Source: Candidatus Micrarchaeia archaeon
GTDB lineage: Archaea > Micrarchaeota > Micrarchaeia > CAILAH01
Direction: 5' to 3'
Assembly: GCA_038874595.1 (NCBI GenBank)
Contig: JAVZCB010000001.1
Coordinates: forward strand, 64,001-128,000
DNA: 64,000 nucleotides
How positions within the stretch are numbered: position 1 is the stretch's first letter; the number at the start of each line of letters is the position of its first letter. Both the position numbers and the translations under genes were made by a program. The notes under the pieces were generated by a model. The model ran no database searches. It saw nothing but the letters and a program-made list of their open reading frames with translations, and was not told the origin of the DNA. Shown piece by piece: positions 1 through 64,000 of the stretch.

Positions 1-147
1 CATTACAGCAATAAAGAAAAAGCTTACTATGAACTCTGAGATATGGAATATCCGTGCAAGGCGGGATGCATAGGTTATTGCATACTCTGCGCTTTTAATT
101 AATACAAGTATTGATACGAGAAGCAGAGTAAGGCTTACCAGCACCAT
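1..147 (-). CDS. Na+/Ca2+ (cation:Ca2+) exchanger family protein, N-terminal part (runs off window start)
   Basis: Not in ORF track. Translates MVLVSLTLLLVSILVLIKSAEYAITYASRLARIFHISEFIVSFFFIAVM, matching the YrbG-type N-terminus that precedes the alpha-1 repeat. Confidence 0.7.
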   Translation of the reverse strand, partial: MVLVSLTLLLVSILVLIKSAEYAITYASRLARIFHISEFIVSFFFIAVM

Positions 148-212
148 ATGCCATTATTACAGATAATCATTTATAAAATGTGCCTCTTTGATGAGATATA
201 TTTCTGTTAGTA

Positions 213-1727
213 TTACAGGAATGCCTCCACATCCTCTTTTCTCTGGGATTGCCTTTTCTCATACTCTCGTGCCAGCGATTCAAGGTCGATGCCATTTGCC
301 TGGAACTCATACTTTCTTTTTCGTACTCTCACAAATATAGGTTGTACAACCGCTTCACCAACGACGAGCGCCTCACCGGTTTTCAGTGTTGTGATGCTAC
401 TGAGCATATAATTATCAATGCCCTCACAGCTTTCACCTATATGCTTGATATCGTAGGGGTTGGTCACACGAAGTATGATGTGTGTGTTGCACTGTGACAG
501 TGCAGTTGTGCTAAGCCTTACAGGGCGCTGTGTTATCAGGCAGAGCGATGCGCCGAACTTCCTGCCTTCGCGTGCAATCCGTTCTATCTCATGTTTTGAT
601 AACATTTCCTCGCGTTTTACGCCTTCAGCTGCAAAGTTGTGCGCCTCTTCCACAACAAGCAAAAAAGGAGGTATCTTCCCTTTTTTGATAGCATTGAATA
701 ATCTGCGTGCAAAGTATGCCACAATTAGCTGTTTTTTCTTTTCACTATCTATTTCCTTGAAAGAGATTATGCTTATGTGCCCGGGCTTTACAAGAGTGGT
801 CACCGTTGGGTCATCAACCTTTCCGAAAAGCTTCATCTTATGCAGGGAATCAAGATGGTCAAGAAGCGCGTCTCGTGTAGATATAGCTTTCTTATCATCA
901 ATCCCGGAGATGTCTATCATCAAGTCCTTGATTGTGAAGAACTTATGCTCAAGCATGGCTTTGCGCTTATGCTCATAAAATGTTGTGTTGAGCATTCTCT
1001 TTTGCGGCCCGCTCAGCTGGTGGAAGAAGGGAAACATCTCAGGCTGAGCATTTTTCGTGCTTATCCGTATTTTTGATGCATCGTAGATAGTGATACGGTC
1101 AGAAAACGCTGCACCCTTCATATTAGCATACTCACCGTGCATATCAAGAACTACAACACCTATCCGCCCATCCTCCGGCTTTCGCTCGAGCAGCTCCTCA
1201 AGCAGGACACTCATAAGGTATGATTTACCCGCACCAGACATTGCCAGGATTGCTACATGTTTCTGGAACAGCTTTGATAAGCCGAGCCGTACATCAACAT
1301 CGTGATTGAGCAGTTTCCCTATGTTAAGCCCATTTTGCTTAAACCCGAGGTATTTCTCAAGCATGTGCTCATCAACAGTGAGCACTTCCGAGCCGGGTGC
1401 TGGCGGGAATGAGCACCTGTGCAGCAAGTTCCCATCAAAAATCCCAATGATTCTGCACTCCGCAATCGTATAACTCCATTCGCTTACAGGAAAATGTGAT
1501 GACATCATCCCAGCACGCTCATACTCAGCAACGCTTTCAGCACGCTCAAAGTACCTATTTGAGCGGAATATGTCATTTACAACAGCTACAAGCGTTCCAG
1601 CCTCGTGGTGCATCTCAACAAATTGGCCTTTCCTGACGAGCCCAATCGCATCGTCGCTAATCACAAACGCAAATTTTGCAGTGTTCGGCGAGTCTATTAA
1701 TGAGATTACTGTCCCGAGCTTTACCAT
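213..1727 (-). CDS. herA: HerA/FtsK-family ATPase (HAS barrel + DUF87)
   Basis: HVAILAMSGAGKS Walker A, LDMHGEY, VVEEAHNF Walker B, REGRKFG, TQRP motifs. Confidence 0.85.
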   Translation of the reverse strand: MVKLGTVISLIDSPNTAKFAFVISDDAIGLVRKGQFVEMHHEAGTLVAVVNDIFRSNRYFERAESVAEYERAGMMSSHFPVSEWSYTIAECRIIGIFDGNLLHRCSFPPAPGSEVLTVDEHMLEKYLGFKQNGLNIGKLLNHDVDVRLGLSKLFQKHVAILAMSGAGKSYLMSVLLEELLERKPEDGRIGVVVLDMHGEYANMKGAAFSDRITIYDASKIRISTKNAQPEMFPFFHQLSGPQKRMLNTTFYEHKRKAMLEHKFFTIKDLMIDISGIDDKKAISTRDALLDHLDSLHKMKLFGKVDDPTVTTLVKPGHISIISFKEIDSEKKKQLIVAYFARRLFNAIKKGKIPPFLLVVEEAHNFAAEGVKREEMLSKHEIERIAREGRKFGASLCLITQRPVRLSTTALSQCNTHIILRVTNPYDIKHIGESCEGIDNYMLSSITTLKTGEALVVGEAVVQPIFVRVRKRKYEFQANGIDLESLAREYEKRQSQRKEDVEAFL

Positions 1728-1803
1728 ACTACTAAATATGCCTATGATGTATTAAAAGCAAACGCCAGCAGTTTTCCTGTTATTTTTTGGAGAACAAGAA
1801 ACA

Positions 1804-1947
1804 CGGGCCCGATGGGAAATTCAGCATTACAGAATTTTTTCTGTTTCGGTAGTGCATTTGAACCCATACTCCAGGGTAACCTCTGTTCTCCACGTTTGGA
1901 GCGGGCATTCGAAGCCCTGTAGGCTATCCAGGCTACCTCACGGGCCC
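1804..1947 (-). tRNA. tRNA-Arg(UCG) with two introns (31 nt at 37/38, 1878..1908; 39 nt at 59/60, 1818..1856)
   Basis: Acceptor stem GGGCCCG/CGGGCCC, anticodon stem CAGGG/CCCTG with CU-UCG-AA loop after splicing, T arm ATGGG-TTCAAAT-CCCAT after splicing; both introns sit in bulge-helix-bulge motifs; no encoded CCA. Confidence 0.92.
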
Positions 1948-2160
1948 GAGCATCTTATCCCAAGGCAATAATATAAATTAAATGCTTTACGGGATAGCTT
2001 GCTTTTTTGCAGCTGCATACGCCTGGAAGTAGTTTGATGCTTTTCCACGTGCATAAACCAATATAAAGTTATCCGGGCTGAATATCTGTGGATGTGGGCG
2101 TGCATCTCTTTAGAGAGGTGCCTGCTTTATTAAGCAGATGCCTGAACTTAAGGTGATATA

Positions 2161-2682
2161 ATGGGTTACTACAAATACCTAACGGAGACTTTTGTAAAGG
2201 AATGGAAAGAGAAATCCCCTGAGTACAGGGAACGGCTCGTTGCATGGAGAAAAGAGCCGCCGATTGTGCGTGTTGAGCGGCCGCTGAACATTTCACGTGC
2301 GCGTATTCTTGGCTATAAGGCAAAGAAGGGGTTTGTTGTTGTCCGTGTCAGGATTGCAAAGGGCAACAGGAAGATTTCACGGCCGGTGAGGGGCAGGAAA
2401 CCATCCCGTTCCGGGAGGTTCTTCTCTGCACAATTATCTGACCAGGCAATAGCCGAGCAGAGGGCAAACCGCAAGTACAGGAACCTTGAAGTGCTTAATT
2501 CATACTGGGTTGGTGATGATGGCACAAGCAAGTATTATGAAGTAATTCTTGTCGACCCGGCAAGGAAAGAGGTTGAGGTGCTTGCCAAGAACCGTAATGG
2601 GCGCGCGTTCAGGGGCTTAACAAGCGCAGGCAGAAAAGCGCGCGGGCTCAGGTTCAAGGGAAAAAGAAGGCCTAAACAATGA
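2161..2682 (+). CDS. rpl15e: 50S ribosomal protein L15e
   Basis: ARILGYKAKKG, LEVLNSYWVG, GRAFRGLTSAG signatures. Confidence 0.97.
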   Translation: MGYYKYLTETFVKEWKEKSPEYRERLVAWRKEPPIVRVERPLNISRARILGYKAKKGFVVVRVRIAKGNRKISRPVRGRKPSRSGRFFSAQLSDQAIAEQRANRKYRNLEVLNSYWVGDDGTSKYYEVILVDPARKEVEVLAKNRNGRAFRGLTSAGRKARGLRFKGKRRPKQ

Positions 2683-3182
2683 GCCGGTACTTTGACCTTC
2701 ACGTGCGGTTTGACTGGAAGAATTTTTCATCTGAGGGCTACTGTAAGGTATTTTGCCCAAACATAATTGCTGGCGGCAACAGGTACGACCCTGCGCGCAT
2801 CAACATTGCAGTTGTTTCAGACTCTGGCAGGCCACTTCCGCCCAAATATGACCTTGTGAGTTTCAAGGGGTTTGCAGTAAACGTTGACCATCTTGCATTA
2901 GTGCGTGAGAAAAAGCGGGCCGTGGAAGTTTGCATTGCAGAGGTTAAGCAGGCACTTCTTAGTGGCCGCATACACCAGGCAAGGTTTTTCTGTGATGCGC
3001 TGCGCTCGTACAAGGTCCCGTTTGTGTTCACATCAGGTGCATCAACCGTTTATGAAGCCAAATCACCAAAAGAGATGGCTTTTATAGGTGAGTTGCTTGG
3101 TTTTACTCAACGTGAGGTGCTTCTTTCAATCAGCGATACCGCAGTGGAGATTTTGAATGAGAAGGGATATGACTATGCATAG
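2679..3182 (+). CDS. rnp3: RNase P protein Rpp30 (shortened PHP-like)
   Basis: YFDLHV N-terminus, YKVPFVFTSGA...KSPKEM...LLGF C-terminal motif; conserved position after rpl15e. Confidence 0.7.
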   Translation: MSRYFDLHVRFDWKNFSSEGYCKVFCPNIIAGGNRYDPARINIAVVSDSGRPLPPKYDLVSFKGFAVNVDHLALVREKKRAVEVCIAEVKQALLSGRIHQARFFCDALRSYKVPFVFTSGASTVYEAKSPKEMAFIGELLGFTQREVLLSISDTAVEILNEKGYDYA

Positions 3183-3209
3183 CTTGCGCAGGCCCAGAGG
3201 TGTTATGCG

Positions 3210-3515
3210 ATGGGTGTAAAAAAGAGCTTGAGGACAGCGTTCCGTTATATCCGGTTCGTGTTTGTTTCTGCAACACCTGTTGCTGCAAAAGATATGGAGG
3301 AGCATTTAAGGCAACACCTGCATAAAATGCTAGGCCTGCTCAACTCGCCAAAGATAAAGCTGTTTTCAACAGGCAAGGAAAACGAGTATGTGCTGCGCTG
3401 CGATTCTGCATCCTTTGCTAAGGTCCGGCAGGCACTTTTGTTTTTTTATGGCAAGGATTACAGGATAAAACTTCTCAAAAGCTCCGGCACAATAAAATCT
3501 CTTGGCGCTGGGTAA
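3210..3515 (+). CDS. rnp2: RNase P protein Pop5/Rpp14 family
   Basis: LR...RYI.F N-terminus, VLRC, C-terminal SSGTIKSL motif; context. Confidence 0.75.
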   Translation: MGVKKSLRTAFRYIRFVFVSATPVAAKDMEEHLRQHLHKMLGLLNSPKIKLFSTGKENEYVLRCDSASFAKVRQALLFFYGKDYRIKLLKSSGTIKSLGAG

Positions 3516-3524
3516 TGCCAAAAC

Positions 3525-4685
3525 CTATTTTTGCTTTTTGAGTGCGCGGTCTATTTTTTCAAATATTTCTTCGGCACCAATGCCGCGGAGCACTGCTTCC
3601 TGGACACCTATCCTTATACCACTCGGGGCAATGACGCTCGTATCCCATGGCAGTGAGTTTTTGTTCACTATAATGTTATTTTTCTCTAGCTTGTCAGCAA
3701 CGGCGGCACCGCCCCCAATCGCTGATACGTCCACGACGACTTGGTGTGTATAAGTGTATTCCTTACCGTCATAACCGCACACGTTATAGCCCGATTCGGC
3801 CATCATTTTTGCGAGCTTTTGTGCGGTCCCGATTACCCTCTTCCCGTAATCCCTATGTGCAGTATCATACGCAATTGCAGTGGCAAGCAGCGCAGGTATC
3901 CTGTGCAGGTGGTGGTTACTCAGTATGCCTGGGAACAATGCCGTATCTATCCCCTTTTCAAACTGCATCTCCTCTTTTATCAGGATTATGCCGCCCTGCG
4001 GTCCAGGAAATGTTTTGTGTGTTGATGCAGTTATTATATCCGCACCATCACTGAAAGGCGCCTGGAATTCCCCTCCATAAATCAGCCCGAACACGTGTGC
4101 AGCATCGTATACGATCACAAGCTCTGGGAACTCGTTACGTATTTCACGCACCGGTTCCGGGTGCAGGAACATGCTCTTTCCAAGGACAATAAAATCCGGG
4201 TTTGTGTCGCGTATTATTCGTATTGACCTGTCCACATCCGTTTTGAATGGGTTATCCTCATCAACCACAAAATTGTGCACTTCCTTCTTGCAGATTTTGC
4301 TTATTGTTCCCATCCTGTTGTGTGTGATATGCCCACCTGATGGGAGCGAGTTGCTCACTATTTTACCTGTAATGTGCGGGAGCCCGCTGAACACTGCCAG
4401 GTTTGCGATCGCACCACTTATCGGCCGCACGTCCGCATAATGGCATTTAAAATGCTCCCTAAAATGCTGCTCGCACGCAGATTCAAGCTCGTCAATGAAC
4501 TTCGTCCCATTGTAATATCTTTGGTATGGCTTGCCCTCAGCATACCTATGCATGAAATCATTACAGTAAAATTCACGTGGCACTTCAGGAAACATAATAT
4601 TCTCGGAAGCAATCAAGTTTAGTGTTGAATTCCGCCACGTTTCATTCTCATCCACAACCCTGCGGATATCCTCAATGCTCTTCAT
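3525..4685 (-). CDS. glyA: Serine hydroxymethyltransferase
   Basis: LNLIASEN, RYAEG.P..RYY.G, YDAAHVFGLI, STHKTFPGPQGG (PLP lysine), SGIRIG; start taken at MKSIED. Confidence 0.95.
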   Translation of the reverse strand: MKSIEDIRRVVDENETWRNSTLNLIASENIMFPEVPREFYCNDFMHRYAEGKPYQRYYNGTKFIDELESACEQHFREHFKCHYADVRPISGAIANLAVFSGLPHITGKIVSNSLPSGGHITHNRMGTISKICKKEVHNFVVDEDNPFKTDVDRSIRIIRDTNPDFIVLGKSMFLHPEPVREIRNEFPELVIVYDAAHVFGLIYGGEFQAPFSDGADIITASTHKTFPGPQGGIILIKEEMQFEKGIDTALFPGILSNHHLHRIPALLATAIAYDTAHRDYGKRVIGTAQKLAKMMAESGYNVCGYDGKEYTYTHQVVVDVSAIGGGAAVADKLEKNNIIVNKNSLPWDTSVIAPSGIRIGVQEAVLRGIGAEEIFEKIDRALKKQK

Positions 4686-4716
4686 ACTCGTGCACCCGTA
4701 TAATTTTTGGCAGCAC

Positions 4717-6162
4717 TTAGCCACGCCTCCACAGGCTTACGCCACCAACATCCTCCACAATTATTTTTGCGTCTGCAAGCGCGCTGCGTATCTTATCAGC
4801 ATCAGCATATCTTTTTTCTTTTCTTAAAGACTCCCTAATTGCAAGCAGTTTTTCAACAGCTACAAACAGCCCATCCCCCATCGGGATTCCGTGTTCCATG
4901 CAGATACGTTCAAGCCGCATTTCGTATTCCTTGTCACCTTTTAGTGCAACCGGAATGCCAAGTATATCAAGAAGCCCGATCAGCTCATCAACAGCTTTCC
5001 TGAGGCTCTCAGGGTAAACATCTTTGTTGCTTATGCTCTTATTGATTATTTTTATTATCTCATTGATTGCGACAAGCGCATTTGCGGTATTGAAATCCTG
5101 CCCCATTGCAGCATGGAATACTCTTTTTTGTGTTTCAACCTCATCTTCAATTGACCTGTCAATCCCACTTGACCTTTCAATCGCAACACGCGCAAACTCA
5201 ATAGCATTCATCATTTTCTCGATATGCCTTTTTGTCTCTTCAAGCCCTTCAAACGAAAAATCAATCGGGCTCCTGTAATGCCGTGTAAGCAAGTACCACC
5301 TGATTACTTCAGGCCGATATTTTGCAAGGACTTCCTCAGCGGTAATGAAATTGTTAAGGCTCTTGCTCATCTTTTCCCCGTTTATTGTGAGGAATCCTGT
5401 ATGCATCCAATAGTTTACGAATTTTTGGCCGGTGGCAGCCTCGCTCTGCGCAATCTCATTTTCGTGATGCGGGAAGATAAGGTCCCTCCCGCCCCCATGT
5501 ATATCAATAGTCCCTCCAATGTATTTTGATGATATTGCGGAGCACTCAATATGCCAGCCAGGCCTTCCACGCCCCCACGGCGAATCGAACACTACTTCAT
5601 TCTCCTTGCTTGATTTCCACAGCGCAAAATCCAGGGGGTTGCGCTTTTTCTCACCCGGCTCGACGCGCGCACCGCACATAAGCTCATCAATCTTTTGCTT
5701 TGATAACTTCCCATAATCCTTGAACTTGAGCACTGAGAAGTAAACATCCCCTGATGACTCGTATGCATACCCATTTGCAATTATCTTCTCTATTAAGGAT
5801 ATAATTGCAGGGATATTCTCAGATACTTTCTCAAGCAACGTTGGCCTCTTTATGTTGAGCGCATCCATAATTTCAAGAGCCTGTTTCATGTTCTCCTCAG
5901 TCAGCTTTAATGGGTGTACACCTTTCTCAGCGGCACGCTGAAATACCTTGTCCTCAACATCAGTGATGTTTTGGACGTACAGCACCTCAAACCCCAGGCT
6001 CTCAAAATACCTTCTCACAACATCAAAAAAGATATATGTCCTGAGATGGCCTACGTGCATCTTATCGTAAGGTGTCAGGCCACACACGTACATGCGTACC
6101 TGCCCCTCTTTTACAGGGACAAATTCGCGCTCGCAAGCCTCAAAAGAATCATAGATAATCAT
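4717..6162 (-). CDS. cysS: Cysteinyl-tRNA synthetase
   Basis: YVCGLTPYD, HVGH, GRPGWHIECS, KMSKS. Confidence 0.97.
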   Translation of the reverse strand: MIIYDSFEACEREFVPVKEGQVRMYVCGLTPYDKMHVGHLRTYIFFDVVRRYFESLGFEVLYVQNITDVEDKVFQRAAEKGVHPLKLTEENMKQALEIMDALNIKRPTLLEKVSENIPAIISLIEKIIANGYAYESSGDVYFSVLKFKDYGKLSKQKIDELMCGARVEPGEKKRNPLDFALWKSSKENEVVFDSPWGRGRPGWHIECSAISSKYIGGTIDIHGGGRDLIFPHHENEIAQSEAATGQKFVNYWMHTGFLTINGEKMSKSLNNFITAEEVLAKYRPEVIRWYLLTRHYRSPIDFSFEGLEETKRHIEKMMNAIEFARVAIERSSGIDRSIEDEVETQKRVFHAAMGQDFNTANALVAINEIIKIINKSISNKDVYPESLRKAVDELIGLLDILGIPVALKGDKEYEMRLERICMEHGIPMGDGLFVAVEKLLAIRESLRKEKRYADADKIRSALADAKIIVEDVGGVSLWRRG

Positions 6163-7066
6163 TGCTTCCTTCCCTCTCTTGCTTAGATGCCTTAATTTGG
6201 GAAGGATTCTTTATAATCGTATTTAGCAACGAGAGTATTGATGATATGGTGTACCCAAAAGAAAGCAGTACTGCAACAACACCGCACAGGAGCGCATACA
6301 TGCGCGCGCCCATCTTCTTTGCAATCTCACGCATCTTGCGCATCATAGATTTTCTCTGTTGCAGTGTGCCATCTCTCATATTCATTACTTCCTCAACAGT
6401 TATGCTCTCACCCAACTGGTTCAGCGCCTCAATGATTGAATAAAGGACACCAAGGTCTTTCTCCTCAAGCAGCATCCTCTTCAGCTTTTCCCTGCCGAGC
6501 ATTAATTTCCTTGAGCCAATAGTGCTTGCTATCCTGGACCTCACCGCAGGGTCCTTGCTGTCAAGCAAGTGCACGATTGTGCTTTCATACTTTGCAGGAG
6601 ATTTGATTACAGCCTCAAGTGCAGCCATTCTTTTCTCCATTGCAATATGCTTATCATCAACCGCCTGGACAAGCTCGCCCATTACAAGTTCTTTCCTTTC
6701 AAGAAACGCAAACACGCCAACAAGCTGTGAGCGTGTCCAAGAATCGCTTTTTCTGAACGCCTCTTTCATTATATGTATACCCTCATCACCTATCAGCGGC
6801 ATTACCATAAGTGCCTCCATTTTGAGTGGCTGGTCACTCTTCGAGATGAGAAGCGTCTTAAAAACTTCCTTCCCCTGCCCTTTGCGGAGCAGGTCCATCC
6901 ACATCTCTCCCCTTAAATCACTTGGTGCATTCCTTAGCTCGTTAAGGATATCCCTAACATCAGCTTTCCTTGAGTGCGCCTCCGCACCAAAATCCTTGAG
7001 AGTACTTTGTGCTGTCCTCGAATAACTGGAATTATAGCTGATCCTCTCCTGCATCCTTTGCTCCAC
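6149..7066 (-). CDS. HEAT-repeat protein with C-terminal membrane anchor
   Basis: Helical repeats such as LLDSKDPAVRSRIASTIG; hydrophobic C-terminal segment. Confidence 0.6.
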   Translation of the reverse strand: MEQRMQERISYNSSYSRTAQSTLKDFGAEAHSRKADVRDILNELRNAPSDLRGEMWMDLLRKGQGKEVFKTLLISKSDQPLKMEALMVMPLIGDEGIHIMKEAFRKSDSWTRSQLVGVFAFLERKELVMGELVQAVDDKHIAMEKRMAALEAVIKSPAKYESTIVHLLDSKDPAVRSRIASTIGSRKLMLGREKLKRMLLEEKDLGVLYSIIEALNQLGESITVEEVMNMRDGTLQQRKSMMRKMREIAKKMGARMYALLCGVVAVLLSFGYTISSILSLLNTIIKNPSQIKASKQEREGSNDYL

Positions 7067-7097
7067 TCCACCGGTATATAGCGTTTTTTAAGAAAAT

Positions 7098-8705
7098 TTA
7101 AAAACATTTAAATATGCCAACTTCCAATATTGCAACCGGGTGCTCAAGCCCAAACCTCTCCAGTATCTCAGGGTGTACTTCTCCAATAATCGCACCGTCG
7201 TTTTTAACCTTAACCTTTGCACACCTGCCCTCAATCATGAAAGGCATGCTTATAGGCTCTGCTTCATATCCCATCCCAAACCTGTCAAGCAGGAGCTTGA
7301 ACATCCCGCTTATTGATTCCAGCCCAGCCTCCTCCCCATATATTGCTGCACACAGATGCCAGTCTGTTTTCCCATCAGCGTGTACAACTTCGCCAATCTC
7401 AAACAGCTTAAGAGGGAGTTTGTATTTTTTATTCTGGGCAATGGTCCTGAGCATGCTTGGCATTAGCGATGTCCTTAACATTGTATTATCAGCAGTAAGA
7501 GGGTTTGCAATTTTGACGCACGGCGTATCCAAATCAAGATTTAACTTGCCGTATTCCTCTCGCTCGTTGCTGAGCACAAACGTGTTGATTTCAGAGTATC
7601 CCATACTGAGCATCAACTCTCTGAGCGGCTTGCGCACGCCCTGTGCATCCTTTCCTACAGTGAACAGCTCCGGCTTCTCCGGCTCAAAATTATTATAGCC
7701 GTATGCAATTGCAACATCCTCTGCAATATCACTGTTCCCGAATATATCAACCCTCCACGGCGGGTAGTATGCAACAGTGCGGCCGCGCTCATCAACAACA
7801 TCAATGCCTGTCTTGTGCAGCAGTGCAGCAATCTCACTTTTGCTGAACTTTGACCCTAGGAGGTTATTTACGAAATCACATGAGAATTCAATGGTTTTTC
7901 TTTGCAAGTTTGGGGTGCGCACAGATTCTTTTTCATATCTGATCTCAACATCCTCAATTTTTCCGCCGCGCATGCATAGCGCCATTGCAATTATGCACGC
8001 AGTGTTCTCAACACTCTTCTTATCAGTCCCAGTAATATCAACAAAGATATTGCGCGTCTCACTGCGCACCTTTGTGCGCTCAGAATTCAATATGGGCGGG
8101 AATGACATCACGCCTTTATCATCCGCAACAATTGGGTATTCGCGCTGTATGATGTGCGCAAACTCCCTTCCTTTCTCAGTCCTGAGCAGCACCTCTTTAG
8201 CGCTCATCTCCTCAGACTCAAACAACGGTATAAACTTCTCATTACCAGTGCCAGCATAGTATCTTATCTTTGTGCCAGCAACTGTATCAAGGTCGTGCAT
8301 CCCGATTGCAATTTTCTTCCGCTTTCTTCCGAACGTATCATGAATTTTCTCCTGGAACTGCATAATCCCCTCAACGGCGGCATCACTCATCTGGACATCT
8401 TTAGCAACAATGGCCGCAATGTACGGCCTGCTCGCAACCTTCCCCACCTCAACCACAAATTTTGAGTGAGGTATTTTTTCAGGGATTTTAGGGCGCTTGC
8501 CAGTAAAACACAGCAGTGAGTATGCAATCCCCTCAACAGCCAGGTAATCAGGCCTGTTTGGTGTCACTTCAATCAGCAGTGTGTCCCCCTCCCTGCCGTC
8601 AAGAGGCGCACCAATGCTGTCCAGCAGCGATGGGATTTCCTCCTCGCTGATTTCTTTATTGCACAATTCCATAAGGTCATTAACATTTGCCCTGAGCACT
8701 GCCAT
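7098..8705 (-). CDS. pheT: Phenylalanyl-tRNA synthetase beta subunit
   Basis: EVTPNRPDYL, AIGMHDLD, DIAEDVAIAYGYN, GEVHPEIL. Confidence 0.96.
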   Translation of the reverse strand: MAVLRANVNDLMELCNKEISEEEIPSLLDSIGAPLDGREGDTLLIEVTPNRPDYLAVEGIAYSLLCFTGKRPKIPEKIPHSKFVVEVGKVASRPYIAAIVAKDVQMSDAAVEGIMQFQEKIHDTFGRKRKKIAIGMHDLDTVAGTKIRYYAGTGNEKFIPLFESEEMSAKEVLLRTEKGREFAHIIQREYPIVADDKGVMSFPPILNSERTKVRSETRNIFVDITGTDKKSVENTACIIAMALCMRGGKIEDVEIRYEKESVRTPNLQRKTIEFSCDFVNNLLGSKFSKSEIAALLHKTGIDVVDERGRTVAYYPPWRVDIFGNSDIAEDVAIAYGYNNFEPEKPELFTVGKDAQGVRKPLRELMLSMGYSEINTFVLSNEREEYGKLNLDLDTPCVKIANPLTADNTMLRTSLMPSMLRTIAQNKKYKLPLKLFEIGEVVHADGKTDWHLCAAIYGEEAGLESISGMFKLLLDRFGMGYEAEPISMPFMIEGRCAKVKVKNDGAIIGEVHPEILERFGLEHPVAILEVGIFKCF

Positions 8706-8713
8706 AACATCAC

Positions 8714-10150
8714 CTACTCAAACAGCCACCTGAGTTTCCCTTCCTTGTACTTCTCAAGCTCGCGCAAGTCGTTCCTGTAGAACGCTCTGATATCCTCAAT
8801 ACCAAGCATTATCATGAGCGGCCTCTCAAGGCTGAGCCCCCACGCAAGTACGGGGTAATGGCCGAACAATGGATAGCACACCTCCTCTCTGAATATTCCG
8901 GCACCACCGAGCTCAACCCATATCTTCTTCTCTTTGAAATATGCGTGTATTTCAAGGCTCGGCTCGGTGTATGGGAAATAACTGGGCTTGAATATGACCT
9001 TCTCAAATCCAAGCTTTCGGTAGAACTCCCCAAGAACCCATAGGAGGTTCCTGAAATTTGCCTTATCCCACGCAATTATACCCTCAACTTGGTGAAACTC
9101 TGCAAGGTGCTTGTAATCTATCGCTTCATTCCTGAATATCCTGCCGATTGCAAAGAATTTCCCCTGTGGTATTTCAAGCTCGCTGAGCTTCCTCGATGAA
9201 ACCGCAGTTGTGTGTGTTCTTAAGATTGCTTTCTCTGCCTCATCAAGGCTCCAGTGGCCACCCCATTTTTCAAGATGCACCTGCTTCACTTTGTTTATTG
9301 GCGCATTTTTCTCCAGCTTGATTTTGGCAGGGCCTTTCAAGTAGAACGTATCCGCAAGCTCGCGTGCAGGATGGTCCTGTGGCTGGAATAATGCATCAAA
9401 GTTCCAGAACGCACTCTCCACAAGGCCGCCTTCCATCTCCTCAAACCCCATCTCAGTAAAAATCTCACTCACGCGTTTCCTGAACTTGCGCAGGATATTC
9501 TCCCGGCCGTAACCTGGCATTTCACCAGGTGCTGCAACGTTATACGTTTTGAATGCCTTCCCTTTCCACCTGCCACTAATAATATCTTCGTGTGTCAGCT
9601 TATCTATCATGTCCACCTGCTTGGTTTCCTTCTCGGCATCGAGCAGTTTCCTGCCTGTGTGTGTAATCCTCACAATAACATCCTTAACTCGCTTTTGTAC
9701 CAGCAAGCCCCTTCTGATAAGCTCTTCATCACTCTCTTTTCCCTTAAGCTTGCTGCGCAGCGGATATCCCTTTTCAAGCATCTCACTGCCTTTATCAGTA
9801 ATCTTCGCTTTCCCTTCGCTTATGCTCACAAAGCCTTTCTTAATCGCCCAGCTGAGCCCTATCCGTCTTTCCATATCTGTGAGTGTATCGAGGCTGCATC
9901 CGCCTTTCTGTGCAGCTTTCCTGGCAACATTTTCCTCTGGCAATCCATTTTCAGCACAGGCCTTTCCCTCCTCGCTCAGCTCATACTCAACTGACTCTAT
10001 AGTTTTTGATTCTATTGCACCAATCTCTTTAAGCGATTCTATTGCACTGAATATTCCTGAGATGTCAAGCCCCTTCTTTTGTGCAATCTCTGACGCTGCT
10101 GCATCTTTTGCAGCTGCCGCCTCTAAAACAGCCCTTTCATAATTATTCAT
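8714..10150 (-). CDS. pheS: Phenylalanyl-tRNA synthetase alpha subunit (archaeal type)
   Basis: FWNFDALFQPQDHPAR, LRTHTT, EFHQVEG, YFPYTEPS, AWGLSLER. Confidence 0.97.
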   Translation of the reverse strand: MNNYERAVLEAAAAKDAAASEIAQKKGLDISGIFSAIESLKEIGAIESKTIESVEYELSEEGKACAENGLPEENVARKAAQKGGCSLDTLTDMERRIGLSWAIKKGFVSISEGKAKITDKGSEMLEKGYPLRSKLKGKESDEELIRRGLLVQKRVKDVIVRITHTGRKLLDAEKETKQVDMIDKLTHEDIISGRWKGKAFKTYNVAAPGEMPGYGRENILRKFRKRVSEIFTEMGFEEMEGGLVESAFWNFDALFQPQDHPARELADTFYLKGPAKIKLEKNAPINKVKQVHLEKWGGHWSLDEAEKAILRTHTTAVSSRKLSELEIPQGKFFAIGRIFRNEAIDYKHLAEFHQVEGIIAWDKANFRNLLWVLGEFYRKLGFEKVIFKPSYFPYTEPSLEIHAYFKEKKIWVELGGAGIFREEVCYPLFGHYPVLAWGLSLERPLMIMLGIEDIRAFYRNDLRELEKYKEGKLRWLFE

Positions 10151-10931
10151 TGCCCCCCACCTTCGCCTTCAAGATGAAATATGTAGCTACAATGAGCAAT
10201 ACCATTATCATAGTGTATATGCCCTCTTGTGACGCAATAAACCCATAGAACGTATCCTTGATTGTTGCAAAGTATTTTTCAACTTCATCACGCAATGATT
10301 CCTCATATACATACACAAACCTGAAGTCCTGCAGTATCGTCTTTCCTTTCCAGAAGAATTCTTTATCATTCTTGTTCAGGACGTTAATGTTTTGGGCCAG
10401 TGGATCAACTGCCTTTACCTGGACGTTTTCAGGCAGTATTATGTACAGGTAATCAGTCTCTTCAAGCACGATATCCCCTCGGCTGTTCGTGCTAAATGAT
10501 AACCCATCTTTTATGATTGAGAGCTCGTATGTGCGCGCCTTCACTTGCTTTTTCTCAAACAGCCCTTTTGTGTCATACTCAATCTGAAGCACACCTTCAT
10601 AGCTTGGATTAATAAGGCTGAGCTTTTGAAGAGGCTGTGGGATTACCCTAAGATTGCTGATTGGAGCCTTATTGGGATTAATGTGATACCTTATCTTATC
10701 TATGCCTGTCCTAGTCTTCCAGCTAGTGATATCGTTTGTGATTGCTATGTTGCTGTTATATATTTCAGCTGAGGATTCACCATCAATCTTTATTGATATC
10801 TTTTCAATAATGTGCGCATTTCCTTCCTGGTCAGCGTAAATCCGCACGTTAGTGTTATCATAAGTGAATACTGCACCGACGATTCCACCGAATACAGCCA
10901 CTAAGCATAGTAATAAAAACAATTTACGCAT
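10143..10931 (-). CDS. Secreted/membrane-anchored hypothetical protein
   Basis: Signal peptide MRKLFLLLCLVAVFGGIVGA, beta-rich ectodomain, C-terminal TM with basic tail. Confidence 0.6.
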   Translation of the reverse strand: MRKLFLLLCLVAVFGGIVGAVFTYDNTNVRIYADQEGNAHIIEKISIKIDGESSAEIYNSNIAITNDITSWKTRTGIDKIRYHINPNKAPISNLRVIPQPLQKLSLINPSYEGVLQIEYDTKGLFEKKQVKARTYELSIIKDGLSFSTNSRGDIVLEETDYLYIILPENVQVKAVDPLAQNINVLNKNDKEFFWKGKTILQDFRFVYVYEESLRDEVEKYFATIKDTFYGFIASQEGIYTMIMVLLIVATYFILKAKVGGNE

Positions 10932-10960
10932 AATATAGTTAAACAACAATACATTTAAAA

Positions 10961-11596
10961 GTGGTAATTATGAACCTATTATTCCTTGGAGAAGCCGGTG
11001 TTGTGGCGTCTTTCCCTAACGGGAAGGTTGCAATAGACCCAGTGTCAGCACAGGTACCGCGCGACCGCATAATTGAGGAGTGCAGGGACCTCAAGCTTAT
11101 ACTGATTACGCATGAGCACAAAGAGCATTTTGATAGGGAGCTTGTTGAGGCACTTTTTGAAAAGTACAGGCCGTATGTTATAGGCCCGAGGCACGTGCTT
11201 GATAACCTCAGCGTGCATTCAACATATAAGAGCGATGTGGTGGTTGGGGATACGTTTGAGCTTAATGGGTTTGAGGTTAGGGTGATGCAAGTGTTCCACC
11301 CGCAGGCAAAGTATGCGGTCTCATATTTTGTCAAGTCTGGTGGTGCAACCCTTTACCATGCTGGCGATACGTACGAGACAGACCAGCTTTACAAGATTAA
11401 GGCAGATGTGGGCATTCTGCCAATCAAAGGTATGGAAACGATGGATGCCGCGCGTGTGGCGCGCATGTCCCAGCGCCTGCAATTCGGCAAGATATTCCCG
11501 GTTTACTGGGGTGACAGCAAGAACCTCGTTGAGTTCCTTATGGTTGCAAAAGAGAAAGGCCTCAGGCCACGGCTCGGCGATTGGGTCTCTGTGTAA
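10961..11596 (+). CDS. Metallo-beta-lactamase fold hydrolase
   Basis: ILITHEHKEHF, LYHAGDT, LPI motifs (UlaG/UPF0173-like; some metal ligands altered). Confidence 0.8.
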   Translation: MVIMNLLFLGEAGVVASFPNGKVAIDPVSAQVPRDRIIEECRDLKLILITHEHKEHFDRELVEALFEKYRPYVIGPRHVLDNLSVHSTYKSDVVVGDTFELNGFEVRVMQVFHPQAKYAVSYFVKSGGATLYHAGDTYETDQLYKIKADVGILPIKGMETMDAARVARMSQRLQFGKIFPVYWGDSKNLVEFLMVAKEKGLRPRLGDWVSV

Positions 11597-11606
11597 AGGC
11601 GGTCTT

Positions 11607-12989
11607 ATGGCCAGTAATAAATTACCGCTTGCCTTTTTGTTTTTGTTAATTTATGTCTCTTTCATTTTTGCGTCTTCTTCAGTCGAGGTTGTTATGTATC
11701 CTGACTCAAACTCATACGTACTGCGTACATATTCATTCTCCGTGCCCGGGCCGTTTACGCTAAACCCAGAGGAGATAAAAGGCATATCCCCCCAGGCAAT
11801 CTCAGTGTTCGGTGATGGTGCAGATGCCTATTTCATCTCACAATACTTAGTGAACAGCACACGGCAGGAGCGCAAGTCTCTTGCAGAGATTATTAATGAG
11901 AGTATAGGCAGGCAGGTTGCAATAAAAACAAAGTCGGGTGCATCTTACAACTCAACCCTGCTCTGGTATGACAGCAGTTATATAGGTGTTTCCGGGAAGG
12001 ACAGCTTGCAGGTAATATCTCTTGATGATGTTGCAGAGATATCCCTCCCGGCAACAAGCACTACTAAAAGCGTGAATTACAGCGAGAGCAAGTTATCAGT
12101 ATTTGGTGCGGCCATAAAGCCCAACAGTGCGCTCACGTTCGGGTACGTAAAGCGCGACCTGTCTTGGGGCATTGATTATGACCTGGTAGTATCAGGTGAC
12201 AGGGGCAAGCTTGTGCAGTATGCAACAATAACAAACAGCGGTGATGAGGCATATTCTGATGCTGCATTAACGCTTTCAATGCTGGACGTGAATTTTGTAG
12301 GTGTGAGGCCGTCGTATTACTATAACTATTACGCAGCCAAATCGAATATAATGTATGAGGCAGCGCCTGGGTACGGCCAGCCCGCATCGTCTAAACCAGA
12401 GTTTGAATCTTCACTGAAAGGTGGTATGTGGTCGTATACACCATCCACACCCATAACTTTGTGTGCGCACAGTTCTCACAAGATGGTTATTTTTAAAGAT
12501 GATGCAGTTTACACGAAGAAACAGGTATGGGATATAAGGCGCGGCAGTACGGTTTACCGCGTTTATGAGCTTAACAACTCGCGCAAGGAGGTCCTGCCAT
12601 CCGGCACCGTGCACGTGTTTGATGGCGGCACGTTCGTTGGTGAGGATACAATTGAAATGCTCGGCAGCGGGAGCTCGAAAGAGCTTTACGTCTCCAATGT
12701 CCCGCACATTGAAGTTGAGCGTACAATCATTTCTGATTCCGTAACCGGCAACTCGATAACGAGCTTCACGCATACAGTTAAGGTGCGGCTTAAACTGAAA
12801 AACCGCAGCGATTCAACAGAATCTGTTGAGGTGCGTGAGGACTTGTCAGGGTATAGCAATTTCAGGTATGTTTCATATTCGGTGCAGCCGTTCAAGGTCG
12901 ATGGTGGGAAGGCGTACTGGAACGTGCCGGTGGGTGCGGGTGCAGAGCAGGTTGTTGAGTATGTTTACACATACTCAAGCACTTACTGA
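11607..12989 (+). CDS. DUF4139-like secreted protein
   Basis: Signal peptide from MASNKLPL; LSW.IDY, ATITNSG, LPSGTVHVF, LKNRS...VEVRE pattern; the 11313 start in the ORF track overlaps the upstream gene. Confidence 0.7.
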   Translation: MASNKLPLAFLFLLIYVSFIFASSSVEVVMYPDSNSYVLRTYSFSVPGPFTLNPEEIKGISPQAISVFGDGADAYFISQYLVNSTRQERKSLAEIINESIGRQVAIKTKSGASYNSTLLWYDSSYIGVSGKDSLQVISLDDVAEISLPATSTTKSVNYSESKLSVFGAAIKPNSALTFGYVKRDLSWGIDYDLVVSGDRGKLVQYATITNSGDEAYSDAALTLSMLDVNFVGVRPSYYYNYYAAKSNIMYEAAPGYGQPASSKPEFESSLKGGMWSYTPSTPITLCAHSSHKMVIFKDDAVYTKKQVWDIRRGSTVYRVYELNNSRKEVLPSGTVHVFDGGTFVGEDTIEMLGSGSSKELYVSNVPHIEVERTIISDSVTGNSITSFTHTVKVRLKLKNRSDSTESVEVREDLSGYSNFRYVSYSVQPFKVDGGKAYWNVPVGAGAEQVVEYVYTYSSTY

Positions 12990-13013
12990 TAATGCTAAAT
13001 AAAAGGTGGATAA

Positions 13014-13445
13014 ATGGGCGACTCTGAGATGATTTACCTGGAAAAGAAGGTTGTGTGCAAGAAGTGTGGGCATATGCACGAGTTTAATATACGCACAAAC
13101 CTCTCAGTAACCAACTTCACGTTTAATGCAACGTGTGTTGAATGCGGCGGTCGTATCGTGATTGACCTTGATTCAATATTCAAGGGTGGGAAAGCGCCTG
13201 AGCAGATAAGCTCAATACACGACCCATACCTTAATGTGGACGCTTCGGCAACTTCCAGTAGCACGACATCCAACCTGCCGCTTGACCTTGATGCCGTTGA
13301 TGGCATTGATGAAAGCACATCATCTGAATCTTCAGGCACGTCTTCCTCGCAGGAAGGGCAGGGAGACGGGTCTATCTTTGATAGCAATACTGAGCCGATG
13401 CCGGATGTGTCATCTTTCTTTGATGACATTGAGGAAAACAAGTAA
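13014..13445 (+). CDS. Zn-ribbon protein with acidic Ser-rich tail
   Basis: CKKC...CVEC pair; low-complexity D/E/S C-terminus; SD aggtgg. Confidence 0.6.
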   Translation: MGDSEMIYLEKKVVCKKCGHMHEFNIRTNLSVTNFTFNATCVECGGRIVIDLDSIFKGGKAPEQISSIHDPYLNVDASATSSSTTSNLPLDLDAVDGIDESTSSESSGTSSSQEGQGDGSIFDSNTEPMPDVSSFFDDIEENK

Positions 13446-13543
13446 TTTGGCTGCGCATGAAAACGAAAAGAAACCTATGTTTTTCCTTGCTTTTTGTTAT
13501 ATAATATAAAAACAGAAAAATAGATATTATGAATAAAAAAATT

Positions 13544-15520
13544 TTAGATGAGGCCGAGTGATGCGGCCATCAAGGCACCCGCAAACACCAGTGATACTGT
13601 GTTGAGCACCTTGATTAAGGCGTTCAGTGCGGGCCCTGCAGTATCCTTTAACGGGTCACCTACAGTGTCACCGACAACAGCCGCTTTGTGCGTGTCGCTT
13701 CCTTTACCGCCAAGGTTACCTGCTTCAATATACTTCTTTGCGTTGTCCCACGCCGCTCCGGATGTGCACATAAACAGCGCCATCAGGAAACCGCTGGCGA
13801 TTGCGCCCGCAAGCAGCCCGGCAAGTGCGGCAGTCCCAAACAGGTACCCAACCACTATTGGTGCGAACACAGCAATTATGCCAGGGAGCGCAAGCTCCTT
13901 AAGTGCGGTTGCCGTACTTATATCCACACACTTTGCGTAGTCGGCTTTTGCCTTACCGGTCATCAGGCCCTTTATCTCCCTGAACTGCCTTCTCACTTCC
14001 TCAACTATCTCAAACGCCGCCCTGCCCACAGCGAGCATTAGCAGGCTTGAGAATATGAAAGGAAGCAGTGCACCTATAAATAACCCAACCACAACAGGTG
14101 TTGAAAGCAGGTCCACGGATGCAAGCTTGCTTTCAGCTGCAAAGGCCGCAAACAGTGCAAGCGCGCCAAGCGCTGCACCGCCGATTGCAAACCCTTTGGT
14201 TGTTGCCTTGGTGGTATTGCCCACCGCATCAAGCTCATCGGTCACTTTTCTGACCTTTTCAGGCAGGCCTGACATCTCCGCAATCCCGCCTGCATTATCA
14301 GTTATCGGGCCGTACGAGTCAACCGCAATCACTATTCCGCTCAATGAGAGCATTGCCGCTGCTGCAAGCGCAACACCGTAAATGCCGCCAAGCTTGAACG
14401 AGACGATAATTGCAGCAACTACAAGCACTGCGGGCAAGAGTGTTGATTCCATCCCGACCGCAAGCCCGGTAATCAGGTTTGTCCCGGCACCTGTCTTAGC
14501 CGCCTCTGCAATCTTCCTGACAGGCCTGAACTGTGTCCCTGTGTAATATTCGGTTATCAGGAACAGCAGGAATGTCACGATTGCACCAATAGCCACAACA
14601 TAGAAGTAGTTGGTAATGCCACCAAAGTATAGCAGTGTGCCGATGAGCATTACCGCAGATGCCACGAACAACCCTGTATAGAAAGAGAACATAATGTTTC
14701 TTGTCCAGAGCCTCACAAACAGTGACCCGATAATGCTTGCCAGCACACCAAGTGCGGCAATGCCGAGCGGCATTACAACCTCGTTTGCAAGGTGGCCAAG
14801 AAGCATTGCAGCAATTACGGTTACCACGAATGACTCAAACACATCAGCCGCCATACCCGCGCAGTCGCCAACATTATCACCGACGTTATCTGCAATCACT
14901 GCAGGGTTTCTTGGGTCATCCTCAGGGATTCCTTTCTCCACTTTTCCTACAAGGTCTGCACCCACATCGGCAGCTTTTGTATATATACCGCCACCGACCC
15001 TTGCGAACAGTGATATCAAAGATGCACCAAACCCGAACCCTACAAGCGGTGCAAGCTCGCCGTTAAAGTATATGTAAAGCGCGCTTATCCCGATAAGGCC
15101 GAGCCCTACAAGTGCCATCCCTGTGACGGCACCGCCTCTGAACGCCATCGAGAGTGCGGCTTTCAATCCATTGCTGGCTGCTTGGGCAACCCTGACGTTA
15201 CCCCTCACAGCGGTCTGCATGCCGATATAACCGGCAAGTGCAGATGATATTACACCAACAATGAACGCAATCGCAGTTGGCATGCCGACAAATGCATATA
15301 TGGCCGCCGCAAGCAGTATCACGATGGGAAGCAGTGTCTTATACTGCCTCATCAGGTACGCATTTGCACCTTCCTCAATCGCCTTCGCAATACTCTGCAT
15401 TTTCTCGTTGCCCTTGGGAGACCTCAATATACTAAATACAAGGGCGCCCGAGTAAATGATGGCCAATATGCCTACTGCCAGCGCAAAATAAACCTCGCTA
15501 ACTCCAAATATCATAGGCAT
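13544..15520 (-). CDS. hppA: Membrane-bound ion-translocating pyrophosphatase
   Basis: GGGIYTKAADVGADLVGKVE, IPEDDPRNPAVIADNVGDNVGD, GNTTKA, GDTVGDPLKDTAGP. Confidence 0.96.
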   Translation of the reverse strand: MPMIFGVSEVYFALAVGILAIIYSGALVFSILRSPKGNEKMQSIAKAIEEGANAYLMRQYKTLLPIVILLAAAIYAFVGMPTAIAFIVGVISSALAGYIGMQTAVRGNVRVAQAASNGLKAALSMAFRGGAVTGMALVGLGLIGISALYIYFNGELAPLVGFGFGASLISLFARVGGGIYTKAADVGADLVGKVEKGIPEDDPRNPAVIADNVGDNVGDCAGMAADVFESFVVTVIAAMLLGHLANEVVMPLGIAALGVLASIIGSLFVRLWTRNIMFSFYTGLFVASAVMLIGTLLYFGGITNYFYVVAIGAIVTFLLFLITEYYTGTQFRPVRKIAEAAKTGAGTNLITGLAVGMESTLLPAVLVVAAIIVSFKLGGIYGVALAAAAMLSLSGIVIAVDSYGPITDNAGGIAEMSGLPEKVRKVTDELDAVGNTTKATTKGFAIGGAALGALALFAAFAAESKLASVDLLSTPVVVGLFIGALLPFIFSSLLMLAVGRAAFEIVEEVRRQFREIKGLMTGKAKADYAKCVDISTATALKELALPGIIAVFAPIVVGYLFGTAALAGLLAGAIASGFLMALFMCTSGAAWDNAKKYIEAGNLGGKGSDTHKAAVVGDTVGDPLKDTAGPALNALIKVLNTVSLVFAGALMAASLGLI

Positions 15521-15594
15521 TTACACCCCACTATGTGAACTTTAAAAACAGCGATATTTTTAAGCTTATATGGAGTTTTTCGTCTGATATGTTG

Positions 15595-16236
15595 CTATCC
15601 AAACAGGAATATGGGCCCAAGATATATCAGGAGTGCTACTGCAAATGCCACTGCCCATATTATCCAGTTCCACCATAGTACTTTACTACCATCAAGCGGA
15701 AATATAGGTATCAGGTTGAACAATGCAAGTATACCGTTGATGCTATAGCCGATAAGTGCAATCTCGCTCAGGATTGATTTAGGGCCAAACGTTGCCACAA
15801 GGATTGGGAGCATTGCAATGAATGCAAGCGCAAGCACCATATTAGTAACCGGTCCTGCAAGTGATATCAGGCCGTTCTGTTTTCGTGTAATGTGCGGTGC
15901 GTATATGTACACAGCACCGGGTGCCGCCAGCACAAACCCGAACACAGAAAACACAAGCGCCATCAGTAGCCCAAGCGGCCAAATCCTGAACGCCGCATAA
16001 GCACCGTAATGCTGTGCAACAATCTTGTGCGCCATCTCGTGCAGTATGAACGCTGACCCCACAGTTATTATCATTATGCCCATCTGTTTTGCAAGGCCTA
16101 CAACCGAGAACTTTGCAAGATTGGAAATACCGGTGAATGCAATCACAAGCGCTATTGATATTGCTATTGTTGCAATTGCAATATCATTGATTTCAACCCA
16201 ATCAATTGAAAACTTCTTCATTGTTACACACTTCAA
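15595..16236 (-). CDS. Site-2 protease (M50) membrane metalloprotease
   Basis: LHEMAH, AGPVTN, FNLIPIFPLDG. Confidence 0.9.
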   Translation of the reverse strand: MKCVTMKKFSIDWVEINDIAIATIAISIALVIAFTGISNLAKFSVVGLAKQMGIMIITVGSAFILHEMAHKIVAQHYGAYAAFRIWPLGLLMALVFSVFGFVLAAPGAVYIYAPHITRKQNGLISLAGPVTNMVLALAFIAMLPILVATFGPKSILSEIALIGYSINGILALFNLIPIFPLDGSKVLWWNWIIWAVAFAVALLIYLGPIFLFG

Positions 16237-16242
16237 GTTATT

Positions 16243-16644
16243 TTAGCGTATTTCAATTACCTGCTCTTCATCGTTTACCTTAACCTTGGCACGTGAGAAC
16301 GTCCCAGCATATGATGCAATCTTACACTTGATTTCCCTGTTGTTTTCAGCGAGCACCCTGATTTCCTGGCCGAGCCGCCCGTCCTCAAGCGCCTCACCGC
16401 GCAGCCAACCACTCATCGTATCGCTTACTATTGTGACCGCATCGCCTTTCTTTACACCACGCGCGTGCGGGTACCAAAACGGTGATAGCAAAGTTATCCC
16501 GAGTGCAAGCGCGAGCATCTTCAGCAAAAGCATCAGGTCCGCCTCAGGCCACAGCGCAAACACTACCAGCGCAACCGAAAAAGAAACAAGAAATGTCCCA
16601 ATGATCACCCTAATGTTAAAGTTCATCTCTTTATCACCATGCAT
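16243..16644 (-). CDS. Small membrane protein with C-terminal beta domain
   Basis: Two N-terminal TM helices; co-oriented with cdc48 and the M50 protease. Confidence 0.55.
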   Translation of the reverse strand: MHGDKEMNFNIRVIIGTFLVSFSVALVVFALWPEADLMLLLKMLALALGITLLSPFWYPHARGVKKGDAVTIVSDTMSGWLRGEALEDGRLGQEIRVLAENNREIKCKIASYAGTFSRAKVKVNDEEQVIEIR

Positions 16645-16659
16645 CCAATCCGTATGCCA

Positions 16660-18813
16660 TTATCTGTATATCACATTCTCCATCTCTTTGAACTTCTGTA
16701 TCCTGCCCAGGTCGGTCTTTGTGGTTGATGGCTTGACATTCTGCAGTGCTTTCTGGAAATCCTCCATCTTAATCTTATCATCAACCCTGCCTTCCCTAAT
16801 GAGAATCATCCCAGCTTCCCTACATACACCTTCAATGTCCGCACCCGAGTACCCATCAGTCATCGCAGCGAGCTCTTTAAGATTGACGTTCTTGGCAAGC
16901 GGCATGTTGCGTGTGTGCACCTTAAATATAGCTTCCCTGGTATTTTCATCTGGCATGTCTATATTCACAACATAATCAAACCTGCCTGCACGGACAAGTG
17001 CCGGGTCTAGGATATCTGGCCTGTTAGTGGCCGCTAAAACCACCAGGCCTTTGGTATTGGTTATACCGTCCATCTCAGTAAGCAGCGTGTTTACTATCCT
17101 TTCAGTGACTTTTGTCCCTTCATCCTGGCCTCCTCGTACTGGGGCAATCGCATCTATCTCATCAATGAACACTATGCACGGCGATGCGAGCTTTGCCTTC
17201 CTGAATATCTCACGCACAATCTTCTCACTCTCACCAACCCATTTGCTAAGCACTTCCGGGCCCTTGATTGAGATAAAGTTTGCCTTGCTCTCTGTAGCAA
17301 CAGCTTTTGCGAGCAGTGTCTTACCGGTCCCGGGTGGGCCTACTAGCAGTATGCCTTTTGTTGGGCGTATGCCAATCTTCTCGAAGTATTCAGGGTGGTT
17401 GAGAGGCAGCTCAACACCTTCTTTGAGTATTTTCTTGGCGTTCTCAAGCCCACCAATATCCTCCCATCGCACATTTGGCACTTCGGTGAACACTTCCCTC
17501 AGTGCAGACGGCTGGATCTCCTTCATCGCCTCCAGAAAGTCATCTTGTGTGACCTCTATCTTATCAAGCACATCTGAAGGTATCGTACCCTCTAAATCAA
17601 GCTCTGGCAGTATCCTCCTGAGCGCGCGCATCGCAGCCTCCTTGCTCAGTGATGCGATATCGGCACCCGTATACCCGTATGTGATATCTGCAAGTTTTTT
17701 CAGGTCCACGTTTTTTGCGAGTGGCATATGCCTGGCGTGAATCTCAAGTATCTCTTCACGCGCGTTCCTGTCAGGGACACCAATCTCAATCTCCCTGTCA
17801 AACCTGCCAGGCCGTCTCAACGCCTGGTCTATTGAGTTAGGCCTATTGGTTGCACCTATCACAATAACCTGGCCCCTGCTTGCGAGCCCGTCCATTAATG
17901 TCAGCAGCTGGCTTACCATTCTCCTCTCAACCTCGCCAGTTGCCTCCTCCCGCTTGGGCGCGATTGCATCCAGCTCATCCATAAATATAATGCTCGGCGC
18001 ATTCTCTTCTGCTTCCTTGAACAGTTTTCTCAATCTTTCTTCACTCTCACCCACATATTTACTGACCAGCTCAGGACCGCCAACGTAGTAGAAGTTGGCC
18101 TCGCTCTCTGACGCGACCGCTTTTGCGAGCAGTGTCTTACCGGTCCCTGGCGGGCCGTACATAAGCACACCTTTCGGCGGGTCAATCCCAAGCCGCTGGA
18201 ACAGCTCAGGATGCCTGAGCGGAAGCTCAACCATCTCCCTGATTTTCTGGATTTCTTCTTTCAGCCCGCCAATATCTTCATAAGATATTGTGGGTATCCT
18301 GCCCATATCCTTTGTTGGCTCATTCTTAAGCGACAGGTCTGTATCATTCCCAATCAACACAATCCCTGTCGGGAAAGTCTGAGTAACCACAAGCGGGTAT
18401 GGTGTGCCGAACACTGCAATGTATATCACATCACCGCGTGTAAGCGCCCTGCCGACCAGCCGCCTTTGCAGTATCTTGTCAAACCCGGTTGGGAATTGCA
18501 TCGGCTGTTTAGGGGTCAGCGTAATCTTCTTCGCCTCTTTCACATCCGCTTTTTTCACAACTATCTTATCGCCTATGGCAACACCAGCGTTCTGCCTGAG
18601 GTACCCATCCATCCTTATTACACCGTACCCCTCATCACGTGGGTGCGCCTGCCATACAATTGCTGCAGTGCTGCGTTTTCCCTTTAGTTCAACAACATCA
18701 CCGGTTGTAACATCCAGCTCCTTCCTTGCAGCACTATCAATCCTCACAATGCCCCTGCCCACATCGTGTTGTAAAGCTTCTGCAACCTTGAGTTCCAGTT
18801 CTTTCACAGTCAC
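16660..18813 (-). CDS. cdc48: Cdc48/VAT AAA+ ATPase
   Basis: N-domain [10 protein letters not shown]; two [15 protein letters not shown] modules, RRPGRFDRE; GTG start after SD ggaaggtg. Confidence 0.96.
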
Positions 18814-18958
18814 AAAATACACCTTCCACAATAAGCGCTTTTGCCGCGTTAGGATATAAAGCAAATAATAATTATAAAATATGCCTTTATGAATTTCCGT
18901 TAGTGCCAAATCGCAAGGTTTTTTAATGTAAGTATTGCCCTAATAGGTAGGTGTTTGC

Positions 18959-19852
18959 ATGCCAAAAGGAAAATGTGATGATATAGCTGTTTATGAAGAG
19001 CTTCGTGCCTCAATGGCACCGGAAGACCTCGTGCTTTATGATACGGTTGCATTGGGCGTGTTTACAGAGGCATACCGCGCACTCAAGAAAGCACTTCACG
19101 AAGAAAGCATGAATGTTACAGCAGAGAATGCGGAAGAGTTTGCTGAGAAAGCACTGTATATACAGGAAGCACTCAAAGAGTATGAGCGCCTGCTGTTTTC
19201 GCTTGATTCAAGCATCAAGCCGAATGTATCAAAGTTTGTTGAGCTTGAAAACGACGATGTGCTGGATAATGCGTTCTCAAATTTCCTGAAGATGCATCTC
19301 ACGTTTACGCATAAGGAGCTGATGGATTACTTTGAGGAGAGGTATTCAGAGAAGACGCTGCTTAAGTACGTTGGCAATGTCCCAATATACAAGAAGAGGA
19401 TGCTCTTTGAGAAGAAGGATATTGAATCCAGGCTTGAAGGGCTCATAAGCGACGGCATAATCCTTGAGAGCCATGGCAGGGATGCAAAAGCAAAGAAAGG
19501 CACAAAGGACAAATTTATCTCAATGCCCGCTGTGTATGCAATATTCACTGGCCCGTGGAACCCTCTCATTGTTTATCCAGAGGTAGAGTATGTCGCAACC
19601 GAATCCGCACGTGTGCTCCGCGAGCTCATGATAATGGAAGAGGCCGAGACGAGCCAGGCAGGGAAGATGCTCAAGCTGCTGTTCAAGAACGGTTCGGCTG
19701 AAGGGTTTATACAGAACCTTGCAGGGCTTCTCGTAATGTATTACGAGCAGATGAATGAGCCAAAGCCAGAGTTCATATTTGAGACCGCGGACGGCCCGAC
19801 GATTGCAATCTCTTTCCAAGAGGGCGCGTTTTACGAAGCTGTGACAGTATAA
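18959..19852 (+). CDS. Hypothetical protein
   Basis: 297-aa ORF with SD aggtg, divergent from cdc48; no motif recognised. Confidence 0.6.
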   Translation: MPKGKCDDIAVYEELRASMAPEDLVLYDTVALGVFTEAYRALKKALHEESMNVTAENAEEFAEKALYIQEALKEYERLLFSLDSSIKPNVSKFVELENDDVLDNAFSNFLKMHLTFTHKELMDYFEERYSEKTLLKYVGNVPIYKKRMLFEKKDIESRLEGLISDGIILESHGRDAKAKKGTKDKFISMPAVYAIFTGPWNPLIVYPEVEYVATESARVLRELMIMEEAETSQAGKMLKLLFKNGSAEGFIQNLAGLLVMYYEQMNEPKPEFIFETADGPTIAISFQEGAFYEAVTV

Positions 19853-19900
19853 GTGTTTCATTATTTTTTGCTTAAATTTTTTGCTGCCTAATTATACATC

Positions 19901-20164
19901 ATGCCAAAGCCAGTTGATTATGAATCTGCAATAAATAGGTGCCTTGACGAGTTTAATGCCAATGCAGATGGTGTGGCAGTAAGACTCATCTCAGTTAATA
20001 ATAGTGATTTTGATGTTGAAGTTATAAGCCAGGATTTAGATGCAGTTGTTTTCAGCTCTGCGGATGACCTCGCAGCCAAATTCAGGAAGATAGGCCTGCG
20101 CGGTGATATGACCTGGTTTACAAAAACCGACCTTGATAAGATGCTTATCAGGTTTAAGCTGTGA
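19901..20164 (+). CDS. Hypothetical protein
   Basis: 87-aa ORF filling the intergenic space. Confidence 0.5.
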   Translation: MPKPVDYESAINRCLDEFNANADGVAVRLISVNNSDFDVEVISQDLDAVVFSSADDLAAKFRKIGLRGDMTWFTKTDLDKMLIRFKL

Positions 20165-20191
20165 TTGCTCTACACTAAACAACCTAACATA

Positions 20192-21223
20192 TCAGATAAG
20201 CTCTGCCCTTTTCTTTCCTATAACATACATATTTTCATATCGTATTCCTTTCTTGCCGTACTGCCCTGGCTCAATAGTAATCACAGCATTCTCTTTTAAT
20301 GTGTCTTTTGATTTTGCGTGGAAGTATGGGAACTCGTGCACTTCAAGCCCAATCCCGTGGCCGATACCGTGCGGAAATTCGTTAAGACCGTTCCTCTTAA
20401 TTATTACGTTCACTTCATCCACAAAATCGCATATTTTTTTGCCAGCGTATGCAATATCAGCAACTTCGAGGGAGGTGTGCTTTAATTTCTCATATACCCC
20501 CCTCATATCACCCAACTCGCCAATGCATCGTGTAACATCTGAGTTGTAATTTTTGTACTGCACTCCCATATCCACCAATACGTAATCCTCAATCCTCTCA
20601 TCCCCGGCAGCAGTGTAATGCGGGTACCGTGCATTTTTCGAATTTGCAACTATTGTATCAAACGCTTCCCTACATCCCTGTTTTGCAATCTCTACAAGAA
20701 TATCTCTCTTTAGCTCACTTTCACTTTTTTCCGTTATGTTCTTCATCGCTCTCATCCTGTTTATTATCCCAATTGCTTTTTTGTTTGCAATTCTCATTAG
20801 CTCAATCTCGTTTTTCTCCTTAACTTCCCGTACGTAAAGAAGCTCTTTTGAAACCGGCTTCATCTCTCTTGAGTGGATTTTTCTGTAAACCGCGTAGGGT
20901 ATTGCGCTCACATCAAGAGCACATTTTGCCTTGCCACAAGCCTTATGTAATGCCTCTTTTGCAGTATTGTTTTTATCGCAAATAACAACATCCGCAACAT
21001 TCCCGTAGCAATCCTTTACAAGTGACTCGTTTAACCTGTTTGAGATTAGTGTAATTCTGCCATCCTTGTGAAGCACCAGTATCGAATGGTCCAAATCCAT
21101 CCCGGCAAAATAATAGAAGTTCGGTGAGTATGCACCCCACCGCGGTATCACAACAGTTGAACCCAGCGCGTCCACAGCCCGTGCTACTCTTTTTTTAATA
21201 CGCTTAAAATCAATCGATTTCAT
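20192..21223 (-). CDS. pepQ: Xaa-Pro aminopeptidase (M24)
   Basis: VDMGV..YNSDVTR, HGIGHGIGLEVHE, TIEPG.Y, GIRYE. Confidence 0.9.
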   Translation of the reverse strand: MKSIDFKRIKKRVARAVDALGSTVVIPRWGAYSPNFYYFAGMDLDHSILVLHKDGRITLISNRLNESLVKDCYGNVADVVICDKNNTAKEALHKACGKAKCALDVSAIPYAVYRKIHSREMKPVSKELLYVREVKEKNEIELMRIANKKAIGIINRMRAMKNITEKSESELKRDILVEIAKQGCREAFDTIVANSKNARYPHYTAAGDERIEDYVLVDMGVQYKNYNSDVTRCIGELGDMRGVYEKLKHTSLEVADIAYAGKKICDFVDEVNVIIKRNGLNEFPHGIGHGIGLEVHEFPYFHAKSKDTLKENAVITIEPGQYGKKGIRYENMYVIGKKRAELI

Positions 21224-24200
21224 TTCTCAATTACCTTTGTTTCTTCTGTTGCCATCATCGGCTTGTTGAGCTGTAAGCTTACAACTTGCGATACGCCATG
21301 CACTTTGCTGACGCCCATCACGGCGTCCGCAGCGGATAAAGTTACATCGTTGTGAGACACCACAATAAACTGCGTCTTTTGTGAAAGCTTTTTCACAAGG
21401 TCAGATACAAGCTTGCTCCTTATCTTGTCAAGTGCAGACTCAATCTCATCCAGGATGTAAAATGCGGATGGATGGTACATATGTATGGCAAACACAAGAA
21501 GTATGGCTATTACCGACTTTTCACCGCCAGACAGGCCCTCAAGCCGTTCCTGCCGCCCATCCTCGCGTATAATCTTTACATCAAGCCCGCCTTCAAACGG
21601 GTCTTTCTGGTCCTGCAATGCAAGAGATGCCTTGCCGGAAGCAAACGTCTGCGAGAATAACATCTGGAAGTTTTGGTTAACCCTCTCAAACGCTTCCATA
21701 AACACAGTTATCTTGCGCTTGTCAACCTCATTAATCATCTGTATTACTGCATCCCTCTCCTTCTCTAACAAAGTTAGCTTTTCATTCATCTCATCGGCTT
21801 CTTTCTTGCGCTCATCATACATTGCAGGCGCGTTGAGGTTCACATTTACAATAGCAGCAAGCGCCGCCTCCTTCTCTTTAAGCTCACCCTTCATCCTGTT
21901 CAGGTTGCCTTCTATGAGCTCAAACTCCTCATTGGTGGCCTCCGCTTTCAGGTCTACGAGCCGCTGCTCAAGCACGGCTTTTCGCATCTCCGTCTTTGCA
22001 ATCTCCTGCAGCATTTTCTCCTTTTCACTGAAAATGCCACCCTTCTCCTCTGCAAGCAAATCTGCCTCCTTTTGGATAGCATCGCGCTTCTGTACCAGCT
22101 CCTTTATATCCTCGCTTGCCTTCTCCATCTGCCGTTTTTTCTTTTCCATTTCCTTTTCAATATTGGCAATCTTTTCCTCAAGTGCTGTTATATCGGAATC
22201 GTTGCCCGTTATTAGCTCTTCAACTTCACCGGCCTGTGCGTTTATATCTTCAATGTTCTTCTTCAGCATTGCAACTTCGGTGGAGCTGCCTTTGAACTCT
22301 GCTTCGAGCATTGCAATCTCATCCTGCAGGACGCTTATCTTCTCTTCGTTACCCTCCTCTTTTTTGTAAAGCACCGAATCAATCTCGCTTTTCCTCTGGC
22401 GCATCGCAGCCAGCCGCTCCTTTGCGCGCGCGACCTGCCCCATCATTTTTTCAATCTCAGCAGCGTTCTCCCTCTTTGCACGCTCAAGCTGGGCAATCTC
22501 TTCCTTTAACAGCTTAATCTTTGCCCTGCATTCCTCTGCCTCACTGGCATTCTTAGTAAGTGCCTGCGCATCCACCTGTAATGATTTGATAAGGACCTCA
22601 ATCTCAGCCCTCTCCCTCCTAATACGTGATGACTCATCCCTTAGTTGGAATAATGAGCTCACAAGCCCTTCCTTCTCCTCCTGCAGCTTTGCAATCCTCT
22701 CTTCAAGCTCGGCCGCTTTCTTTCTCTCTGCAAGCTTCATCCCTGAAACGAAATAACCACCTGTGACTGCGCTTGATTTCTCAATCACGTCACCAGCAAG
22801 TGTCACGAGCCTGGCCTTTCCAATCAGCCCGACATCCTTAGCGCTCTCTATATCACTAACTAGCACTGTATCCCCAAATACGTATGTCATTGGCCCTGCA
22901 AACTTTGGGTCATACTCAATGAAATCAATGAGCCTCCCAAGAACACCAGGATAATTAAGCTGGGACTTTTGCAATTCAACATTCATCTTAAGCGGGAGGA
23001 ACGTTGCCCGCCCCGTCTTGCGCGCGCGCAGGTGCTCAATGACTTCTTTGCTCGTCTCAACATCCTCAACCACGATATAATTCAGCCTGCCGCCAGCGGA
23101 TGCCTCAATCGCAACAGCGTATTTTGAGTCAAAGTTGCAGAGCTCCTGCACTGTCCCATAAATCCCTTTCACAGCACCTTTTTCCTGAAGGTCCTTGATG
23201 AAGCTGATGACATTTTCGGTATGTGACATCCCGCTTATTGCCCTGTACCGCGAGTATTCCTCCTTGAGCTTGAGCAGTGTCTTGTCAGCCTCAGCACTCT
23301 GCTCGTTTATCTTGCGCTCCTTTACAAAAAGGTCTTCAACCTCCTTTTTCTTTTTCTCAAGCTCCTTCTCGGCTTCGCGTATCCTACGCTCGATCTCTCG
23401 CAGCTCCGCAGAGACCCCCTTCTCAGCAATCTGGGTAAGCTTTTCAATCTCTTCACTTTTCGATGCAAGCTTAATCTCAGCCTGTAAAGCAGCCCCTTCG
23501 TATCCCCTGAGCATTTCCTCTTTTGAATATATGTCATCCTCAAGCGCCTTTATCTCCTCACCGAGTTTCTGTGATTCATTAACAAGCGTTGAATCGCGCT
23601 TCTTCGCCATATCCGCCTTCCTTTTCAGCTCAGCAAGCTCGTTTTTAGCAATTAGGAGGCGCTGCTCCTTCTCGGAGAGTGCCGTGCCGAAGGATGCAAT
23701 TCGTGATTCAAGCTCGGATTTCTTCCTGTGCAGCTCTTCAAGCCTTTTGGCAAGCTCACTCTTCTTTGCGAGCAAGTTTTCCTTCTTTTCTGTGGAAACC
23801 GCAAGCTCAGTCCTGAGCGCCTCATACTCCCGGAATGCCTTGTTATCAGTGCTGCACCTGTTAATCTCCTCTGACAGTTCCTTGATTGCCTGTGATTTCT
23901 CGCGGATTTTTTCATCTATGAGAGCAATCCTACTGTCAATCTCACCTGCTTTTGCCTTCTTGATTGCATATTCCTTTGTAACTTCCTCATATTCCTCTTC
24001 AATCCTTCGAATCTCCCAGTAGATAACGCTATTCTTCAGATTTGTTACCTCTCTCTTCAGTGCAATATACTTTAATGCAACCTCCCTGTCTTTCTCAAGC
24101 TCTTTCAAATACCCTTCTTTTTCCTTTAGAACAAGCCGTGTCTCATTAATCCTCTGCTGGACAGTTTCCAGCTCTTTCATCGCCTCGTTTTTCTTTGCAT

Positions 24201-24678
24201 CAAACTCTGCAACACCTGCTATGTCATCTATTATCTTCCTCTTCTCGATTGCATTCATTTCAATTAGTTTCTGGACCTCCCCCTGGCCGATTACGTTATG
24301 TGCACCATTTTCTATGTTGTATTTCTTTAACAGCTCAACCACAGCACCCCTCGTTGCATTTTTTCCGTTTAGCTTGTACCCGCTCTTACCGTCCCGTGTA
24401 ATTCTTCTTGCAACTGTAATCTCACCATCTGGTGTGGTAATCTCAAGGCTTACCTCTGCGTGCTCTGCGTTATGGTTTATAAGGTCCTTGATGCTTTTAG
24501 CGCGCAGTGCAGAGAATTTCATCTCACCTATGGCAAACCTGATTGCATCGCACACGTTGCTTTTTCCGCTTCCGTTAGGGCCCATAAACGCCTGAAACCC
24601 ATTAATCAGGTTAATATCAACCTTCTTGAAGGATTTGAAATTCCTACATCTCAGCTTGCTTATAAAAGCCCCGCTCAC
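21220..24678 (-). CDS. smc: Chromosome segregation protein SMC
   Basis: NFKSF, GPNGSGKSN, hinge GIYGTV/GRATFLPL, LSGGEKS, LDEIESALD, QFIVVSH. Confidence 0.96.
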   Translation of the reverse strand: MSGAFISKLRCRNFKSFKKVDINLINGFQAFMGPNGSGKSNVCDAIRFAIGEMKFSALRAKSIKDLINHNAEHAEVSLEITTPDGEITVARRITRDGKSGYKLNGKNATRGAVVELLKKYNIENGAHNVIGQGEVQKLIEMNAIEKRKIIDDIAGVAEFDAKKNEAMKELETVQQRINETRLVLKEKEGYLKELEKDREVALKYIALKREVTNLKNSVIYWEIRRIEEEYEEVTKEYAIKKAKAGEIDSRIALIDEKIREKSQAIKELSEEINRCSTDNKAFREYEALRTELAVSTEKKENLLAKKSELAKRLEELHRKKSELESRIASFGTALSEKEQRLLIAKNELAELKRKADMAKKRDSTLVNESQKLGEEIKALEDDIYSKEEMLRGYEGAALQAEIKLASKSEEIEKLTQIAEKGVSAELREIERRIREAEKELEKKKKEVEDLFVKERKINEQSAEADKTLLKLKEEYSRYRAISGMSHTENVISFIKDLQEKGAVKGIYGTVQELCNFDSKYAVAIEASAGGRLNYIVVEDVETSKEVIEHLRARKTGRATFLPLKMNVELQKSQLNYPGVLGRLIDFIEYDPKFAGPMTYVFGDTVLVSDIESAKDVGLIGKARLVTLAGDVIEKSSAVTGGYFVSGMKLAERKKAAELEERIAKLQEEKEGLVSSLFQLRDESSRIRRERAEIEVLIKSLQVDAQALTKNASEAEECRAKIKLLKEEIAQLERAKRENAAEIEKMMGQVARAKERLAAMRQRKSEIDSVLYKKEEGNEEKISVLQDEIAMLEAEFKGSSTEVAMLKKNIEDINAQAGEVEELITGNDSDITALEEKIANIEKEMEKKKRQMEKASEDIKELVQKRDAIQKEADLLAEEKGGIFSEKEKMLQEIAKTEMRKAVLEQRLVDLKAEATNEEFELIEGNLNRMKGELKEKEAALAAIVNVNLNAPAMYDERKKEADEMNEKLTLLEKERDAVIQMINEVDKRKITVFMEAFERVNQNFQMLFSQTFASGKASLALQDQKDPFEGGLDVKIIREDGRQERLEGLSGGEKSVIAILLVFAIHMYHPSAFYILDEIESALDKIRSKLVSDLVKKLSQKTQFIVVSHNDVTLSAADAVMGVSKVHGVSQVVSLQLNKPMMATEETKVIEK

Positions 24679-24731
24679 GTTAGAGTTTAAGGTAATAATA
24701 GTTATAAATATCGCATCTAAATGCAAATGCC

Positions 24732-25019
24732 TTATACCTCAAATACCTCATCAGCTTCAACTCTGAGCCATTGCCCCCCTATATTTATGTAGAGCGCATC
24801 TGTTGGTGAATCGTACACCACCATATCCGGCCTAGCATCCTCCAATGGGAGGTCAATGGCAATCCTGATACGCGCGGCCATCCATGAGAACCTGTCCCTG
24901 AACGGGTTAAGCTCAATGATGGGTGAAGTCTTTTTCTCGCTTTTTTCCTTTTTGCACCACTCTATAACCTCTCGTATCTCTGCACGCGGTGCCATACCAT
25001 CACCTATAACAAATGCCAT
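24732..25019 (-). CDS. Hypothetical protein
   Basis: 95-aa ORF overlapping the stop of the upstream ORF. Confidence 0.55.
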   Translation of the reverse strand: MAFVIGDGMAPRAEIREVIEWCKKEKSEKKTSPIIELNPFRDRFSWMAARIRIAIDLPLEDARPDMVVYDSPTDALYINIGGQWLRVEADEVFEV

Positions 25020-25741
25020 TTCAGCATCCCATAAACAGCACGCTGCATTTCAATAGGGCTGTTAAACCCAAGTTCTTTGCACGATTGGAGCATAAGAGGA
25101 TGTGGTGCAAAATGCGAAACGGTTATTGAATAATTTTCGAACCTGGATAGCACCTGCGTGCTGCCCGCAGTACGCATTTTCCCACCATAGATGGCACTTG
25201 CACCAACTGACACTGTAGGTACGATTGCATTATCATTATGATGGTGCTGGAATGAGAATTCTATATCGTGCCCTTCAATCTTCCTGTCTTTTATGTTCAT
25301 CCCATCAACGTGCCCTTTAAATGATATCGTAAATATAGAATTCGCCTCAGAAACCTTGAGTTCTCCTTTACCGAGTTTTATGAGAAAGTAGTGGTCAAGC
25401 TTTTCTGGTTCTGATGGCTTCTTGGTTGCGGCTTTGCAAAGCAGTATAACTGTGCTGTTTTTCAGCCCGAGTGCGCGCGTTGACCCTGCAGACCAGTCAA
25501 GCCGCATCTCCTGCGAATCAATCCGTATCCCTTGGTAGTACCTTGTAGGCTTTGGCAGTGCAACACGCGGCTCCAGGTAGATGAGCGGCTCAATGAATGG
25601 GAAATCAACCTGTGAAAAAAGAAGGCGCGGCTCTGTCTCACCGTTACTAATGTTCATAAGGCGTTGGACATCCTCAAGCATATATTTGCCTATTGCGCTT
25701 GAATATCCAGGACTGCTAATCTTATTGCAGACATCGCACAT
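25004..25741 (-). CDS. Hypothetical protein with N-terminal CxxC
   Basis: 245-aa ORF, MCDVC start, His-rich patch; TATA-like tttaaa upstream. Confidence 0.6.
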   Translation of the reverse strand: MCDVCNKISSPGYSSAIGKYMLEDVQRLMNISNGETEPRLLFSQVDFPFIEPLIYLEPRVALPKPTRYYQGIRIDSQEMRLDWSAGSTRALGLKNSTVILLCKAATKKPSEPEKLDHYFLIKLGKGELKVSEANSIFTISFKGHVDGMNIKDRKIEGHDIEFSFQHHHNDNAIVPTVSVGASAIYGGKMRTAGSTQVLSRFENYSITVSHFAPHPLMLQSCKELGFNSPIEMQRAVYGMLKWHLL

Positions 25742-25894
25742 AACAGGACCAATGCATAAATAAGGGGTTTAAAGCTTAAAAAGTAGGGAGCGGCACGCCC
25801 GCGTGTGTGTGGGGGTGTTGTGTGGGCATGCCGTGTAGCCTCCGAGTTTCACGCCACCGTGGAGGTGTTGTGAATATGATATGTGCACTCCTTC

Positions 25895-26344
25895 TTATTT
25901 CACGAAGTAGTACACCTTCCTGCCCGCCTGTCTTTTATCCAGGTATCCGAGCGAGAACAGCCTGTGCAGGCGTGAGCTTGCACCGTTTGTCCCTTTGTAA
26001 TTGAAGTGCTTTTGCACTTCTTCAGCAGTAACCATTCTCATTTTCTTTACATATGCAAGCAATTCTGAATCAACTTCCCCTAGCAGGCATTTCTCCTTTT
26101 TCCTGCTTTTTTCAAGCTCTTTCTCAAGGCTCTCAACCTGCATCTCAAGCTTCTCTATCTTGCTTATTGCGGTTGCGATGAGGCTGTTAGTCCTCTCGCG
26201 CTCCTCCTTTAGTGAATATACGAGCTGTGCAAGAAACACCGGGTCGGAGATCTTGCTTGAAGCCATCATTTCCTCAGGGCTTGCGTTCGCTACCGCGGCT
26301 TCAAACTTATAATCTTTTGTTGCTAATTCTTTCTGTTCAGTCAT
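25895..26344 (-). CDS. Coiled-coil + C-terminal winged-helix DNA-binding protein
   Basis: Heptad region, then VTAEEVQKHFNYKGTNGASSRLHRL...LDKRQAGRKVYY (wHTH). Confidence 0.75.
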   Translation of the reverse strand: MTEQKELATKDYKFEAAVANASPEEMMASSKISDPVFLAQLVYSLKEERERTNSLIATAISKIEKLEMQVESLEKELEKSRKKEKCLLGEVDSELLAYVKKMRMVTAEEVQKHFNYKGTNGASSRLHRLFSLGYLDKRQAGRKVYYFVK

Positions 26345-26365
26345 TGCCCCCGACCCACTCAGGAC

Positions 26366-26408
26366 ACCATCATGAATCTGTCATGATGATGTCATGATGG
26401 TATCATTA
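26366..26408. promoter_or_regulatory. Putative operator: phased TCATGA palindromes
   Basis: TCATGA at 26370, 26381 and 26392, TCATTA at 26403 (11-bp period); ACCATCATGA/TCATGATGGT inverted repeat; lies between divergent genes. Confidence 0.6.
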
Positions 26409-26441
26409 CAACGCAAATGCTTATAAATCTATTGTGATATC

Positions 26442-27005
26442 ATGGCAGAACAAAATCCGCGCCTGAAGGATGACCTCCGTAAGATGTATCTCCACGTCAA
26501 GACGAGAAACATACGCGGGCTCCGCGATGTGTCAAATGTATTCACACAGGACCTTCTTATCTTCCAGGACCCTTTTTATCTTGACCTGGCCCTCTGCTCA
26601 ATGGTTCTTGCAAAGATGATTGAGAAGCCAAGGTTTTGGAGATATGAGCAGTGGAAAAATATCCTGTTTTCAATTGAAGATACTCTGAGGCAGGCAGTCT
26701 CGCTTGCAGAGCGAAATGATTCCAAAGGCATTAGCAGGCTTATCAGGCAAGTGCTTCAGAAACTAGGCAATGTGGAGAAGAAAGACAGGAGGTATGTTGA
26801 CACAACTATAATGTCTGCACGCGTGAAAATAGGCTCTACGCTTTACGGACAGGGCCTATCCCTTGGTAAGGCGTCATCATTATGCGGTGCACCCCGTGAT
26901 GATATTCTCCGTTATTCTGGAAAAACGCTCATCTCAGACAGGTTTGGTAAAACATTTTCAATAAAGGAGAGGTTGGCAAATGTCGCAGGAATATTCAGAG
27001 ATTAA
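26442..27005 (+). CDS. Hypothetical protein with C-terminal UPF0175-like HTH
   Basis: LYGQGLSLGKASSLCGAPR resembles the UPF0175 antitoxin HTH. Confidence 0.55.
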   Translation: MAEQNPRLKDDLRKMYLHVKTRNIRGLRDVSNVFTQDLLIFQDPFYLDLALCSMVLAKMIEKPRFWRYEQWKNILFSIEDTLRQAVSLAERNDSKGISRLIRQVLQKLGNVEKKDRRYVDTTIMSARVKIGSTLYGQGLSLGKASSLCGAPRDDILRYSGKTLISDRFGKTFSIKERLANVAGIFRD

Positions 27006-27693
27006 TAGGAATTCAGTTGTATGCGATTCAAGCTCGCTAATCTCGCTTGCAGAGAGCTGCCAGCTTGATGTGCTATCTTTCCTTAAGCAGCATATGTATG
27101 GGGATTTCATATACCCGCGCACGGTACGGATTGAATCTATGGAGCGGCCGCTCGGGATGCGTGAGCATGCGCTCCGTGCCTTTCGGCTTATGGATTACGA
27201 AAAGAGCGGTGCAATAAAATTTGTTGATTATGACGTCAGCAGGAAGATGCGCGAGATTATGGACATAGCAAATTCAATTTTCTCAGTTGCAGGCAGGCCT
27301 ATCCAGCTTGTTGATGACGGTGAGGCCGCCCAGGTTGCGCTTGCAATTGAATTTGGGATAAATACAATACTTATAGATGAGCGGACTACTCGCACTTTGA
27401 TTGAGGCACCGTTCAGGCACAAGGAGCATCTTGAGCGCGAGTTCCGAAAGCCGGTTAGGATGAACGATGCGTTAATGGACGAGTTCAACAGCCTTACCCG
27501 CGGTCTTAAAATCATTAGGAGTTCGGAGATAATACTGCTTGCATATAAGTACGGCTATTTTGACCATTATGGCGAGCTTAAATCGAAAGCGCTTGAGGGC
27601 GCGCTTTACGGTGTAAAGCTATGCGGGTGCAGCATCAGTTTTGAGGAGATAGATGAGATTATGCGTGAGTTGAATGCAAGACAGCTCTTCTGA
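26980..27693 (+). CDS. PIN-domain protein (DUF3368-like)
   Basis: VCDSSSLISL, DDGEAAQVALA, ILIDERTTR acidic PIN motifs. Confidence 0.7.
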   Translation: MSQEYSEINRNSVVCDSSSLISLAESCQLDVLSFLKQHMYGDFIYPRTVRIESMERPLGMREHALRAFRLMDYEKSGAIKFVDYDVSRKMREIMDIANSIFSVAGRPIQLVDDGEAAQVALAIEFGINTILIDERTTRTLIEAPFRHKEHLEREFRKPVRMNDALMDEFNSLTRGLKIIRSSEIILLAYKYGYFDHYGELKSKALEGALYGVKLCGCSISFEEIDEIMRELNARQLF

Positions 27694-28384
27694 TACCGCA
27701 CACACAGAATCGCAGGCAACGCTTGCTGAATCTGCATTTCCTGATACGCCTATAGTATATGCGGATACGCGCGAGGACAGGGCAGTCATAGAATCCCTTG
27801 AAGGGCGCGGCTGCAGGGTTATTGTGAAGCAGCTGGAGATAGGGGATTACATCGTCTCAGACCGCACCGTTATTGAGCGTAAGACACGTGATGATTTTGA
27901 AAGCTCTATTGTGGATGGGCGGCTTTTTGAGCAGGCATCGCGCATCACGCAGGCGTATGAGAAAGTTGTATATGTAATTGAGGGCCAGGCGTTTAATGAG
28001 CGTGTAAACCGCAAGGCACTTATGGCAGCAATCTCTTCATTGATACTCAACAACAACATCTCAATTTTCTTCACACGCGACCCCGGCGCCACAGCTGAGC
28101 TAATCTGTGCGCTGGCATCAAAAGAGCAGCTTGAGTCAAGGCGCGTTATACTTCTCAAAAAGCCTAAGAAACACAATGACCTGAATCTATCCGTGTTATA
28201 TATAGCGTCAGCAATCCCGATGATAGGCGAGAAGACAGCAGAAAACCTGCTTATACACTTCGGCTCGCTGCAAAACCTTTTCAACGCGACCGAGCAGCAG
28301 CTCGCTGAAGTGAAAGGTATTGGAAAAAAGCGCGCACGCGAGATTGCAAAAATAATGCGGGCAAAATATATCCCCCGCTCATAA
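27674..28384 (+). CDS. xpf: XPF/ERCC4 structure-specific endonuclease (short form: nuclease + HhH2)
   Basis: DTRE, GDY, IERKTRDDF, GRLFEQ, IEG; IPMIGEK and VKGIGKK HhH motifs. Confidence 0.9.
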   Translation: MQDSSSDTAHTESQATLAESAFPDTPIVYADTREDRAVIESLEGRGCRVIVKQLEIGDYIVSDRTVIERKTRDDFESSIVDGRLFEQASRITQAYEKVVYVIEGQAFNERVNRKALMAAISSLILNNNISIFFTRDPGATAELICALASKEQLESRRVILLKKPKKHNDLNLSVLYIASAIPMIGEKTAENLLIHFGSLQNLFNATEQQLAEVKGIGKKRAREIAKIMRAKYIPRS

Positions 28385-28399
28385 ATATCTTTTTAGCAA

Positions 28400-28651
28400 C
28401 TATCCAAGGCGGTCAACTGCAACCACATCTATGCTGCTTACATTTGGGAATCCCTGCAGCTTCTCTTCTAGAGGTGTGCTCCCGTCTTTCTCCTCTGCAT
28501 AAAATAGTGCTTTTATTGCAAGCGCGCCAAACGCCAGCTCTTCCTTGCCAATCTGTACTGGCCTAAGCTCCTGCTTTATCTTTGCAATCAGCTCATCGAC
28601 TTTTTCCTGCTCATCAGGGAAAATTCTTATCAACACTGCAACTTGTGCCAT
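28400..28651 (-). CDS. ef1b: Translation elongation factor 1-beta
   Basis: IRIFP, EELAFGAL, VSSIDV. Confidence 0.85.
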   Translation of the reverse strand: MAQVAVLIRIFPDEQEKVDELIAKIKQELRPVQIGKEELAFGALAIKALFYAEEKDGSTPLEEKLQGFPNVSSIDVVAVDRLG

Positions 28652-28683
28652 TCATTTCACCTTTCCATATTTTTCATAGGTCA

Positions 28684-29289
28684 TTATTTATAAAACTCAA
28701 ACTCCTCCTCATCTTCCTCAGGCTGCCATCTTGTCCGTAAAACAGACCCCTTCTCAAACATCTTGGCGTATGCCCACCCAAACACGAGCCCGCCCAGATG
28801 TGCTGCGCTCGCAACCCCTGAGTATGGGTTGAATGTCCCGAGAAACTCAAGGATTACCCATACAATTGCAGCACTGCTCATCCGCATCGGGATAAACCAA
28901 AGATATACTACAAGGTCAGGGGTGAGCACCGCGAGCGCCCCGAGTATTGCGTATATTGCACCGCTCGCTCCAAGTGCCGGTATTGGGGGTGCAATCCCAA
29001 TAGCGATTGTGATGTAATACAACAGCGACCCAATTATTCCGCCTGCAAAGAAAACCATTATGAATTTGTCTGTTCCAATCCGGCTTTCAAGAATTGGGCC
29101 GAACATAAACAGCGCGAGCATATTAAAGAAGATGTGAGTCAGGTCAGCATGCAGGAATATAGAAGTGAAGAATCTCCACGGCTGTGTGAGAGCAACCGCA
29201 GGGTCAAATATGAACATTTCTGTAAACCCAGGTATCACTTCGAGGAAAAACGCAAGAAACATCAACCCTATAAGGTAGAATGAAATCAT
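28684..29289 (-). CDS. Rhomboid intramembrane serine protease
   Basis: PWRFFTSIFLH, HIFFNM, GASGA, AHLGG. Confidence 0.93.
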   Translation of the reverse strand: MISFYLIGLMFLAFFLEVIPGFTEMFIFDPAVALTQPWRFFTSIFLHADLTHIFFNMLALFMFGPILESRIGTDKFIMVFFAGGIIGSLLYYITIAIGIAPPIPALGASGAIYAILGALAVLTPDLVVYLWFIPMRMSSAAIVWVILEFLGTFNPYSGVASAAHLGGLVFGWAYAKMFEKGSVLRTRWQPEEDEEEFEFYK

Positions 29290-29392
29290 CAGTAGTATTC
29301 AGCAGCATAAAACTTAAATTAAGTAGCAGCATTAATCCTATAGGTCTTGTAAACTTCGGTTTATACAGACCTACAAGCCAGAAGGCTTGCAC

Positions 29393-29556
29393 GGGCCCGT
29401 AGCTCAGCCTGGATAGAGCGGCAGCCTTCTAGTCCTTTTTCTTTCTTGCAGGCAAGAAAGAAAACCGGCACTAAAAGAAAGAAATGGAGGCGTGTCCAGT
29501 AATGCGCTTCAGGATAAGTAAGCTGAGGGTCGTGGGTTCAAATCCCATCGGGCCCG
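29393..29556 (+). tRNA. tRNA-Arg(UCU) with 89-nt intron at 37/38 (29432..29520)
   Basis: GGGCCCG/CGGGCCC acceptor, GCTC/GAGC D stem, CU-UCU-AA loop after splicing, GTGGG-TTCAAAT-CCCAT T arm; relaxed BHB. Confidence 0.93.
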
Positions 29557-29574
29557 CTTTAATTTTTCAAACGG

Positions 29575-30486
29575 CTATTCTATCTTGGGTTTGGTTACAA
29601 TTTCCATATTTCCTTCATAGGTGATAATGCAGTCTTTTTCCAGTCTCATTTTGAAAAGTACTTTTCCATTATCTCCCTTAAGGTATCTTAGGTTAGGATC
29701 TGTTTCATCGTGTACAATTTTTACATCGTTGTTCTGTGTTGAATATGGATGTATCCGCTGGTAACTTCTCTTATCATTATCATACCTGCGTATAATTACG
29801 GCTATCGGCGTTGTTATGATTATCCATCCATTATGAATTTCATAATTGGTTTTTTTGACGTACTCCTCATCGAGTAGGTTGGAATAAAATAAAGTCCCTG
29901 AGGTTGGTATTGCAGTATCATTTTTAATTATGCTGTTAATTGAAAGGAACCCAACAACACCTTTTTCTGTAATAAATAGTATCCCATTAAACAGATTATC
30001 TCTATAATCAATAGTTGCCGCAACTATCTTATCTTGGAGGGTATCATACTTATCACCAAGGTTTGTGATTCTGCTAAAACTGATTGTGCTAGAATCAACA
30101 TCTAGGTAGTTACCCATAAGTGCTATCTTGTTATATCCAGGCAACGGGATAACATCCCCGTTTTCTGTAACGGCAATTGATATATCATTATGGCAGGATA
30201 ATCCAACGGCTTTTTTAATATTTAGGTATGGTTGAAATGATTCTTTGCTGAGTAATTCCTTAGTTTCACCACTCTCCAATTTTTCAAAAAACGAGTAAAT
30301 TATAGAACTACTTTTAAAATCATATCCGCAACGTGCACTATACGTCCCGTAATCAATCTCAGAAACTAAAGGTTCCTTTTGCTTAAATCCATTTGAAGAC
30401 CCAGACATTAAGAGCGCGGCAGCAACCGCGCCACAGACCCATTTCTTAATATTACTAATTTTTTTACTTGGCATAAGGAAACACAA
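29575..30486 (-). CDS. AT-rich hypothetical secreted protein
   Basis: N-terminal hydrophobic segment; visibly lower GC than flanks; lies just 3' of tRNA-Arg. Confidence 0.6.
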   Translation of the reverse strand: MCFLMPSKKISNIKKWVCGAVAAALLMSGSSNGFKQKEPLVSEIDYGTYSARCGYDFKSSSIIYSFFEKLESGETKELLSKESFQPYLNIKKAVGLSCHNDISIAVTENGDVIPLPGYNKIALMGNYLDVDSSTISFSRITNLGDKYDTLQDKIVAATIDYRDNLFNGILFITEKGVVGFLSINSIIKNDTAIPTSGTLFYSNLLDEEYVKKTNYEIHNGWIIITTPIAVIIRRYDNDKRSYQRIHPYSTQNNDVKIVHDETDPNLRYLKGDNGKVLFKMRLEKDCIITYEGNMEIVTKPKIE

Positions 30487-30565
30487 ATATTTGAACCAAA
30501 TACCCCTTTATAAACGTTTTTAAAAAATTTAAAAAAAGGACCAAACTACTCTCTATAAATGATTC

Positions 30566-31489
30566 TTATTTTGACTTCTCATCTTTTTTGTAAATGATTT
30601 TTATTTTGTTTTCTTTCACGCACTTCTCAATACCACCATAATCTTCTATTGCATTGGCGATCTCCCGCGTTTTAATCTCTAATTCATCATTTCTATATGA
30701 TGTGTCTAGTTTGTATGATTTATCTTTTTTGTTATATTCATATACATTAACACTTGTATAGATAGCATCCTCCCAATTTTTCGATTTAGGGTCAGTTAAA
30801 GTTTTGTAAACATCTTCCTTCTTCAAATCTGAATTAAATGACACTTTAAATACAATAACCTTATCCCCTAATTTTAGTACTCCAGTTGCATTAGTTTTGC
30901 CTTTTAATCCGGATGCTTTCTCAATCTCCTCTACTGCCTTTTCAGCTGCCATCTCCAATCTTTTTTCAGCAGTTTTTTTATCATTTTTCTCTAAATCTTC
31001 TTTGATTTTTTTCAAATCTTCAACCTGCGCCAATACCTCTTCATCAGAGCGGATGGGTTTACCTATAACAAGTTCAGGCTGGAATGAGATTTCGCGTTTT
31101 GTCTTACCTTTTTCTTTTTTGTCAGTTTTTTTCATTTCGGTGGGAGGCGTGAACACCAATTCGGTACGCTCAGCAATCTTCGCCTTGCCGGACTCGATCA
31201 GCCTGTAATTTTGAATATCTTCCTTGGCAAGGAAAAGCCGGCCTTCCTTATTCATGTTTTGCTCGTTAGTCAGGCAGCTGTACAGCCATCTCAATTTTTC
31301 GTTTGATTTTATTTGCTTATCATCTTGTAAGCTAATGCTCTTAACAAGCAGCTTAATCTCTTCATTGGTCAAGTTTTTGAGTATCCACTCACGCGTGTTT
31401 TTTGTGAGCTGCTCATCCATCCATTTCTTTTCCTTTTCAAGCTCATCCTTTTTCTTTACAGCAACATTATTTGCCATTTTTATCCCCAT
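30566..31489 (-). CDS. Lys/Glu-rich hypothetical protein
   Basis: 307-aa AT-rich ORF, no motif recognised. Confidence 0.6.
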   Translation of the reverse strand: MGIKMANNVAVKKKDELEKEKKWMDEQLTKNTREWILKNLTNEEIKLLVKSISLQDDKQIKSNEKLRWLYSCLTNEQNMNKEGRLFLAKEDIQNYRLIESGKAKIAERTELVFTPPTEMKKTDKKEKGKTKREISFQPELVIGKPIRSDEEVLAQVEDLKKIKEDLEKNDKKTAEKRLEMAAEKAVEEIEKASGLKGKTNATGVLKLGDKVIVFKVSFNSDLKKEDVYKTLTDPKSKNWEDAIYTSVNVYEYNKKDKSYKLDTSYRNDELEIKTREIANAIEDYGGIEKCVKENKIKIIYKKDEKSK

Positions 31490-31578
31490 ATACCAATCTG
31501 CCGCAACGTATTAATACCTTTCTGTGTGTGTCGTGCAAGCTGTCAGCTATTTTTATTTATAAATGGTGATATACACAT

Positions 31579-32268
31579 ATGGCAAAGATAGACGCAATCC
31601 TGTTTGACATGGATAATACATTGCTTGATTTTATGTATTACAAGCGCGAGACTGCAAAAGCTGTTGCAAAAGCAATGATTAAGCACGGTCTGCCGGCCAC
31701 CGAGAAAGAGGTTATCGACAGGATATTCCAGATATACAAAGAAAAAGGCATAGAGTACCAGAAGACGTGCTATGATATTGTTTTTCCGTATAATCTTGAG
31801 ATTAATCTGGCAGAGAAGATACAGCACGCAGGCATAGTTGCATACCAGAAGAGAAAGTTTGAGGCCCTGTACCCATACCCAGGTGTCAAGGAAACGCTTT
31901 CAAAACTTAAAAGGAAAGGTCTTAAGCTTGGCTTGGTATCAGATGCGCCACGAAACAAGGTATGGGACAGGCTTATCATAGCAGGGCTTGAGGATTTCTT
32001 TGATGTTGTCGTTTCACATTCTGATACGTTACAGTTCAAGCCGCACCCGTCTTCGTTCCAGCTTGCTCTGAAAAAGCTTGGCCTGCCTCCAGTGCACGTG
32101 CTTTTTGTGGGCGATGACCCGTCACGTGACATAAAAGGTGCAATGTCGCTCGGTATGAAAACTGCACTTGCAAAGTACGGTGAGACGTGGAAACAGCACC
32201 AGCGCCAAGATATAATCCCCGATTATACTTTAGACAAGTTCGAAGACCTGCTTGATATTTTACGTTAA
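31579..32268 (+). CDS. HAD-superfamily hydrolase (subfamily IA)
   Basis: FDMDNTL, KPHP, VGDD..RDI. Confidence 0.92.
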   Translation: MAKIDAILFDMDNTLLDFMYYKRETAKAVAKAMIKHGLPATEKEVIDRIFQIYKEKGIEYQKTCYDIVFPYNLEINLAEKIQHAGIVAYQKRKFEALYPYPGVKETLSKLKRKGLKLGLVSDAPRNKVWDRLIIAGLEDFFDVVVSHSDTLQFKPHPSSFQLALKKLGLPPVHVLFVGDDPSRDIKGAMSLGMKTALAKYGETWKQHQRQDIIPDYTLDKFEDLLDILR

Positions 32269-32359
32269 GTAAACTACAATTTCATATTTTAGAGCATTGT
32301 GGATATCCTCTTTTGATATTTACGTTAAAGTGTGCTCGTTTAAATCCTAAAGTTTAGAA

Positions 32360-34207
32360 TTATCTTTTAATAGATATATAGAATACCCATATACCGGTTA
32401 TAACAAATATCAGGCCATGCATAAGCAGTACTTGTAAGTAGATTGGAGCAGGTGAGTTATAAATAATTGCAGATTGCATTGCCGTCATGGCCTGCGTTAG
32501 CGGTGATGCCAGGCCGATAGCCGCAACCTGTGATGGCATAAACTCAAACGGGAATAGCAAGCCGCTCAGGAATAGCAGAGGGAGACCTACCACAAGTGAT
32601 GCGAGGAACGCTGTGGCCTCAGAATCCGAATAAAGCGCAATGATAATCCCGATAGCGTTGAATATGAATACAGTAAGTGCCAGCACCTCCAGCAGGAACA
32701 CGCTGACCTGGATATCAGAGAGCGGGAATGCACCGAACACAACGGATGCAAGCAGGAGCAGCACGATTGCACTCGGCAGCATCACGACAGTATAGCTGGC
32801 TACCTTGTACAGGATAAACTCAATAGGGTGCACCTGTGCAAGGCGTATTCTTGCAAACGTCCCGTAATATTTCTCTTTTACGAGCGATGTCGATGATAGG
32901 AACAGCGCAATGAACATCAGCACCAGCGGCAGCATGCTCGGGAGCAGGAAATCAAAGAAAGGCCTCTCACCCAGAAGATGATGTGATGAAAGCACTATTG
33001 GGGAGATAACCGTGGACGGTTCACGGGATGTTATCTTATATATTTGTATGCGGCTCTTTCCAATAATCTCCTCAAATTCATACGTCTTGTTTATTATCAG
33101 GTCAAGCGAGTAATCAATTTCCTGGATGGTTTCCAGCGCAGATGCGCGGTTTTCCTCAAGCTCCGCCACAAACCGCGACATTGCACCAAGCTTTGCGTAA
33201 GCGTCCGCGGAGCTGTTTTTTGCAGATGCAATATTAGTTTTGAATTCCTGTATTGTGAGGTTTGCGGTGCGGAGGCCTGCACGCGCTTCGCGTATCTTCA
33301 TTAGCCGTGATTCAACCGCCACGTGCGCCGGTGATACGGTCGAATTGAGCGAATCAAGCGTTACACACAACGGTGCTGACATTGGGTTTGAGCAGTCTAT
33401 ACTACCCCTGGCCGCGCTGATTGCATCAGTTATGTTTGACAGTGAGCCGTTTACGGCCACAAGGTCAGATTCGGTCTGGGCTAGTGCCTCTTCGTACGAT
33501 GCAAAATCAGATTCGATTTTTGTGAGGTTTTCTTCCGCATAGCTCAATTTATTATATGTGGTATTCAGAGTAGCATTGGCAAGCAAAAGATTACCCTTTA
33601 CTAAATTAATATCAAGCGAATTCAATGAATCCGCAGTGGATTTGAGTTGTCCTTTCATTTGTATTGCGCGCGTGCGCGTGGTGCGCGTCTCTTCCAGCAG
33701 TTGCACAAGCTTGGCATCAGCATCATTAAGCTGTGACCATACCTCTAATATGAACTGCCTCCCAACCTCCTGGCCGGTCTGCTGCACAGCAGCTGCCATA
33801 AGAGACTGCAATGAGGGTGACACCTGGAACCTTGAATTATCAAGGAATATCTTTACAACCTGTGCCTGCCCGTTCACGATACCGTTCTCAAACCCTTTTG
33901 GGAGCACAAACGCTGCAGCGAGCCTGCCCGCTTTAACCTCATTGTATAGTGTTTCGCTGCACCGCGCACCTTTGTATTCAACGAGCTCAGTCGCATTAGC
34001 CAGCCCGGATACGAACAGCCTCGAAAAATTGCTTCCATCTTCATCACAGTAGCCCATCCGTGTCTTTTTAAGCTCAACAGATGTGCCGCTGAAAACAAAG
34101 CTTAGTATGATGATTACAAGTGCTGGCACTGCAAGCATAAGCAGCAGTGTGCGGCCGTCACGTGTAAACTGCCGCCAGTCCTTTGCAATCTCACTTTGGA
34201 GTTTCAT
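32360..34207 (-). CDS. ABC-2 type permease with large extracellular coiled-coil insertion
   Basis: N-terminal TM, DED..S ectodomain, long heptad region, C-terminal TM bundle with FLSGLLFP. Confidence 0.85.
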   Translation of the reverse strand: MKLQSEIAKDWRQFTRDGRTLLLMLAVPALVIIILSFVFSGTSVELKKTRMGYCDEDGSNFSRLFVSGLANATELVEYKGARCSETLYNEVKAGRLAAAFVLPKGFENGIVNGQAQVVKIFLDNSRFQVSPSLQSLMAAAVQQTGQEVGRQFILEVWSQLNDADAKLVQLLEETRTTRTRAIQMKGQLKSTADSLNSLDINLVKGNLLLANATLNTTYNKLSYAEENLTKIESDFASYEEALAQTESDLVAVNGSLSNITDAISAARGSIDCSNPMSAPLCVTLDSLNSTVSPAHVAVESRLMKIREARAGLRTANLTIQEFKTNIASAKNSSADAYAKLGAMSRFVAELEENRASALETIQEIDYSLDLIINKTYEFEEIIGKSRIQIYKITSREPSTVISPIVLSSHHLLGERPFFDFLLPSMLPLVLMFIALFLSSTSLVKEKYYGTFARIRLAQVHPIEFILYKVASYTVVMLPSAIVLLLLASVVFGAFPLSDIQVSVFLLEVLALTVFIFNAIGIIIALYSDSEATAFLASLVVGLPLLFLSGLLFPFEFMPSQVAAIGLASPLTQAMTAMQSAIIYNSPAPIYLQVLLMHGLIFVITGIWVFYISIKR

Positions 34208-35159
34208 TAGCTGCACCCTCACGAAGTTTTGCACCCGTCAGTTTCAGGAACACATCCTCAAGCGACGGCCGTGATATTGAAAATTCAACAATCTTCTCTT
34301 CGTGCTTTGCAAATATTTTGGTTATATCCTGCACCAGTGCTGAAATATCATCAGATTCAACAATAACTCCGTGCTCAGTAGGCGTGATTAGCGAGATGCC
34401 TTTAACCTTACGCAGTTTTTCAAGTATTGCATCATACCTCCCAGGGATTGATTTTATCCTTGCGATCTCCCTGCCAGCCATTTTCTTGAGCGTTGCAGGC
34501 GTCCCGTCAGCAACCACCTTCCCGGAATTCATAAGCACAATGCGCGTGCACAACGCCTCCGCTTCCTCAAGGTAATGCGTTGTTAAAAGCACGGTTGCAT
34601 TGGTATCACGCGCCACTTCACGGACGGCTTGCCACATGCTATTCCTGACTGCTGGGTCCAGCCCAGTGGTCGGCTCATCTAAAATGATAATCTTTGGGTT
34701 ATGCATAAGCGCACACGCCAGGTTTAGCCTGCGTTTCATGCCTCCTGAGAGGCTTGCTGCAGGCACATCTTTCTTATCAGCAAGGTTCAGCTTGCGCAAC
34801 AATTTATCCGCGCGCGTATCTGCCTCTCTACCCGAGATGCCATAAAGTGAGCCAAAGTAAAGCAGGTTTTCTTTACACGTGAGTAACGGGTAGATTGCAT
34901 TATCCTGGGGTGCTACACCAATCAGCTTACGGTTTGATTTTGAGATGTTTTCCTCAAATATTGTTAATTCACCGGCGGTTGGCTCCTCAACACCTGCAAT
35001 TATATTGATGAACGTGCTCTTGCCGGCACCGTTCGGCCCTAGCAGGCCTATTATCTCGCCTTCATAAATATCAAGTGAGAACTCCTCAAGCGCAGTTTTA
35101 TCAGGGTATTTCTTAGTGAGATTTTTCGCGCTTATCACGGTCGCCATACATCTAAACAT
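34191..35159 (-). CDS. ABC transporter ATP-binding protein (DrrA-like)
   Basis: GPNGAGKS, LSGGMKRR, LDEPTTGLD, TTHYLEE, PSLEDVF. Confidence 0.95.
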   Translation of the reverse strand: MFRCMATVISAKNLTKKYPDKTALEEFSLDIYEGEIIGLLGPNGAGKSTFINIIAGVEEPTAGELTIFEENISKSNRKLIGVAPQDNAIYPLLTCKENLLYFGSLYGISGREADTRADKLLRKLNLADKKDVPAASLSGGMKRRLNLACALMHNPKIIILDEPTTGLDPAVRNSMWQAVREVARDTNATVLLTTHYLEEAEALCTRIVLMNSGKVVADGTPATLKKMAGREIARIKSIPGRYDAILEKLRKVKGISLITPTEHGVIVESDDISALVQDITKIFAKHEEKIVEFSISRPSLEDVFLKLTGAKLREGAANETPK

Positions 35160-35211
35160 CCCAACAATCTTTTATAAATTCAACAGTATGGATTACCAAT
35201 TACCCACTGCA

Positions 35212-35703
35212 TTAATTCATAATGAGTATGAAGTAATTCAGGATACCTGCAAAACTCACCCATAAGAGGTATGGCACCTGTAAGAGAGCGGCTATCCTGT
35301 TTATTTGATAGAACCTGAAAATCATATACACTATTGATATCCAGAGCAGCAGTATTACAATTAACCCATATAACGGCGACTGCAACCCAAAGAAAGCAAA
35401 CGACCATAATACGTTAAGTGCAAGCTGGACCGCAAATACTGCCAGTGCAGGAATTCTCTCCTTATGCCCAGAAGTATAAATAAGATATAGCGAGACACCC
35501 ATCAATGCATAAAGTGTTATCCAGACAGGTGAGAACAGCCAGTTGGGTGGCCTGAACTCCGGCTTTTCAAGCTGTTCGTACCAGCTTTCGATGTTAGGTA
35601 TAGTAAACAAGGAACCAATAACACCAGCCAGTTCACAGGTAAGGATGGCAATGATGAGCATTCCTGCTTTTTTAATTATTTGGCTTTCAGGTGTTCTTTT
35701 CAT
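35212..35703 (-). CDS. tspO: TspO/MBR tryptophan-rich sensory protein
   Basis: WYEQLEKPEFRPPNWLFSPVW, LNVLWSFAFF, PYLLWVSFA. Confidence 0.93.
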   Translation of the reverse strand: MKRTPESQIIKKAGMLIIAILTCELAGVIGSLFTIPNIESWYEQLEKPEFRPPNWLFSPVWITLYALMGVSLYLIYTSGHKERIPALAVFAVQLALNVLWSFAFFGLQSPLYGLIVILLLWISIVYMIFRFYQINRIAALLQVPYLLWVSFAGILNYFILIMN

Positions 35704-35706
35704 GTG

Positions 35707-35876
35707 TGGAAAACATCAGCACTTAAGCATAAAAATACTACTTCCTAATGTAAATTTGGCATTCTGTAGTATAAATCTAAGTTGTATTAATTTACGATTT
35801 TTTCATAAGAAAACATTACACTGATTTTTTGTGAGATGGAAAACATCAGCACTTAAGCATAAAAATACTACTTCCT
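35707..35876. repeat. 40-bp perfect direct repeat (35707..35746 and 35837..35876)
   Basis: tggaaaacatcagcacttaagcataaaaatactacttcct occurs twice, 130 bp apart. Confidence 0.9.
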
Positions 35877-35922
35877 TTAATGTAATCTGCCATTAATTTT
35901 AATGATGGTGGGGTGGCCCATT

Positions 35923-36198
35923 ATGGCAAAAAAATCATCAGATGAAAACGAACGCAAAATCTCCCAAATTGTTGAGTTTATGGATATGCTGATGGGTGAT
36001 AATACTATCCCCCGAAACATCAAGAAAGCAATAAGCGATGCAAAGGATAAGCTGCTCGCACCCGGGGACCCGGTTTTTCGTGCAAGCTCTGCAGTGTATA
36101 CGCTTGAGAATGTAAGTGAGGATATAAACCTGCCGATGCACGCACGCACACAAATATGGAACATAGTCAGCACCCTTGAGACGATAAAGGAGAAGTGA
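35923..36198 (+). CDS. UPF0147 family protein
   Basis: D.TIPRNIK, D.NLPMHARTQIW; typical neighbour of PolD genes. Confidence 0.88.
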   Translation: MAKKSSDENERKISQIVEFMDMLMGDNTIPRNIKKAISDAKDKLLAPGDPVFRASSAVYTLENVSEDINLPMHARTQIWNIVSTLETIKEK

Positions 36199-37724
36199 GT
36201 GTGATGCTCCAGAGGTTTGCCGATGAGGGCTTCCTCGTGGAATCGGGTGTTGACCGCCTGCTTGCAGAATGCGGTCTCCAGGCAGATGCAATAATTGAGT
36301 TTGCAAAACAGCGTGATGAGTTTATAATCTCGCATTCCTTGATTGAGGATTATCTCAGGCAGAAGCATGAGCAGGAGAAAGCCTCTTTGCAAGAGCCTAT
36401 CGAACCTGAAACGCAGGCGTGCATTGAGAAAGTTGTTGAGGTGAAGGTTGAGCGCCCAGTTTTCCGTGCACTGGCATCAGAGTATCCATCACGTATTGAG
36501 CACATTGCCAGGTATGATGTGAGCGGCAAGTCCACTTGTGAGGGCACAGTTGATGATTTTGTATCGCTTTTCAAGGATAGGCACAAGAGGATATCTGCAC
36601 TCTTGCACGCACAGCCGTCACAGTATCCAGTGACCACATTAAACGGTGCAAAGAAGGGTGAGAAGTGCAGGTTTATTGGGATGGTGCGCTCAAAAACGGT
36701 AACAAAGAATGGGCACCTGATAATTGAGATTGAGGATGAGCAGGGTGTGATGAAAGGGTTCATAAACAGCTCAAAGAAGGAGCTGATGGCCCTCTCAGGG
36801 CAGGTGCTTTTGGATGAGGTGCTCGCATTTGACGGTAATTACAAAGACCCTTTCTTCTTTATTGATGCAATTACGTGGCCGGATATCCCGGTAAGCAAAC
36901 CAAAACGCCTGATTGAGGAGGACCTTTCAATAGCTTTCTTATCCGATTTGCACGTTGGCAGCAAACTTTTTCTGGAAGACCAGTTTAAGCATATGCTTAA
37001 CTGGCTGAAGGGCAACTGCGGGGATGCGCGTGAGCGCGAGATTGCTTCCTCTGTAAAATACCTGTTTATAGCAGGTGATATGGTTGACGGTATAGGGATA
37101 TACCCCAACCAGGAGAAGGAGCTTGCAATACAGGACATTTATGAGCAGTACAATACGTTGTTCAATTATCTTGAGCAGGTCCCGGAATACATTGACATCA
37201 TAATGATACCAGGTAATCACGATGCGGTCAGGAGAGGTGACCCGCAACCGCGTATCCCGGATGAGTTCATTAGGAACAAGCGCTCAAACTATCATTTTGG
37301 CTCATCACCATCCTGGTTTAAGGTTGAAGGGCTAAACTGCCTGCTTTATCACGGCAATTCGCTTGATTCAATGATTGCAAACATAGCGGGGCTTTCATAC
37401 AACGAGCCAGAGAAGGCGCAGGTTGAATACTTGAAAAGGAGGCACTTGTCACCGATATATGGCTCTAACCACATAATCCCAGAGAAGGAGGATTATATGG
37501 TGATTGAGGACGTCCCGGATATTGTACATATGGGGCACGTGCATAAGAACGGTTATGTTGAGTACCGCAACGTGCTGTGTATTAACGCAGGCACGTGGCA
37601 GTCGCGTACCGAGTACCAGCGTATGCAGGGGCACATACCTACACCTGCAATTCTTCCGATATATAATATGAAACGCGGCTCGATTCGCCAGGTTGATTTC
37701 AATGGTGGTACCGTTGAGTGCTGA
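36195..37724 (+). CDS. polB: DNA polymerase D small subunit DP1
   Basis: SDLHVGS, GDMVDGIGIYP.Q, PGNHD, YHG, RRHLSP, GHVH. Confidence 0.95.
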   Translation: MSVMLQRFADEGFLVESGVDRLLAECGLQADAIIEFAKQRDEFIISHSLIEDYLRQKHEQEKASLQEPIEPETQACIEKVVEVKVERPVFRALASEYPSRIEHIARYDVSGKSTCEGTVDDFVSLFKDRHKRISALLHAQPSQYPVTTLNGAKKGEKCRFIGMVRSKTVTKNGHLIIEIEDEQGVMKGFINSSKKELMALSGQVLLDEVLAFDGNYKDPFFFIDAITWPDIPVSKPKRLIEEDLSIAFLSDLHVGSKLFLEDQFKHMLNWLKGNCGDAREREIASSVKYLFIAGDMVDGIGIYPNQEKELAIQDIYEQYNTLFNYLEQVPEYIDIIMIPGNHDAVRRGDPQPRIPDEFIRNKRSNYHFGSSPSWFKVEGLNCLLYHGNSLDSMIANIAGLSYNEPEKAQVEYLKRRHLSPIYGSNHIIPEKEDYMVIEDVPDIVHMGHVHKNGYVEYRNVLCINAGTWQSRTEYQRMQGHIPTPAILPIYNMKRGSIRQVDFNGGTVEC

Positions 37725-40700
37725 TAACTCAAGAACACACACAGATAACAACGCACAGCAGCAGGCAACAGCCATTATTCATAATGATATCAAGGCATAT
37801 TTCAAGCGTATCGAGGAGGGGGCACAGGAAGCGCTCAGGATTGCAAACGAGGCGCGCAGGAAAGGCTACGATTTCGTTGACCATGTTGAGATAACGCTTG
37901 CACCTGATGTTGCAGGCCGTGTTGAGGGTATTGTTGGGCCGAAAGGCATTTCTGAGGTTATCAGGGAGCTGGTCGCACAGAAGAAGACGCGCGATGAGGT
38001 TGCGTTTGAGATTGCGCGCCGTATCACCACCAATGAATTTGCGACCGGCCTCAACACTGAGCAGCGGCTCGGGCAGGCAGTACGTACCGGCCTTGCGGTG
38101 CTTACCGAAGGTGTGCTGGTAGCACCTACTGAAGGTATATCCGCAGTTAAGATTGAGAAGAACCCTGACGGCTCAAACTACTTAGCGATTTATTTCTCCG
38201 GCCCGATTAGGTCGGCAGGAGGTACCGCAGCAGCATTGGCTGTCCTGCTGGGTGATTACGTCCGCCGGTTTGCTGATATTGGCGATTTTATACCTACAGA
38301 AACAGAACTGCTCCGCTATGTTGAGGAAGTGAATTTATATGATGCAAGGTGTGCCAGGCTGCAGTACAAGCCGCCAGATGAGGATATAAAATGGGTATTC
38401 AAGAATTGCAAGGTATGCATTGCAGGTGAGCCTACACACGATATTGAGGTTAGCGTGTACAGGAACCTTGAGCGCATGAAGACCAATAGGGTACGCAGCG
38501 GTGTTGCGCTCGTGAGCTGTGAAGGGATTGCACAGAAAGCGCGTAAAGTCCTCAAATACGCAAAGAAGTACGGGCTTGACTGGGGCTGGCTTGAGAAGCT
38601 TGTCAAGGAGAAAAAGAAAGAGGATAAGGTTGAAATCAAGCCGAACGATACGTTCTTGGAAGGGCTTGTTGCAGGCAGGCCGGTCTTTTCGTACCCATCA
38701 GCAAAAGGCGGGTTTAGGCTAAGGTATGGGCGCACGCGGTTTACAGGTATTGCTGCAAAAGCGATACACCCTGCTACTATGGTGCTGCTTGATTATTTCC
38801 CTGCGTTGGGAACACAGCTTAAGATAGAACGCCCAGGTAAAGGCACGGTAATAACACCGTGCGATACAATAATGGGCCCAATCGTTAGGCTCAAGAATGG
38901 TGATGTTGTATATGTTTCATCCTCAGATGAGGCAAAACTGCTTTATGAAGATGTTGAAAAAATCCTATTTCTAGGCGACATGCTTATATCCTATAATGAT
39001 TTTTCAAAAGCGAACCACGTGCTTTTACCATCACCGTTCGTTGAGGAGATATGGGACATGCTCGCTGCAGAAAAGTCAGCAAGCCAGGGTGAGCAAATCG
39101 TACGGCCCAGGACGGCGCGTGAGGCGTTTGATTTATCACGGAAGACATCGCTCCCATTATACCCGGCATACCTATACTTTTGGAGTGATATCTCAAAAGA
39201 AGAGCTGTTGACACTTGTTAACGCAATCACATCTGCTGGCAAAGTTGAGCTTGATTGGTTTGATGTAAAATCGCTTACAATCAATGATATGAGCGCAAAG
39301 CCCGTGCTTGAATCGCTCGGTGTGCCTCACAAGCTTAGGGATGGCGCAATAATAGTTGAAGGTGATCATGCATATTCACTTCTTGCCACACTCGGTATGC
39401 TTGGAAGCAGTTCAAACGCTAAAATATCCAGGGAAGTTATCGATTCTGCTGTTTCAAACGCCAATACTGATGACGTGTGCTCCATACTCACAATAGCATC
39501 AGGTGTTGAGATACGCAGGAAATCCACATATTATATAGGGTCCAGGATGGGCCGGCCTGAGAAGGCAGATGACCGCTCAATGGCAGGTTCTGTCCACGGC
39601 CTGTTCCCGATAGGAACGCTCGGTGGCAAACTCCGTAGTGTCTCAACAGCGATAAAGAGCAATTATGCATCCTCACTTAATGTTGACCTTGTAGAGCTGC
39701 ACTGCCACAAATGCAACGCAGTATCTTTTTATCCTGTATGCATTTCATGCGGTGCGCGCATCGAGTATGATATCTCAGCAGTTAAGCATAGTGTCAGGCC
39801 GATTGATTTCAAGTCGCTTTACGAGCGTGCAGTAAAACGATGCGATTGTTCACCTGAAGGGTTCCGTCTCATCGTGGGGCTTACAAGCAGCACAAAGTTC
39901 CCTGAAGCGCTCGAGAAAGGGCTTCTCCGTGCAAAACACGGCGTTTACGTGTTCAAGGATGGCACGTGCAGGTTTGATTCAACTGACCTGCCGGCAACGC
40001 ATTTCAGGCCGCGTGAGATAGGTACCTCAATTGAAAAGCTGCGCGAGCTTGGCTATCTATATGATGCTTCCGGCGCCCCGCTCGAATCCGAGGACCAGGT
40101 TGTTGAGCTGTTACCGCAGGATATAATATTATCAGAGAACTCTGCTGACTTTTTTTTGCGGCTCTCTCATTTCATTGATGACCTGCTCATACACCTATAT
40201 GGCATGAAGCCTTTTTACAATGCAGACTCAAAGGAGGACCTTATAGGCCATTTGTTTATCACACTCTCACCGCATACATCTGCAGGTGTGGTAAGCCGCC
40301 TCATCGGTTTTATTAAGGGCCGTGTCGGCATATCACATCCATATGTGATTTGTGCGCGCAGGAGAAATGCGGATGGTGATGAGGATACCGCGATACTTTT
40401 GATGGATGCATTCCTTAATTTCTCAAAGCTATACCTTCCAGAGACACGCGGCTCAACCATGGATGCGCCTATCGTTCTTACAACGGTTGTTGACCCTGCC
40501 GAGGTTGATGATGAAGTGCATGCAATGGAGGTTGTCAAATCTTATGGGCTCGAATTTTACAAGGCCGCTGAAGAGTACAAGCCGCCAAGCGCAATCAAGC
40601 CAGAGCTTGTTGAGGACAGGCTCGGGAAAGAAAGCGCGTTTTACTCTCTGGGGTATACGCACGAAGTCACGGATATAAATGATTCTCCAGTCCGTTCCGA

Positions 40701-41115
40701 GTACGTGCTATTAAAATCAATGAAGGATAAGCTTGATAAGCAGTTCTCACTATACAGCAGGCTGCGCGCAGTTGATGCAGTCGATGCGGCCACGCGGTTG
40801 CTATCATCGCATTTCATCCCAGACATCTATGGGAACCTACGCTCATTTTCCAGGCAGACGTTCCGCTGTGGCGGCTGCAACAACATTTATAGGAGAGTAC
40901 CATTATGCGGTAAATGCGAGAAGTGCGGCGGCAAGCTTCTCCTAACAATCAACAAGGGTGGGATTGAGAAATACATCAAGCTCGCCAAGTATCTCATAAC
41001 CAAGTACGATCTTCCTGAGTATACGATGCAGCGGTTGGAGCGCGTAGAGAAGGAAATCTCATCGATATTTGAGGATGAAAAAAAGAAGCAGTCATCTTTG
41101 GCGCAGTTCTTGTGA
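37693..41115 (+). CDS. polC: DNA polymerase D large subunit DP2
   Basis: EG.LVAP.EGI, GPIRSAGGT, GGFRLRYGR, SRMGRPEK, DGDED catalytic motif, GNLRSF.RQ.FRC; exact start uncertain. Confidence 0.97.
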   Translation: MISMVVPLSADNSRTHTDNNAQQQATAIIHNDIKAYFKRIEEGAQEALRIANEARRKGYDFVDHVEITLAPDVAGRVEGIVGPKGISEVIRELVAQKKTRDEVAFEIARRITTNEFATGLNTEQRLGQAVRTGLAVLTEGVLVAPTEGISAVKIEKNPDGSNYLAIYFSGPIRSAGGTAAALAVLLGDYVRRFADIGDFIPTETELLRYVEEVNLYDARCARLQYKPPDEDIKWVFKNCKVCIAGEPTHDIEVSVYRNLERMKTNRVRSGVALVSCEGIAQKARKVLKYAKKYGLDWGWLEKLVKEKKKEDKVEIKPNDTFLEGLVAGRPVFSYPSAKGGFRLRYGRTRFTGIAAKAIHPATMVLLDYFPALGTQLKIERPGKGTVITPCDTIMGPIVRLKNGDVVYVSSSDEAKLLYEDVEKILFLGDMLISYNDFSKANHVLLPSPFVEEIWDMLAAEKSASQGEQIVRPRTAREAFDLSRKTSLPLYPAYLYFWSDISKEELLTLVNAITSAGKVELDWFDVKSLTINDMSAKPVLESLGVPHKLRDGAIIVEGDHAYSLLATLGMLGSSSNAKISREVIDSAVSNANTDDVCSILTIASGVEIRRKSTYYIGSRMGRPEKADDRSMAGSVHGLFPIGTLGGKLRSVSTAIKSNYASSLNVDLVELHCHKCNAVSFYPVCISCGARIEYDISAVKHSVRPIDFKSLYERAVKRCDCSPEGFRLIVGLTSSTKFPEALEKGLLRAKHGVYVFKDGTCRFDSTDLPATHFRPREIGTSIEKLRELGYLYDASGAPLESEDQVVELLPQDIILSENSADFFLRLSHFIDDLLIHLYGMKPFYNADSKEDLIGHLFITLSPHTSAGVVSRLIGFIKGRVGISHPYVICARRRNADGDEDTAILLMDAFLNFSKLYLPETRGSTMDAPIVLTTVVDPAEVDDEVHAMEVVKSYGLEFYKAAEEYKPPSAIKPELVEDRLGKESAFYSLGYTHEVTDINDSPVRSEYVLLKSMKDKLDKQFSLYSRLRAVDAVDAATRLLSSHFIPDIYGNLRSFSRQTFRCGGCNNIYRRVPLCGKCEKCGGKLLLTINKGGIEKYIKLAKYLITKYDLPEYTMQRLERVEKEISSIFEDEKKKQSSLAQFL

Positions 41116-41351
41116 ATGAAGATGAGACTATATTTATGTGGTTTTTATATCTGCTCTCAGAATAGTATTTTATCTATGTATATAGTACGCCTTTTCTAAT
41201 AAATAAGGTTGAGAAGGAGATACTTGTTTTCTTAATAACTGCTTTTTATAGTATTTTATTGCAACATTATTGTAACAGTTTATGAAAGTAGAAATTAATT
41301 AAGGCTGTAGATATTTGTATTTAATATATTTTCCAGTGATTTATTCTTGGT

Positions 41352-42338
41352 GTGATAATGGATTTTTTTGAAGGAGTTCTTGTTATTATAAGTGCATTAA
41401 TATTTGCTGCGTTTTCGGCAGCTGTTGGTTATTATTATGGGGTGCAAACAGAACGCAAACGTAAAGAATATGAGTCAAATTCAGCATTAATTCATATCAA
41501 TCAGCAGTTAGCTGAGATTAAGATTAAGTTTGAAGAGATTGAGAAAGCCCGTAAAGATCGTGAGAAATTAGTGTCTGATATGAATGCAGAACGCATTGAA
41601 TTTATGGATATCCTTAGAAAGGACGCAAGTAAAAAGGAAGAAGATAGACTTAAACAAGTTCAAGAAATTATAGATAATATGGGTAAAATAGAAAGAATTC
41701 TTGTTGGTACTTATTCAAGAGGTAAGTCGGGTGAAGAACTTTTGAAAGAATCACTAAAAGATTTCATAAAAATACGCCTGGTAGAATGTAATGTATCCGT
41801 TGGCAATAATCTTACTGTCGAATATGGCTGGAAACTTAATGATGGTAAGTATATCCCTATAGATTCCAAATATCCAGATATATTTGGTCAAATTAGGAAA
41901 TTAGATGAAACCAACGATGCGAACGCTCGTAAAAAACTTAAGGAAATGATTAAGCGAACTTTAGAAAGAAATATAGATGATATCACAAAATATCAGAATC
42001 AAACAAAAACTACAGATTACTGTATTCTTTCAGTTCCAGATTCAATAATTGAGCTTTTACCAGAAATATGTCATTATGGTTTATCAAAAAGAGTTTTTGT
42101 CGTAGGATACTCAAATACAGCTATAATTGCGTTCCTTATCGCACAACAGTATAATAAAAGTTTGGAAGAACGTGATGTAAAGGAATTAAGCCAGATTATC
42201 GAGAGTCTCTCTATGATATTGGATAAGATTTCTGAGAACGTTAGTACTATCGAACGTGGGATTAAAATGGTCAAAAATGCCAGTGAAGATATTCAAGCTG
42301 AGGTGGTAAAGGGCAAACAAAAGATTAAGTTGTATTAA
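41352..42338 (+). CDS. rmuC: RmuC-family protein (TM + coiled coil + PD-(D/E)xK nuclease fold)
   Basis: N-terminal TM, RGKSGEELL, IPIDSKYP, I.KY...TTDYCILSVP. Confidence 0.8.
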   Translation: MIMDFFEGVLVIISALIFAAFSAAVGYYYGVQTERKRKEYESNSALIHINQQLAEIKIKFEEIEKARKDREKLVSDMNAERIEFMDILRKDASKKEEDRLKQVQEIIDNMGKIERILVGTYSRGKSGEELLKESLKDFIKIRLVECNVSVGNNLTVEYGWKLNDGKYIPIDSKYPDIFGQIRKLDETNDANARKKLKEMIKRTLERNIDDITKYQNQTKTTDYCILSVPDSIIELLPEICHYGLSKRVFVVGYSNTAIIAFLIAQQYNKSLEERDVKELSQIIESLSMILDKISENVSTIERGIKMVKNASEDIQAEVVKGKQKIKLY

Positions 42339-42444
42339 TGTTTTGGTTATTGAAAACTCTATACTTAAACTGGCTATTTCGGAAACCGAAAACTTATTAT
42401 TTAGTTAATCTCTAAGTAAATTCATCTCTAAATGGGAGGATGAT

Positions 42445-42957
42445 TTGTTGGGTCCTGGTGTGAGGTTAAGTATACTTCAAAAGAAGTCCGGAGAATGGTT
42501 TGATATGGAATCACATAGTGAAATAAGAGGTAATATTGTTGCAGTAAACGTCAGCGATTCCTGTTCAGGTGATTGGACTTTAAACTTAAAAATTTCTGAA
42601 GATTTGAGAAAATGTGAAGTTGCGGCTGTAACTTCTTCAGGAACAACAATTCTTCATGACCAAGTCAAGCATAAAACGATGGTTTTGAAGGCGAAAGATG
42701 AGAATGAATTTTATAGCCTATTGGGATTGGCATACATACAAGAAGATCGCCTTAGGATGAAAAGAGTGAGTTCTAGGACTAAAGTTCCGGTAGAAATATC
42801 TAATCGATTTGAGCTTGTGACAATGAGTAGCCTGGGCAAATTCGGACCAATGCGCGACAAGATTGCAGCAATAGTAAATAAAGAAGATTATGAGAGAATC
42901 GCATTGTTATTTTATTTACAGAAAATTGCCCCAATTTTGGACAAATTTAAAATTTAG
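42445..42957 (+). CDS. Hypothetical protein
   Basis: 170-aa ORF, TTG start after SD gggagg. Confidence 0.55.
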   Translation: MLGPGVRLSILQKKSGEWFDMESHSEIRGNIVAVNVSDSCSGDWTLNLKISEDLRKCEVAAVTSSGTTILHDQVKHKTMVLKAKDENEFYSLLGLAYIQEDRLRMKRVSSRTKVPVEISNRFELVTMSSLGKFGPMRDKIAAIVNKEDYERIALLFYLQKIAPILDKFKI

Positions 42958-42970
42958 AGGAGGTGAAATA

Positions 42971-43045
42971 ATGGCACGAAGAGTATCTTTCACAAGAAGC
43001 AATGGGAGCAGAGTTTGCTTCTATTCCACACGTAAGAGGCCTTGA
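42971..43045 (+). CDS. Putative 24-aa basic microprotein
   Basis: MARRVSFTRSNGSRVCFYSTRKRP* after a strong SD ggaggtga; not in ORF track. Confidence 0.45.
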   Translation: MARRVSFTRSNGSRVCFYSTRKRP

Positions 43046-43090
43046 ACTGAGAAGAACGTCTTAATAATGGAACCTAGCAATTGTCACATA

Positions 43091-43840
43091 TTATTTCTTT
43101 TGGTTTTGGAAAAACATTTTATTAAGAAAAGGTGATAGTAAGACTGGATCAAAAACTCTTTTCATTATGACTCTTGAATCAAGTTTTGTTTTCTTAGATG
43201 CAATCTCCATTATTGAAAAAATTTTTAAAAGGGTATCCAACCCCTCTTTTTCACAAAGGCTTTTAGCTTTGTTTAAAATTACAATATGTTGTTCTTTTGG
43301 TAAGTCAAACCTTAGTAGGTCAAACATTGAAATCTTAAGTGTTTCAAAATCTTTATTATTGAATTTTTCTCTAAATTTGTAAACTTCGTCATCTTTTAAT
43401 TTATTTACATAAGTATAAATTTTGTTTGAAAGTTGATTTGATTCGATTTTTCTTATCTTCGATTTCTTTGATAAAATTATTTTAGGTATTTGATTGTTAA
43501 GTATAGCGTATTTTAATTGATTTTTTTCATTTGCATTAAGTTTTTTGGAGTTTGGTGCAAGATAAGATAGTACAGGCAGTAATTTTGAAATAGGTAGTCT
43601 AATTTTTGAAATATCCTCTTTTGTGAATGCACTTCTTAACCAATAACCTCTAAGAAGTAGCGCTCTACTCACATAAATTTTTTTATTTTGAATATTCCAA
43701 TACGTTTTTTGTGAAACCATTTTATGCTCAACTAAGAAATCCCCCAGTATCCATAATTTTTGTATTTTTTTATGAGGATCAATCTCTCTTTTGTATTCAC
43801 TAGTCATTTTTTGAAGGGTAATTAAGATATAATCATTCAT
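43091..43840 (-). CDS. Basic hypothetical protein, third gene of the GHKL operon
   Basis: Start MNDYIL overlaps the GHKL ATPase stop (ATGAATGA); Lys-rich, helical. Confidence 0.65.
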   Translation of the reverse strand: MNDYILITLQKMTSEYKREIDPHKKIQKLWILGDFLVEHKMVSQKTYWNIQNKKIYVSRALLLRGYWLRSAFTKEDISKIRLPISKLLPVLSYLAPNSKKLNANEKNQLKYAILNNQIPKIILSKKSKIRKIESNQLSNKIYTYVNKLKDDEVYKFREKFNNKDFETLKISMFDLLRFDLPKEQHIVILNKAKSLCEKEGLDTLLKIFSIMEIASKKTKLDSRVIMKRVFDPVLLSPFLNKMFFQNQKK

Positions 43841-45626
43841 CTTCTTCAACCTCTGCAACTTTCTTTTTAATTTCTTCACGTTTGTCCCAGAGCATTTTCT
43901 CAACTTTTGCAATTGTTTCAACTATCTTAACGTTTTTGTCCTTGCTATCTACTTCAATACCTTTCCTCTTGTAATATAGGTCAAGAAACCACGGTGTGGT
44001 AACGAATGCCAAATATGAGATAAATCTTTTTGTTATTTTCTTTTTCTTAGGAGTATTTAATCTCTCTAAATAAAAAGGATGTATTGAATTAATAACAATT
44101 ATTTTATCTCCCCACATATCTGAAGGAGGCATTTTTTCACCAAGTGGGTGAAAATCAAATTGTAAGCCTCGTTGCTTTATTTGTTTGTAATTTATTTTGT
44201 TACCATCATCAGATGAAGGTACTTCCCCCTTACTTTCTCCGATATTTGATCCTATCTGACCAGAGGTAGCATTTTCATTTATTTCACGTGATAAACCAGT
44301 TCTTATTTTACCTGTGCCTTTGTAGTCTTTGTTACCGAGTATAAAACCAGCACCTATGTCAGCGATTCCACTAAGCAAACCTTTGTCTGATTTTATTTCA
44401 CGTGTCCTTGCAAAGATATCGGTATCCATCTCCTTCGAAACATCACTAAAAATATCTGATAGAAGATCCGACAATGATTTTTCGTGTTCTTTTATTTTAT
44501 TTTTGTCAATCTCATCAAATTTTTGTTTTACAACAGCAGTGATTTTTGCAAGTTCTGAATAGATGTAATCACGTTCATCGGAGGGAGTAATATCTGACCT
44601 TGTAATGTCTATTTCAATTTTTTTCGTAATATCAAACCGTCCAATAATTTCTGGTCTTTCCCATACTGTATTGTCAATGTTATTCTCGTTACAATAATCC
44701 TTAAAACTCTCAAGTCTTGGTATCTCCCTTATGGTTGTACCTAATCTGCTGATACGTGGTAAGTATTCTTTAATCACGGGATTTTGATTAAGATATGTCG
44801 GTTCAATAATTTTGAAATAATACGTGGCAATACTTTTGTTGTTTTTGTCTTTAATTTCACCAGAAATGACCTCCCCAGGTATAGTGTTATAATCCAAAGG
44901 AGATATTTTGATTATTTGTGGTTTGCATACACTGCGCTTTTTGGTCCATCTATAAATATATATCTCAACAAGATTGCTACGTATAAACTCTTCGAAATGA
45001 ATTGGGATTGTGGTAATTAATTTTTCAGAGATGTAATCAAAAGAACTCCTTCTCTGTTCCTTTTTTGTAATTCCCTCAACAAATACATCTGTCCCATGAG
45101 TTCTTGTTATCCTATAATATTGGAATGCTCGTAAATCGAAAATGGAACCGAATACAGGCATCTGAACTTTCTCTTTTTCTTCATTTAGGTTCCCATAAAT
45201 TTCATTTCTTTCAAAGGATAGTAAATTTGTCTTTGGAGATTCATCTATACTTGTTGAATAAATTTTGATTGTGTCAAACCACCCTCTGAAAGATTGAATA
45301 CCATATCCAAATTGACCAGGTGTCCAAGCGTAAGCTTTTTTCTTTGAATTGAAAGTTTTTGTAGGTAATTCGCTAAGTTCTTTTCTGGTCATCCCAGCAC
45401 AATTATCTTGTATGATAAATCTCTTCCTTGTGGTATCAATATGAACAAGAATTTTTCTTGGCAATATTTCTTTACCGTATTTTTTTTCCAGCTCAATCGC
45501 ACTATCAATGGAGTTCTGTATATATTCATAAAGAACTGCTTCAGGTTGGTGGTACAGTGCAGCGATTCTTTGAATGATCTCCATTATTTGTTCATCTTTT
45601 GGATTATCTAGAATTCTTAACTTCAT
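43833..45626 (-). CDS. GHKL (MORC/Hsp90-like) ATPase
   Basis: EYIQNSID, DNCAGM, GQFGYG, HGT (GHKL motifs I-IV), S5-like region, C-terminal IVINSIHPFY; alternative start 45656. Confidence 0.85.
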   Translation of the reverse strand: MKLRILDNPKDEQIMEIIQRIAALYHQPEAVLYEYIQNSIDSAIELEKKYGKEILPRKILVHIDTTRKRFIIQDNCAGMTRKELSELPTKTFNSKKKAYAWTPGQFGYGIQSFRGWFDTIKIYSTSIDESPKTNLLSFERNEIYGNLNEEKEKVQMPVFGSIFDLRAFQYYRITRTHGTDVFVEGITKKEQRRSSFDYISEKLITTIPIHFEEFIRSNLVEIYIYRWTKKRSVCKPQIIKISPLDYNTIPGEVISGEIKDKNNKSIATYYFKIIEPTYLNQNPVIKEYLPRISRLGTTIREIPRLESFKDYCNENNIDNTVWERPEIIGRFDITKKIEIDITRSDITPSDERDYIYSELAKITAVVKQKFDEIDKNKIKEHEKSLSDLLSDIFSDVSKEMDTDIFARTREIKSDKGLLSGIADIGAGFILGNKDYKGTGKIRTGLSREINENATSGQIGSNIGESKGEVPSSDDGNKINYKQIKQRGLQFDFHPLGEKMPPSDMWGDKIIVINSIHPFYLERLNTPKKKKITKRFISYLAFVTTPWFLDLYYKRKGIEVDSKDKNVKIVETIAKVEKMLWDKREEIKKKVAEVEEDE

Positions 45627-45636
45627 ATTTTCGGCC

Positions 45637-45870
45637 TCATAAATTAAATTGTTCAAGTGTGGATTTTTTGAAAAGTGATTTTACACGTTTTGTTTCCTTT
45701 TCAATTGCAGTAAATATTACATTCACTTCTTCATCAGAATACTCATAAGTAGAGATATTTGAACAATTTTCTAATAATTTGAGAGTATATAAAGTTTTCC
45801 TAGTTCTAGCCTCAGTGATACGTCTGAATTTCTCATTTTTTGTCTCTCCCGCAACAGATATTTTTACCAT
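45637..45870 (-). CDS. Small helical protein of a family I recall next to R-M/defence loci
   Basis: ETKNEKFRRITEART..TL..L.LL.NCSN...YEYS.EEV..IF..IE.E pattern; first gene of the GHKL operon. Confidence 0.65.
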   Translation of the reverse strand: MVKISVAGETKNEKFRRITEARTRKTLYTLKLLENCSNISTYEYSDEEVNVIFTAIEKETKRVKSLFKKSTLEQFNL

Positions 45871-46194
45871 ATAATCATCTAATACTATTAGTATTGATAA
45901 AAGCAAATATAAAAACTTTTTCATTTTATGTTGTATATATTGCGGCTCTTAAATATCCAAGCGTTCCGTTGTATGAGGCATCTAAATTTTCATACCCGCT
46001 CTTAAGTTATGATTGGAGGTGGTCAAGGTGATGCAAAAATACATATCTATCTTAAATTTTAGGCTCAGATGATTATCTTTAATCTCTGGACATTCTATTG
46101 TAAGTAATAATTTCAATGATAAGATATCTCCGACTATTGAAAAAGAGTGATCTTTACTCAGCTTCATTAAGTTATTTTTATTCTTTATTTATAC

Positions 46195-46278
46195 CTACTA
46201 CTGGAAGAACCACTGCTTTACTGCTTCTGTTGTGATGCAATAGAAAAACAAAATTTCGAATACGATGGCGATGCCAAG
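46195..46278 (-). repeat. Diverged copy of the P-type ATPase 3' end
   Basis: 46201..46278 aligns ungapped to 48757..48834 (63/78 identical by hand count); reads LGIAIVFEILFFYCITTEAVKQWFFQ** versus LDIAIVFGIVFLYCITTEIVKQWFFQ. Confidence 0.85.
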
Positions 46279-46318
46279 ACATATTTTGGTGTATCTTTTC
46301 CCTTACGGCAAATGTAAG

Positions 46319-46522
46319 AAATGCGAGAAGTGCGGCGGCAAGCTTCTCTTAACAATCAACAAGGGCGGGATTGAGAAATACATCAAGCTGGCCAAATACC
46401 TGATTACAAAATATGGACTTCCAGAATATACGATGCAAAGGTTAGAGAGAGTTGAGAAGGAAATCTCATCGATATTTGAGGATGAAAAAAAGAAGCAGTC
46501 CTCACTGGCACAGTTCCTCTAA
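46319..46522 (+). repeat. Duplicated 3' end of DP2 (last 67 codons + stop)
   Basis: Aligns ungapped to 40912..41115; 177/204 nt identical by hand count, one amino-acid change (D->G). Confidence 0.95.
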
Positions 46523-46567
46523 TACTATTTTAAGCTTAGAGTACCTAATTATAGATGAGCTGATTTT

Positions 46568-47134
46568 ATGGGAAAAAGGAGTGGAAAGAAGGGTAATGAA
46601 TACTCTGATGCCGTATTCGTGGGTGTCGGAGGCTGCGGGATCAATACGGTCTCAAGGCTGTCAGAGCTGGGAATAACCGGCTCAAAGTTCGTACTTGTGA
46701 ATAAGAAGGGCGATAACCATCCCTCATCAGTGAAGGGCGCGTCCGAATTGATCGTTGACATGCCGTTATCAACGCGCATGCCGCTCCCAGACAAGGAACT
46801 TGGCGCTTTCAAGAGCCAGCTCTCCGAGGAGCTCAAAGGCGCCGGGAAGGCATACATATTCGCAGGGCTTGGCGGCTCAACAGGTACCTCCCTTGCGCCG
46901 ATTGCCGCGCAAACAGCCAGGGAAATGGGCGTGGAGCCGGTCATAATAGTCACTCTTCCGTTTGAGGTTGAGAGGAATAGGTGTGAGATTGCCAGGAATA
47001 CGCTCCCCGCGCTCAGGGATATCCCCGGCCAGCTAATAGTCCGCGACAACAACGATTTGGTGAAGGAGTGTCCTAACCTATCGATGAAAGAGGCATTCAA
47101 GAAATTCGATGAGAAGCTCATAGGACAGCTCTGA
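46568..47134 (+). CDS. FtsZ/tubulin-like GTPase, N-terminal domain only
   Basis: VGVGGCGIN, AGLGGSTGT, VTLPFEVE, DNNDL, AF...DE; ends after 188 aa. Confidence 0.8.
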   Translation: MGKRSGKKGNEYSDAVFVGVGGCGINTVSRLSELGITGSKFVLVNKKGDNHPSSVKGASELIVDMPLSTRMPLPDKELGAFKSQLSEELKGAGKAYIFAGLGGSTGTSLAPIAAQTAREMGVEPVIIVTLPFEVERNRCEIARNTLPALRDIPGQLIVRDNNDLVKECPNLSMKEAFKKFDEKLIGQL

Positions 47135-47281
47135 TTAATTTCCTTTTATTTTAGGGTTTCTATGATATTTGTTTATGCAGTTATGTGTGGCACAAAAGAC
47201 AGACAATTAAGTAATCTTAAAATCCAAGGTAAGGCGTTTTGTAATATTTTATATATTTATATCTTCACTAATGATAGGATC

Positions 47282-47893
47282 ATGGATAAAAAAACTGTCT
47301 TTGAAATTGTTAAAAAATTACAATTTGACACTAAAAAAATTATTTACAAAAAAGGTAATACCTCTGTATATATTATAAGACCATCTAAATTATCTAAGCG
47401 ATTTAATGAGTATGATGTGCATAAGAATTTCCAGATATTCCTTAGGATTGGTGAACGTGAATTTAGGCCAAATCATCTTAGGGTGATGATTGATCTTAAC
47501 CTAAGGATTCGCAGCCGCCCTGAACTGAAGAAAAAGCTACTCCTAGCGTTTGACAATATATTCTATGGAGCAGATCCAGAAAAGGAACTGAAAGCTCTGT
47601 CCCGACAGAAGTTTGAGCATTTTCTAAATGATTTGATAGTTATTGGTACACTTGCCCAATTATTTGTGATTGAGCAGGAATATTGTTATCACAGAAAAAG
47701 TAATTTTGATCCACCAACTCTCTTTTTTCAGGGCTGGGTTAGGGAATTTCTAGATAATCCTAAGGAAATAGATAATTTGTGCATGAGCGTTTGTAAAGGC
47801 CTACCTCCATTACAAAAATATGTATCTCGTGAAAATAAGAAAAGCAAAAACTATTCAAAGAAACTTAAGCCCCTTTGGTATCTTAAATCTTAA
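47282..47893 (+). CDS. Putative type II restriction endonuclease
   Basis: Basic AT-rich ORF convergent with, and overlapping by 4 nt, a DNA methyltransferase; no catalytic motif recognised. Confidence 0.5.
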   Translation: MDKKTVFEIVKKLQFDTKKIIYKKGNTSVYIIRPSKLSKRFNEYDVHKNFQIFLRIGEREFRPNHLRVMIDLNLRIRSRPELKKKLLLAFDNIFYGADPEKELKALSRQKFEHFLNDLIVIGTLAQLFVIEQEYCYHRKSNFDPPTLFFQGWVREFLDNPKEIDNLCMSVCKGLPPLQKYVSRENKKSKNYSKKLKPLWYLKS

Positions 47894-48663
47894 TTCTCGG
47901 ACCATGCTTCAACAAGTTGCTTCTGAACTGCACCTAGGCGTTTTTTGGCAATTTCAATGTATTTTTCTTCTTTGTCTATACCTATTGAATTCCTATTAAG
48001 CATCTTTGCCGCTACCGATGTTGTTCCTGAGCCAACAAATGGATCTAGGACAGTATCACCTTCATTTGAAGTTGCAAGTATGATCCTCTTCAATAACTCT
48101 AGGGGTTTTTGGGTTGGATGAATACCATATTTTTTTTCACTCTTTGGTGTTAAAGGTATTTCCCACACATTACGCATTTGCTTGCCTTTATTTATAGATT
48201 TCATCAGTTCATAATTAAATACCCATTTCTTGTTGCTATGATTCTTTGTTGCCCAGATAAGATGTTCTGTGGATTCAGTAAACATGCGACACGTTATGTT
48301 TGGCTGGGCATTTGGCTTGAACCATACGATTGAATTGTTAATCTTTGCCTCATATATATGCTGAAGGATAAAACCAATCTGATAAATGTTATGGAACGAG
48401 CCACATACCCAAAAGCTCCCACCATGCTTCAAAACTCTCATACATTCCTTTATCCACTTCTGATTGAACTTAAAGAATTCGTCTTTCTCAAATATGTCCC
48501 ATTCTTCTGTAAGCGTTATGTGTTTGCTATATGCCCATCCCAGACCCTTCTTTTTCGCTAATCCATAAGGCGGGTCAGCAAATATCAGGTCAACTGATTC
48601 ATCAGGCATTTTCTTTAGCTCCTCAATTGCATCACCAATAATCAGCTGGTGAGTGGTCTTCAT
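47890..48663 (-). CDS. Site-specific DNA methyltransferase, beta class (N6-A/N4-C)
   Basis: ADPPY, HPTQKP, VLDPFVGSGTT in beta motif order. Confidence 0.93.
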   Translation of the reverse strand: MKTTHQLIIGDAIEELKKMPDESVDLIFADPPYGLAKKKGLGWAYSKHITLTEEWDIFEKDEFFKFNQKWIKECMRVLKHGGSFWVCGSFHNIYQIGFILQHIYEAKINNSIVWFKPNAQPNITCRMFTESTEHLIWATKNHSNKKWVFNYELMKSINKGKQMRNVWEIPLTPKSEKKYGIHPTQKPLELLKRIILATSNEGDTVLDPFVGSGTTSVAAKMLNRNSIGIDKEEKYIEIAKKRLGAVQKQLVEAWSEN

Positions 48664-48726
48664 AAATTCATTTCACGTAGATTGTTTAAAAACATTATTA
48701 CAGAGATATTCCAGTTATTTTAAATA

Positions 48727-51324
48727 CTAATAGCTATTCTCAAACTCCTTATAATGCTGGAAGAACCACTGCTTTACTATTTCTGTTGTGATGCAGTACA
48801 GGAACACGATCCCGAACACGATTGCAATATCAAGCGCGGATGGAACTGCAAAATTGAAATATTGGCCCACCGCGGGAAGTGAGACCACCGCAACCGCAGC
48901 GGCTGTGATAAACAGCGAAGATGTGATTAGCAGCCTGCTTGGTATGCTTGCAAAGAACGGCCCGCGCGTTCTCACTATGAATGTTATGAATATCTCGGAT
49001 AGCAGCGATTCAAGGAACCAGAGCGTTCGCAGCAGTGCCGCCCCTACGCCTAACACGTAATAGAATACTAATATGGTGAGCAGGTCAAACAGTGAGCTTA
49101 ACACACCGAAGAATACCATGAAATGCGAGATCATCTTGACATTCCATTTCTTAGGTGTCTTGATAGATTTCTCATCCACGTTATCTGTTGATATTGCGAG
49201 CATTGGGAAATCGCTGAGGAAGTTGTTCAATAATATCTGTACCGGAAGAAGCGGTATAAATGGAAGAAACAGCGGTGATATAATTACAGTGCCCATATTA
49301 CCGTAATTTGCGCTTATTGTGTTGAGTATATATTTTGTAATATTAGCGAACGTTTTCCTGCCCTCACGCACACCATCTGCGATTACCCTGAGGCTCTTAT
49401 GTGTCAGGACAACATCCGCTGCCTCTTTTGCAACGTCCTGTGCGGTATTTACTGAAATCCCCACATCAGCAAGCCGGAGAGCTGGTGCATCATTAATACC
49501 ATCACCCATAAACCCGACGATGTGGCCGTTTGCACGGACAGCTTCAAGGATTCTTACTTTTTGTGCAGGTGTAACACGCGCAAACACATTGTATTTCTCA
49601 ACAACCTCGTGTAATTTTTTATCATCTATATTATCAATCTCCTTGCCGGTGATTACGCGTTTTCCCTTAATCTCGAGCTTTACATCCTTACATAATCTCT
49701 TTGTAACATCCGGGTCATCACCGGTTAAAAGCATCAGTGATATGTCCAATTCCTTAAACTGCTTGATTGATTCAATAGCAGTTCTCTTAGGCTCGCTCTT
49801 AAAGAGCATAAACCCTTCCAACGTTAGCTCGCGCTCATCTGCAACAGAGTAATCATTCTTTTGTGGGACGGCTCGTGAAGCCACTGCGAGTACAGAGTAT
49901 CCTTCCTTTGCAAACCCCCGCACAATCTCATTTATCTTTTTCCTAACACTATCAATCTCAGTTTTCTTGCCGTTGATGTTGGCATAAGCACATACAGAGA
50001 GCACAGATTCTGCCTCACCTTTTGTTATAAGCACAATCTCCTGTCGTGATTTTCGCTTGCTTGTTTTCTGTGATATTTTAAACACTTCGCTCATCCGTTT
50101 CCTTTCATAATCGAACGCAATATCATCAATGTTTGCATACCCATCCGGCTTTTGGATATGATGAAGGTTCGCATATCTGATTATTGCAGTATCATATACA
50201 TTTCCAGAAATGTGTTTGCCGTGCGTATGCGCATGACTGCACAGCAACCCATATTTCAGGACACCCCAATCATCATTACCTAACGGTGCAACAGTTTTCT
50301 CAAGCATAAGTTCCGGCTCGGTAAGCGTACCGGTCTTATCCATTAGCAGCACGTCCATGAGCCCAACATCTTCGATTGTGGCGAGCTTTTTAACCACGAC
50401 TTTCTTCTCAGCCATCTTAAGTGCACCTGCAGACAACGTGATGGTAGTGATTGCAGGAAGCATCTCAGGTGCAATGCCAACAGCCACTGCAAGTGCAAAC
50501 AATAAAGATTCAAGGATACCCCTGCCAAGATATGAGTTTACAGCAAACACAAATATTGTCATTATTACAATGACCTGGAGTGTGAACGTACTGAACTTCC
50601 TGATATTAACCTGGAAATCAGATTCAGGTATCTTTGCTGAGTATAGTGTAGCGGTCCTGCCAAAATGCGTAGATTGACCCGTGGCAACCACTATACCTTT
50701 TGCAGTACCGTAAGTTACAGTGGTCCCCATAAGTGCATAATTCTTAAGCTCATATGCTGCCGGCCGTGCAAGCTTAATAGGCGCCGTACTTTTCTCAACC
50801 TCGCGCGACTCACCAGTTATTGCAGATTCATTCGTACGGAAATCTTCACATCTGACCAAACGCATATCCGCAGGCACAACGTTCCCGATCTCAAGCAGGA
50901 CCACATCACCGGGTACAAGGTCCTCCGCATTGATTTCTTCCTGCCGTCCATCACGTATTACAACAGCCTTATTTGAAAGATACCTCTTGAGCTGGCGTAG
51001 CGAGTTTTCTGAACGGTACTCTTGATAGAACCCGAGCAGTGCACTTAACAGCAGTATCGCTATAATCGTGAGCCCCTCTGTTGTATCCCCAATGTATAAA
51101 GCTATGACTGAGGCAAAAATTAGTATGAATATGAAAGCGTTATTAAACTGCGAAAGCAGTATCTCAAGCCATGAACGCCTGTCCCTCTCTGGGATTGAGT
51201 TCCTTCCGTAAACCATTCTCCTGCGTGCAACTTCATGTGCGCTTAGCCCTTTCTCAGGATCAACCTTAAGTGCAGCTGCAACTTGATAGCTTTCCAATCG
51301 CCAATATTCACTATTGTTATTCAC
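48727..51324 (-). CDS. mgtA: Mg2+-transporting P-type ATPase (P3B, MgtA-like)
   Basis: TGES, PEMLP, DKTGTLT, TGD, MGDGINDAPAL, SANYGNM, NNFLSD; GTG start inferred. Confidence 0.88.
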   Translation of the reverse strand: MNNNSEYWRLESYQVAAALKVDPEKGLSAHEVARRRMVYGRNSIPERDRRSWLEILLSQFNNAFIFILIFASVIALYIGDTTEGLTIIAILLLSALLGFYQEYRSENSLRQLKRYLSNKAVVIRDGRQEEINAEDLVPGDVVLLEIGNVVPADMRLVRCEDFRTNESAITGESREVEKSTAPIKLARPAAYELKNYALMGTTVTYGTAKGIVVATGQSTHFGRTATLYSAKIPESDFQVNIRKFSTFTLQVIVIMTIFVFAVNSYLGRGILESLLFALAVAVGIAPEMLPAITTITLSAGALKMAEKKVVVKKLATIEDVGLMDVLLMDKTGTLTEPELMLEKTVAPLGNDDWGVLKYGLLCSHAHTHGKHISGNVYDTAIIRYANLHHIQKPDGYANIDDIAFDYERKRMSEVFKISQKTSKRKSRQEIVLITKGEAESVLSVCAYANINGKKTEIDSVRKKINEIVRGFAKEGYSVLAVASRAVPQKNDYSVADERELTLEGFMLFKSEPKRTAIESIKQFKELDISLMLLTGDDPDVTKRLCKDVKLEIKGKRVITGKEIDNIDDKKLHEVVEKYNVFARVTPAQKVRILEAVRANGHIVGFMGDGINDAPALRLADVGISVNTAQDVAKEAADVVLTHKSLRVIADGVREGRKTFANITKYILNTISANYGNMGTVIISPLFLPFIPLLPVQILLNNFLSDFPMLAISTDNVDEKSIKTPKKWNVKMISHFMVFFGVLSSLFDLLTILVFYYVLGVGAALLRTLWFLESLLSEIFITFIVRTRGPFFASIPSRLLITSSLFITAAAVAVVSLPAVGQYFNFAVPSALDIAIVFGIVFLYCITTEIVKQWFFQHYKEFENSY

Positions 51325-51497
51325 AGGACCACATAAATACTTCTGCCAAATACTTAAAAAGGCATTATGTTGTACATGCACGCGCAGGATGAGGGTGCCT
51401 GGTAGCACGGTGGTAGCAGAATTTTAAATCCGGCAAGTGCGCAACTGGAAACCTTCATACAGAGCGCTTTTATAACTCAGGTTGTAGAATATCTACC

Positions 51498-52481
51498 ATG
51501 GATCAACTTGTTCCCATAAAGATATCCTCGCTCAGGCACGGCCAGCAGGTTTCAGGCATATTTGCAGTAAAGATACGCAAAGCGCTCGGTACGTATACGA
51601 AAGGCCACCGGCTTGACCTGATACTTACGGATTCAAGTGGAGGAAGTATCCAATTTACGCTATGGGGCGGCTCTGGCGAAGATGCGCGTGCGCAGCTGCA
51701 GGCGCTGCTTGACTCGATACCTGAGGATGCAGTACTGCACATAACCGGCAAGGTTGACGATTATAACGGTGAATTGTACATAGCTGCAAATTCTATTGAT
51801 TCAGTGCGCGTGCTTAATGAAGGTGAGTTTCCGGCCGATGCGTTCATCCCGCCAGCACGGCGTGACATAAATGAGATGCGCACCGAGCTTGAAACCGCAA
51901 TAAAATCAATCCGAAACACGCACATCACATCAGTGCTCTTGCACATATTCACTAATGAATTTAAGGAGAAATTCTTGGTGCATCCCGCTGCGGTACAACA
52001 TCATCATAACCGTACAGGCGGGCTTGCAGAGCATACCCTTGAGGTTGTGCATATATGTGAGGAGCTGTGTAGGATTTATCCATCTCTTGACCGTGATCTT
52101 CTCATTGCGGGTGCATTGCTCCATGATATAGGCAAGACTAAGGAGATCACTGTAAGCCGCCGGATAAAGGCAGATTCGCAGAGCCAGCTGGTTGGGCATC
52201 TCATGTATACGGCACTTATGCTTTCGCAGGCGTTTGATGCATGTAATACACCAGAGCCGTTACGCTCCAAGCTGCTGCACCTCTCATTAAGCCACCACGG
52301 GAAAAATGATTACGGCTCACCTAAAGAGCCGATGTTTCCTGAAGCGGCAGCATTGCATTACGCTGATGAGACCAGCGCAATCGTGGCGGAAATGCTTGAT
52401 TTTGTCAGTGAGTACCGGGATATCACACTTGATGACACAATGTACTCCCGCACGCTGAGGAGAAACATCTATCTCAGGTAG
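51498..52481 (+). CDS. OB-fold + HD-domain protein (YhaM/Cbf1-like 3'-5' exoribonuclease)
   Basis: PAA..HHH...GGLAEHT, LLHDIGK, SHHG, LHYAD. Confidence 0.88.
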   Translation: MDQLVPIKISSLRHGQQVSGIFAVKIRKALGTYTKGHRLDLILTDSSGGSIQFTLWGGSGEDARAQLQALLDSIPEDAVLHITGKVDDYNGELYIAANSIDSVRVLNEGEFPADAFIPPARRDINEMRTELETAIKSIRNTHITSVLLHIFTNEFKEKFLVHPAAVQHHHNRTGGLAEHTLEVVHICEELCRIYPSLDRDLLIAGALLHDIGKTKEITVSRRIKADSQSQLVGHLMYTALMLSQAFDACNTPEPLRSKLLHLSLSHHGKNDYGSPKEPMFPEAAALHYADETSAIVAEMLDFVSEYRDITLDDTMYSRTLRRNIYLR

Positions 52482-52535
52482 CCTCAGAGAAGCGTACATA
52501 TTATGCTTTTATATGTTGGCTGCCTACTATAAAAT

Positions 52536-52590
52536 GGCGATGAAGCTCGCCGGCACAAAAGCGAACCGCCAAAGTTGGCTGATAGCTTCT
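52536..52590 (+). promoter_or_regulatory. Fluoride (crcB) riboswitch aptamer
   Basis: GGCGATG-AAGCT-CGCC...AACCGCC-aaagtt-GGCTGAT-AGCTTCT: P1 GGCG/CGCC, P2 GCC/GGC, pseudoknot GAAGCT/AGCTTC; TATA-like ttttatat about 25 nt upstream. Confidence 0.85.
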
Positions 52591-52612
52591 GGTTTTACAC
52601 GAAGGTGGTTTT

Positions 52613-52765
52613 ATGGTGTACTTTTGCCCATATTGTAACATGAGTAACGGGCTAACCTCGGTTCTCACTGAGGATGCACAGTCAGGTGAGCTGGTATGCA
52701 AGTACGATTCACAGCACAGGTTCACAGTCGGGCGTGACGGGTTCCTAAAAGTGGTTAACAAGTAG
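52613..52765 (+). CDS. 50-aa Zn-finger microprotein
   Basis: MVYFCPYCNMSNGLTSVLTEDAQSGELVCKYDSQHRFTVGRDGFLKVVNK*; CPxC...C(x4)H; SD aggtgg; not in ORF track. Confidence 0.7.
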   Translation: MVYFCPYCNMSNGLTSVLTEDAQSGELVCKYDSQHRFTVGRDGFLKVVNK

Positions 52766-52818
52766 TTTGTGTATCCTGTCCAGCACAGTAAAATCAATAT
52801 ACAGTCTGGTGGTGCAGT

Positions 52819-54570
52819 TTGGTGATGGACGCTGGAAGATTTGAATCACTTGGTAGTGAGATTCTCAGCGTTATCGATACGCTTAAGCAGTATAGCGGGG
52901 CACCTGAGAAACGGCTTGGCCAGATTGCCGAAAACATCAGGTGTGGCTCGTTTACACTTGCAGTTGCTGGGCAATTCAAGCGTGGCAAGACGACACTCAT
53001 AAACGCGCTTTTAGGTATGGGCTTGTTGCCTACGGGAGTGGTGCCGCTTACATCGATAGTGACCTATGTCCGGTATTCCCCGGAAATTAAGGCGCGTGTG
53101 AAGTTGGCTGGTGGTGAGGAGAAAGCAATTGCTATCGATGAGATAAGCCAATATGTAACAGAGAAGCATAATCCCAAGAATATCAAAGGCGTTCAGGAAG
53201 TTGATGTTTGGGTGCCCTCAGCATTCCTTAGGAATGGTGTGGTGATTGTAGACACACCGGGTATTGGGTCAACGCACGCGCATAACACAGAGGTGACGCG
53301 CCGGTTTCTTCCTGAAGCAGATGCGGTTATATTTGTGCTTTCAGGAGACCCGCCAATAACCGAATCCGAGTGCAGGTTTCTTGAGGAGAGTGCAAAGTAT
53401 GCATCAAAATTCTTTTTTGTGCTGAACAAAATTGATTATTACGAGGAGCACGAGGTTGCAGAACTTGCAGAGTTTAATCGTGGCGTGCTTGCATCCAGGC
53501 TTGGTGTGAGGCAGGATGATGTGCGCTTGTACCCACTGTCAGCAAAACGCTCACTTGGCAGGAAGCTAGCTGGTTTAACTCATGAAAATGACGGACTTAC
53601 AGAGTTTGAGAATGCACTTGCGGAATATATTTCTTCAAACAAGGGCGTGCTCATACTGCAGTCTGCCATGTCAAAGTTGAGATATTTTACGGATGAGCTT
53701 ATAAACCAGCGCCAGATAGAAAGAAGCAGTCTTTCAGCATCAGCGGCACAGTTAGAGGAGCGTGTTAAAAAATTTGATGCTGAGCTGAAACGTATCCTGT
53801 CCAAGAAGGAATACATGGGTGATTTTGTCGCAGTTGAGCAAAAGAAGATAATGTCTATTATTGATGATGATATTAATGAACTGAAACGCGCTGTAACAGC
53901 ATCACTTGAGCAGCAGATAGTTGAGTTTGCTCAATCCCTCAAGACCACTGACAATTATAAGTATGCAGTTGAAGTTGAGGAATATTCCAACGACCATATC
54001 TTGGATGTGCTGGAGCCGTGGCGCACAAAAGAGGAGGAGAAGGTTGCCGGGATTTATGCTGAGAAGATGAATAAATATTCTGGAGAGATAAACGCAATAA
54101 TTGAGGAAGTTGAGAAGACTGCATCTGGCCTGTTTGATGTTAAGATAGAAAGCAGGAAAACAGAGGAGAAGTTTACGCTCGAAAGTGCGTTTTATTTCAA
54201 GCTTGGGAGGATTGAGGAGGGTACCGGGCTGTCAATGCTTGAGATGGTGCTTCCGCACCCATTATTCAGGAAAAAGCTTCTTGCCAACCTGCCTGATTAT
54301 ATACGTGAAGACCTTGACAGAAACTGTGGCAGGGTACGGTATGACTTTTATGAGCGCATACAAAAGAGCTCGCTTGTGTTTATTGAGATGCTTGATGATA
54401 AAGTGGATGCGGCAATTAATGGTATACGCAGTGCTAGTGAGAATGCACTCAAGCTGCGCGCGCAGGGAAACGAGAAGGTACGCGAGCGCATAGCCCAGCT
54501 TGATACAGAGTTAAGCCACCTGCGCAGGTTGCAGGACCGTCTTGCATCAATCAATCCGCACGTAGTGTGA
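52819..54570 (+). CDS. Bacterial-type dynamin-like GTPase
   Basis: G1 GQFKRGKTT, LPTGVVPLT, DTPG, NKID, followed by a long helical stalk. Confidence 0.88.
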   Translation: MVMDAGRFESLGSEILSVIDTLKQYSGAPEKRLGQIAENIRCGSFTLAVAGQFKRGKTTLINALLGMGLLPTGVVPLTSIVTYVRYSPEIKARVKLAGGEEKAIAIDEISQYVTEKHNPKNIKGVQEVDVWVPSAFLRNGVVIVDTPGIGSTHAHNTEVTRRFLPEADAVIFVLSGDPPITESECRFLEESAKYASKFFFVLNKIDYYEEHEVAELAEFNRGVLASRLGVRQDDVRLYPLSAKRSLGRKLAGLTHENDGLTEFENALAEYISSNKGVLILQSAMSKLRYFTDELINQRQIERSSLSASAAQLEERVKKFDAELKRILSKKEYMGDFVAVEQKKIMSIIDDDINELKRAVTASLEQQIVEFAQSLKTTDNYKYAVEVEEYSNDHILDVLEPWRTKEEEKVAGIYAEKMNKYSGEINAIIEEVEKTASGLFDVKIESRKTEEKFTLESAFYFKLGRIEEGTGLSMLEMVLPHPLFRKKLLANLPDYIREDLDRNCGRVRYDFYERIQKSSLVFIEMLDDKVDAAINGIRSASENALKLRAQGNEKVRERIAQLDTELSHLRRLQDRLASINPHVV

Positions 54571-54575
54571 TATGA

Positions 54576-54785
54576 ATGGGTGATGCTTTATTGCCATTAT
54601 TTCCAATCGCAATAATTTTTCTTGTCCTGCTTGGTGTAATGGTATTTTTGCGCACATATATCCATTTTCCAAGGATGGCGTGGCCAGAAAGAGTTATGCT
54701 CGCGTTCAGGAACGCTTTCTATATGGTACTCTTGATAATCATCCTGTGTATCATTTTTCTTATTTTGGTCCCTTACCTGGTTTAG
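54576..54785 (+). CDS. Small two-TM membrane protein
   Basis: Two hydrophobic helices; 5 nt after the dynamin stop. Confidence 0.6.
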   Translation: MGDALLPLFPIAIIFLVLLGVMVFLRTYIHFPRMAWPERVMLAFRNAFYMVLLIIILCIIFLILVPYLV

Positions 54786-55059
54786 GGCATTTCTTATTAT
54801 AACCTAGCGCTTCAAGTATAGCATATACGCGCTTGTTCCTTATTTCATAAAATACTCGCCGCCCCATTCTTTTAGATGATATAACACCAAGCCTCTCAAG
54901 CTTTTTGAGCTGTAATGAAACAGTAGGTTGGGCCTTTTTAACCTGTGGGAATATCTTACATACGCATAGTTTTCCGTTGAGTAGCAGCTCTACTATTCTG
55001 AACCGCGTATCATCGGCAAGTGCCTTAACGAGCTTGATAGCATCTTCTCTTGTGCGCAT
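54760..55059 (-). CDS. arsR: ArsR/SmtB transcriptional regulator
   Basis: KALADDTRFRI, LCVC, QPTVS..L..L. Confidence 0.9.
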   Translation of the reverse strand: MRTREDAIKLVKALADDTRFRIVELLLNGKLCVCKIFPQVKKAQPTVSLQLKKLERLGVISSKRMGRRVFYEIRNKRVYAILEALGYNKKCPKPGKGPK

Positions 55060-55119
55060 ATGACATATTTATGTTTGTAAATATATAAATGTTTGTGTGC
55101 AAATATATACTGTGATATT

Positions 55120-55362
55120 ATGAAAATTCAAGTGCTTGGTGGCGGATGCCCAAAGTGTAAGATGGTTGAGGAAAATGTGCACAAGGCACTCAGCCAGCTA
55201 GGTATCGAGGCTGACATAGTTAAGGTTAAGGATATAAACGAGATTGTTGGGTTTGGGGTGATGTCCACACCAGCTCTTGCGATCAACGGGAAGGTTAAGG
55301 TGGCAGGCAGGATACCTGATGTTAATGAGATTATGAAATGGATTAAAGAGGCAAACGAATAG
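55120..55362 (+). CDS. Small thioredoxin-family redox protein (MTH895-like)
   Basis: GGCPKC, GVMSTPALAING, GRIP. Confidence 0.9.
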   Translation: MKIQVLGGGCPKCKMVEENVHKALSQLGIEADIVKVKDINEIVGFGVMSTPALAINGKVKVAGRIPDVNEIMKWIKEANE

Positions 55363-55410
55363 CCTACCGGTTTCTGGTGGCCAACCTGGTTTGAGTATAA
55401 AGTGGTATTT

Positions 55411-56529
55411 ATGGAGAAAGAAGATTATGTACAGCTTGCAGTAATCGTTGGCGTGTTCCTTCTGTTTTACCTGCTTCCGCCAGATGCGGATTGGCTCAAC
55501 AAATCAGTTCAGAGCGGTTTGGTGTTGCTTAGTGAATACGCAAAACAGCACGTCCTTACCTGCCTTGTCCCAGCACTTTTTATTGCTGGTGCGATTTCCG
55601 TGTTCATAAAAAAAGATAAAATCCTGAAATATCTTGGTGCGGAAGCAAACCTGGCTTTCTCATATCTGATTGCATCTGTTACAGGCGCAATACTTGCAGT
55701 ATGCTCGTGCACAATATTACCATTGTTTGCCGGGATACGGAAGAGAGGCGCCGGGCTGGGCCCCGCAGTTACGTTCTTGTTTGCTGGTCCGGCAATCAAT
55801 ATTGCAGCCATCTTTCTCACATTTTCAGTGCTCGGGGTATGGATTGGCCTTGGGCGTGCGGTCGCATCAATAGTGCTTTCCATAATCATAGGGCTAACGA
55901 TGGCGGTTCTGTTTAAAGAGGAAACAGAGAAGGGGAAACTCTTTATTGAGGAGAACGAGGAGGCAAGGGTTTCTGATAAAGTGCTTTTGCTATTCTTTGG
56001 TTTTTTGGTAGGTATACTGGTTGTGAACGGATTACAAATGGAGCAACTCACAAAATATCTGATTATTGGCCTGTTCACGCTTGCAGTTGTAGTGCTGGTC
56101 TTACTTAAATTCAGGGATAATACTCGTGCCAAATGGCTTAGCGAAACATGGTCATTCTCAAAATCAATACTCCCGATGCTTTTTATAGGGGTATTTATTG
56201 CAGGGTTTATAATGCCTTTAATCCCAGAACAGCTGGTAGTGCAGCTTGTTGGCAAGAACTCCATTGAAGGCAACCTGGTCGCATCTGTGTTTGGTGCAGT
56301 GATGTATTTCTCAACACTTACAGAAATACCTATATTACAGGTGCTTATTGCAAAAGGTATGAATACCGGGCCGGCACTTGCACTACTGCTTGCAGGCCCT
56401 TCTTTGAGCTTGCCAAATATGTTAGTTATAAGGGGAATTCTTGGGACAAGAAAGGCCCTCGCATATATCGTGCTTGTTGTGGTATACTCTACAATTGCAG
56501 GGTATATGTTTGGTGCACTGATGGCTTAA
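55411..56529 (+). CDS. ArsP/DUF318 permease
   Basis: HVLTCLVPALFIAGAI, AVCSCTILPLF, MYFSTLTEIPI, GPALALLLAGPSLSLP. Confidence 0.88.
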   Translation: MEKEDYVQLAVIVGVFLLFYLLPPDADWLNKSVQSGLVLLSEYAKQHVLTCLVPALFIAGAISVFIKKDKILKYLGAEANLAFSYLIASVTGAILAVCSCTILPLFAGIRKRGAGLGPAVTFLFAGPAINIAAIFLTFSVLGVWIGLGRAVASIVLSIIIGLTMAVLFKEETEKGKLFIEENEEARVSDKVLLLFFGFLVGILVVNGLQMEQLTKYLIIGLFTLAVVVLVLLKFRDNTRAKWLSETWSFSKSILPMLFIGVFIAGFIMPLIPEQLVVQLVGKNSIEGNLVASVFGAVMYFSTLTEIPILQVLIAKGMNTGPALALLLAGPSLSLPNMLVIRGILGTRKALAYIVLVVVYSTIAGYMFGALMA

Positions 56530-56595
56530 TCGTAAAGCAGTTGGTATTTTTGTACCAACAGTGGGTATATACAAAAAATGAATCGCTTTTGTATT

Positions 56596-57438
56596 TTATA
56601 TGCCGCCAAGGATGTATGCAACTATGCCTAGCATCAGTGAATATAATGAAATCTTCCTACCAATCTCCTGTTTTTCCCTGCTACCGTAAGATAGATATGC
56701 TGCATAAAAAAGCCCAATAACAGAGCCGAGTGCCGGGATTACGTATGCATAGTTATTTTTTAATGGTGGAACTGCAAAGAAGAGGTAAAGCGCAATCGCA
56801 GATGCTATTATTATAAGAAATACCGATAGGTGCAATGACGCCTGCGTGCCGATGAGCACCGGCAATGTTTTTGAGTGCCTGGCTTTTATGTCACCTTCAA
56901 TATCCTGCACAGTTTTTTGTAGTTCTCTCCCGAGCCCAGATAGGAATGAAGTTGCACATATCATTAATGTGAGCTGTGAAACAGTACCCGCAAGTGCAAC
57001 CTCGGTGAAAATGAACACTATTGCCATTGATGATGCGATGATTACGTTTCCCACGAGTGCAGTATCCTTGAGCTTCCAGTCATATAACACCGAAAGTGCC
57101 GCAAAGGCCACGGCTATAGCAAACGCAGGGATGCCAAGGGGATAAGCGCACGCAATACCCACCAGCAAAAGCAGTATGGCTATCCTTAACGCATCCCCTT
57201 TGCTAATCTCATCCCTTACAATCGGCCTATCTTTCTTGTTTATTTTATCGCTTTCAGCATCAAAGTAATCATTGAGTGCAAACGCACCTGCTGAAATAAG
57301 AAACGGGCACAGGAAAAGCAATGCTAACTGGGCGGGTGTGGCGTTAAGATCCAGAAGAAGGATTGCTACAACCACACCGAGCATGAGCATTATTGAGTGC
57401 TCAATCCTTACCAGTTCAGTAATTGCTTTCAATCGCAT
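56596..57438 (-). CDS. UbiA-family prenyltransferase (DGGGP synthase-like)
   Basis: NDYFDAESDKINKKDRPI, RELQKTVQDIEGD. Confidence 0.88.
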   Translation of the reverse strand: MRLKAITELVRIEHSIMLMLGVVVAILLLDLNATPAQLALLFLCPFLISAGAFALNDYFDAESDKINKKDRPIVRDEISKGDALRIAILLLLVGIACAYPLGIPAFAIAVAFAALSVLYDWKLKDTALVGNVIIASSMAIVFIFTEVALAGTVSQLTLMICATSFLSGLGRELQKTVQDIEGDIKARHSKTLPVLIGTQASLHLSVFLIIIASAIALYLFFAVPPLKNNYAYVIPALGSVIGLFYAAYLSYGSREKQEIGRKISLYSLMLGIVAYILGGI

Positions 57439-57516
57439 ATATAGTAATACCTCATAACAAATAAGTGTATTAACATTTATATGCAGTTTATGATACTTTA
57501 CAGCTAAAGAGGCGTT

Positions 57517-57966
57517 ATGAAAGCAAATCTTTTTTGTTTATCCTACTCGTTAGTGGTTTGGTATGGAAGTGATTGCAAATCATGTAATATTGCGTGCTGC
57601 AGGAGTGCCGGCTGGGAAGTATCATATGAGAATGGATACTCAAAATGCTCCGGATATGGCACTGAGAGCCAGGATAAGTATTATTCCCGTGTAAGCTCAG
57701 ACTGTTATTACAAGGCATTAAATTGCATTTGGGCCTACACGTGTGCAACAAAGCATATACAATGCATAAGCAAGTGCGATGGGGAGATTGGCAGTGGAGT
57801 TGCAAGCTGTTATGATGCATTCGATAGTGATACCGACCAGTGTGTAGCATCATCAAGGTCCAATAGCAACACGCCTTCCGGCAGTGGCGGCTGCTGTGCT
57901 GGTTTTATAGGGCTGGTGATGATCCCATTGCGGTTCCTTACCGGAATGAAGCTTTCAAGAAGATAA
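57517..57966 (+). CDS. Cys-rich putative surface protein with CC + hydrophobic C-terminal tail
   Basis: Many Cys residues; ends GSGGCCAGFIGLVMIPL; 5' end may be frameshifted. Confidence 0.55.
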   Translation: MKANLFCLSYSLVVWYGSDCKSCNIACCRSAGWEVSYENGYSKCSGYGTESQDKYYSRVSSDCYYKALNCIWAYTCATKHIQCISKCDGEIGSGVASCYDAFDSDTDQCVASSRSNSNTPSGSGGCCAGFIGLVMIPLRFLTGMKLSRR

Positions 57967-58042
57967 CAAATGCCTTTTCCCTTTTTAATTATATTTATAA
58001 AATATCTCCAGTTCAAAATAATCCATTATCAGGTGATGTTTA

Positions 58043-58210
58043 ATGGCAAAGTTTCCGGAAGCTGAAGCTGCACTCTCAAGTGTAAAAGTATGCAAAAAAT
58101 GTAAAGCGCGCAACCCCAAGTCTGCAATCAAGTGCAGGAAATGCGGGTATAAGGCGCTCAGGCCAAAGAAGAAAGGTAAGGCCGCAAAAGGCGGTGGTGC
58201 AGCAAAGTAA
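58043..58210 (+). CDS. rpl40e: 50S ribosomal protein L40e
   Basis: [44 protein letters not shown]; SD aggtga; missed by ORF track (55 aa). Confidence 0.95.
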
Positions 58211-58395
58211 AGCACCTGCCAATCTTTTTAATTTATTCATTTTTATCATATGGGTTTTGCGATAGCAAAACTGCCTGGGTTTGTAAAGAGGCGGATGCGC
58301 CCTTACACAGGGTGGTGGTCAGATCACGGGGGCACCTGTGTTGTGATAACACACAAAGTTGTAAAGCAATTCAAGCCCCCGCTCGTGTTCCACTC

Positions 58396-58596
58396 GCAGG
58401 GGTGGCGGAGCCCGGCCAAACGCGCAGGACTTAAGGCACTGATGGGGAACCAGCGGTTCCCCTCGTGTGGTCTACACCCCTCCTTTACGGAGGGCGTGTG
58501 GCACATAACGTCTTAAGTTATGACCTCTGAAAAGAGGGATGATATAAGAAATCCTGTGGCCTAGCGCCTACGTGAGTTCAAATCTCACCCCCTGCA
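58396..58596 (+). tRNA. tRNA-Leu(UAA) with 115-nt intron at 37/38 (58436..58550)
   Basis: GCAGGGG/CCCCTGC acceptor, CAGGA/TCCTG anticodon stem, long variable arm, GTGAG-TTCAAAT-CTCAC; central helix CTTA/TAAG. Confidence 0.93.
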
Positions 58597-58609
58597 CTAA
58601 AACCACATC

Positions 58610-59221
58610 TCTAAGCACAAGCCTATTCCGCATTATCACGCCGAATTTGGCGCGAACCACAATAAGTAGTTCACAGCATTTTGATTTATGCATCTCTAGT
58701 ACTATGATTATGGTAGAGTGCGCAAGGAAGCTGAATATCAGGACCCTGTTTCTAGAAAAACCGCCTCTTACCAGCACACCGAAAATGCCGACTGCTGCGG
58801 TAATTCATGGGCGATTATTGCGACTATTGTGGCAATGCCCAATGCTGTACTTACAAAAAAGTTGCTGCAAGCACAAGGCCTCTAAGAAAATTATGCAATC
58901 CCCACTTACCAGGATCGCGAAGGAGAATGAACATCGCATTTAAATCTATGTCAATGGAAGTAAGATTCAAGAAGATGAAAAGTATGAAATCCGCAAGCGT
59001 CAGTGTAAATGCCTGCCCAGCATTGATTTTTTCAAGCGATTCGGGTAACAGATGAAAGAATTCGGCTCCAAGCAGGCTGCCGGCAGCGAACGCCATCAGT
59101 ACATTTGCGATTTTGTTGAGGTCATGCCGGCTGAGCTACAGCGAGAATATGCCAACGAGGCCGAGCAGGGAATCAGCAATGGCCGAGACGGTTATCTATA
59201 AAAATGCATCTGCTGTGCCAT
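58610..59221 (-). pseudogene. ZIP-family metal transporter pseudogene
   Basis: Fragments AFAAGSLLGA.FFHLLPE, GLHNF..GL, IIAHELPQ split by stops and frameshifts; ends approximate. Confidence 0.75.
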
Positions 59222-59245
59222 CTAATAAAACCAAGTATGTTTAAA

Positions 59246-59634
59246 TCATTTGCCCATGAGCTTTCTCGCATTTTTGTTAAACATTTTCCCGGTTTTTCTT
59301 ACCATTTCCAGCAATCCGCTATCGCTCGCTCTTTCTCTGCTCTCATACAGCTTGTTCTTTTCCGCATGGACGTATATCATTGTTGTCTGCAGGGTGGTAT
59401 GGCGTGCAAATTGGGAGCCAGTATGACATTCCAGTCATTTCTGCGGCAGAAGTTGGTAATGGCGTAATGCCTTAGGGAATGCGGCGAAAGCCGGTACAGC
59501 GGCTTTGGTTTTCTATCTGCGCCATAGCCGTAAACCTCATTCAGCTTCGCTTTCTTGATATATCCGTGGAAAGGAGAGCTTGCTGTTTCGCTTGTGATAT
59601 GCGGCTCGGTATCATAACTGAAAACGCAAAGCAA
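59246..59634 (-). pseudogene. Tyrosine recombinase/integrase C-terminal remnant
   Basis: LSPHSLRHYAIT, then after a frameshift FARHTTLQTTMIYVH (H-x-x-R, H, Y catalytic residues); 5' part missing. Confidence 0.8.
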
Positions 59635-60816
59635 TCATCTCAAAAGCTGCGGGGCGAACAGCAGCATCAGGCCAAGCACGACCATAATTATCCCTCCGAT
59701 AAGCTTGCAGTATTTCGCGTATTTTTCCCCGACACTGCTGCTTATGGCAAGGCCGGCCAAGCCGAATATTATAAGGTCGTCCATCATAAAGAAAATATCA
59801 TAGAGAAGTATGTATGCGTATCTTTCTACGACGCCGATGGCCTTCAATGCCAAGACCTGCGTAAAGACGGCGGGAATTGCGGACGAGCATACAAATTCGA
59901 CCGAATTGACGACGAATGCAAGCGCCACTATGGATATGAGTATCCCGATGGACAGCGGCTGTGATATGATATGCTGGATTTTGCTCTCGGTTTTACTGTG
60001 GTTTTCCTCGCCCCCGACTTTGCACGCGAGTGCGCCCTTGGTAGTGAGGTACTCCTTCAGGCTCAGCACACCGCCTCCAAGCGCGACAATACCTATCAGG
60101 ATAGTGACCGGTCGCAGATAGCCGATTATGAGAAATGCGTTAAGCCACGCGGTCATAAAGAGGAAGTAGAGCACCCCTGAAGCAAAGAGAAAGCTCCCGA
60201 TTATCAGCCAGAACCTCCTCTTGTCGTCCACGTTCAAAAGTAAGCCTATCAGGTAAACGAGAACCCACATAGCGCAGGGATTGAAGCCATCCACAAGGCC
60301 GAGCGTGATCGCCAGCACTGGAAGAGAGACGGACATCAGGTCGGTGCGGCCTAAAAACGGCAGGTCAAATTCGGTGACTACAGCGGCACTTTCCCCTGCA
60401 GCACAGTTTGGCTGGCAGTACTGAATGGCTGCAATCAGCTCTTCTTTCGAGTGCACCCCGACCAGTGCTTTTTTCCCAACGAATGTTGTCGGAACCCAAA
60501 GGCTGGAGGTGTCCAGCCCGGATTCTGCGGCAAGCCGGTAAAACAGCTCGATTCCCTCCGGTGTCGATGCATCATGGAACAGGAATGAAACATTTTCCAT
60601 TTCTTGCGCAAGCTCGTTTATTATCAGCTTTTGCTCCGCGCAGTGCGGGCAGGTCGGCAGGTAGAATACATGAACCGTGAATTTTTCTTCCTGTAGCGGC
60701 TGTTCCCCAGCTCCGCTGAAGAAAACTGCTAGCCCCAGCACGAGCAGCACTGCCACCAAGTATAAGTTGAATTTTTCTTTCAAAAATTCCTGCATTGACT
60801 CTATAATATTTACCAT
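59635..60816 (-). CDS. Glutaredoxin-domain membrane protein (CcdA/DsbD-like TM region)
   Basis: CPHC, VPT, GLVDGFNPCAMWVL, VEFVCS. Confidence 0.8.
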   Translation of the reverse strand: MVNIIESMQEFLKEKFNLYLVAVLLVLGLAVFFSGAGEQPLQEEKFTVHVFYLPTCPHCAEQKLIINELAQEMENVSFLFHDASTPEGIELFYRLAAESGLDTSSLWVPTTFVGKKALVGVHSKEELIAAIQYCQPNCAAGESAAVVTEFDLPFLGRTDLMSVSLPVLAITLGLVDGFNPCAMWVLVYLIGLLLNVDDKRRFWLIIGSFLFASGVLYFLFMTAWLNAFLIIGYLRPVTILIGIVALGGGVLSLKEYLTTKGALACKVGGEENHSKTESKIQHIISQPLSIGILISIVALAFVVNSVEFVCSSAIPAVFTQVLALKAIGVVERYAYILLYDIFFMMDDLIIFGLAGLAISSSVGEKYAKYCKLIGGIIMVVLGLMLLFAPQLLR

Positions 60817-61047
60817 TTACATCCCCAGTAATTCCTTTATCTTTTTGATATCGTAGCCTATAACAAAGTTTCCGTTTATTTCCGTCACCGGCACGCTTCT
60901 GACTCCTGTTTTTTCAGATACGCGCTTTGCCGCATCAGGATTTTTTGAAATGTCCACTTCTTCGAATTTTATATTGTTCTGCTTAAGGAAATTCTTGACC
61001 AGCACGCAATATGGGCAACCGGGTGCAGTGTATAGAATCACTTCCAT
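60817..61047 (-). CDS. Glutaredoxin (NrdH-like)
   Basis: YTAPGCPYC, SVPV. Confidence 0.9.
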   Translation of the reverse strand: MEVILYTAPGCPYCVLVKNFLKQNNIKFEEVDISKNPDAAKRVSEKTGVRSVPVTEINGNFVIGYDIKKIKELLGM

Positions 61048-61095
61048 TCAATAACCCCCTTTCAATCATTCATGAAAATTCACAGCCTCGTCAGG

Positions 61096-61377
61096 TCATG
61101 GCTGGCGTATGCCGGGCACAGTTTCTGAGTTTTCTCCATATCTTCTGGCAAGAAATGATACCCGCACTTCCAGCATTCGTATCCTCCCGACAGCCATTTG
61201 GCTACCAGGTGGATAAGATGCGACAGCAAGTACTTTATTAGTGCAAGTTTTCGAACAGAAGTGGGCTGATTTTTTCTTTATTCTGATGTATACGAATTCA
61301 GCCCCGAGCCAGTTCCACACTGGCTGCATTTTTTTCTCTTTTTTGTATTTCTTAAAGCAGTTGGTGCATTTTCCCAT
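61096..61377 (-). CDS. Small Cys-containing hypothetical protein (TRASH/YHS-like)
   Basis: MGKCTNC...HFCSKTC; 3' end may be degenerate. Confidence 0.4.
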   Translation of the reverse strand: MGKCTNCFKKYKKEKKMQPVWNWLGAEFVYIRIKKKSAHFCSKTCTNKVLAVASYPPGSQMAVGRIRMLEVRVSFLARRYGENSETVPGIRQP

Positions 61378-61409
61378 ATTTGGTACGCCCCCAAAAACTA
61401 TGGATGTGA

Positions 61410-61772
61410 CTATTTCCCTCCGCAACAGCCTGCCGGCTTTTCTGCGGCCCCTTTCAATTTCTTTTCCAGCTCCTCTTTTGCCTGTGCAATAACTTTGTTC
61501 TCAACGATTATCTTCTGTAGCTCTGCCTTGTCAGGAAAACTTATCGCGTTGAAAAGACAGGTGTTCGAGCAGGTCACGCAGCCCACAAGGCAGTTGTTCG
61601 GTCTTGCAACAACAGGTTTGTTGCTTTTCAGGTCCCAGTCGTACACATTCCTGCCGCATCCTGTTATGCACATCCCGCAGCCAACGCATTTGCTTTTGTC
61701 AACCGTGGGATTCCATTTTATCCTATCCCTTGGAATCCCATGCCATTCTGAAAACTTTTTGTCATCTGCCAT
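61410..61772 (-). CDS. 4Fe-4S dicluster ferredoxin with C-terminal CC
   Basis: CVGCGMCITGC, CLVGCVTCSNTC; ends GCCGGK. Confidence 0.88.
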   Translation of the reverse strand: MADDKKFSEWHGIPRDRIKWNPTVDKSKCVGCGMCITGCGRNVYDWDLKSNKPVVARPNNCLVGCVTCSNTCLFNAISFPDKAELQKIIVENKVIAQAKEELEKKLKGAAEKPAGCCGGK

Positions 61773-61782
61773 ATTATTACCT

Positions 61783-62085
61783 CTATTCTGCCATGCAGCA
61801 TTTACTTTTCAAGCAAGTACCCTTTTTGTGTCCCAATGCCTTGAACACATCGCACACGCGATAGTCTTTTATCTGATAAAATACTTTTTGCCCTTCACGA
61901 TGCGACTCTAGAATACCGGCAAGCTCTAGTTTGGAGAGCTGGAACGAAACTGAGGATTGAGTTCGTTTTACTTTAGGAAAAATCTCGCATACACATTTTT
62001 TTCCATCTAGAAGCAGGGCCAATATGTTAAATCTTGTTTCGTCGGCCATTGCTTTCAGAAATCTTACATCATCCTTATGTTTCAT
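61783..62085 (-). CDS. arsR: ArsR/SmtB regulator (paralogue of 54760..55059)
   Basis: KAMADETRFNI, CVCEIFP, C-terminal CC. Confidence 0.9.
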   Translation of the reverse strand: MKHKDDVRFLKAMADETRFNILALLLDGKKCVCEIFPKVKRTQSSVSFQLSKLELAGILESHREGQKVFYQIKDYRVCDVFKALGHKKGTCLKSKCCMAE

Positions 62086-62185
62086 ATTAATCTAGATATT
62101 AATATATACCAATATTTAAAAACCTAGCAAACCTAGCTGTACTAATTACTACGAGTATTTGTTTGTAATCTTGACTGGTAGTGAT

Positions 62186-62420
62186 ATGAAAATAGAGATT
62201 CTTGATTCAGCTGCCAACTGTAAAAAACTCAAGGAGAACGCAAGAAGAGCAACTTCTGAGCTTGGCATAAGTGTAGAATTCGAGAAATGACGGATTTCAC
62301 AAAAAAATTGCTTCTTATTCTTATAGTATTATGTCTACTCCAGCGCTCGTAATTGATGGGGAAGTTAAAAGCATACGGACGGATTCCCTCTGTTGAAGAA
62401 GTAAAAATTATGTTAAAGGG
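62186..62420 (+). pseudogene. Degraded MTH895-like thioredoxin
   Basis: MKIEIL..ANCKKL, then stop/frameshifts, then IMSTPALVIDGEVK and GRIP fragments. Confidence 0.7.
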
Positions 62421-62425
62421 ATTGG

Positions 62426-62530
62426 ATGGATTCAATTGAGGGTTTGGTGCAGTGGTTTGTTTTCAGTGTCCTTGGGTTAACGCCGGCAGCCAGCTCGGTG
62501 AAGCATCTGCATTCTTTTTATTTGACGTTT
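62426..62530 (+). pseudogene. Possible 5' remnant of an ArsP-type permease
   Basis: MDSIEGLVQWFVFSVLGLTP resembles permease N-termini; position mirrors the intact arsR/trx/permease cluster. Confidence 0.4.
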
Positions 62531-62667
62531 GTAAGTATCGGCAAATTTATTTATGTTGATATAGATGTCTTTACGTTGATGGAGACCCGAGACCAGGCAG
62601 GCGGATATTTCCCCTGCACTCGGGTTTTTAGCAAGGTATTTAAATTTTAAATCATCTATGGTAAAAA

Positions 62668-63360
62668 ATGCGCTTACAACAATATCAAAATCAGAATGAT
62701 TATAGAAGTCTTAATGGGTTCATAGGAAAAAATATGTTTAACAAGGATTTTGTAATGAGTTTGTCGCATTATATTGCATCAAAATATTTCCCAAAAGATG
62801 GTGACTTGTTGTTTTATGATAAGGAAGAGGCATACTCGCTTGCAAAGCGCGTATGCATAAATGCATTACAGCGTGGGATTAGCGTTAATACTCTAAAAGA
62901 GTTTGCGGAGAAAGCAACAACCGCAGAAGCATTTAATATGCAAGTGTCCCGATATTTTGGCCTTGCGGTTGAAGAGAACACGCGCAAGCGCGCATACATA
63001 AACTTATACAGGAAAGAGAAGGAGGTACTTTTAAAGGTATTTGGTCTCACAGAGAAGGACGTAGAGGACCTCGCGTGGGGTGTGCTATCATTTTCTAAAA
63101 CAGAACAGCTTTATTCCCAAATAGAAGCGTATGCGCGTTTGCTTGACAGGAGATTAAGCATATATCAAAACTCGCGTGATATTGCGGTTAAATTCTTATC
63201 TATCAGGTGGGGCCTTGATGAGGGGTTCCCCAAGCCGATAAAGCAGGTTAGTTGTGAGATGGGGCTTTCAGATACTACCAACCACAAGATAAGGAAACTT
63301 ATGGATGAGATTTTAGAGGGTTTGATTGAGGCTGCACGAAAAAGAAGAAAAACCCTTTAA
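62668..63360 (+). CDS. Hypothetical protein with sigma70 region-4-like C-terminal HTH
   Basis: FLSIRWGLDEGFPKPIKQVSCEMGLS resembles the LRFGL...TL.EV...G.. region-4 pattern. Confidence 0.55.
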   Translation: MRLQQYQNQNDYRSLNGFIGKNMFNKDFVMSLSHYIASKYFPKDGDLLFYDKEEAYSLAKRVCINALQRGISVNTLKEFAEKATTAEAFNMQVSRYFGLAVEENTRKRAYINLYRKEKEVLLKVFGLTEKDVEDLAWGVLSFSKTEQLYSQIEAYARLLDRRLSIYQNSRDIAVKFLSIRWGLDEGFPKPIKQVSCEMGLSDTTNHKIRKLMDEILEGLIEAARKRRKTL

Positions 63361-63442
63361 TCTTTGGTAAGGGTCTCATTTAGTTGTTAGCCATTTGGTA
63401 AGGTTTTTTAACCGGAAGTTGCCCAAAATAGGTGAGTGCCTC

Positions 63443-64000
63443 ATGAACAAAACTTATAACAAGCTGGTAAAAAAGACAGAGGGCAAGATTCTTGAAGAAG
63501 ATATGCGTAGGGATCATTTCAGGCAGGTTGCCAAGAGGTATTTTTCGCTCTGTTATGATGTAGAAGTTAAGAGGAGGATTATTGATGACCTGTCAGAAAA
63601 AATTGCTGTTAAATCCAGTTATGGGATTAGTGATGCCGGGCTGGTTTCAGCAAGGAATAATACATATGCGCAGCTTAGGGAATCTTCAAAGAAGAAAAGG
63701 CTAACCGAGGTAGTTGTCCAGAACACAGTAAAAACGCCTGAGGATGTTTGCCTGTTTATGGATAAGGCGCGTGAAGTGCATTTTGAAAAAGATAAGAATA
63801 ATTTCTTTTATGAGCTTAACAACGTATTCTGGCACGGTGCTTTGTTTGGGATTGCGCTGTGGTGTGTTGATGCCTTTATTACGGTGTTTTCAACAGAATT
63901 CCGCAATTCGCTCAATATTGGCGCGTTCCTGAAAGATGTTTTTAGCTCGCTGCCTTTTGCAGTATTGATATCAACTGGCATCTCATTCATATATCATATA
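63443..64000 (+). CDS. Hypothetical membrane protein (runs off window end)
   Basis: Open frame MNKTYNKLVKKTEGK... to 64000; SD aggtga; two hydrophobic segments. Confidence 0.6.
   Translation, partial: MNKTYNKLVKKTEGKILEEDMRRDHFRQVAKRYFSLCYDVEVKRRIIDDLSEKIAVKSSYGISDAGLVSARNNTYAQLRESSKKKRLTEVVVQNTVKTPEDVCLFMDKAREVHFEKDKNNFFYELNNVFWHGALFGIALWCVDAFITVFSTEFRNSLNIGAFLKDVFSSLPFAVLISTGISFIYHI

Follow-up and report, generated by a model that had tools for sequence, protein, structure and literature searches.

A cargo unit between two DP2 gene ends at polD of a micrarchaeote resembles insertion with long target duplication

Introduction

The prophage e14, which sits in icd, carries its own integrase. 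In the icd/icdC arrangement an intact essential gene lies at one end of the insert and a C-terminal fragment with mostly silent divergence at the other, and when the gene recombines with the orphan end the insert is lost and the gene end that remains is chimeric (PMC13626634). Genes are also known to move without an integration enzyme by insertion with long target duplication, a process that was described in 2000 by Nobusato et al. (cited in Furuta, Abe and Kobayashi 2010, PMC2853133) and whose mechanism is unsolved; the 2010 survey retained no archaeal case. In the arrays ascribed to homology-facilitated illegitimate recombination at T6SS, Rhs and CDI loci, new cargo stands before older cargo behind a conserved gene, orphan gene ends are left and no integrase is present (PMC5361080). 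Allelic replacement of variable loci, such as hsd-type substitution, places differing gene sets between the same two genes, whose ends become mosaic (PMC2853133).

Here we describe a locus at the DP2 gene of DNA polymerase D (polD) in a micrarchaeote, found in a window of 64,000 nucleotides (the whole stretch of DNA analysed). On present evidence it is not a new mobile-element family, and it looks like an instance of the unexplained process of insertion with long target duplication. The two have in common a cargo of less than 20 kb (5,407 nt here) without a mobility gene, imperfect direct repeats longer than 30 bp (198 nt at 88% identity), a single copy of the target in an insert-free strain, and repeats that are unequally identical to that target. 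The polD unit differs in that it contains no R + M set, the methyltransferase pair being a resident neighbor outside the insert; in that its second repeat does not copy the target but is a divergent allele of mosaic structure; and in that part of the gene flanking the interval on the other side is included. As with e14, an intact essential gene and a mostly silently diverged C-terminal fragment mark the two ends, but there is no recombinase or phage gene inside the polD unit, and, should the empty allele be ancestral, it is the resident sequence that has been retained in the working DP2. The order of cargo behind a conserved gene, the orphan ends and the lack of an integrase recall the T6SS, Rhs and CDI arrays, whereas the anchor here is a replicative polymerase and not a toxin, only two layers are present, and the position of the reciprocal switch, at the distal end of the repeat, is better explained by a crossover inside the repeat than by a one-sided anchor. 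What separates the locus from hsd-type replacement, with which it shares variable gene sets and mosaic gene ends, is that both alleles have been kept in tandem.

Results

The host genome is a Micrarchaeota metagenome assembly of 918 kb, 93.5% complete and with a contamination estimate of 0.05%. Re-analysis upheld the gene order, strands and coordinates reported in a first-pass annotation of the locus: the full DP2 gene (+) is followed by cargo A, a piece of an ATPase gene (−), a second copy of the DP2 end (+), a block termed cargo B and the full ATPase gene (−). DP2, the large subunit of PolD, is intact (37702..41115, + strand; 1137 aa; above the cut-off of the NCBIfam polC model) and is the final gene of a UPF0147-DP1-DP2 run. 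The Mg2+-transporting P-type ATPase (48727..51297, − strand; above the TIGR01524 cut-off) is likewise intact, with 856 aa as called in an ORF that stays open to 51408. No ORF of 41116-48726 matched an integrase, recombinase or transposase family, which bears out the statement of the same annotation that the locus holds no integrase or transposase.

The last 198 nt of DP2 recur 5,407 nt downstream (40912-41109 versus 46319-46516; 88% identity, blastn E 7e-66), and 23 of the 24 codons altered between the two copies are changed silently. The copies share an identical block of 47 nt, and no further copy of the DP2 end or of the ATPase piece was found in the 918-kb genome. The assembly GCA_038891275.1, which is conspecific (99.8% identical), has an allele without cargo A (L132) that equals the window minus 41110-46516 except for 3 SNPs; the empty allele expected by the first-pass annotation thus exists and agrees with the in-silico excision product apart from these sites. 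The absence of cargo A from the remainder of that assembly is taken from cluster membership. Copy 1, inside the working gene (40912..41115, + strand), is identical to the empty allele at 195 of 198 positions up to 41109 and differs from it in the last two codons. The orphan copy 2 (46319..46522, + strand) is a mosaic with respect to that allele, with 1 codon change in codons 1-23, 16 in codons 24-45, none in codons 46-60 and 4 in codons 61-64. All 21 are silent, and the absence of any amino-acid change in 66 codons indicates that copy 2 originated in a functional gene and is not a duplicate of the target. Its codon pattern thus supports an origin of the second DP2 end in a functional gene of another lineage. 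Third-position G+C is 0.66 in the working end and 0.56 in the orphan; because the former fits the range of relatives' ends (0.60-0.72), we count it in favor of the working end being the resident one. Codon usage and outgroup comparison did not discriminate a native from an imported DP2 block, the relatives being saturated.

Host-type sequence gives way to incoming-type sequence within CAGTTC (41104..41109, + strand), and the same 6 nt occur at 46511..46516 (+ strand), 3' of which the DNA is that of the conspecific empty allele. Since both copies switch within a single stretch of 6 nt, the switch is too short for an assembler jump, and together with the empty allele it defines the inserted (or deletable) unit as 41110..46516, comprising 5,407 nt and five genes at 32% G+C. 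We infer the direction of the event, namely gain here as opposed to loss in the conspecific strain. The last 1.4 kb of DP2 contains 8 of 21 SNPs relative to the conspecific strain, where 1.5 would be expected (post hoc p 0.0002-0.005).

At the far end of cargo A lies an orphan piece of the Mg2+-ATPase gene (46196..46278, − strand) consisting of 26 codons followed by TAG TAG, of which 46201-46278 matches 48757-48834 at 81% (E 1e-12). Although its earlier identification as an ATPase fragment was right, the piece (78-83 nt) is not the true 3' end of the gene: it corresponds to codons 859-884 of the 893-codon ORF, lacks the last 9 codons and ends at the two TAG codons. It is also a mosaic relative to the host gene, with 10 of the 13 distal codons differing as compared with 1 of 13 on the cargo side, and the DNA beyond it has no significant likeness to the real ATPase end (p 0.48). 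The orphan DP2 and ATPase pieces are thus both mosaics of host-identical and saturated blocks, and the diverged blocks lie on these two pieces, which travel with the cargo, both full genes matching the conspecific strain. Between the pieces is a spacer of 40 nt (46279..46318), no 14-mer of which occurs elsewhere in the genome; its derivation from a slipped piece of DP2 was considered and rejected, as the likeness is not significant (shuffle p 0.10, random-window p 0.20). An 83-aa ORF called as a gene in the NCBI record (46271..46522, + strand) starts in the ATPase piece, crosses the spacer and continues into the orphan DP2 end, retaining a C-terminal PIP-box-like motif. A promoter scan 5' of it gave chance-level scores with models that cover bacterial promoters only.

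Cargo A begins with an RmuC-family protein of 326 aa (41358..42338, + strand) that is patchy in the class, with matches in 5 of 400 other genomes at E<=1e-20, and a 170-aa ORF without a family match (42445..42957, + strand). The remaining genes form a GHKL module on the − strand: a 95-aa first gene (45637..45924), a 597-aa GHKL (HATPase_c_3) ATPase (43833..45626) and a basic third protein of 249 aa from a small family of 10 representatives (43091..43840). In another micrarchaeote (L148) the 95-aa protein has a homologue at 53% and the ATPase one at 49% identity, the latter in an island that bears an integrase and identical 23-nt direct repeats resembling a tRNA end. PADLOC and PHROGs returned no useful match for cargo A, and no methyltransferase is present in it. 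To call the block a defence-type cassette, as had been done, was therefore an overstatement, the link to defence being by association only.

The block termed cargo B is a cassette in part. It opens with a short FtsZ-like GTPase-domain ORF (46568..47134, + strand; 188 aa, 53% G+C), which is the native downstream neighbor of DP2; the gene is also directly 3' of DP2 in another species (L136), which argues that the empty order is the older one. Only the methyltransferase pair that follows is low-G+C cargo. It consists of a conserved partner of 203 aa, a putative restriction enzyme (47282..47893, + strand), whose homologues face adenine methyltransferases in two other genomes, and a CcrM-like type II adenine DNA methyltransferase of 257 aa (47890..48663, − strand; N6_N4_Mtase, PF01555 E 4e-60; PADLOC MTase_II E 6e-89). 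Fold searches with the confident model of the partner identified no clear counterpart (best Z 5.2, rmsd 5.9 over 121 residues), and a nuclease fold may still apply. The adenine methyltransferase is found in the conspecific assemblies as well and lies outside the repeats, within the empty allele.

The host encodes RadA and Hjc, and DprA was not found. Searches for tyrosine and serine recombinases (PF00589, PF00239, tblastn) detected no intact gene in the 93.5% complete genome. A frameshifted tyrosine-recombinase remnant without its N-terminal two thirds is located at 59294-59604, outside the unit and 10.5 kb away, and is 48% identical to the integrase of the GHKL-bearing island.

Discussion

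The explanation we favor, with about an even chance of being correct, is that the unit at 41110-46516 is another strain's allele of the DP2-ATPase interval, which was added through one homologous crossover in the DP2 end. A related-strain donor integrating via the DP2 tail had already been suggested in the first-pass annotation; that proposal finds partial support, and the ATPase piece, which lies at the far end in the orientation expected, points to the corresponding interval of another strain as the donor. Such a donor would have had cargo A between DP2 and the ATPase, with both gene ends already mosaic from earlier imports from another species. A piece that began 68 codons ahead of the DP2 stop and reached 26 codons into the ATPase may then have been circularized, or made into a tandem piece, through a non-homologous join, now visible as the 40-nt spacer. 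Host RadA would have paired the donor and chromosomal DP2 ends, probably from the 47-nt identical block, with the junction presumably resolved at the right edge of the homology, within CAGTTC. The product is the arrangement observed, in which the working DP2 would have stayed resident apart from two new last codons and the donor end would have been orphaned before the native ftsZ-like gene. Additive entry may have been favored over a swap because a clean swap would delete the resident methyltransferase pair, and type II systems resist replacement in that cells losing them are killed (PMC3031569). Several points count against this crossover model. Neither the donor chromosome (DP2, cargo A and a full ATPase in that order) nor the circle was found, branch migration as far as the edge is required if the crossover lay in the last 6 nt and not in the 47-nt block, and the SNP tract over the last 1.4 kb of DP2 exceeds what a circle arm of 198 nt explains. 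Moreover, a deletion at a later stage could have produced the empty allele, by analogy with icd/icdC (PMC13626634).

The main rival, possible if rather unlikely, is anchored illegitimate recombination, or C-terminal displacement, with cargo A subsequently lost from the conspecific strain by recombination between the copies. A linear donor would have paired homologously in DP2 upstream of 40912 and its ATPase end would have been joined without homology 204 nt before the resident DP2 stop, so that copy 1 would stem from the donor and copy 2 would be the resident end, displaced. This route, put forward for the stacked arrays at T6SS loci of Vibrio (PMC5361080), makes a circle unnecessary, predicts the native ftsZ-like gene after copy 2 and accommodates the SNP excess with a long anchor; deletion between a gene and its orphan end also has a precedent in icd/icdC (PMC13626634). 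There is a non-homologous join at the spacer, and the SNP excess may mark the anchor. Its cost is a second event, likewise resolved within the final 6 nt, to produce the conspecific allele, plus independent conversions to account for three blocks of host-identical sequence across the two orphan pieces; failing that, foreign blocks would have had to enter the resident end by coincidence in precisely the stretch that was later orphaned. Furthermore, the working end matches the cargo-free strain, contrary to a donor-type end unless that strain arose by deletion. It is improbable that a tyrosine recombinase, supplied in trans or lost afterwards, integrated the unit site-specifically at a core formed by the 6-nt switch or by the left edge of the repeat (as for e14 in icd). 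The size of the reciprocal switch is that of a recombinase overlap, the GHKL module rides an integrase island elsewhere and a remnant related to that integrase is nearby, but the remnant is truncated and no intact recombinase was found. The repeats of that island are short, identical and tRNA-end-like as opposed to the 198-nt mosaic here, and a recombinase requires neither 192 nt of element-side homology nor a piece of the opposite flanking gene. In addition, the DP2 end was absent from the viral contigs searched, and orphan DP2 ends in other genomes vary in length.

We consider it quite improbable that the structure is an assembly artefact in which the 47-nt block served to merge two strains, or an empty chromosome with a free circle. 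The genome was assembled from a metagenome, independent short-word contigs stop at this block and leave 41110-42089 and 46050-46470 uncovered, and the junction proteins were not found in independent contigs. Against a merger, one independent contig (L129) is 100% identical across the connection between codons 61-64, in their copy-2-specific form, and the ftsZ-like gene, another (L130) matches 3,960 nt of cargo A at 100%, the switch relative to the conspecific allele spans 6 nt and is not at the shared long word, and the contamination estimate is low; even a circle plus an empty chromosome would confirm the unit and not remove it. It is highly improbable that the orphan was kept for a function, the 83-aa ORF supplying a free DP2 C-terminal peptide that might compete for PCNA, primase or DP1. 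From the ATG at 46271 the frame stays open through the PIP-box-like end, its DP2 portion is unchanged in amino-acid sequence, and the C-terminal PIP box of Pyrococcus DP2 binds PCNA and primase (PMC7101311). However, at a strain divergence of 0.15% only ~0.1 amino-acid change would be expected anyway, the first 16 residues derive from antisense ATPase and spacer DNA, the ORF is missing from the conspecific strain, and the orphan ends seen in other genomes have decayed or are too short.

What makes the polD unit unusually readable is that the empty allele is in hand, the switch is narrowed to 6 nt, the second repeat is a different allele and a piece of the opposite gene is included. The case suggests that inserts with long target duplication can be half-finished allelic exchanges between strains, and it shows a 0.9-Mb archaeon in which no intact recombinase was found gaining defence-island genes at an essential gene that was left undamaged. 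A broader reading, to which we assign a low probability, is that whole alternative versions of the polD interval move between micrarchaeote strains as circles that neither replicate nor carry a recombinase and that host recombination inserts and removes at the DP2 end; the locus would then be a reusable landing site for stacking, and the process the general mechanism of insertion with long target duplication.

The content of the DP2-ATPase interval does vary among six relatives, as had been anticipated, but all belong to other species, the contents are mostly housekeeping-type genes, and orphan DP2 and ATPase ends occur together in none of them. A long copy of the DP2 end was present in 1 of 386 genomes of the class. 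Other second matches to DP2 represented different structures, namely a contig overlap (G205), second full-length genes (G214 and G397) and short tandem DP2 copies (G138). Orphan DP2 ends in other genomes, of differing lengths (23-71 nt), come without empty alleles. The earlier suggestion of a hotspot at polD receives modest support from a matched per-pair test, in which cargo plus an orphan end accompanied 3 of 119 other DP2 ends as compared with 3 of 911 other gene ends.

Duplicated gene ends frame the cargo

The genome holding the window (918 kb in seven contigs, 93.5% complete, the window being part of contig C1) has its nearest relatives by DP2 in Candidatus Micrarchaeota/Micrarchaeia. The genes for DP2 (37702-41115, + strand) and a Mg2+ P-type ATPase (- strand, ending at 48727) converge with 7.6 kb between them. 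As noted in the first-pass annotation, the ends of both genes recur around the cargo: the final 198 nt of DP2 coding sequence are repeated at 46319-46516 (88% identity) and the ATPase stretch 48757-48834 at 46201-46278 (81%), with a gap of 40 nt between the orphan pieces and no further copy of either in the genome. What had been called an ATPase 3' fragment does repeat ATPase sequence, but it stops at two TAG codons nine codons short of the real terminus. Between DP2 and the two pieces lies cargo A, five ORFs (32% G+C) comprising an RmuC family gene, a 170-aa ORF and a three-gene module with a GHKL ATPase; beyond them are a short FtsZ-like ORF, a 203-aa ORF and a type II adenine methyltransferase. 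The interval had been described as free of integrases and transposases, and indeed no mobility gene was matched within it.

An empty allele, which the first-pass annotation proposed looking for, is carried by the sole 90%-cluster mate of DP2, in the conspecific assembly GCA_038891275.1. For 13.4 kb, as far as 41109, its contig and the window share 99.84% identity, after which the contig runs on with the sequence 3' of the orphan DP2 end (copy 2) into the ftsZ-like gene; the methyltransferase pair and ATPase lie on another contig (99.94% identical). The window minus 41110-46516 equals this allele save for 3 SNPs. Copy 1, the end of the working gene, is of conspecific type through 41103 and differs from 41110 on, and copy 2 differs through 46510 and is of conspecific type from 46517 on, therefore placing the exchange within the same six bases in both. 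Assembler collapse would switch within a 47-nt identical block and retain copy-2 codons 61-64; the switch lies outside that block and these codons are not kept, so the empty allele is real. At 41008-41010, the working DP2 encodes Asp in place of the Gly found in the orphan copy, the conspecific strain and the nearest relatives.

Mosaic ends and the origin of the cargo

Copy 2 differs from the conspecific allele at 21 codons, all encoding the same residues. One change falls in codons 1-23, 16 in 24-45, none in 46-60 and four in 61-64 (p < 0.0001 for the cluster and 0.02 for the empty run by site-weighted permutation); in relatives' DP2 ends, differences are spread throughout. The orphan ATPase piece, which has host-specific residues in common with the host, differs at 10/13 distal and 1/13 cargo-side codons (Fisher p 0.001, the boundary having been picked post hoc). 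Such silent, clustered changes indicate that the second repeat is an allele from a working gene carrying blocks of another species, not a fresh target copy. The strongest evidence that cargo A derives from the corresponding interval of another strain is this mosaic allele, together with the presence in the unit of ends from both flanking genes. Codon usage and outgroup comparison gave no polarity signal deciding between the DP2 end copies.

In another species (L136; DP2 79% identical), an orthologous FtsZ-like ORF (8424-8780, 118 aa, with an internal deletion) also lies 3' of DP2, and DP2 followed by ftsZ-like is therefore the older order. The second cassette of the first-pass annotation thus reduces to a methyltransferase pair beside a native gene (46568-47134), whose 188-aa product has the GTPase domain only; the genome has three other FtsZ-like loci. 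The 203-aa methyltransferase partner (47282-47893) belongs to a conserved family of 730 clusters that is not represented in Pfam and whose best 120 share about 70% identity; in two other genomes its homologues are encoded facing adenine methyltransferases. Its predicted structure is a confident model with no clear match to a solved fold, so we infer the restriction enzyme label and regard the protein as a candidate undescribed enzyme of this kind. A counterpart of the GHKL module, 44-53% identical, lies in another micrarchaeote's integrase island, neighboured by a DndB-like gene, an AAA ATPase, a methyltransferase and a NucS-like gene, suggesting by association a role in defence. Elsewhere (L161 44-1383, genome G169), an RmuC homologue has a 19-repeat CRISPR-like array directly upstream.

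How the unit may have entered

In the most economical reading, which we give an even chance, a donor DP2-ATPase interval would have closed on itself at the spacer (46279-46318) and entered through one homologous crossover within the DP2 end, with resolution where the homology ends on the right. The single crossover through the DP2 tail proposed earlier survives in this form, given the empty allele and the shared 6-nt switch, with its rivals at lower probability. RadA and Hjc are encoded in the genome, whose assembled portion yielded no intact tyrosine or serine recombinase. Both alleles may have been kept since type II systems resist replacement (PMC3031569). The main rival, anchored illegitimate recombination and a subsequent loss in the conspecific strain, has precedents (PMC5361080, PMC13626634) and would fit the SNP excess across the last 1.4 kb of DP2, but it requires more events and seems to us possible though doubtful. 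Site-specific integration is unlikely: beyond the 6-nt switch and the broken remnant of an integrase at 59294-59604, little speaks for it. An assembly artefact is more improbable still; of the contigs derived independently from sequencing-run data, one carries the junction of copy-2 codons 61-64 with the ftsZ-like gene (100% identity) and a second matches 3,960 nt of cargo A, neither reaching across the two inner joins. The remnant itself (- strand) is a frameshifted C-terminal tyrosine recombinase piece, 48% identical to the integrase of the micrarchaeote island L148, present also in the conspecific contig L133 and not picked up by a PF00589 search.

The cargo A unit shows three of the four features that define insertion with long target duplication and lacks the fourth, an R-M pair inside (PMC2853133), so it works like this class without being a strict member. 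The survey of the class retained no archaeal case (PMC2853133), and our literature search found no paper on polD as an insertion target. The present locus contributes the two-ended unit, the mosaic alleles and a mapped switch.

DP2 ends in relatives

In six relatives, DP2 and the ATPase converge 0.3-4.7 kb apart around contents that vary as the first-pass annotation anticipated (nothing, endonuclease V, HAD hydrolase, LemA and others), but they belong to other species, and the two orphan ends occur together in none of them. A long DP2 end copy turned up in this genome alone among 386 of the class with a DP2 match. Short orphan DP2 ends follow 0.75-1.2 kb of cargo at 3/119 other DP2 loci, two with toxin-antitoxin-like pairs, against 3/911 for the remaining gene ends of those loci (Fisher p 0.023); the control takes in operon-internal and spurious ORFs and the loci themselves are related, so that the DP2 excess is overstated. 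By these counts the DP2 end is a recurrent, tolerated insertion site; of the proposed polD-anchored exchange hotspot they bear out this much, short of a dedicated exchange system. In L103 (10513-11340), L110 (585-1770) and L079 (496-1560), DP2 is followed by cargo and then a short orphan end, the cargo being either a PIN or PIN-like plus RHH-type pair or a 269-aa gene.

Short duplications across stop codons occur at 6/858 gene ends of the genome and, in a relative, at the end of the ATPase gene; the same test found none at gene starts in the genome. Such local duplications, several spanning stop codons, lie at 35707-35876 and at six gene ends on C2, C3 and C5. One relative carries about eight repeats of the ATPase 3' end, spaced at a period of 51 nt, within its DP2-ATPase interval (L049 6698-7271), and in L152 (1726-2029, G138) three DP2 stop-region copies alternate with two related hairpin-like inserts of ~55-60 nt. 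In L034 (340-4698, G003, same family), where the ATPase is absent, DP2 continues in one 1452-aa frame, either a real fusion or a sequence error, into sequence homologous to the OB-HD protein encoded beyond the ATPase of the window. Genomes G214 (C21, C79) and G397 (C22, C23) each hold two diverged full-length DP2 genes, reflecting either paralogy or binning contamination.

Other features of the window

ARAGORN run without intron search gave only five tRNAs genome-wide and missed a 164-nt, probably intron-containing tRNA match at 29393-29556. At 52527-52598, upstream of a GTPase-like ORF of 581-583 aa and not of a fluoride channel, lies a fluoride riboswitch above the Rfam gathering score.

Follow-up and report, generated by a model that had tools for sequence, protein, structure and literature searches.

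What kind of system is an archaeal operon that places a GHKL-type ATPase between two small basic proteins of unnamed families, and does it defend its host? The operon lies on the minus strand of a 64,000-nucleotide stretch of archaeal DNA (here referred to as the window), and the original prediction, made from the letters alone, was of a MORC-type ATPase operon without a methyltransferase that could form an undescribed defence system. The module proves to be real, recurrent and unnamed, although of a kind already known, the GHL-ATPase conflict systems, and it is probably an anti-virus candidate. Three features lift it above the ordinary, namely a partner protein of no known family, a small gene held in common with other operons, and members of the ATPase family in protists.

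The operon and its insertion site

The three genes, here named S, A and B, encode a basic protein of 77 aa (45870-45637; pI 9.3), a GHL ATPase of 597 aa (45626-43833) and an all-helical protein of 249 aa (43840-43091; pI 9.9), all read from the minus strand. S and A are separated by 10 nt, while the stop of A and the start of B share 8 nt (ATGAATGA), and GC content is 0.31, compared with a genome value of 0.44; the host is a small archaeon whose genome measures 918 kb and is 93.5% complete. The three-gene layout, the AT-rich island and the basic third protein of about 250 aa overlapping the ATPase stop are all as originally described. Searches with Pfam, PADLOC and NCBIfam profiles placed neither a methyltransferase nor a PD-(D/E)xK domain within the operon, and no nuclease motif was found in S, A or B.

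The triplet is part of a 7.6 kb AT-rich insertion (41116-48726) between the gene for the PolD large subunit (DP2; 37693-41115, plus strand) and a P-type ATPase gene (48727-51408, minus strand). This insertion is missing from a relative of the same genus (G401), where the two flanking genes lie about 310 bp apart. The slot can be regarded as a variable site, since in a genome of the same family (G403, L030:4731-9475) it holds unrelated cargo, by eye a LemA-like protein, an endonuclease V-like protein and a large secreted protein. Besides the triplet, the window insertion carries, on the plus strand, genes for an RmuC-family protein (PF02646; 41352-42338), a 170-aa protein with no assigned family (42445-42957) and a 188-aa short FtsZ/tubulin GTPase domain that lacks the C-terminal part (46568-47134). 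An internal junction (46196-46516) parts the triplet from a second cargo containing a methylase, and is made up of an 83-bp copy of the 3' end of the P-type ATPase gene (46196-46278, 80%) and a 198-bp copy of the 3' end of DP2 (46319-46516, 88%), in which the changes are mostly synonymous. The two cargos sit as if they were stacked alleles of one variable slot; no integrase is present within the insertion, and the junction could reflect uptake of related-strain DNA helped by homology, or else a chimeric assembly.

Architecture of the ATPase

A carries motifs I-IV of the Bergerat-fold GHKL/GHL ATPase superfamily (E34-N38-D41, D74-G78, G104-G107-G109 and G178-T179, corresponding to ExxxN, a DxGxG-like motif, GxxGxG and GT), matches PF13589 over the cut-off (E 4e-7) and has a middle domain of the S5 fold in which a basic residue is conserved. 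All four motifs had been read correctly in the first place, as had the C-terminal INxxHP-Y motif (N513, H516, P517). In structure comparison, residues 1-376 of the model can be aligned with GRP94, MORC and MutL up to and including their middle domains, and the top Foldseek matches all belong to the Hsp90 family; the layout is Hsp90-like. Prokaryotic relatives of A are about 590 aa in size, and R343 is invariant across the 68 sequences that make up the family sample. A is predicted to hydrolyse ATP. The only conserved residues in its C-terminal domain are H516, R522, Y538 and E576, neither this domain nor B showed an effector or catalytic motif, and A gives no Pfam nuclease or TIR match.

The partner protein and the conserved core

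A basic helical protein of the B type, 250-295 aa in length, directly follows A in all 14 distinct prokaryotic loci having downstream DNA, these being the window, L001 (identical to L002, L004 and L015), L005, L006 (Pacearchaeota), L012, L013, L017, L019, L021, L023, L025, L026 (IMG/VR), L061 (its A-B genes all broken) and L073, the last of which was found through a search for B homologues and again shows the order S-A-B. On two contigs beyond these, the gene after A fits B in size and overlap only. The module thus recurs in other genomes, as had been anticipated for the triplet, but its conserved core is two genes, A and B, and S is found in only some of the loci.

B is built from two helical halves, which cover roughly residues 3-114 and 125-244, and has three invariant residues, W30, G33 and R59. 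All 35 homologues are basic (pI 8.7-10.1) and all-helical, none of them contains a conserved acidic catalytic set, and the protein fits no family in Pfam, PADLOC or PHROGs and no structural family. Its charge is our basis for supposing that B may bind DNA. When B was modelled with two copies of A residues 340-597, the predicted complex had a score of 0.57 and the best control one of 0.01, with contact agreement of 32% and partner pLDDT of 81; with scores of 0.60 or lower, the passing mark was reached by 7 of 80 solved complexes and by both of the mismatches (of 110) that passed. This result weakly suggests that B docks on the C-terminal half of A.

A small gene common to several GHKL operons

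S lies upstream of A in 9 of the 15 loci with upstream DNA, with a 442-aa gene intervening in L023. Its place is taken in L017 by a DpnII-type restriction-modification (R-M) pair, and in L005 and L012 by a Zn-ribbon protein of about 320 aa (316-325 aa; L005:485-1435 and L012:685-1662), the ATPases of these two loci belonging to different subclades. Within the phylum S is the more widespread gene, occurring in 12 of 401 genomes versus 3 of 401 for A, and in six of the nine S-bearing genomes that lack A it directly precedes other GHKL-type ATPases of 521-904 aa, which are of about four types as called by motif I and weak profile scores. These other operons headed by the S family of 72-77 aa (L047/L056, L048/L057, L051/L058, L052/L059, L054/L060 and L055) have no clear PADLOC match. 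S is best read as an optional lead gene common to this and other, unrelated GHKL operons, putatively a regulator or cofactor, and as such it may offer a ready marker for further systems of this type.

Methylases and other neighbours

An N6/N4 DNA methyltransferase gene (47890-48663, minus strand; PF01555, E 4e-60) lies 2.26 kb from the operon, on the same strand and in the same insertion. It is the sole PF01555 match over the cut-off in the host genome, the rest of which yielded no D12, type I N6 or C5 methylase. The absence of a methyltransferase claimed originally therefore holds inside the operon but not around it, given that the genome's only clear DNA methylase is 2.3 kb off and that a methylase lies no more than 3.5 kb from the module in 12 of the 15 loci, these loci not being wholly independent of one another. 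Two further genomes, G341 and G357, each have a single D12 methylase, at 0.36 and 0.44 kb from A. The adjacent methylases are variously of the D12, N6/N4 and type I N6 families and vary in position as well, and because family and orientation change between loci the methylase is to be seen as a neighbour and not as a fixed subunit. The constant cognate methylase and nuclease expected of an R-M system do not appear across the 15 loci.

Facing the window methylase is a gene on the plus strand (47282-47893) for an unnamed 203-aa protein with no Pfam or PADLOC match. Its family occurs in 9 of the 401 phylum genomes and nearly always converges on an adenine-type methylase (N6/N4 or D12 family), such a methylase lying beside it in every other genome examined (L063, L065-L070, L019 and L061). 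Members adjoin the module in L019 and L061, and in L019 homologues of both the window methylase (51%) and the 203-aa protein (59%) are located just upstream of S-A-B. The 203-aa protein is a putative restriction endonuclease of an undescribed type, or a restriction partner. L061 (G357:C1:842-4770) is a decaying copy: stops or frameshifts disrupt its ATPase, B and adjacent D12 methylase genes, and S and a 201-aa gene look intact.

Other neighbours across the loci include an integrase, an AAA_5 ATPase, DndB, EVE-NucS, AIPR, HNH and PD-(D/E)xK proteins and a PIN toxin-antitoxin pair, so that the module keeps company of the kind found in defence islands. On the IMG/VR contig L026, S-A-B is accompanied by a Zot-like ATPase and small membrane proteins, an arrangement that is inovirus-like by eye. 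A different GHKL ATPase family was seen in L007-L011 beside genes with a B12-binding/radical-SAM-like N-terminus, with DndB-like genes also nearby in L010 and L011 (by eye); these loci gave no clear PADLOC system match.

Members in eukaryotes

Eight members of the A family are labelled eukaryotic, either themselves or via their 90% cluster: Creolimax, Chromosphaera, a 'Clim' gene model that we take to be Corallochytrium, Mucochytrium, an MMETSP0961 transcript, Amorphochlora, Phyllostaurus and one EukProt transcript. Their identity to P0017 and P0024, which are prokaryotic members, is 25-35%, and the catalytic residues are retained. In a careful tree they make up one side of a branch with 75/81 support, and in a quick tree they fall inside a 32-row group (SH-aLRT 99); as both trees have a midpoint root only, a single origin of the eukaryotic members is no more than possible. 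The 17 kb span of the Amorphochlora gene, on a contig of 894 kb, indicates that this gene is nuclear and split by introns. The MMETSP0961-type copy is surrounded by eukaryotic genes, and a search of 13 kb at this one protist locus checked found no B. Stand-alone copies of A (L028:3394-5376 and L072:6001-23132; P0026, P0041, P0050, P0073, P0085 and P0103) come from unicellular holozoans, labyrinthulids and rhizarians. These protists include close unicellular relatives of animals, and their copies would represent a further entry of conflict-type GHL ATPases into eukaryotes.

Possible functions of the module

Our leading proposal, to which we give slightly less than an even chance, is that the module is an undescribed and mobile clamp of R-M islands, built on an unnamed GHL-ATPase family and directed against mobile genetic elements (MGEs). 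A would dimerise via its C-terminal domain and its N-terminal GHKL domains would close on ATP, like those of Hsp90, MutL and MORC, as we infer from the fold and the invariant catalytic residues, while B would dock on the C-terminal half of A and provide the contact with DNA. The resulting A2-B clamp, having no nuclease of its own, would most likely grip, compact or block incoming DNA, or alternatively hand it over to island nucleases, restriction enzymes among them, while whichever methylase is present in the island would mark self; S would act as an optional small regulator or cofactor common to other GHKL defence operons. If this is true, an Hsp90-like clamp defends the cell without itself cutting DNA, and the compactness of the module (2.8 kb, without a nuclease) makes the idea easy to test. 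A bolder version, which we hold to be doubtful, is that a new Hsp90-like GHL clamp family forms with B a nuclease-free anti-MGE system, that S of 72-77 aa serves several GHKL defence ATPases as a general switch, and that the ATPase was taken up by protists as a stand-alone nuclear gene, as happened with MORC and Tiamat/sacsin. Counting against the clamp are the lack of an effector or catalytic motif in the C-terminal domain of A or in B, the changing family and orientation of the methylases together with the 3 of 15 loci that have none within 3.5 kb, the typical MORC/paraMORC helicases, none of which was seen beside the module, and the protist members, which appear to function without B. Location in a defence island, moreover, does not by itself prove a role in defence.

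Much of the same evidence could be read as that of a chaperone-held effector, in which A acts as a chaperone or sensor of the Hsp90-like type, dedicated to B as its client, an explanation that we think rather unlikely. It would account for the Hsp90-like layout and Foldseek matches, the middle-domain loop arginine and the INxxHP C-terminal domain, for the strict 1:1 linkage of A and B with their stop/start overlap, and for the genome (G357) in which A is broken together with B and the methylase; the predicted contact between A and B, weak as it is, also fits, and Hsp90-like conflict proteins with fused effectors figure in the literature, as a review of it shows (bioRxiv 10.64898/2026.09.30.754977). 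An invader protein or stress would then free B to bind nucleic acid and arrest the cell, by abortive infection or addiction. That A is instead a known paraMORC family member (of these, only paraMORC1 is left as a candidate), an accessory of neighbouring R-M systems that is inactive alone, seems improbable: the proximity of methylases is strong and the GHKL and S5 domains, conserved C-terminal extension and R-M neighbourhood are alike, but the loci read contain no co-occurring MORC gene or SF2 helicase, A lacks the features that define paraMORC2-5, and a constant partner such as B does not appear in the portion of the paraMORC account consulted (PMC2292703). There is likewise only a slim chance that the module has no defensive role and serves the maintenance of mobile elements, as a selfish device for DNA compaction, partition or gene silencing that gathers in R-M hot spots. 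Its presence on IMG/VR contigs, the mostly viral hypothetical proteins that are the nearest Atlas feature neighbours of B, and the stand-alone nuclear copies in protists, which imply a role without B, speak for this; however, a search with one bacterial-type member as query matched none of 72,556 plasmids and 50,697 phages, and the constant theme of the neighbourhood is R-M and defence genes, with no constant replication or partition neighbour.

Comparison with known systems

Among 68 A, 35 B and 10 S sequences no PADLOC model fits, weak touches being confined to the ATPase domains of TmtA and MzaB, and no named system in NCBIfam or Pfam matches the module, which agrees with its originally predicted novelty. 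The proposed likeness of the third protein to DUF1016/YhcG fared less well, with no confirmation from Pfam or profile-profile comparison: none of 12 B members matches DUF1016_N (PF17761), and hhalign gives a probability of 0.3-0.5% with a thin profile (5 sequences). B resembles DUF1016_N/YhcG and the DUF3102-type ParB-like HTH in having W-x-x-G on a long helix followed by helix-turn-SR-helix, and Atlas values against these types are 0.91-0.92 (0.92 for DUF1016_N), with 149 of 256 features shared versus the 170 typical of true family members; unlike YhcG it has no YhcG_C nuclease, and kinship is at most a lead. PDC-M33, a PADLOC candidate system, is similar in that its M33C models (247 and 312 positions) are of the size of B, but the PDC-M33 models match none of the 68 A, 35 B and 10 S sequences, and the M33C models have no matches in the host genome or G341. 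For a remote kinship of B with M33C, which may exist, the sole comparator was one weak M33C match (E 1e-7), which the B profile does not match.

The MORC label given to A is unsupported, because the GhXhhpXXRhl motif of the S5 domain is absent from all 68 members, the family having PxFxxKGRRI and the window protein LPRISRLGTTI at this position. Iyer, Abhiman and Aravind (2008, PMC2292703) describe an SF2 helicase in about 70% of MORC neighbourhoods; none is annotated adjoining the module within the limited flanks of loci with Pfam tables. Like the MORC and paraMORC1-5 proteins as they appear there, A combines a GHKL and S5 module with a C-terminal extension and occurs sporadically in bacteria and archaea beside methylases or restriction enzymes, with a eukaryotic offshoot, whereas the module differs in its constant partner B and in having no fused restriction-fold, TIR or HxH domain. 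ParaMORC1 has, according to the same source, a C-terminal extension that is conserved and distinct, and occurs together with a MORC gene or HNH nuclease; against these traits, A has a conserved C-terminal domain, an HNH gene nearby in one locus and no MORC neighbour seen. The ExxxH of paraMORC2 is due in the C-terminal part of S5, while the conserved ExxxH of A (206-210) is at the GHKL/S5 boundary and residues 230-345 contain no conserved His except H324, at 68% and without the Glu. The C-terminal E-D-ExK restriction fold, TIR or HxH of paraMORC3/4/5 is absent from A.

The N-terminal and middle domains of A find their best structural matches in Hsp90, HtpG, TRAP1 and GRP94, with which A also shares an invariant middle-domain arginine and INxxHP. 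We take these to be the equivalents of Hsp90 R380 and LEINPxHP. A is nevertheless only 13-16% identical to Hsp90/HtpG, is patchy and island-borne, and falls far below the cut-offs of the NCBIfam HtpG/HSP90 equivalogs (24.2 vs 455 bits and 20.2 vs 371 bits). Hsp90-like conflict proteins with fused effectors are known (Nicastro 2023, cited via bioRxiv 10.64898/2026.09.30.754977), from which A differs in that neither an HD nor a calcineurin-like effector is fused to it. According to a recent preprint, GHL proteins rarely have antiphage activity, and Tiamat (TmtA) is among the few for which it has been shown (bioRxiv 10.64898/2026.09.30.754977). Tiamat models are of 1300-1800 aa and include DUF3684 and a PD-(D/E)xK nuclease, neither of which is found in the 597 aa of A, and TmtA models give weak matches in 3 of 68 A members (best E 3.5e-6); TmtA is nonetheless, like A, a GHL ATPase with methylase neighbours and eukaryotic homologues.

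Follow-up and report, generated by a model that had tools for sequence, protein, structure and literature searches.

Fluoride riboswitches have been described to control several classes of genes, including the exporters crcB/Fluc and CLC-F, a Na+/H+ antiporter, enolase, pyrophosphatase and formate hydrogen lyase (PMC2864571; review PMC11139923). For archaea, only a single natural case has been tested (PMC8241225), and a fluoride riboswitch of Thermococcus kodakarensis is placed at TK0513-TK0514 (PMC4247193; Speed et al. 2018 as cited in PMC8241225). Bacterial dynamin-like proteins form another group of related systems. The known cases, BDLP, IniA, Campylobacter DLP1/2 and B. subtilis DynA, are linked to stress; DynA acts in membrane surveillance (PMC8844932), and IniA is a drug-induced fission protein (PMC6715688). 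We describe here a locus in which both themes meet, located in a window of 64,000 nucleotides (the whole stretch of DNA that was analysed) from a Candidatus Micrarchaeia archaeon. Its aptamer is of the same class as in the known fluoride regulons, and in relatives of the unit, antiporter, USP, MFS, enolase and crcB genes are found in the same operons. The difference is that the unit holds no exporter and that the products of the genes under predicted control are a GTPase of the dynamin-like type and two small proteins without a family name (Table 1). The T. kodakarensis system resembles the one described here in that both are archaeal, have the aptamer at the 5' end of the transcript and a non-exporter gene first, and are presumed to use translational control. 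However, T. kodakarensis has crcB next door, while the host described here has a reduced DPANN genome in whose assembly crcB was not found, and the genes are different ones.

Table 1. Features of the riboswitch-GTPase unit in window coordinates.
Feature	Position	Strand	Basis or detail
TATA box, archaeal promoter, TTTTATAT	52507-52514	+	Read from sequence
Fluoride riboswitch aptamer (crcB motif, RF01734)	52527-52598	+	Rfam; core 52536-52589 with P1, short extra hairpin, P3 and pseudoknot
P1	GGCG 52536-39 / CGCC 52548-51	+	Read from sequence
Pseudoknot, 6 perfect pairs	GAAGCT 52542-47 / AGCTTC 52584-89	+	Read from sequence
Conserved AACCGC	52564-69	+	Read from sequence
P3	GCCAA 52568-72 / TTGGC 52575-79	+	Read from sequence
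Conserved GCTGAT	52578-83	+	Read from sequence
Short expression platform with Shine-Dalgarno AGGTGG (52603-08)	52590-52612	+	Candidate translational ON switch
50-aa Cys3His zinc-finger microprotein (C5, C8, C29, H35), first gene behind the riboswitch	52613-52765	+	ORF, homologues
BDLP/IniA-like dynamin GTPase, 581-583 aa	52819-54570	+	ORF of 583 aa from TTG; likely start ATG 52825
69-aa 2-TM protein, two hydrophobic helices, TYxHFPxM loop	54576-54785	+	ORF, hydropathy, homologues

The original prediction, made from the letters of the DNA, had named a well-formed crcB aptamer right behind a TATA-like box, and every element that it listed is found in its place. The Rfam search that had been proposed with it matches the Fluoride family RF01734 at 52527-52598 (+) with 41.2 bits (E 5.5e-08), above the gathering score of 34 bits, and the conserved GAUG, AAC and GCUGAU elements of that family are present together with P1, P3 and the pseudoknot. 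Searched with a strict aptamer descriptor, the 918-kb genome gives this site as its one match, and shuffled loci totalling about 6 Mb give none. Taking 25 homologous copies together, pairing holds in 98% of the pseudoknot cells and both sides have changed in four of the six pairs; this covariation exceeds all 500 shuffles and all slid controls, a control that is inflated by kinship among the sequences. Judged by sequence, this is a genuine fluoride riboswitch aptamer. It lies in a 5' leader position, with the TATA box 22-29 nt upstream of its first G, an archaeal promoter spacing. A recurring A/T peak at -30 to -23 is seen in 18 archaeal homologous leaders, and since the TATA box of the window matches this peak, transcription probably starts at the 5' end of the aptamer, with a predicted start site around 52534-52536. 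The unit would thus probably have its own promoter, separate from that of the yhaM-like gene upstream. A sigma-70 promoter scan was set aside as unsuited to an archaeal host.

The association of this riboswitch with the GTPase recurs far beyond the genome described here. Among the 80 best relatives of the GTPase in a GTDB scan, kin included, so that the fraction holds for this sample only, 69 have a riboswitch: a same-strand match lies within 300 nt upstream in 58 and within 3.2 kb, at operon distance, in 11 more (elsewhere in 2, none in 9). The riboswitch model used for these relatives was built from Rfam-type matches, and Rfam itself confirms the riboswitch in 17 of 20 loci picked by size. 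No riboswitch was found in 20 control regions around other dynamin-like genes of the same genomes (0/20). The riboswitch-GTPase loci span about ten phyla (Thermodesulfobacteriota, Nitrospirota, Acidobacteriota, Actinomycetota, Bacteroidota, Planctomycetota, Aquificota, Bacillota, Campylobacterota and archaea), and the GTPase genes of Methanocella conradii and Hippea alviniae follow directly behind the riboswitch. In Micrarchaeota, the GTPases form a clade of eight members with 100% support, and a riboswitch lies upstream in all eight loci; the tree resolved no donor lineage for this clade. Gene order is reshuffled in several loci with the riboswitch still in front (L011, L013, L022, L062, L217, L234), and the three-part order of the unit recurs in L062. 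The neighbours are well-known fluoride genes, in 79 loci the Na+/H+ antiporter family (21), USP (12), MFS (10), CrcB (7) and enolase (4). The idea that the whole GTPase subfamily is riboswitch-controlled was rejected, because a 99%-supported sub-clade of seven close relatives has no riboswitch, which indicates that the GTPase can serve without fluoride control; the riboswitch is absent from two Binatia copies as well. By its recurrence in sequence, the link between the riboswitch and the three genes is conserved and not a local chance. Hence, the regulatory half of the original prediction, a genuine riboswitch linked to all three genes, finds good support. The dynamin link had been seen correctly at this locus, but its widespread occurrence in bacteria had been missed.

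The GTPase itself had been announced as a dynamin-like protein of 583 aa, which holds for its identity (Dynamin_N, PF00350, E 2.5e-30, 106 bits against a cut-off of 27) but probably not for its length, as the database gene call starts at the ATG at 52825 and gives 581 aa. The G1-G4 motifs are intact, with GQFKRGKT, T78, DTPG and NKID conserved. Among solved structures, its closest counterparts by profile and by fold come from Nostoc BDLP, Campylobacter DLP and IniA of mycobacteria; the profile search reaches E 2.2e-50 against Nostoc BDLP (2J68), and Foldseek with the structure model gives E 1e-21 to 1e-23 for BDLP and IniA (BDLP E 3.9e-23). The model has a helical neck and trunk with long helices at 260-439 and 480-582. 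There is no transmembrane helix, and the tip near residues 468-483 is mildly to moderately hydrophobic by hydropathy; an invariant L478-P479 lies inside this stretch, and the model is poor at 447-460. In NCBIfam the protein stays below every named-family cut-off, including those of LeoA, CrfC and DynA/B (NF041922 29.5 vs 325; NF007368 26 vs 1146; NF052648 68.8 vs 1600). The GTDB scan with the single GTPase sequence gave no match, and a scan with the GTPase alignment recovered the relatives, of which the closest are labelled Bilamarchaeaceae or Micrarchaeota, so that a Micrarchaeon of the DPANN group is the most likely host. By sequence and predicted fold, the protein is a BDLP/IniA-like dynamin. 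With BDLP (2J68), IniA (6J72), Campylobacter DLP1/2 (5OWV) and B. subtilis DynA it shares the G1-G4 motifs and the neck and trunk helices. It differs from them by an identity of only 15-20% and an archaeal host, and riboswitch control, predicted here, is unreported for these proteins in the literature searched. A further difference is that it is a single gene, while bacterial dynamin-like proteins are mostly paired (PMC6104087).

How the riboswitch would act on the unit can be judged from the geometry of its leader. The end of the pseudoknot lies 23 nt before the ATG of the 50-aa ORF, a distance of 16-27 nt across 20 archaeal leaders, and no terminator was called in between. Low-energy folds of the leader pair aptamer strands with the Shine-Dalgarno sequence, whose unpaired probability is 0.27 with a free leader and 0.72 with the aptamer locked, a rise that is partly built into the constraint. 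Occlusion of the Shine-Dalgarno sequence is not significant against shuffled aptamers, of which 14% reach it here, and the mean percentile over 23 leaders is 0.36. Translational ON control is the likeliest reading, from the geometry and from the Thermococcus precedent (PMC8241225). As is typical for this riboswitch class, Mg2+-bound fluoride would stabilise the pseudoknot and thereby turn expression on. In the form that we slightly favour, aptamer strands would mask the Shine-Dalgarno sequence of the 50-aa ORF as long as fluoride is absent, and fluoride would set it free. Induction of the unit by fluoride is strongly implied; it is very likely for the first gene and, at a lower level of confidence, likely for the GTPase. 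The GTPase and the 69-aa gene probably share an mRNA with the first ORF and would follow its control through polarity or mRNA stability. Between microprotein and GTPase there is a gap of 59 nt with a Shine-Dalgarno sequence of its own, so that an internal promoter for the GTPase is possible.

Fluoride gets into the cell in the form of HF, which makes the cytoplasm more acid and reduces the proton-motive force (PMC11139923). The explanation that we prefer for the locus is a fluoride-inducible stress operon in which the GTPase repairs or reshapes the membrane under fluoride stress, an account that, taken as a whole, we consider evenly poised. The membrane step, drawn from the behaviour of the family, has at best the same standing: the GTPase would bind the membrane by its trunk tip, polymerise with GTP and reseal or reshape a membrane that is under stress from HF influx and a lost proton-motive force. 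For BDLP, lipid binding has been assigned to a paddle at the trunk tip (PMC2862293). The only mildly hydrophobic tip of the GTPase described here counts against a membrane role. The 2-TM protein would act as a local partner of the GTPase, the zinc finger might be a small adaptor, which is a guess, and the cell would use this arm of fluoride response without a recognisable exporter of its own. The same induction could also reflect plain compensation, as for enolase: MgFx or AlFx would trap the GTPase in its transition state, and the cell would make more of a housekeeping dynamin that offers no special protection. Enolase and pyrophosphatase are indeed riboswitch-controlled because fluoride inhibits them (PMC11139923), GDP and aluminium fluoride lock dimers of a dynamin-family GTPase (PMC2862293), and enolase co-occurs in GTPase loci. 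However, the GTPase is rare in its phylum, present in 4 of 401 Micrarchaeota genomes, and a second copy was not found in this genome, which does not fit a housekeeping protein; the other dynamin-like genes of the same genomes also lack the riboswitch. We therefore regard over-expression as an improbable explanation.

That no exporter is recognisable in the window had been part of the original prediction, and the absence extends to the whole assembly: CrcB and CLC (PF02537, PF00654) were not found in the unit or anywhere in the 918-kb, 93.5% complete assembly. The antiporter type that is linked to the riboswitch elsewhere was not found in this genome either. CrcB is present in 5 of the 401 Micrarchaeota searched, and other fluoride riboswitches of the phylum precede antiporters, MFS genes, crcB, the prenyltransferase-fold gene or the microprotein. 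This scarcity of exporters would suit a role in fluoride disposal, in which the GTPase sheds vesicles with Mg- or Ca-fluoride, or organises a co-regulated antiporter, MFS protein or channel, and may replace Fluc in DPANN cells that have no exporter. Mycobacterial dynamins mediate vesicle release (PMC10240201), and transporters often share the unit in relatives. Yet the unit described here has no transporter, the bacterial GTPase gene often lies beside crcB and thus does not replace it, and the absence of exporters rests on an assembly that is 93.5% complete. Disposal seems to us an unlikely function, and we keep to the membrane-directed stress operon.

The genome carries a second, degenerate fluoride aptamer on another contig (C3, 149247-149311; = L218:3248-3312, -) with 21.3 Rfam bits, in which one base of a pseudoknot strand is missing and behind which no gene is evident. 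A genome of the same genus (G002) has an intact aptamer at the matching site, likewise without a clear gene. The unit itself is surrounded by an ion and metal stress island (48727-51408, 54760-56529, 56596-57438 and 59635-62085 of the window) with genes for an MgtA-type Mg2+ ATPase, ArsR, a thioredoxin-like protein, an ArsP permease, UbiA and a second ArsR. Parts of the island are seen elsewhere: L011 has ArsP/ArsR on the flanks of the unit, L062 has UbiA and an MgtA of 71% identity, and L234 contains a related redox membrane protein of 393-411 aa. At 29393-29556 of the window lies a tRNA whose anticodon loop is interrupted by an intron of about 90 nt (Rfam 46.4 bits).

The unannotated 50-aa ORF behind the riboswitch proved to be a real conserved gene: C5, C8, C29 and H35 are invariant in 76 homologues, substitutions fall mostly at third codon positions, and the structure model reaches pLDDT 89. 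A homologue search from the single sequence recovered only itself, and the family was found by profiles, with matches in 71 of 401 Micrarchaeota. No Pfam family scored above cut-off, and fold searches and the Atlas gave no clear family. The protein belongs to an unnamed Cys3His family of Micrarchaeota. It shows a weak likeness to Trm112/YcaR-like zinc ribbons and the N-terminal zinc ribbon of RlmA (2HF1, TM-score 0.56 at E 3.1; 2JNY, Z 3.2; sub-threshold Pfam E 0.025-0.09 for zinc ribbons in homologues), all below significance and a lead only. In contrast to these ribbons, the microprotein is a free-standing protein; its ligands are a Cys3His set, and the CxxC is followed by a short helix. At the best seven microprotein loci in other genomes the riboswitch lies directly upstream in all seven, six times above the Rfam cut-off and once, in a copy with long inserts, below it; the same arrangement is seen in L022, L026, L233 and L234. 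In 22 weaker loci no riboswitch was found (0/22), which argues for a fluoride-controlled subgroup inside a larger family. Since the microprotein precedes an antiporter in L025 and L028, and since L003 and L007 showed no further gene in the same orientation downstream of riboswitch and microprotein, it is not merely a leader peptide for the GTPase. The gene had been noticed before, but not that it is the first target of the riboswitch and that in some genomes no co-oriented gene was found after it. Riboswitch-less paralogues of the microprotein in one Micrarchaeota family (L042:1434-1482 (+), L044, L045, L046, L052-L056) have another conserved leader. Its nine copies contain a TATA box, GACCAG near the start site and a GCCG...CGGC hairpin that abuts a GGAG Shine-Dalgarno sequence; they have no Rfam match, and the leader is a candidate small cis-regulatory RNA. 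In L035 (1375-1790, -) two fluoride aptamers flank the microprotein gene, both below the Rfam cut-off; an insert of 50-60 nt interrupts a different loop in each of them.

The small 2-TM protein is a real conserved gene as well, with two hydrophobic helices as had been proposed. It has 60 homologues, the named ones from Micrarchaeota and Woesearchaeota, in which the TYxHFPxM loop is invariant. Searches of Pfam and NCBIfam gave no match; DUF4059, recognised at a low level only, was rejected, and a fold search gave no clear family. The gene lies within the fetched loci of six of the eight Micrarchaeota GTPase-clade members, once on the other strand. It adjoins the GTPase in L011, L015 and L221, follows directly behind riboswitch and microprotein in L234 and is divergent from the riboswitch in L017, and two genomes have it without riboswitch and without microprotein. 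It was not found in bacterial GTPase loci searched with the sequence from the window and is therefore not obligatory; we assign it to an unnamed DPANN family that is a member of the module in archaea. The gene set named originally, riboswitch, microprotein, GTPase and 2-TM gene, is correct for the locus but lacks a fourth gene that most relatives carry: in the usual Micrarchaeota order a prenyltransferase-fold gene (PF00432), which may correspond to COG1689, stands between microprotein and GTPase. This gene is missing in the unit and was not found elsewhere in the genome, so that the unit may be reduced. It is also missing in L062, whose GTPase sits apart from that of the window in the tree. 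A recognisable remnant of it in the 59-nt gap was looked for and rejected. The prenyltransferase-fold gene, located for instance at L011:4127-5011 and L059:9950-10795, overlaps the GTPase start in most Micrarchaeota loci, and in L004, L013 and L063 it comes itself first after a riboswitch. Fluoride units also contain, repeatedly, other unnamed helical proteins of 126-147 aa (L022:6274-6654, L234:3404-3829, L217, L119).

It could also be that, after loss of this gene, the riboswitch controls the zinc-finger microprotein alone, with GTPase and 2-TM gene left as a remnant under separate transcription. The two loci in which nothing further in the same orientation was found behind riboswitch and microprotein would agree with this, as would the 59-nt gap, which has an A/T-rich patch besides its own Shine-Dalgarno sequence, and the decayed second riboswitch, which shows that such units erode. 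Against it, no terminator was called in the gap, L062 shows the three-part order again, the GTPase has kept all its motifs, and in relatives it stays under the riboswitch through many different gene arrangements; we consider control of the microprotein alone to be doubtful. A chance juxtaposition or a non-functional aptamer can practically be dismissed, given that all core elements of the aptamer are present and that the riboswitch is found in the great majority of the best relatives and in none of the control regions.

Neither the riboswitch class nor the dynamin fold is new, and their pairing may be visible, unremarked, in public annotations. The 2024 review on fluoride, which lists riboswitch-linked genes, does not mention dynamin or GTPase (PMC11139923). 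Full-text literature searches for dynamin or GTPase with a fluoride riboswitch returned nothing relevant, the gene tables of the founding papers lying outside this search; a mention of dynamin is likewise missing from the searchable supplements of Weinberg 2010, and the term 'archaeal dynamin' is absent from the full-text literature searched. The original prediction had named prior documentation of the link as a point that would speak against it, and no such description was found in the literature searched. The data thus point to a branch of the fluoride response without a description in that literature. To our knowledge, most prokaryotic dynamin-like proteins are of unknown function. If the account holds, an archaeal dynamin would have a defined inducing signal, of which we found no example in the literature searched. 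A wider reading, tentative and in our view rather unlikely, is that this widespread dynamin subfamily would be a dedicated, exporter-independent membrane arm of fluoride defence and, together with both new small proteins, the main inducible answer of reduced DPANN cells, which are mostly without Fluc. The locus raises the question of how fluoride is tolerated by cells that have neither Fluc nor CLC-F, places two unnamed families of small proteins in the fluoride regulon and yields a set of compact archaeal riboswitch leaders. Because the riboswitch names the inducing signal, it offers a direct test for a dynamin subfamily, and with Methanocella conradii and Hippea alviniae there are cultured carriers of the riboswitch-GTPase pair.
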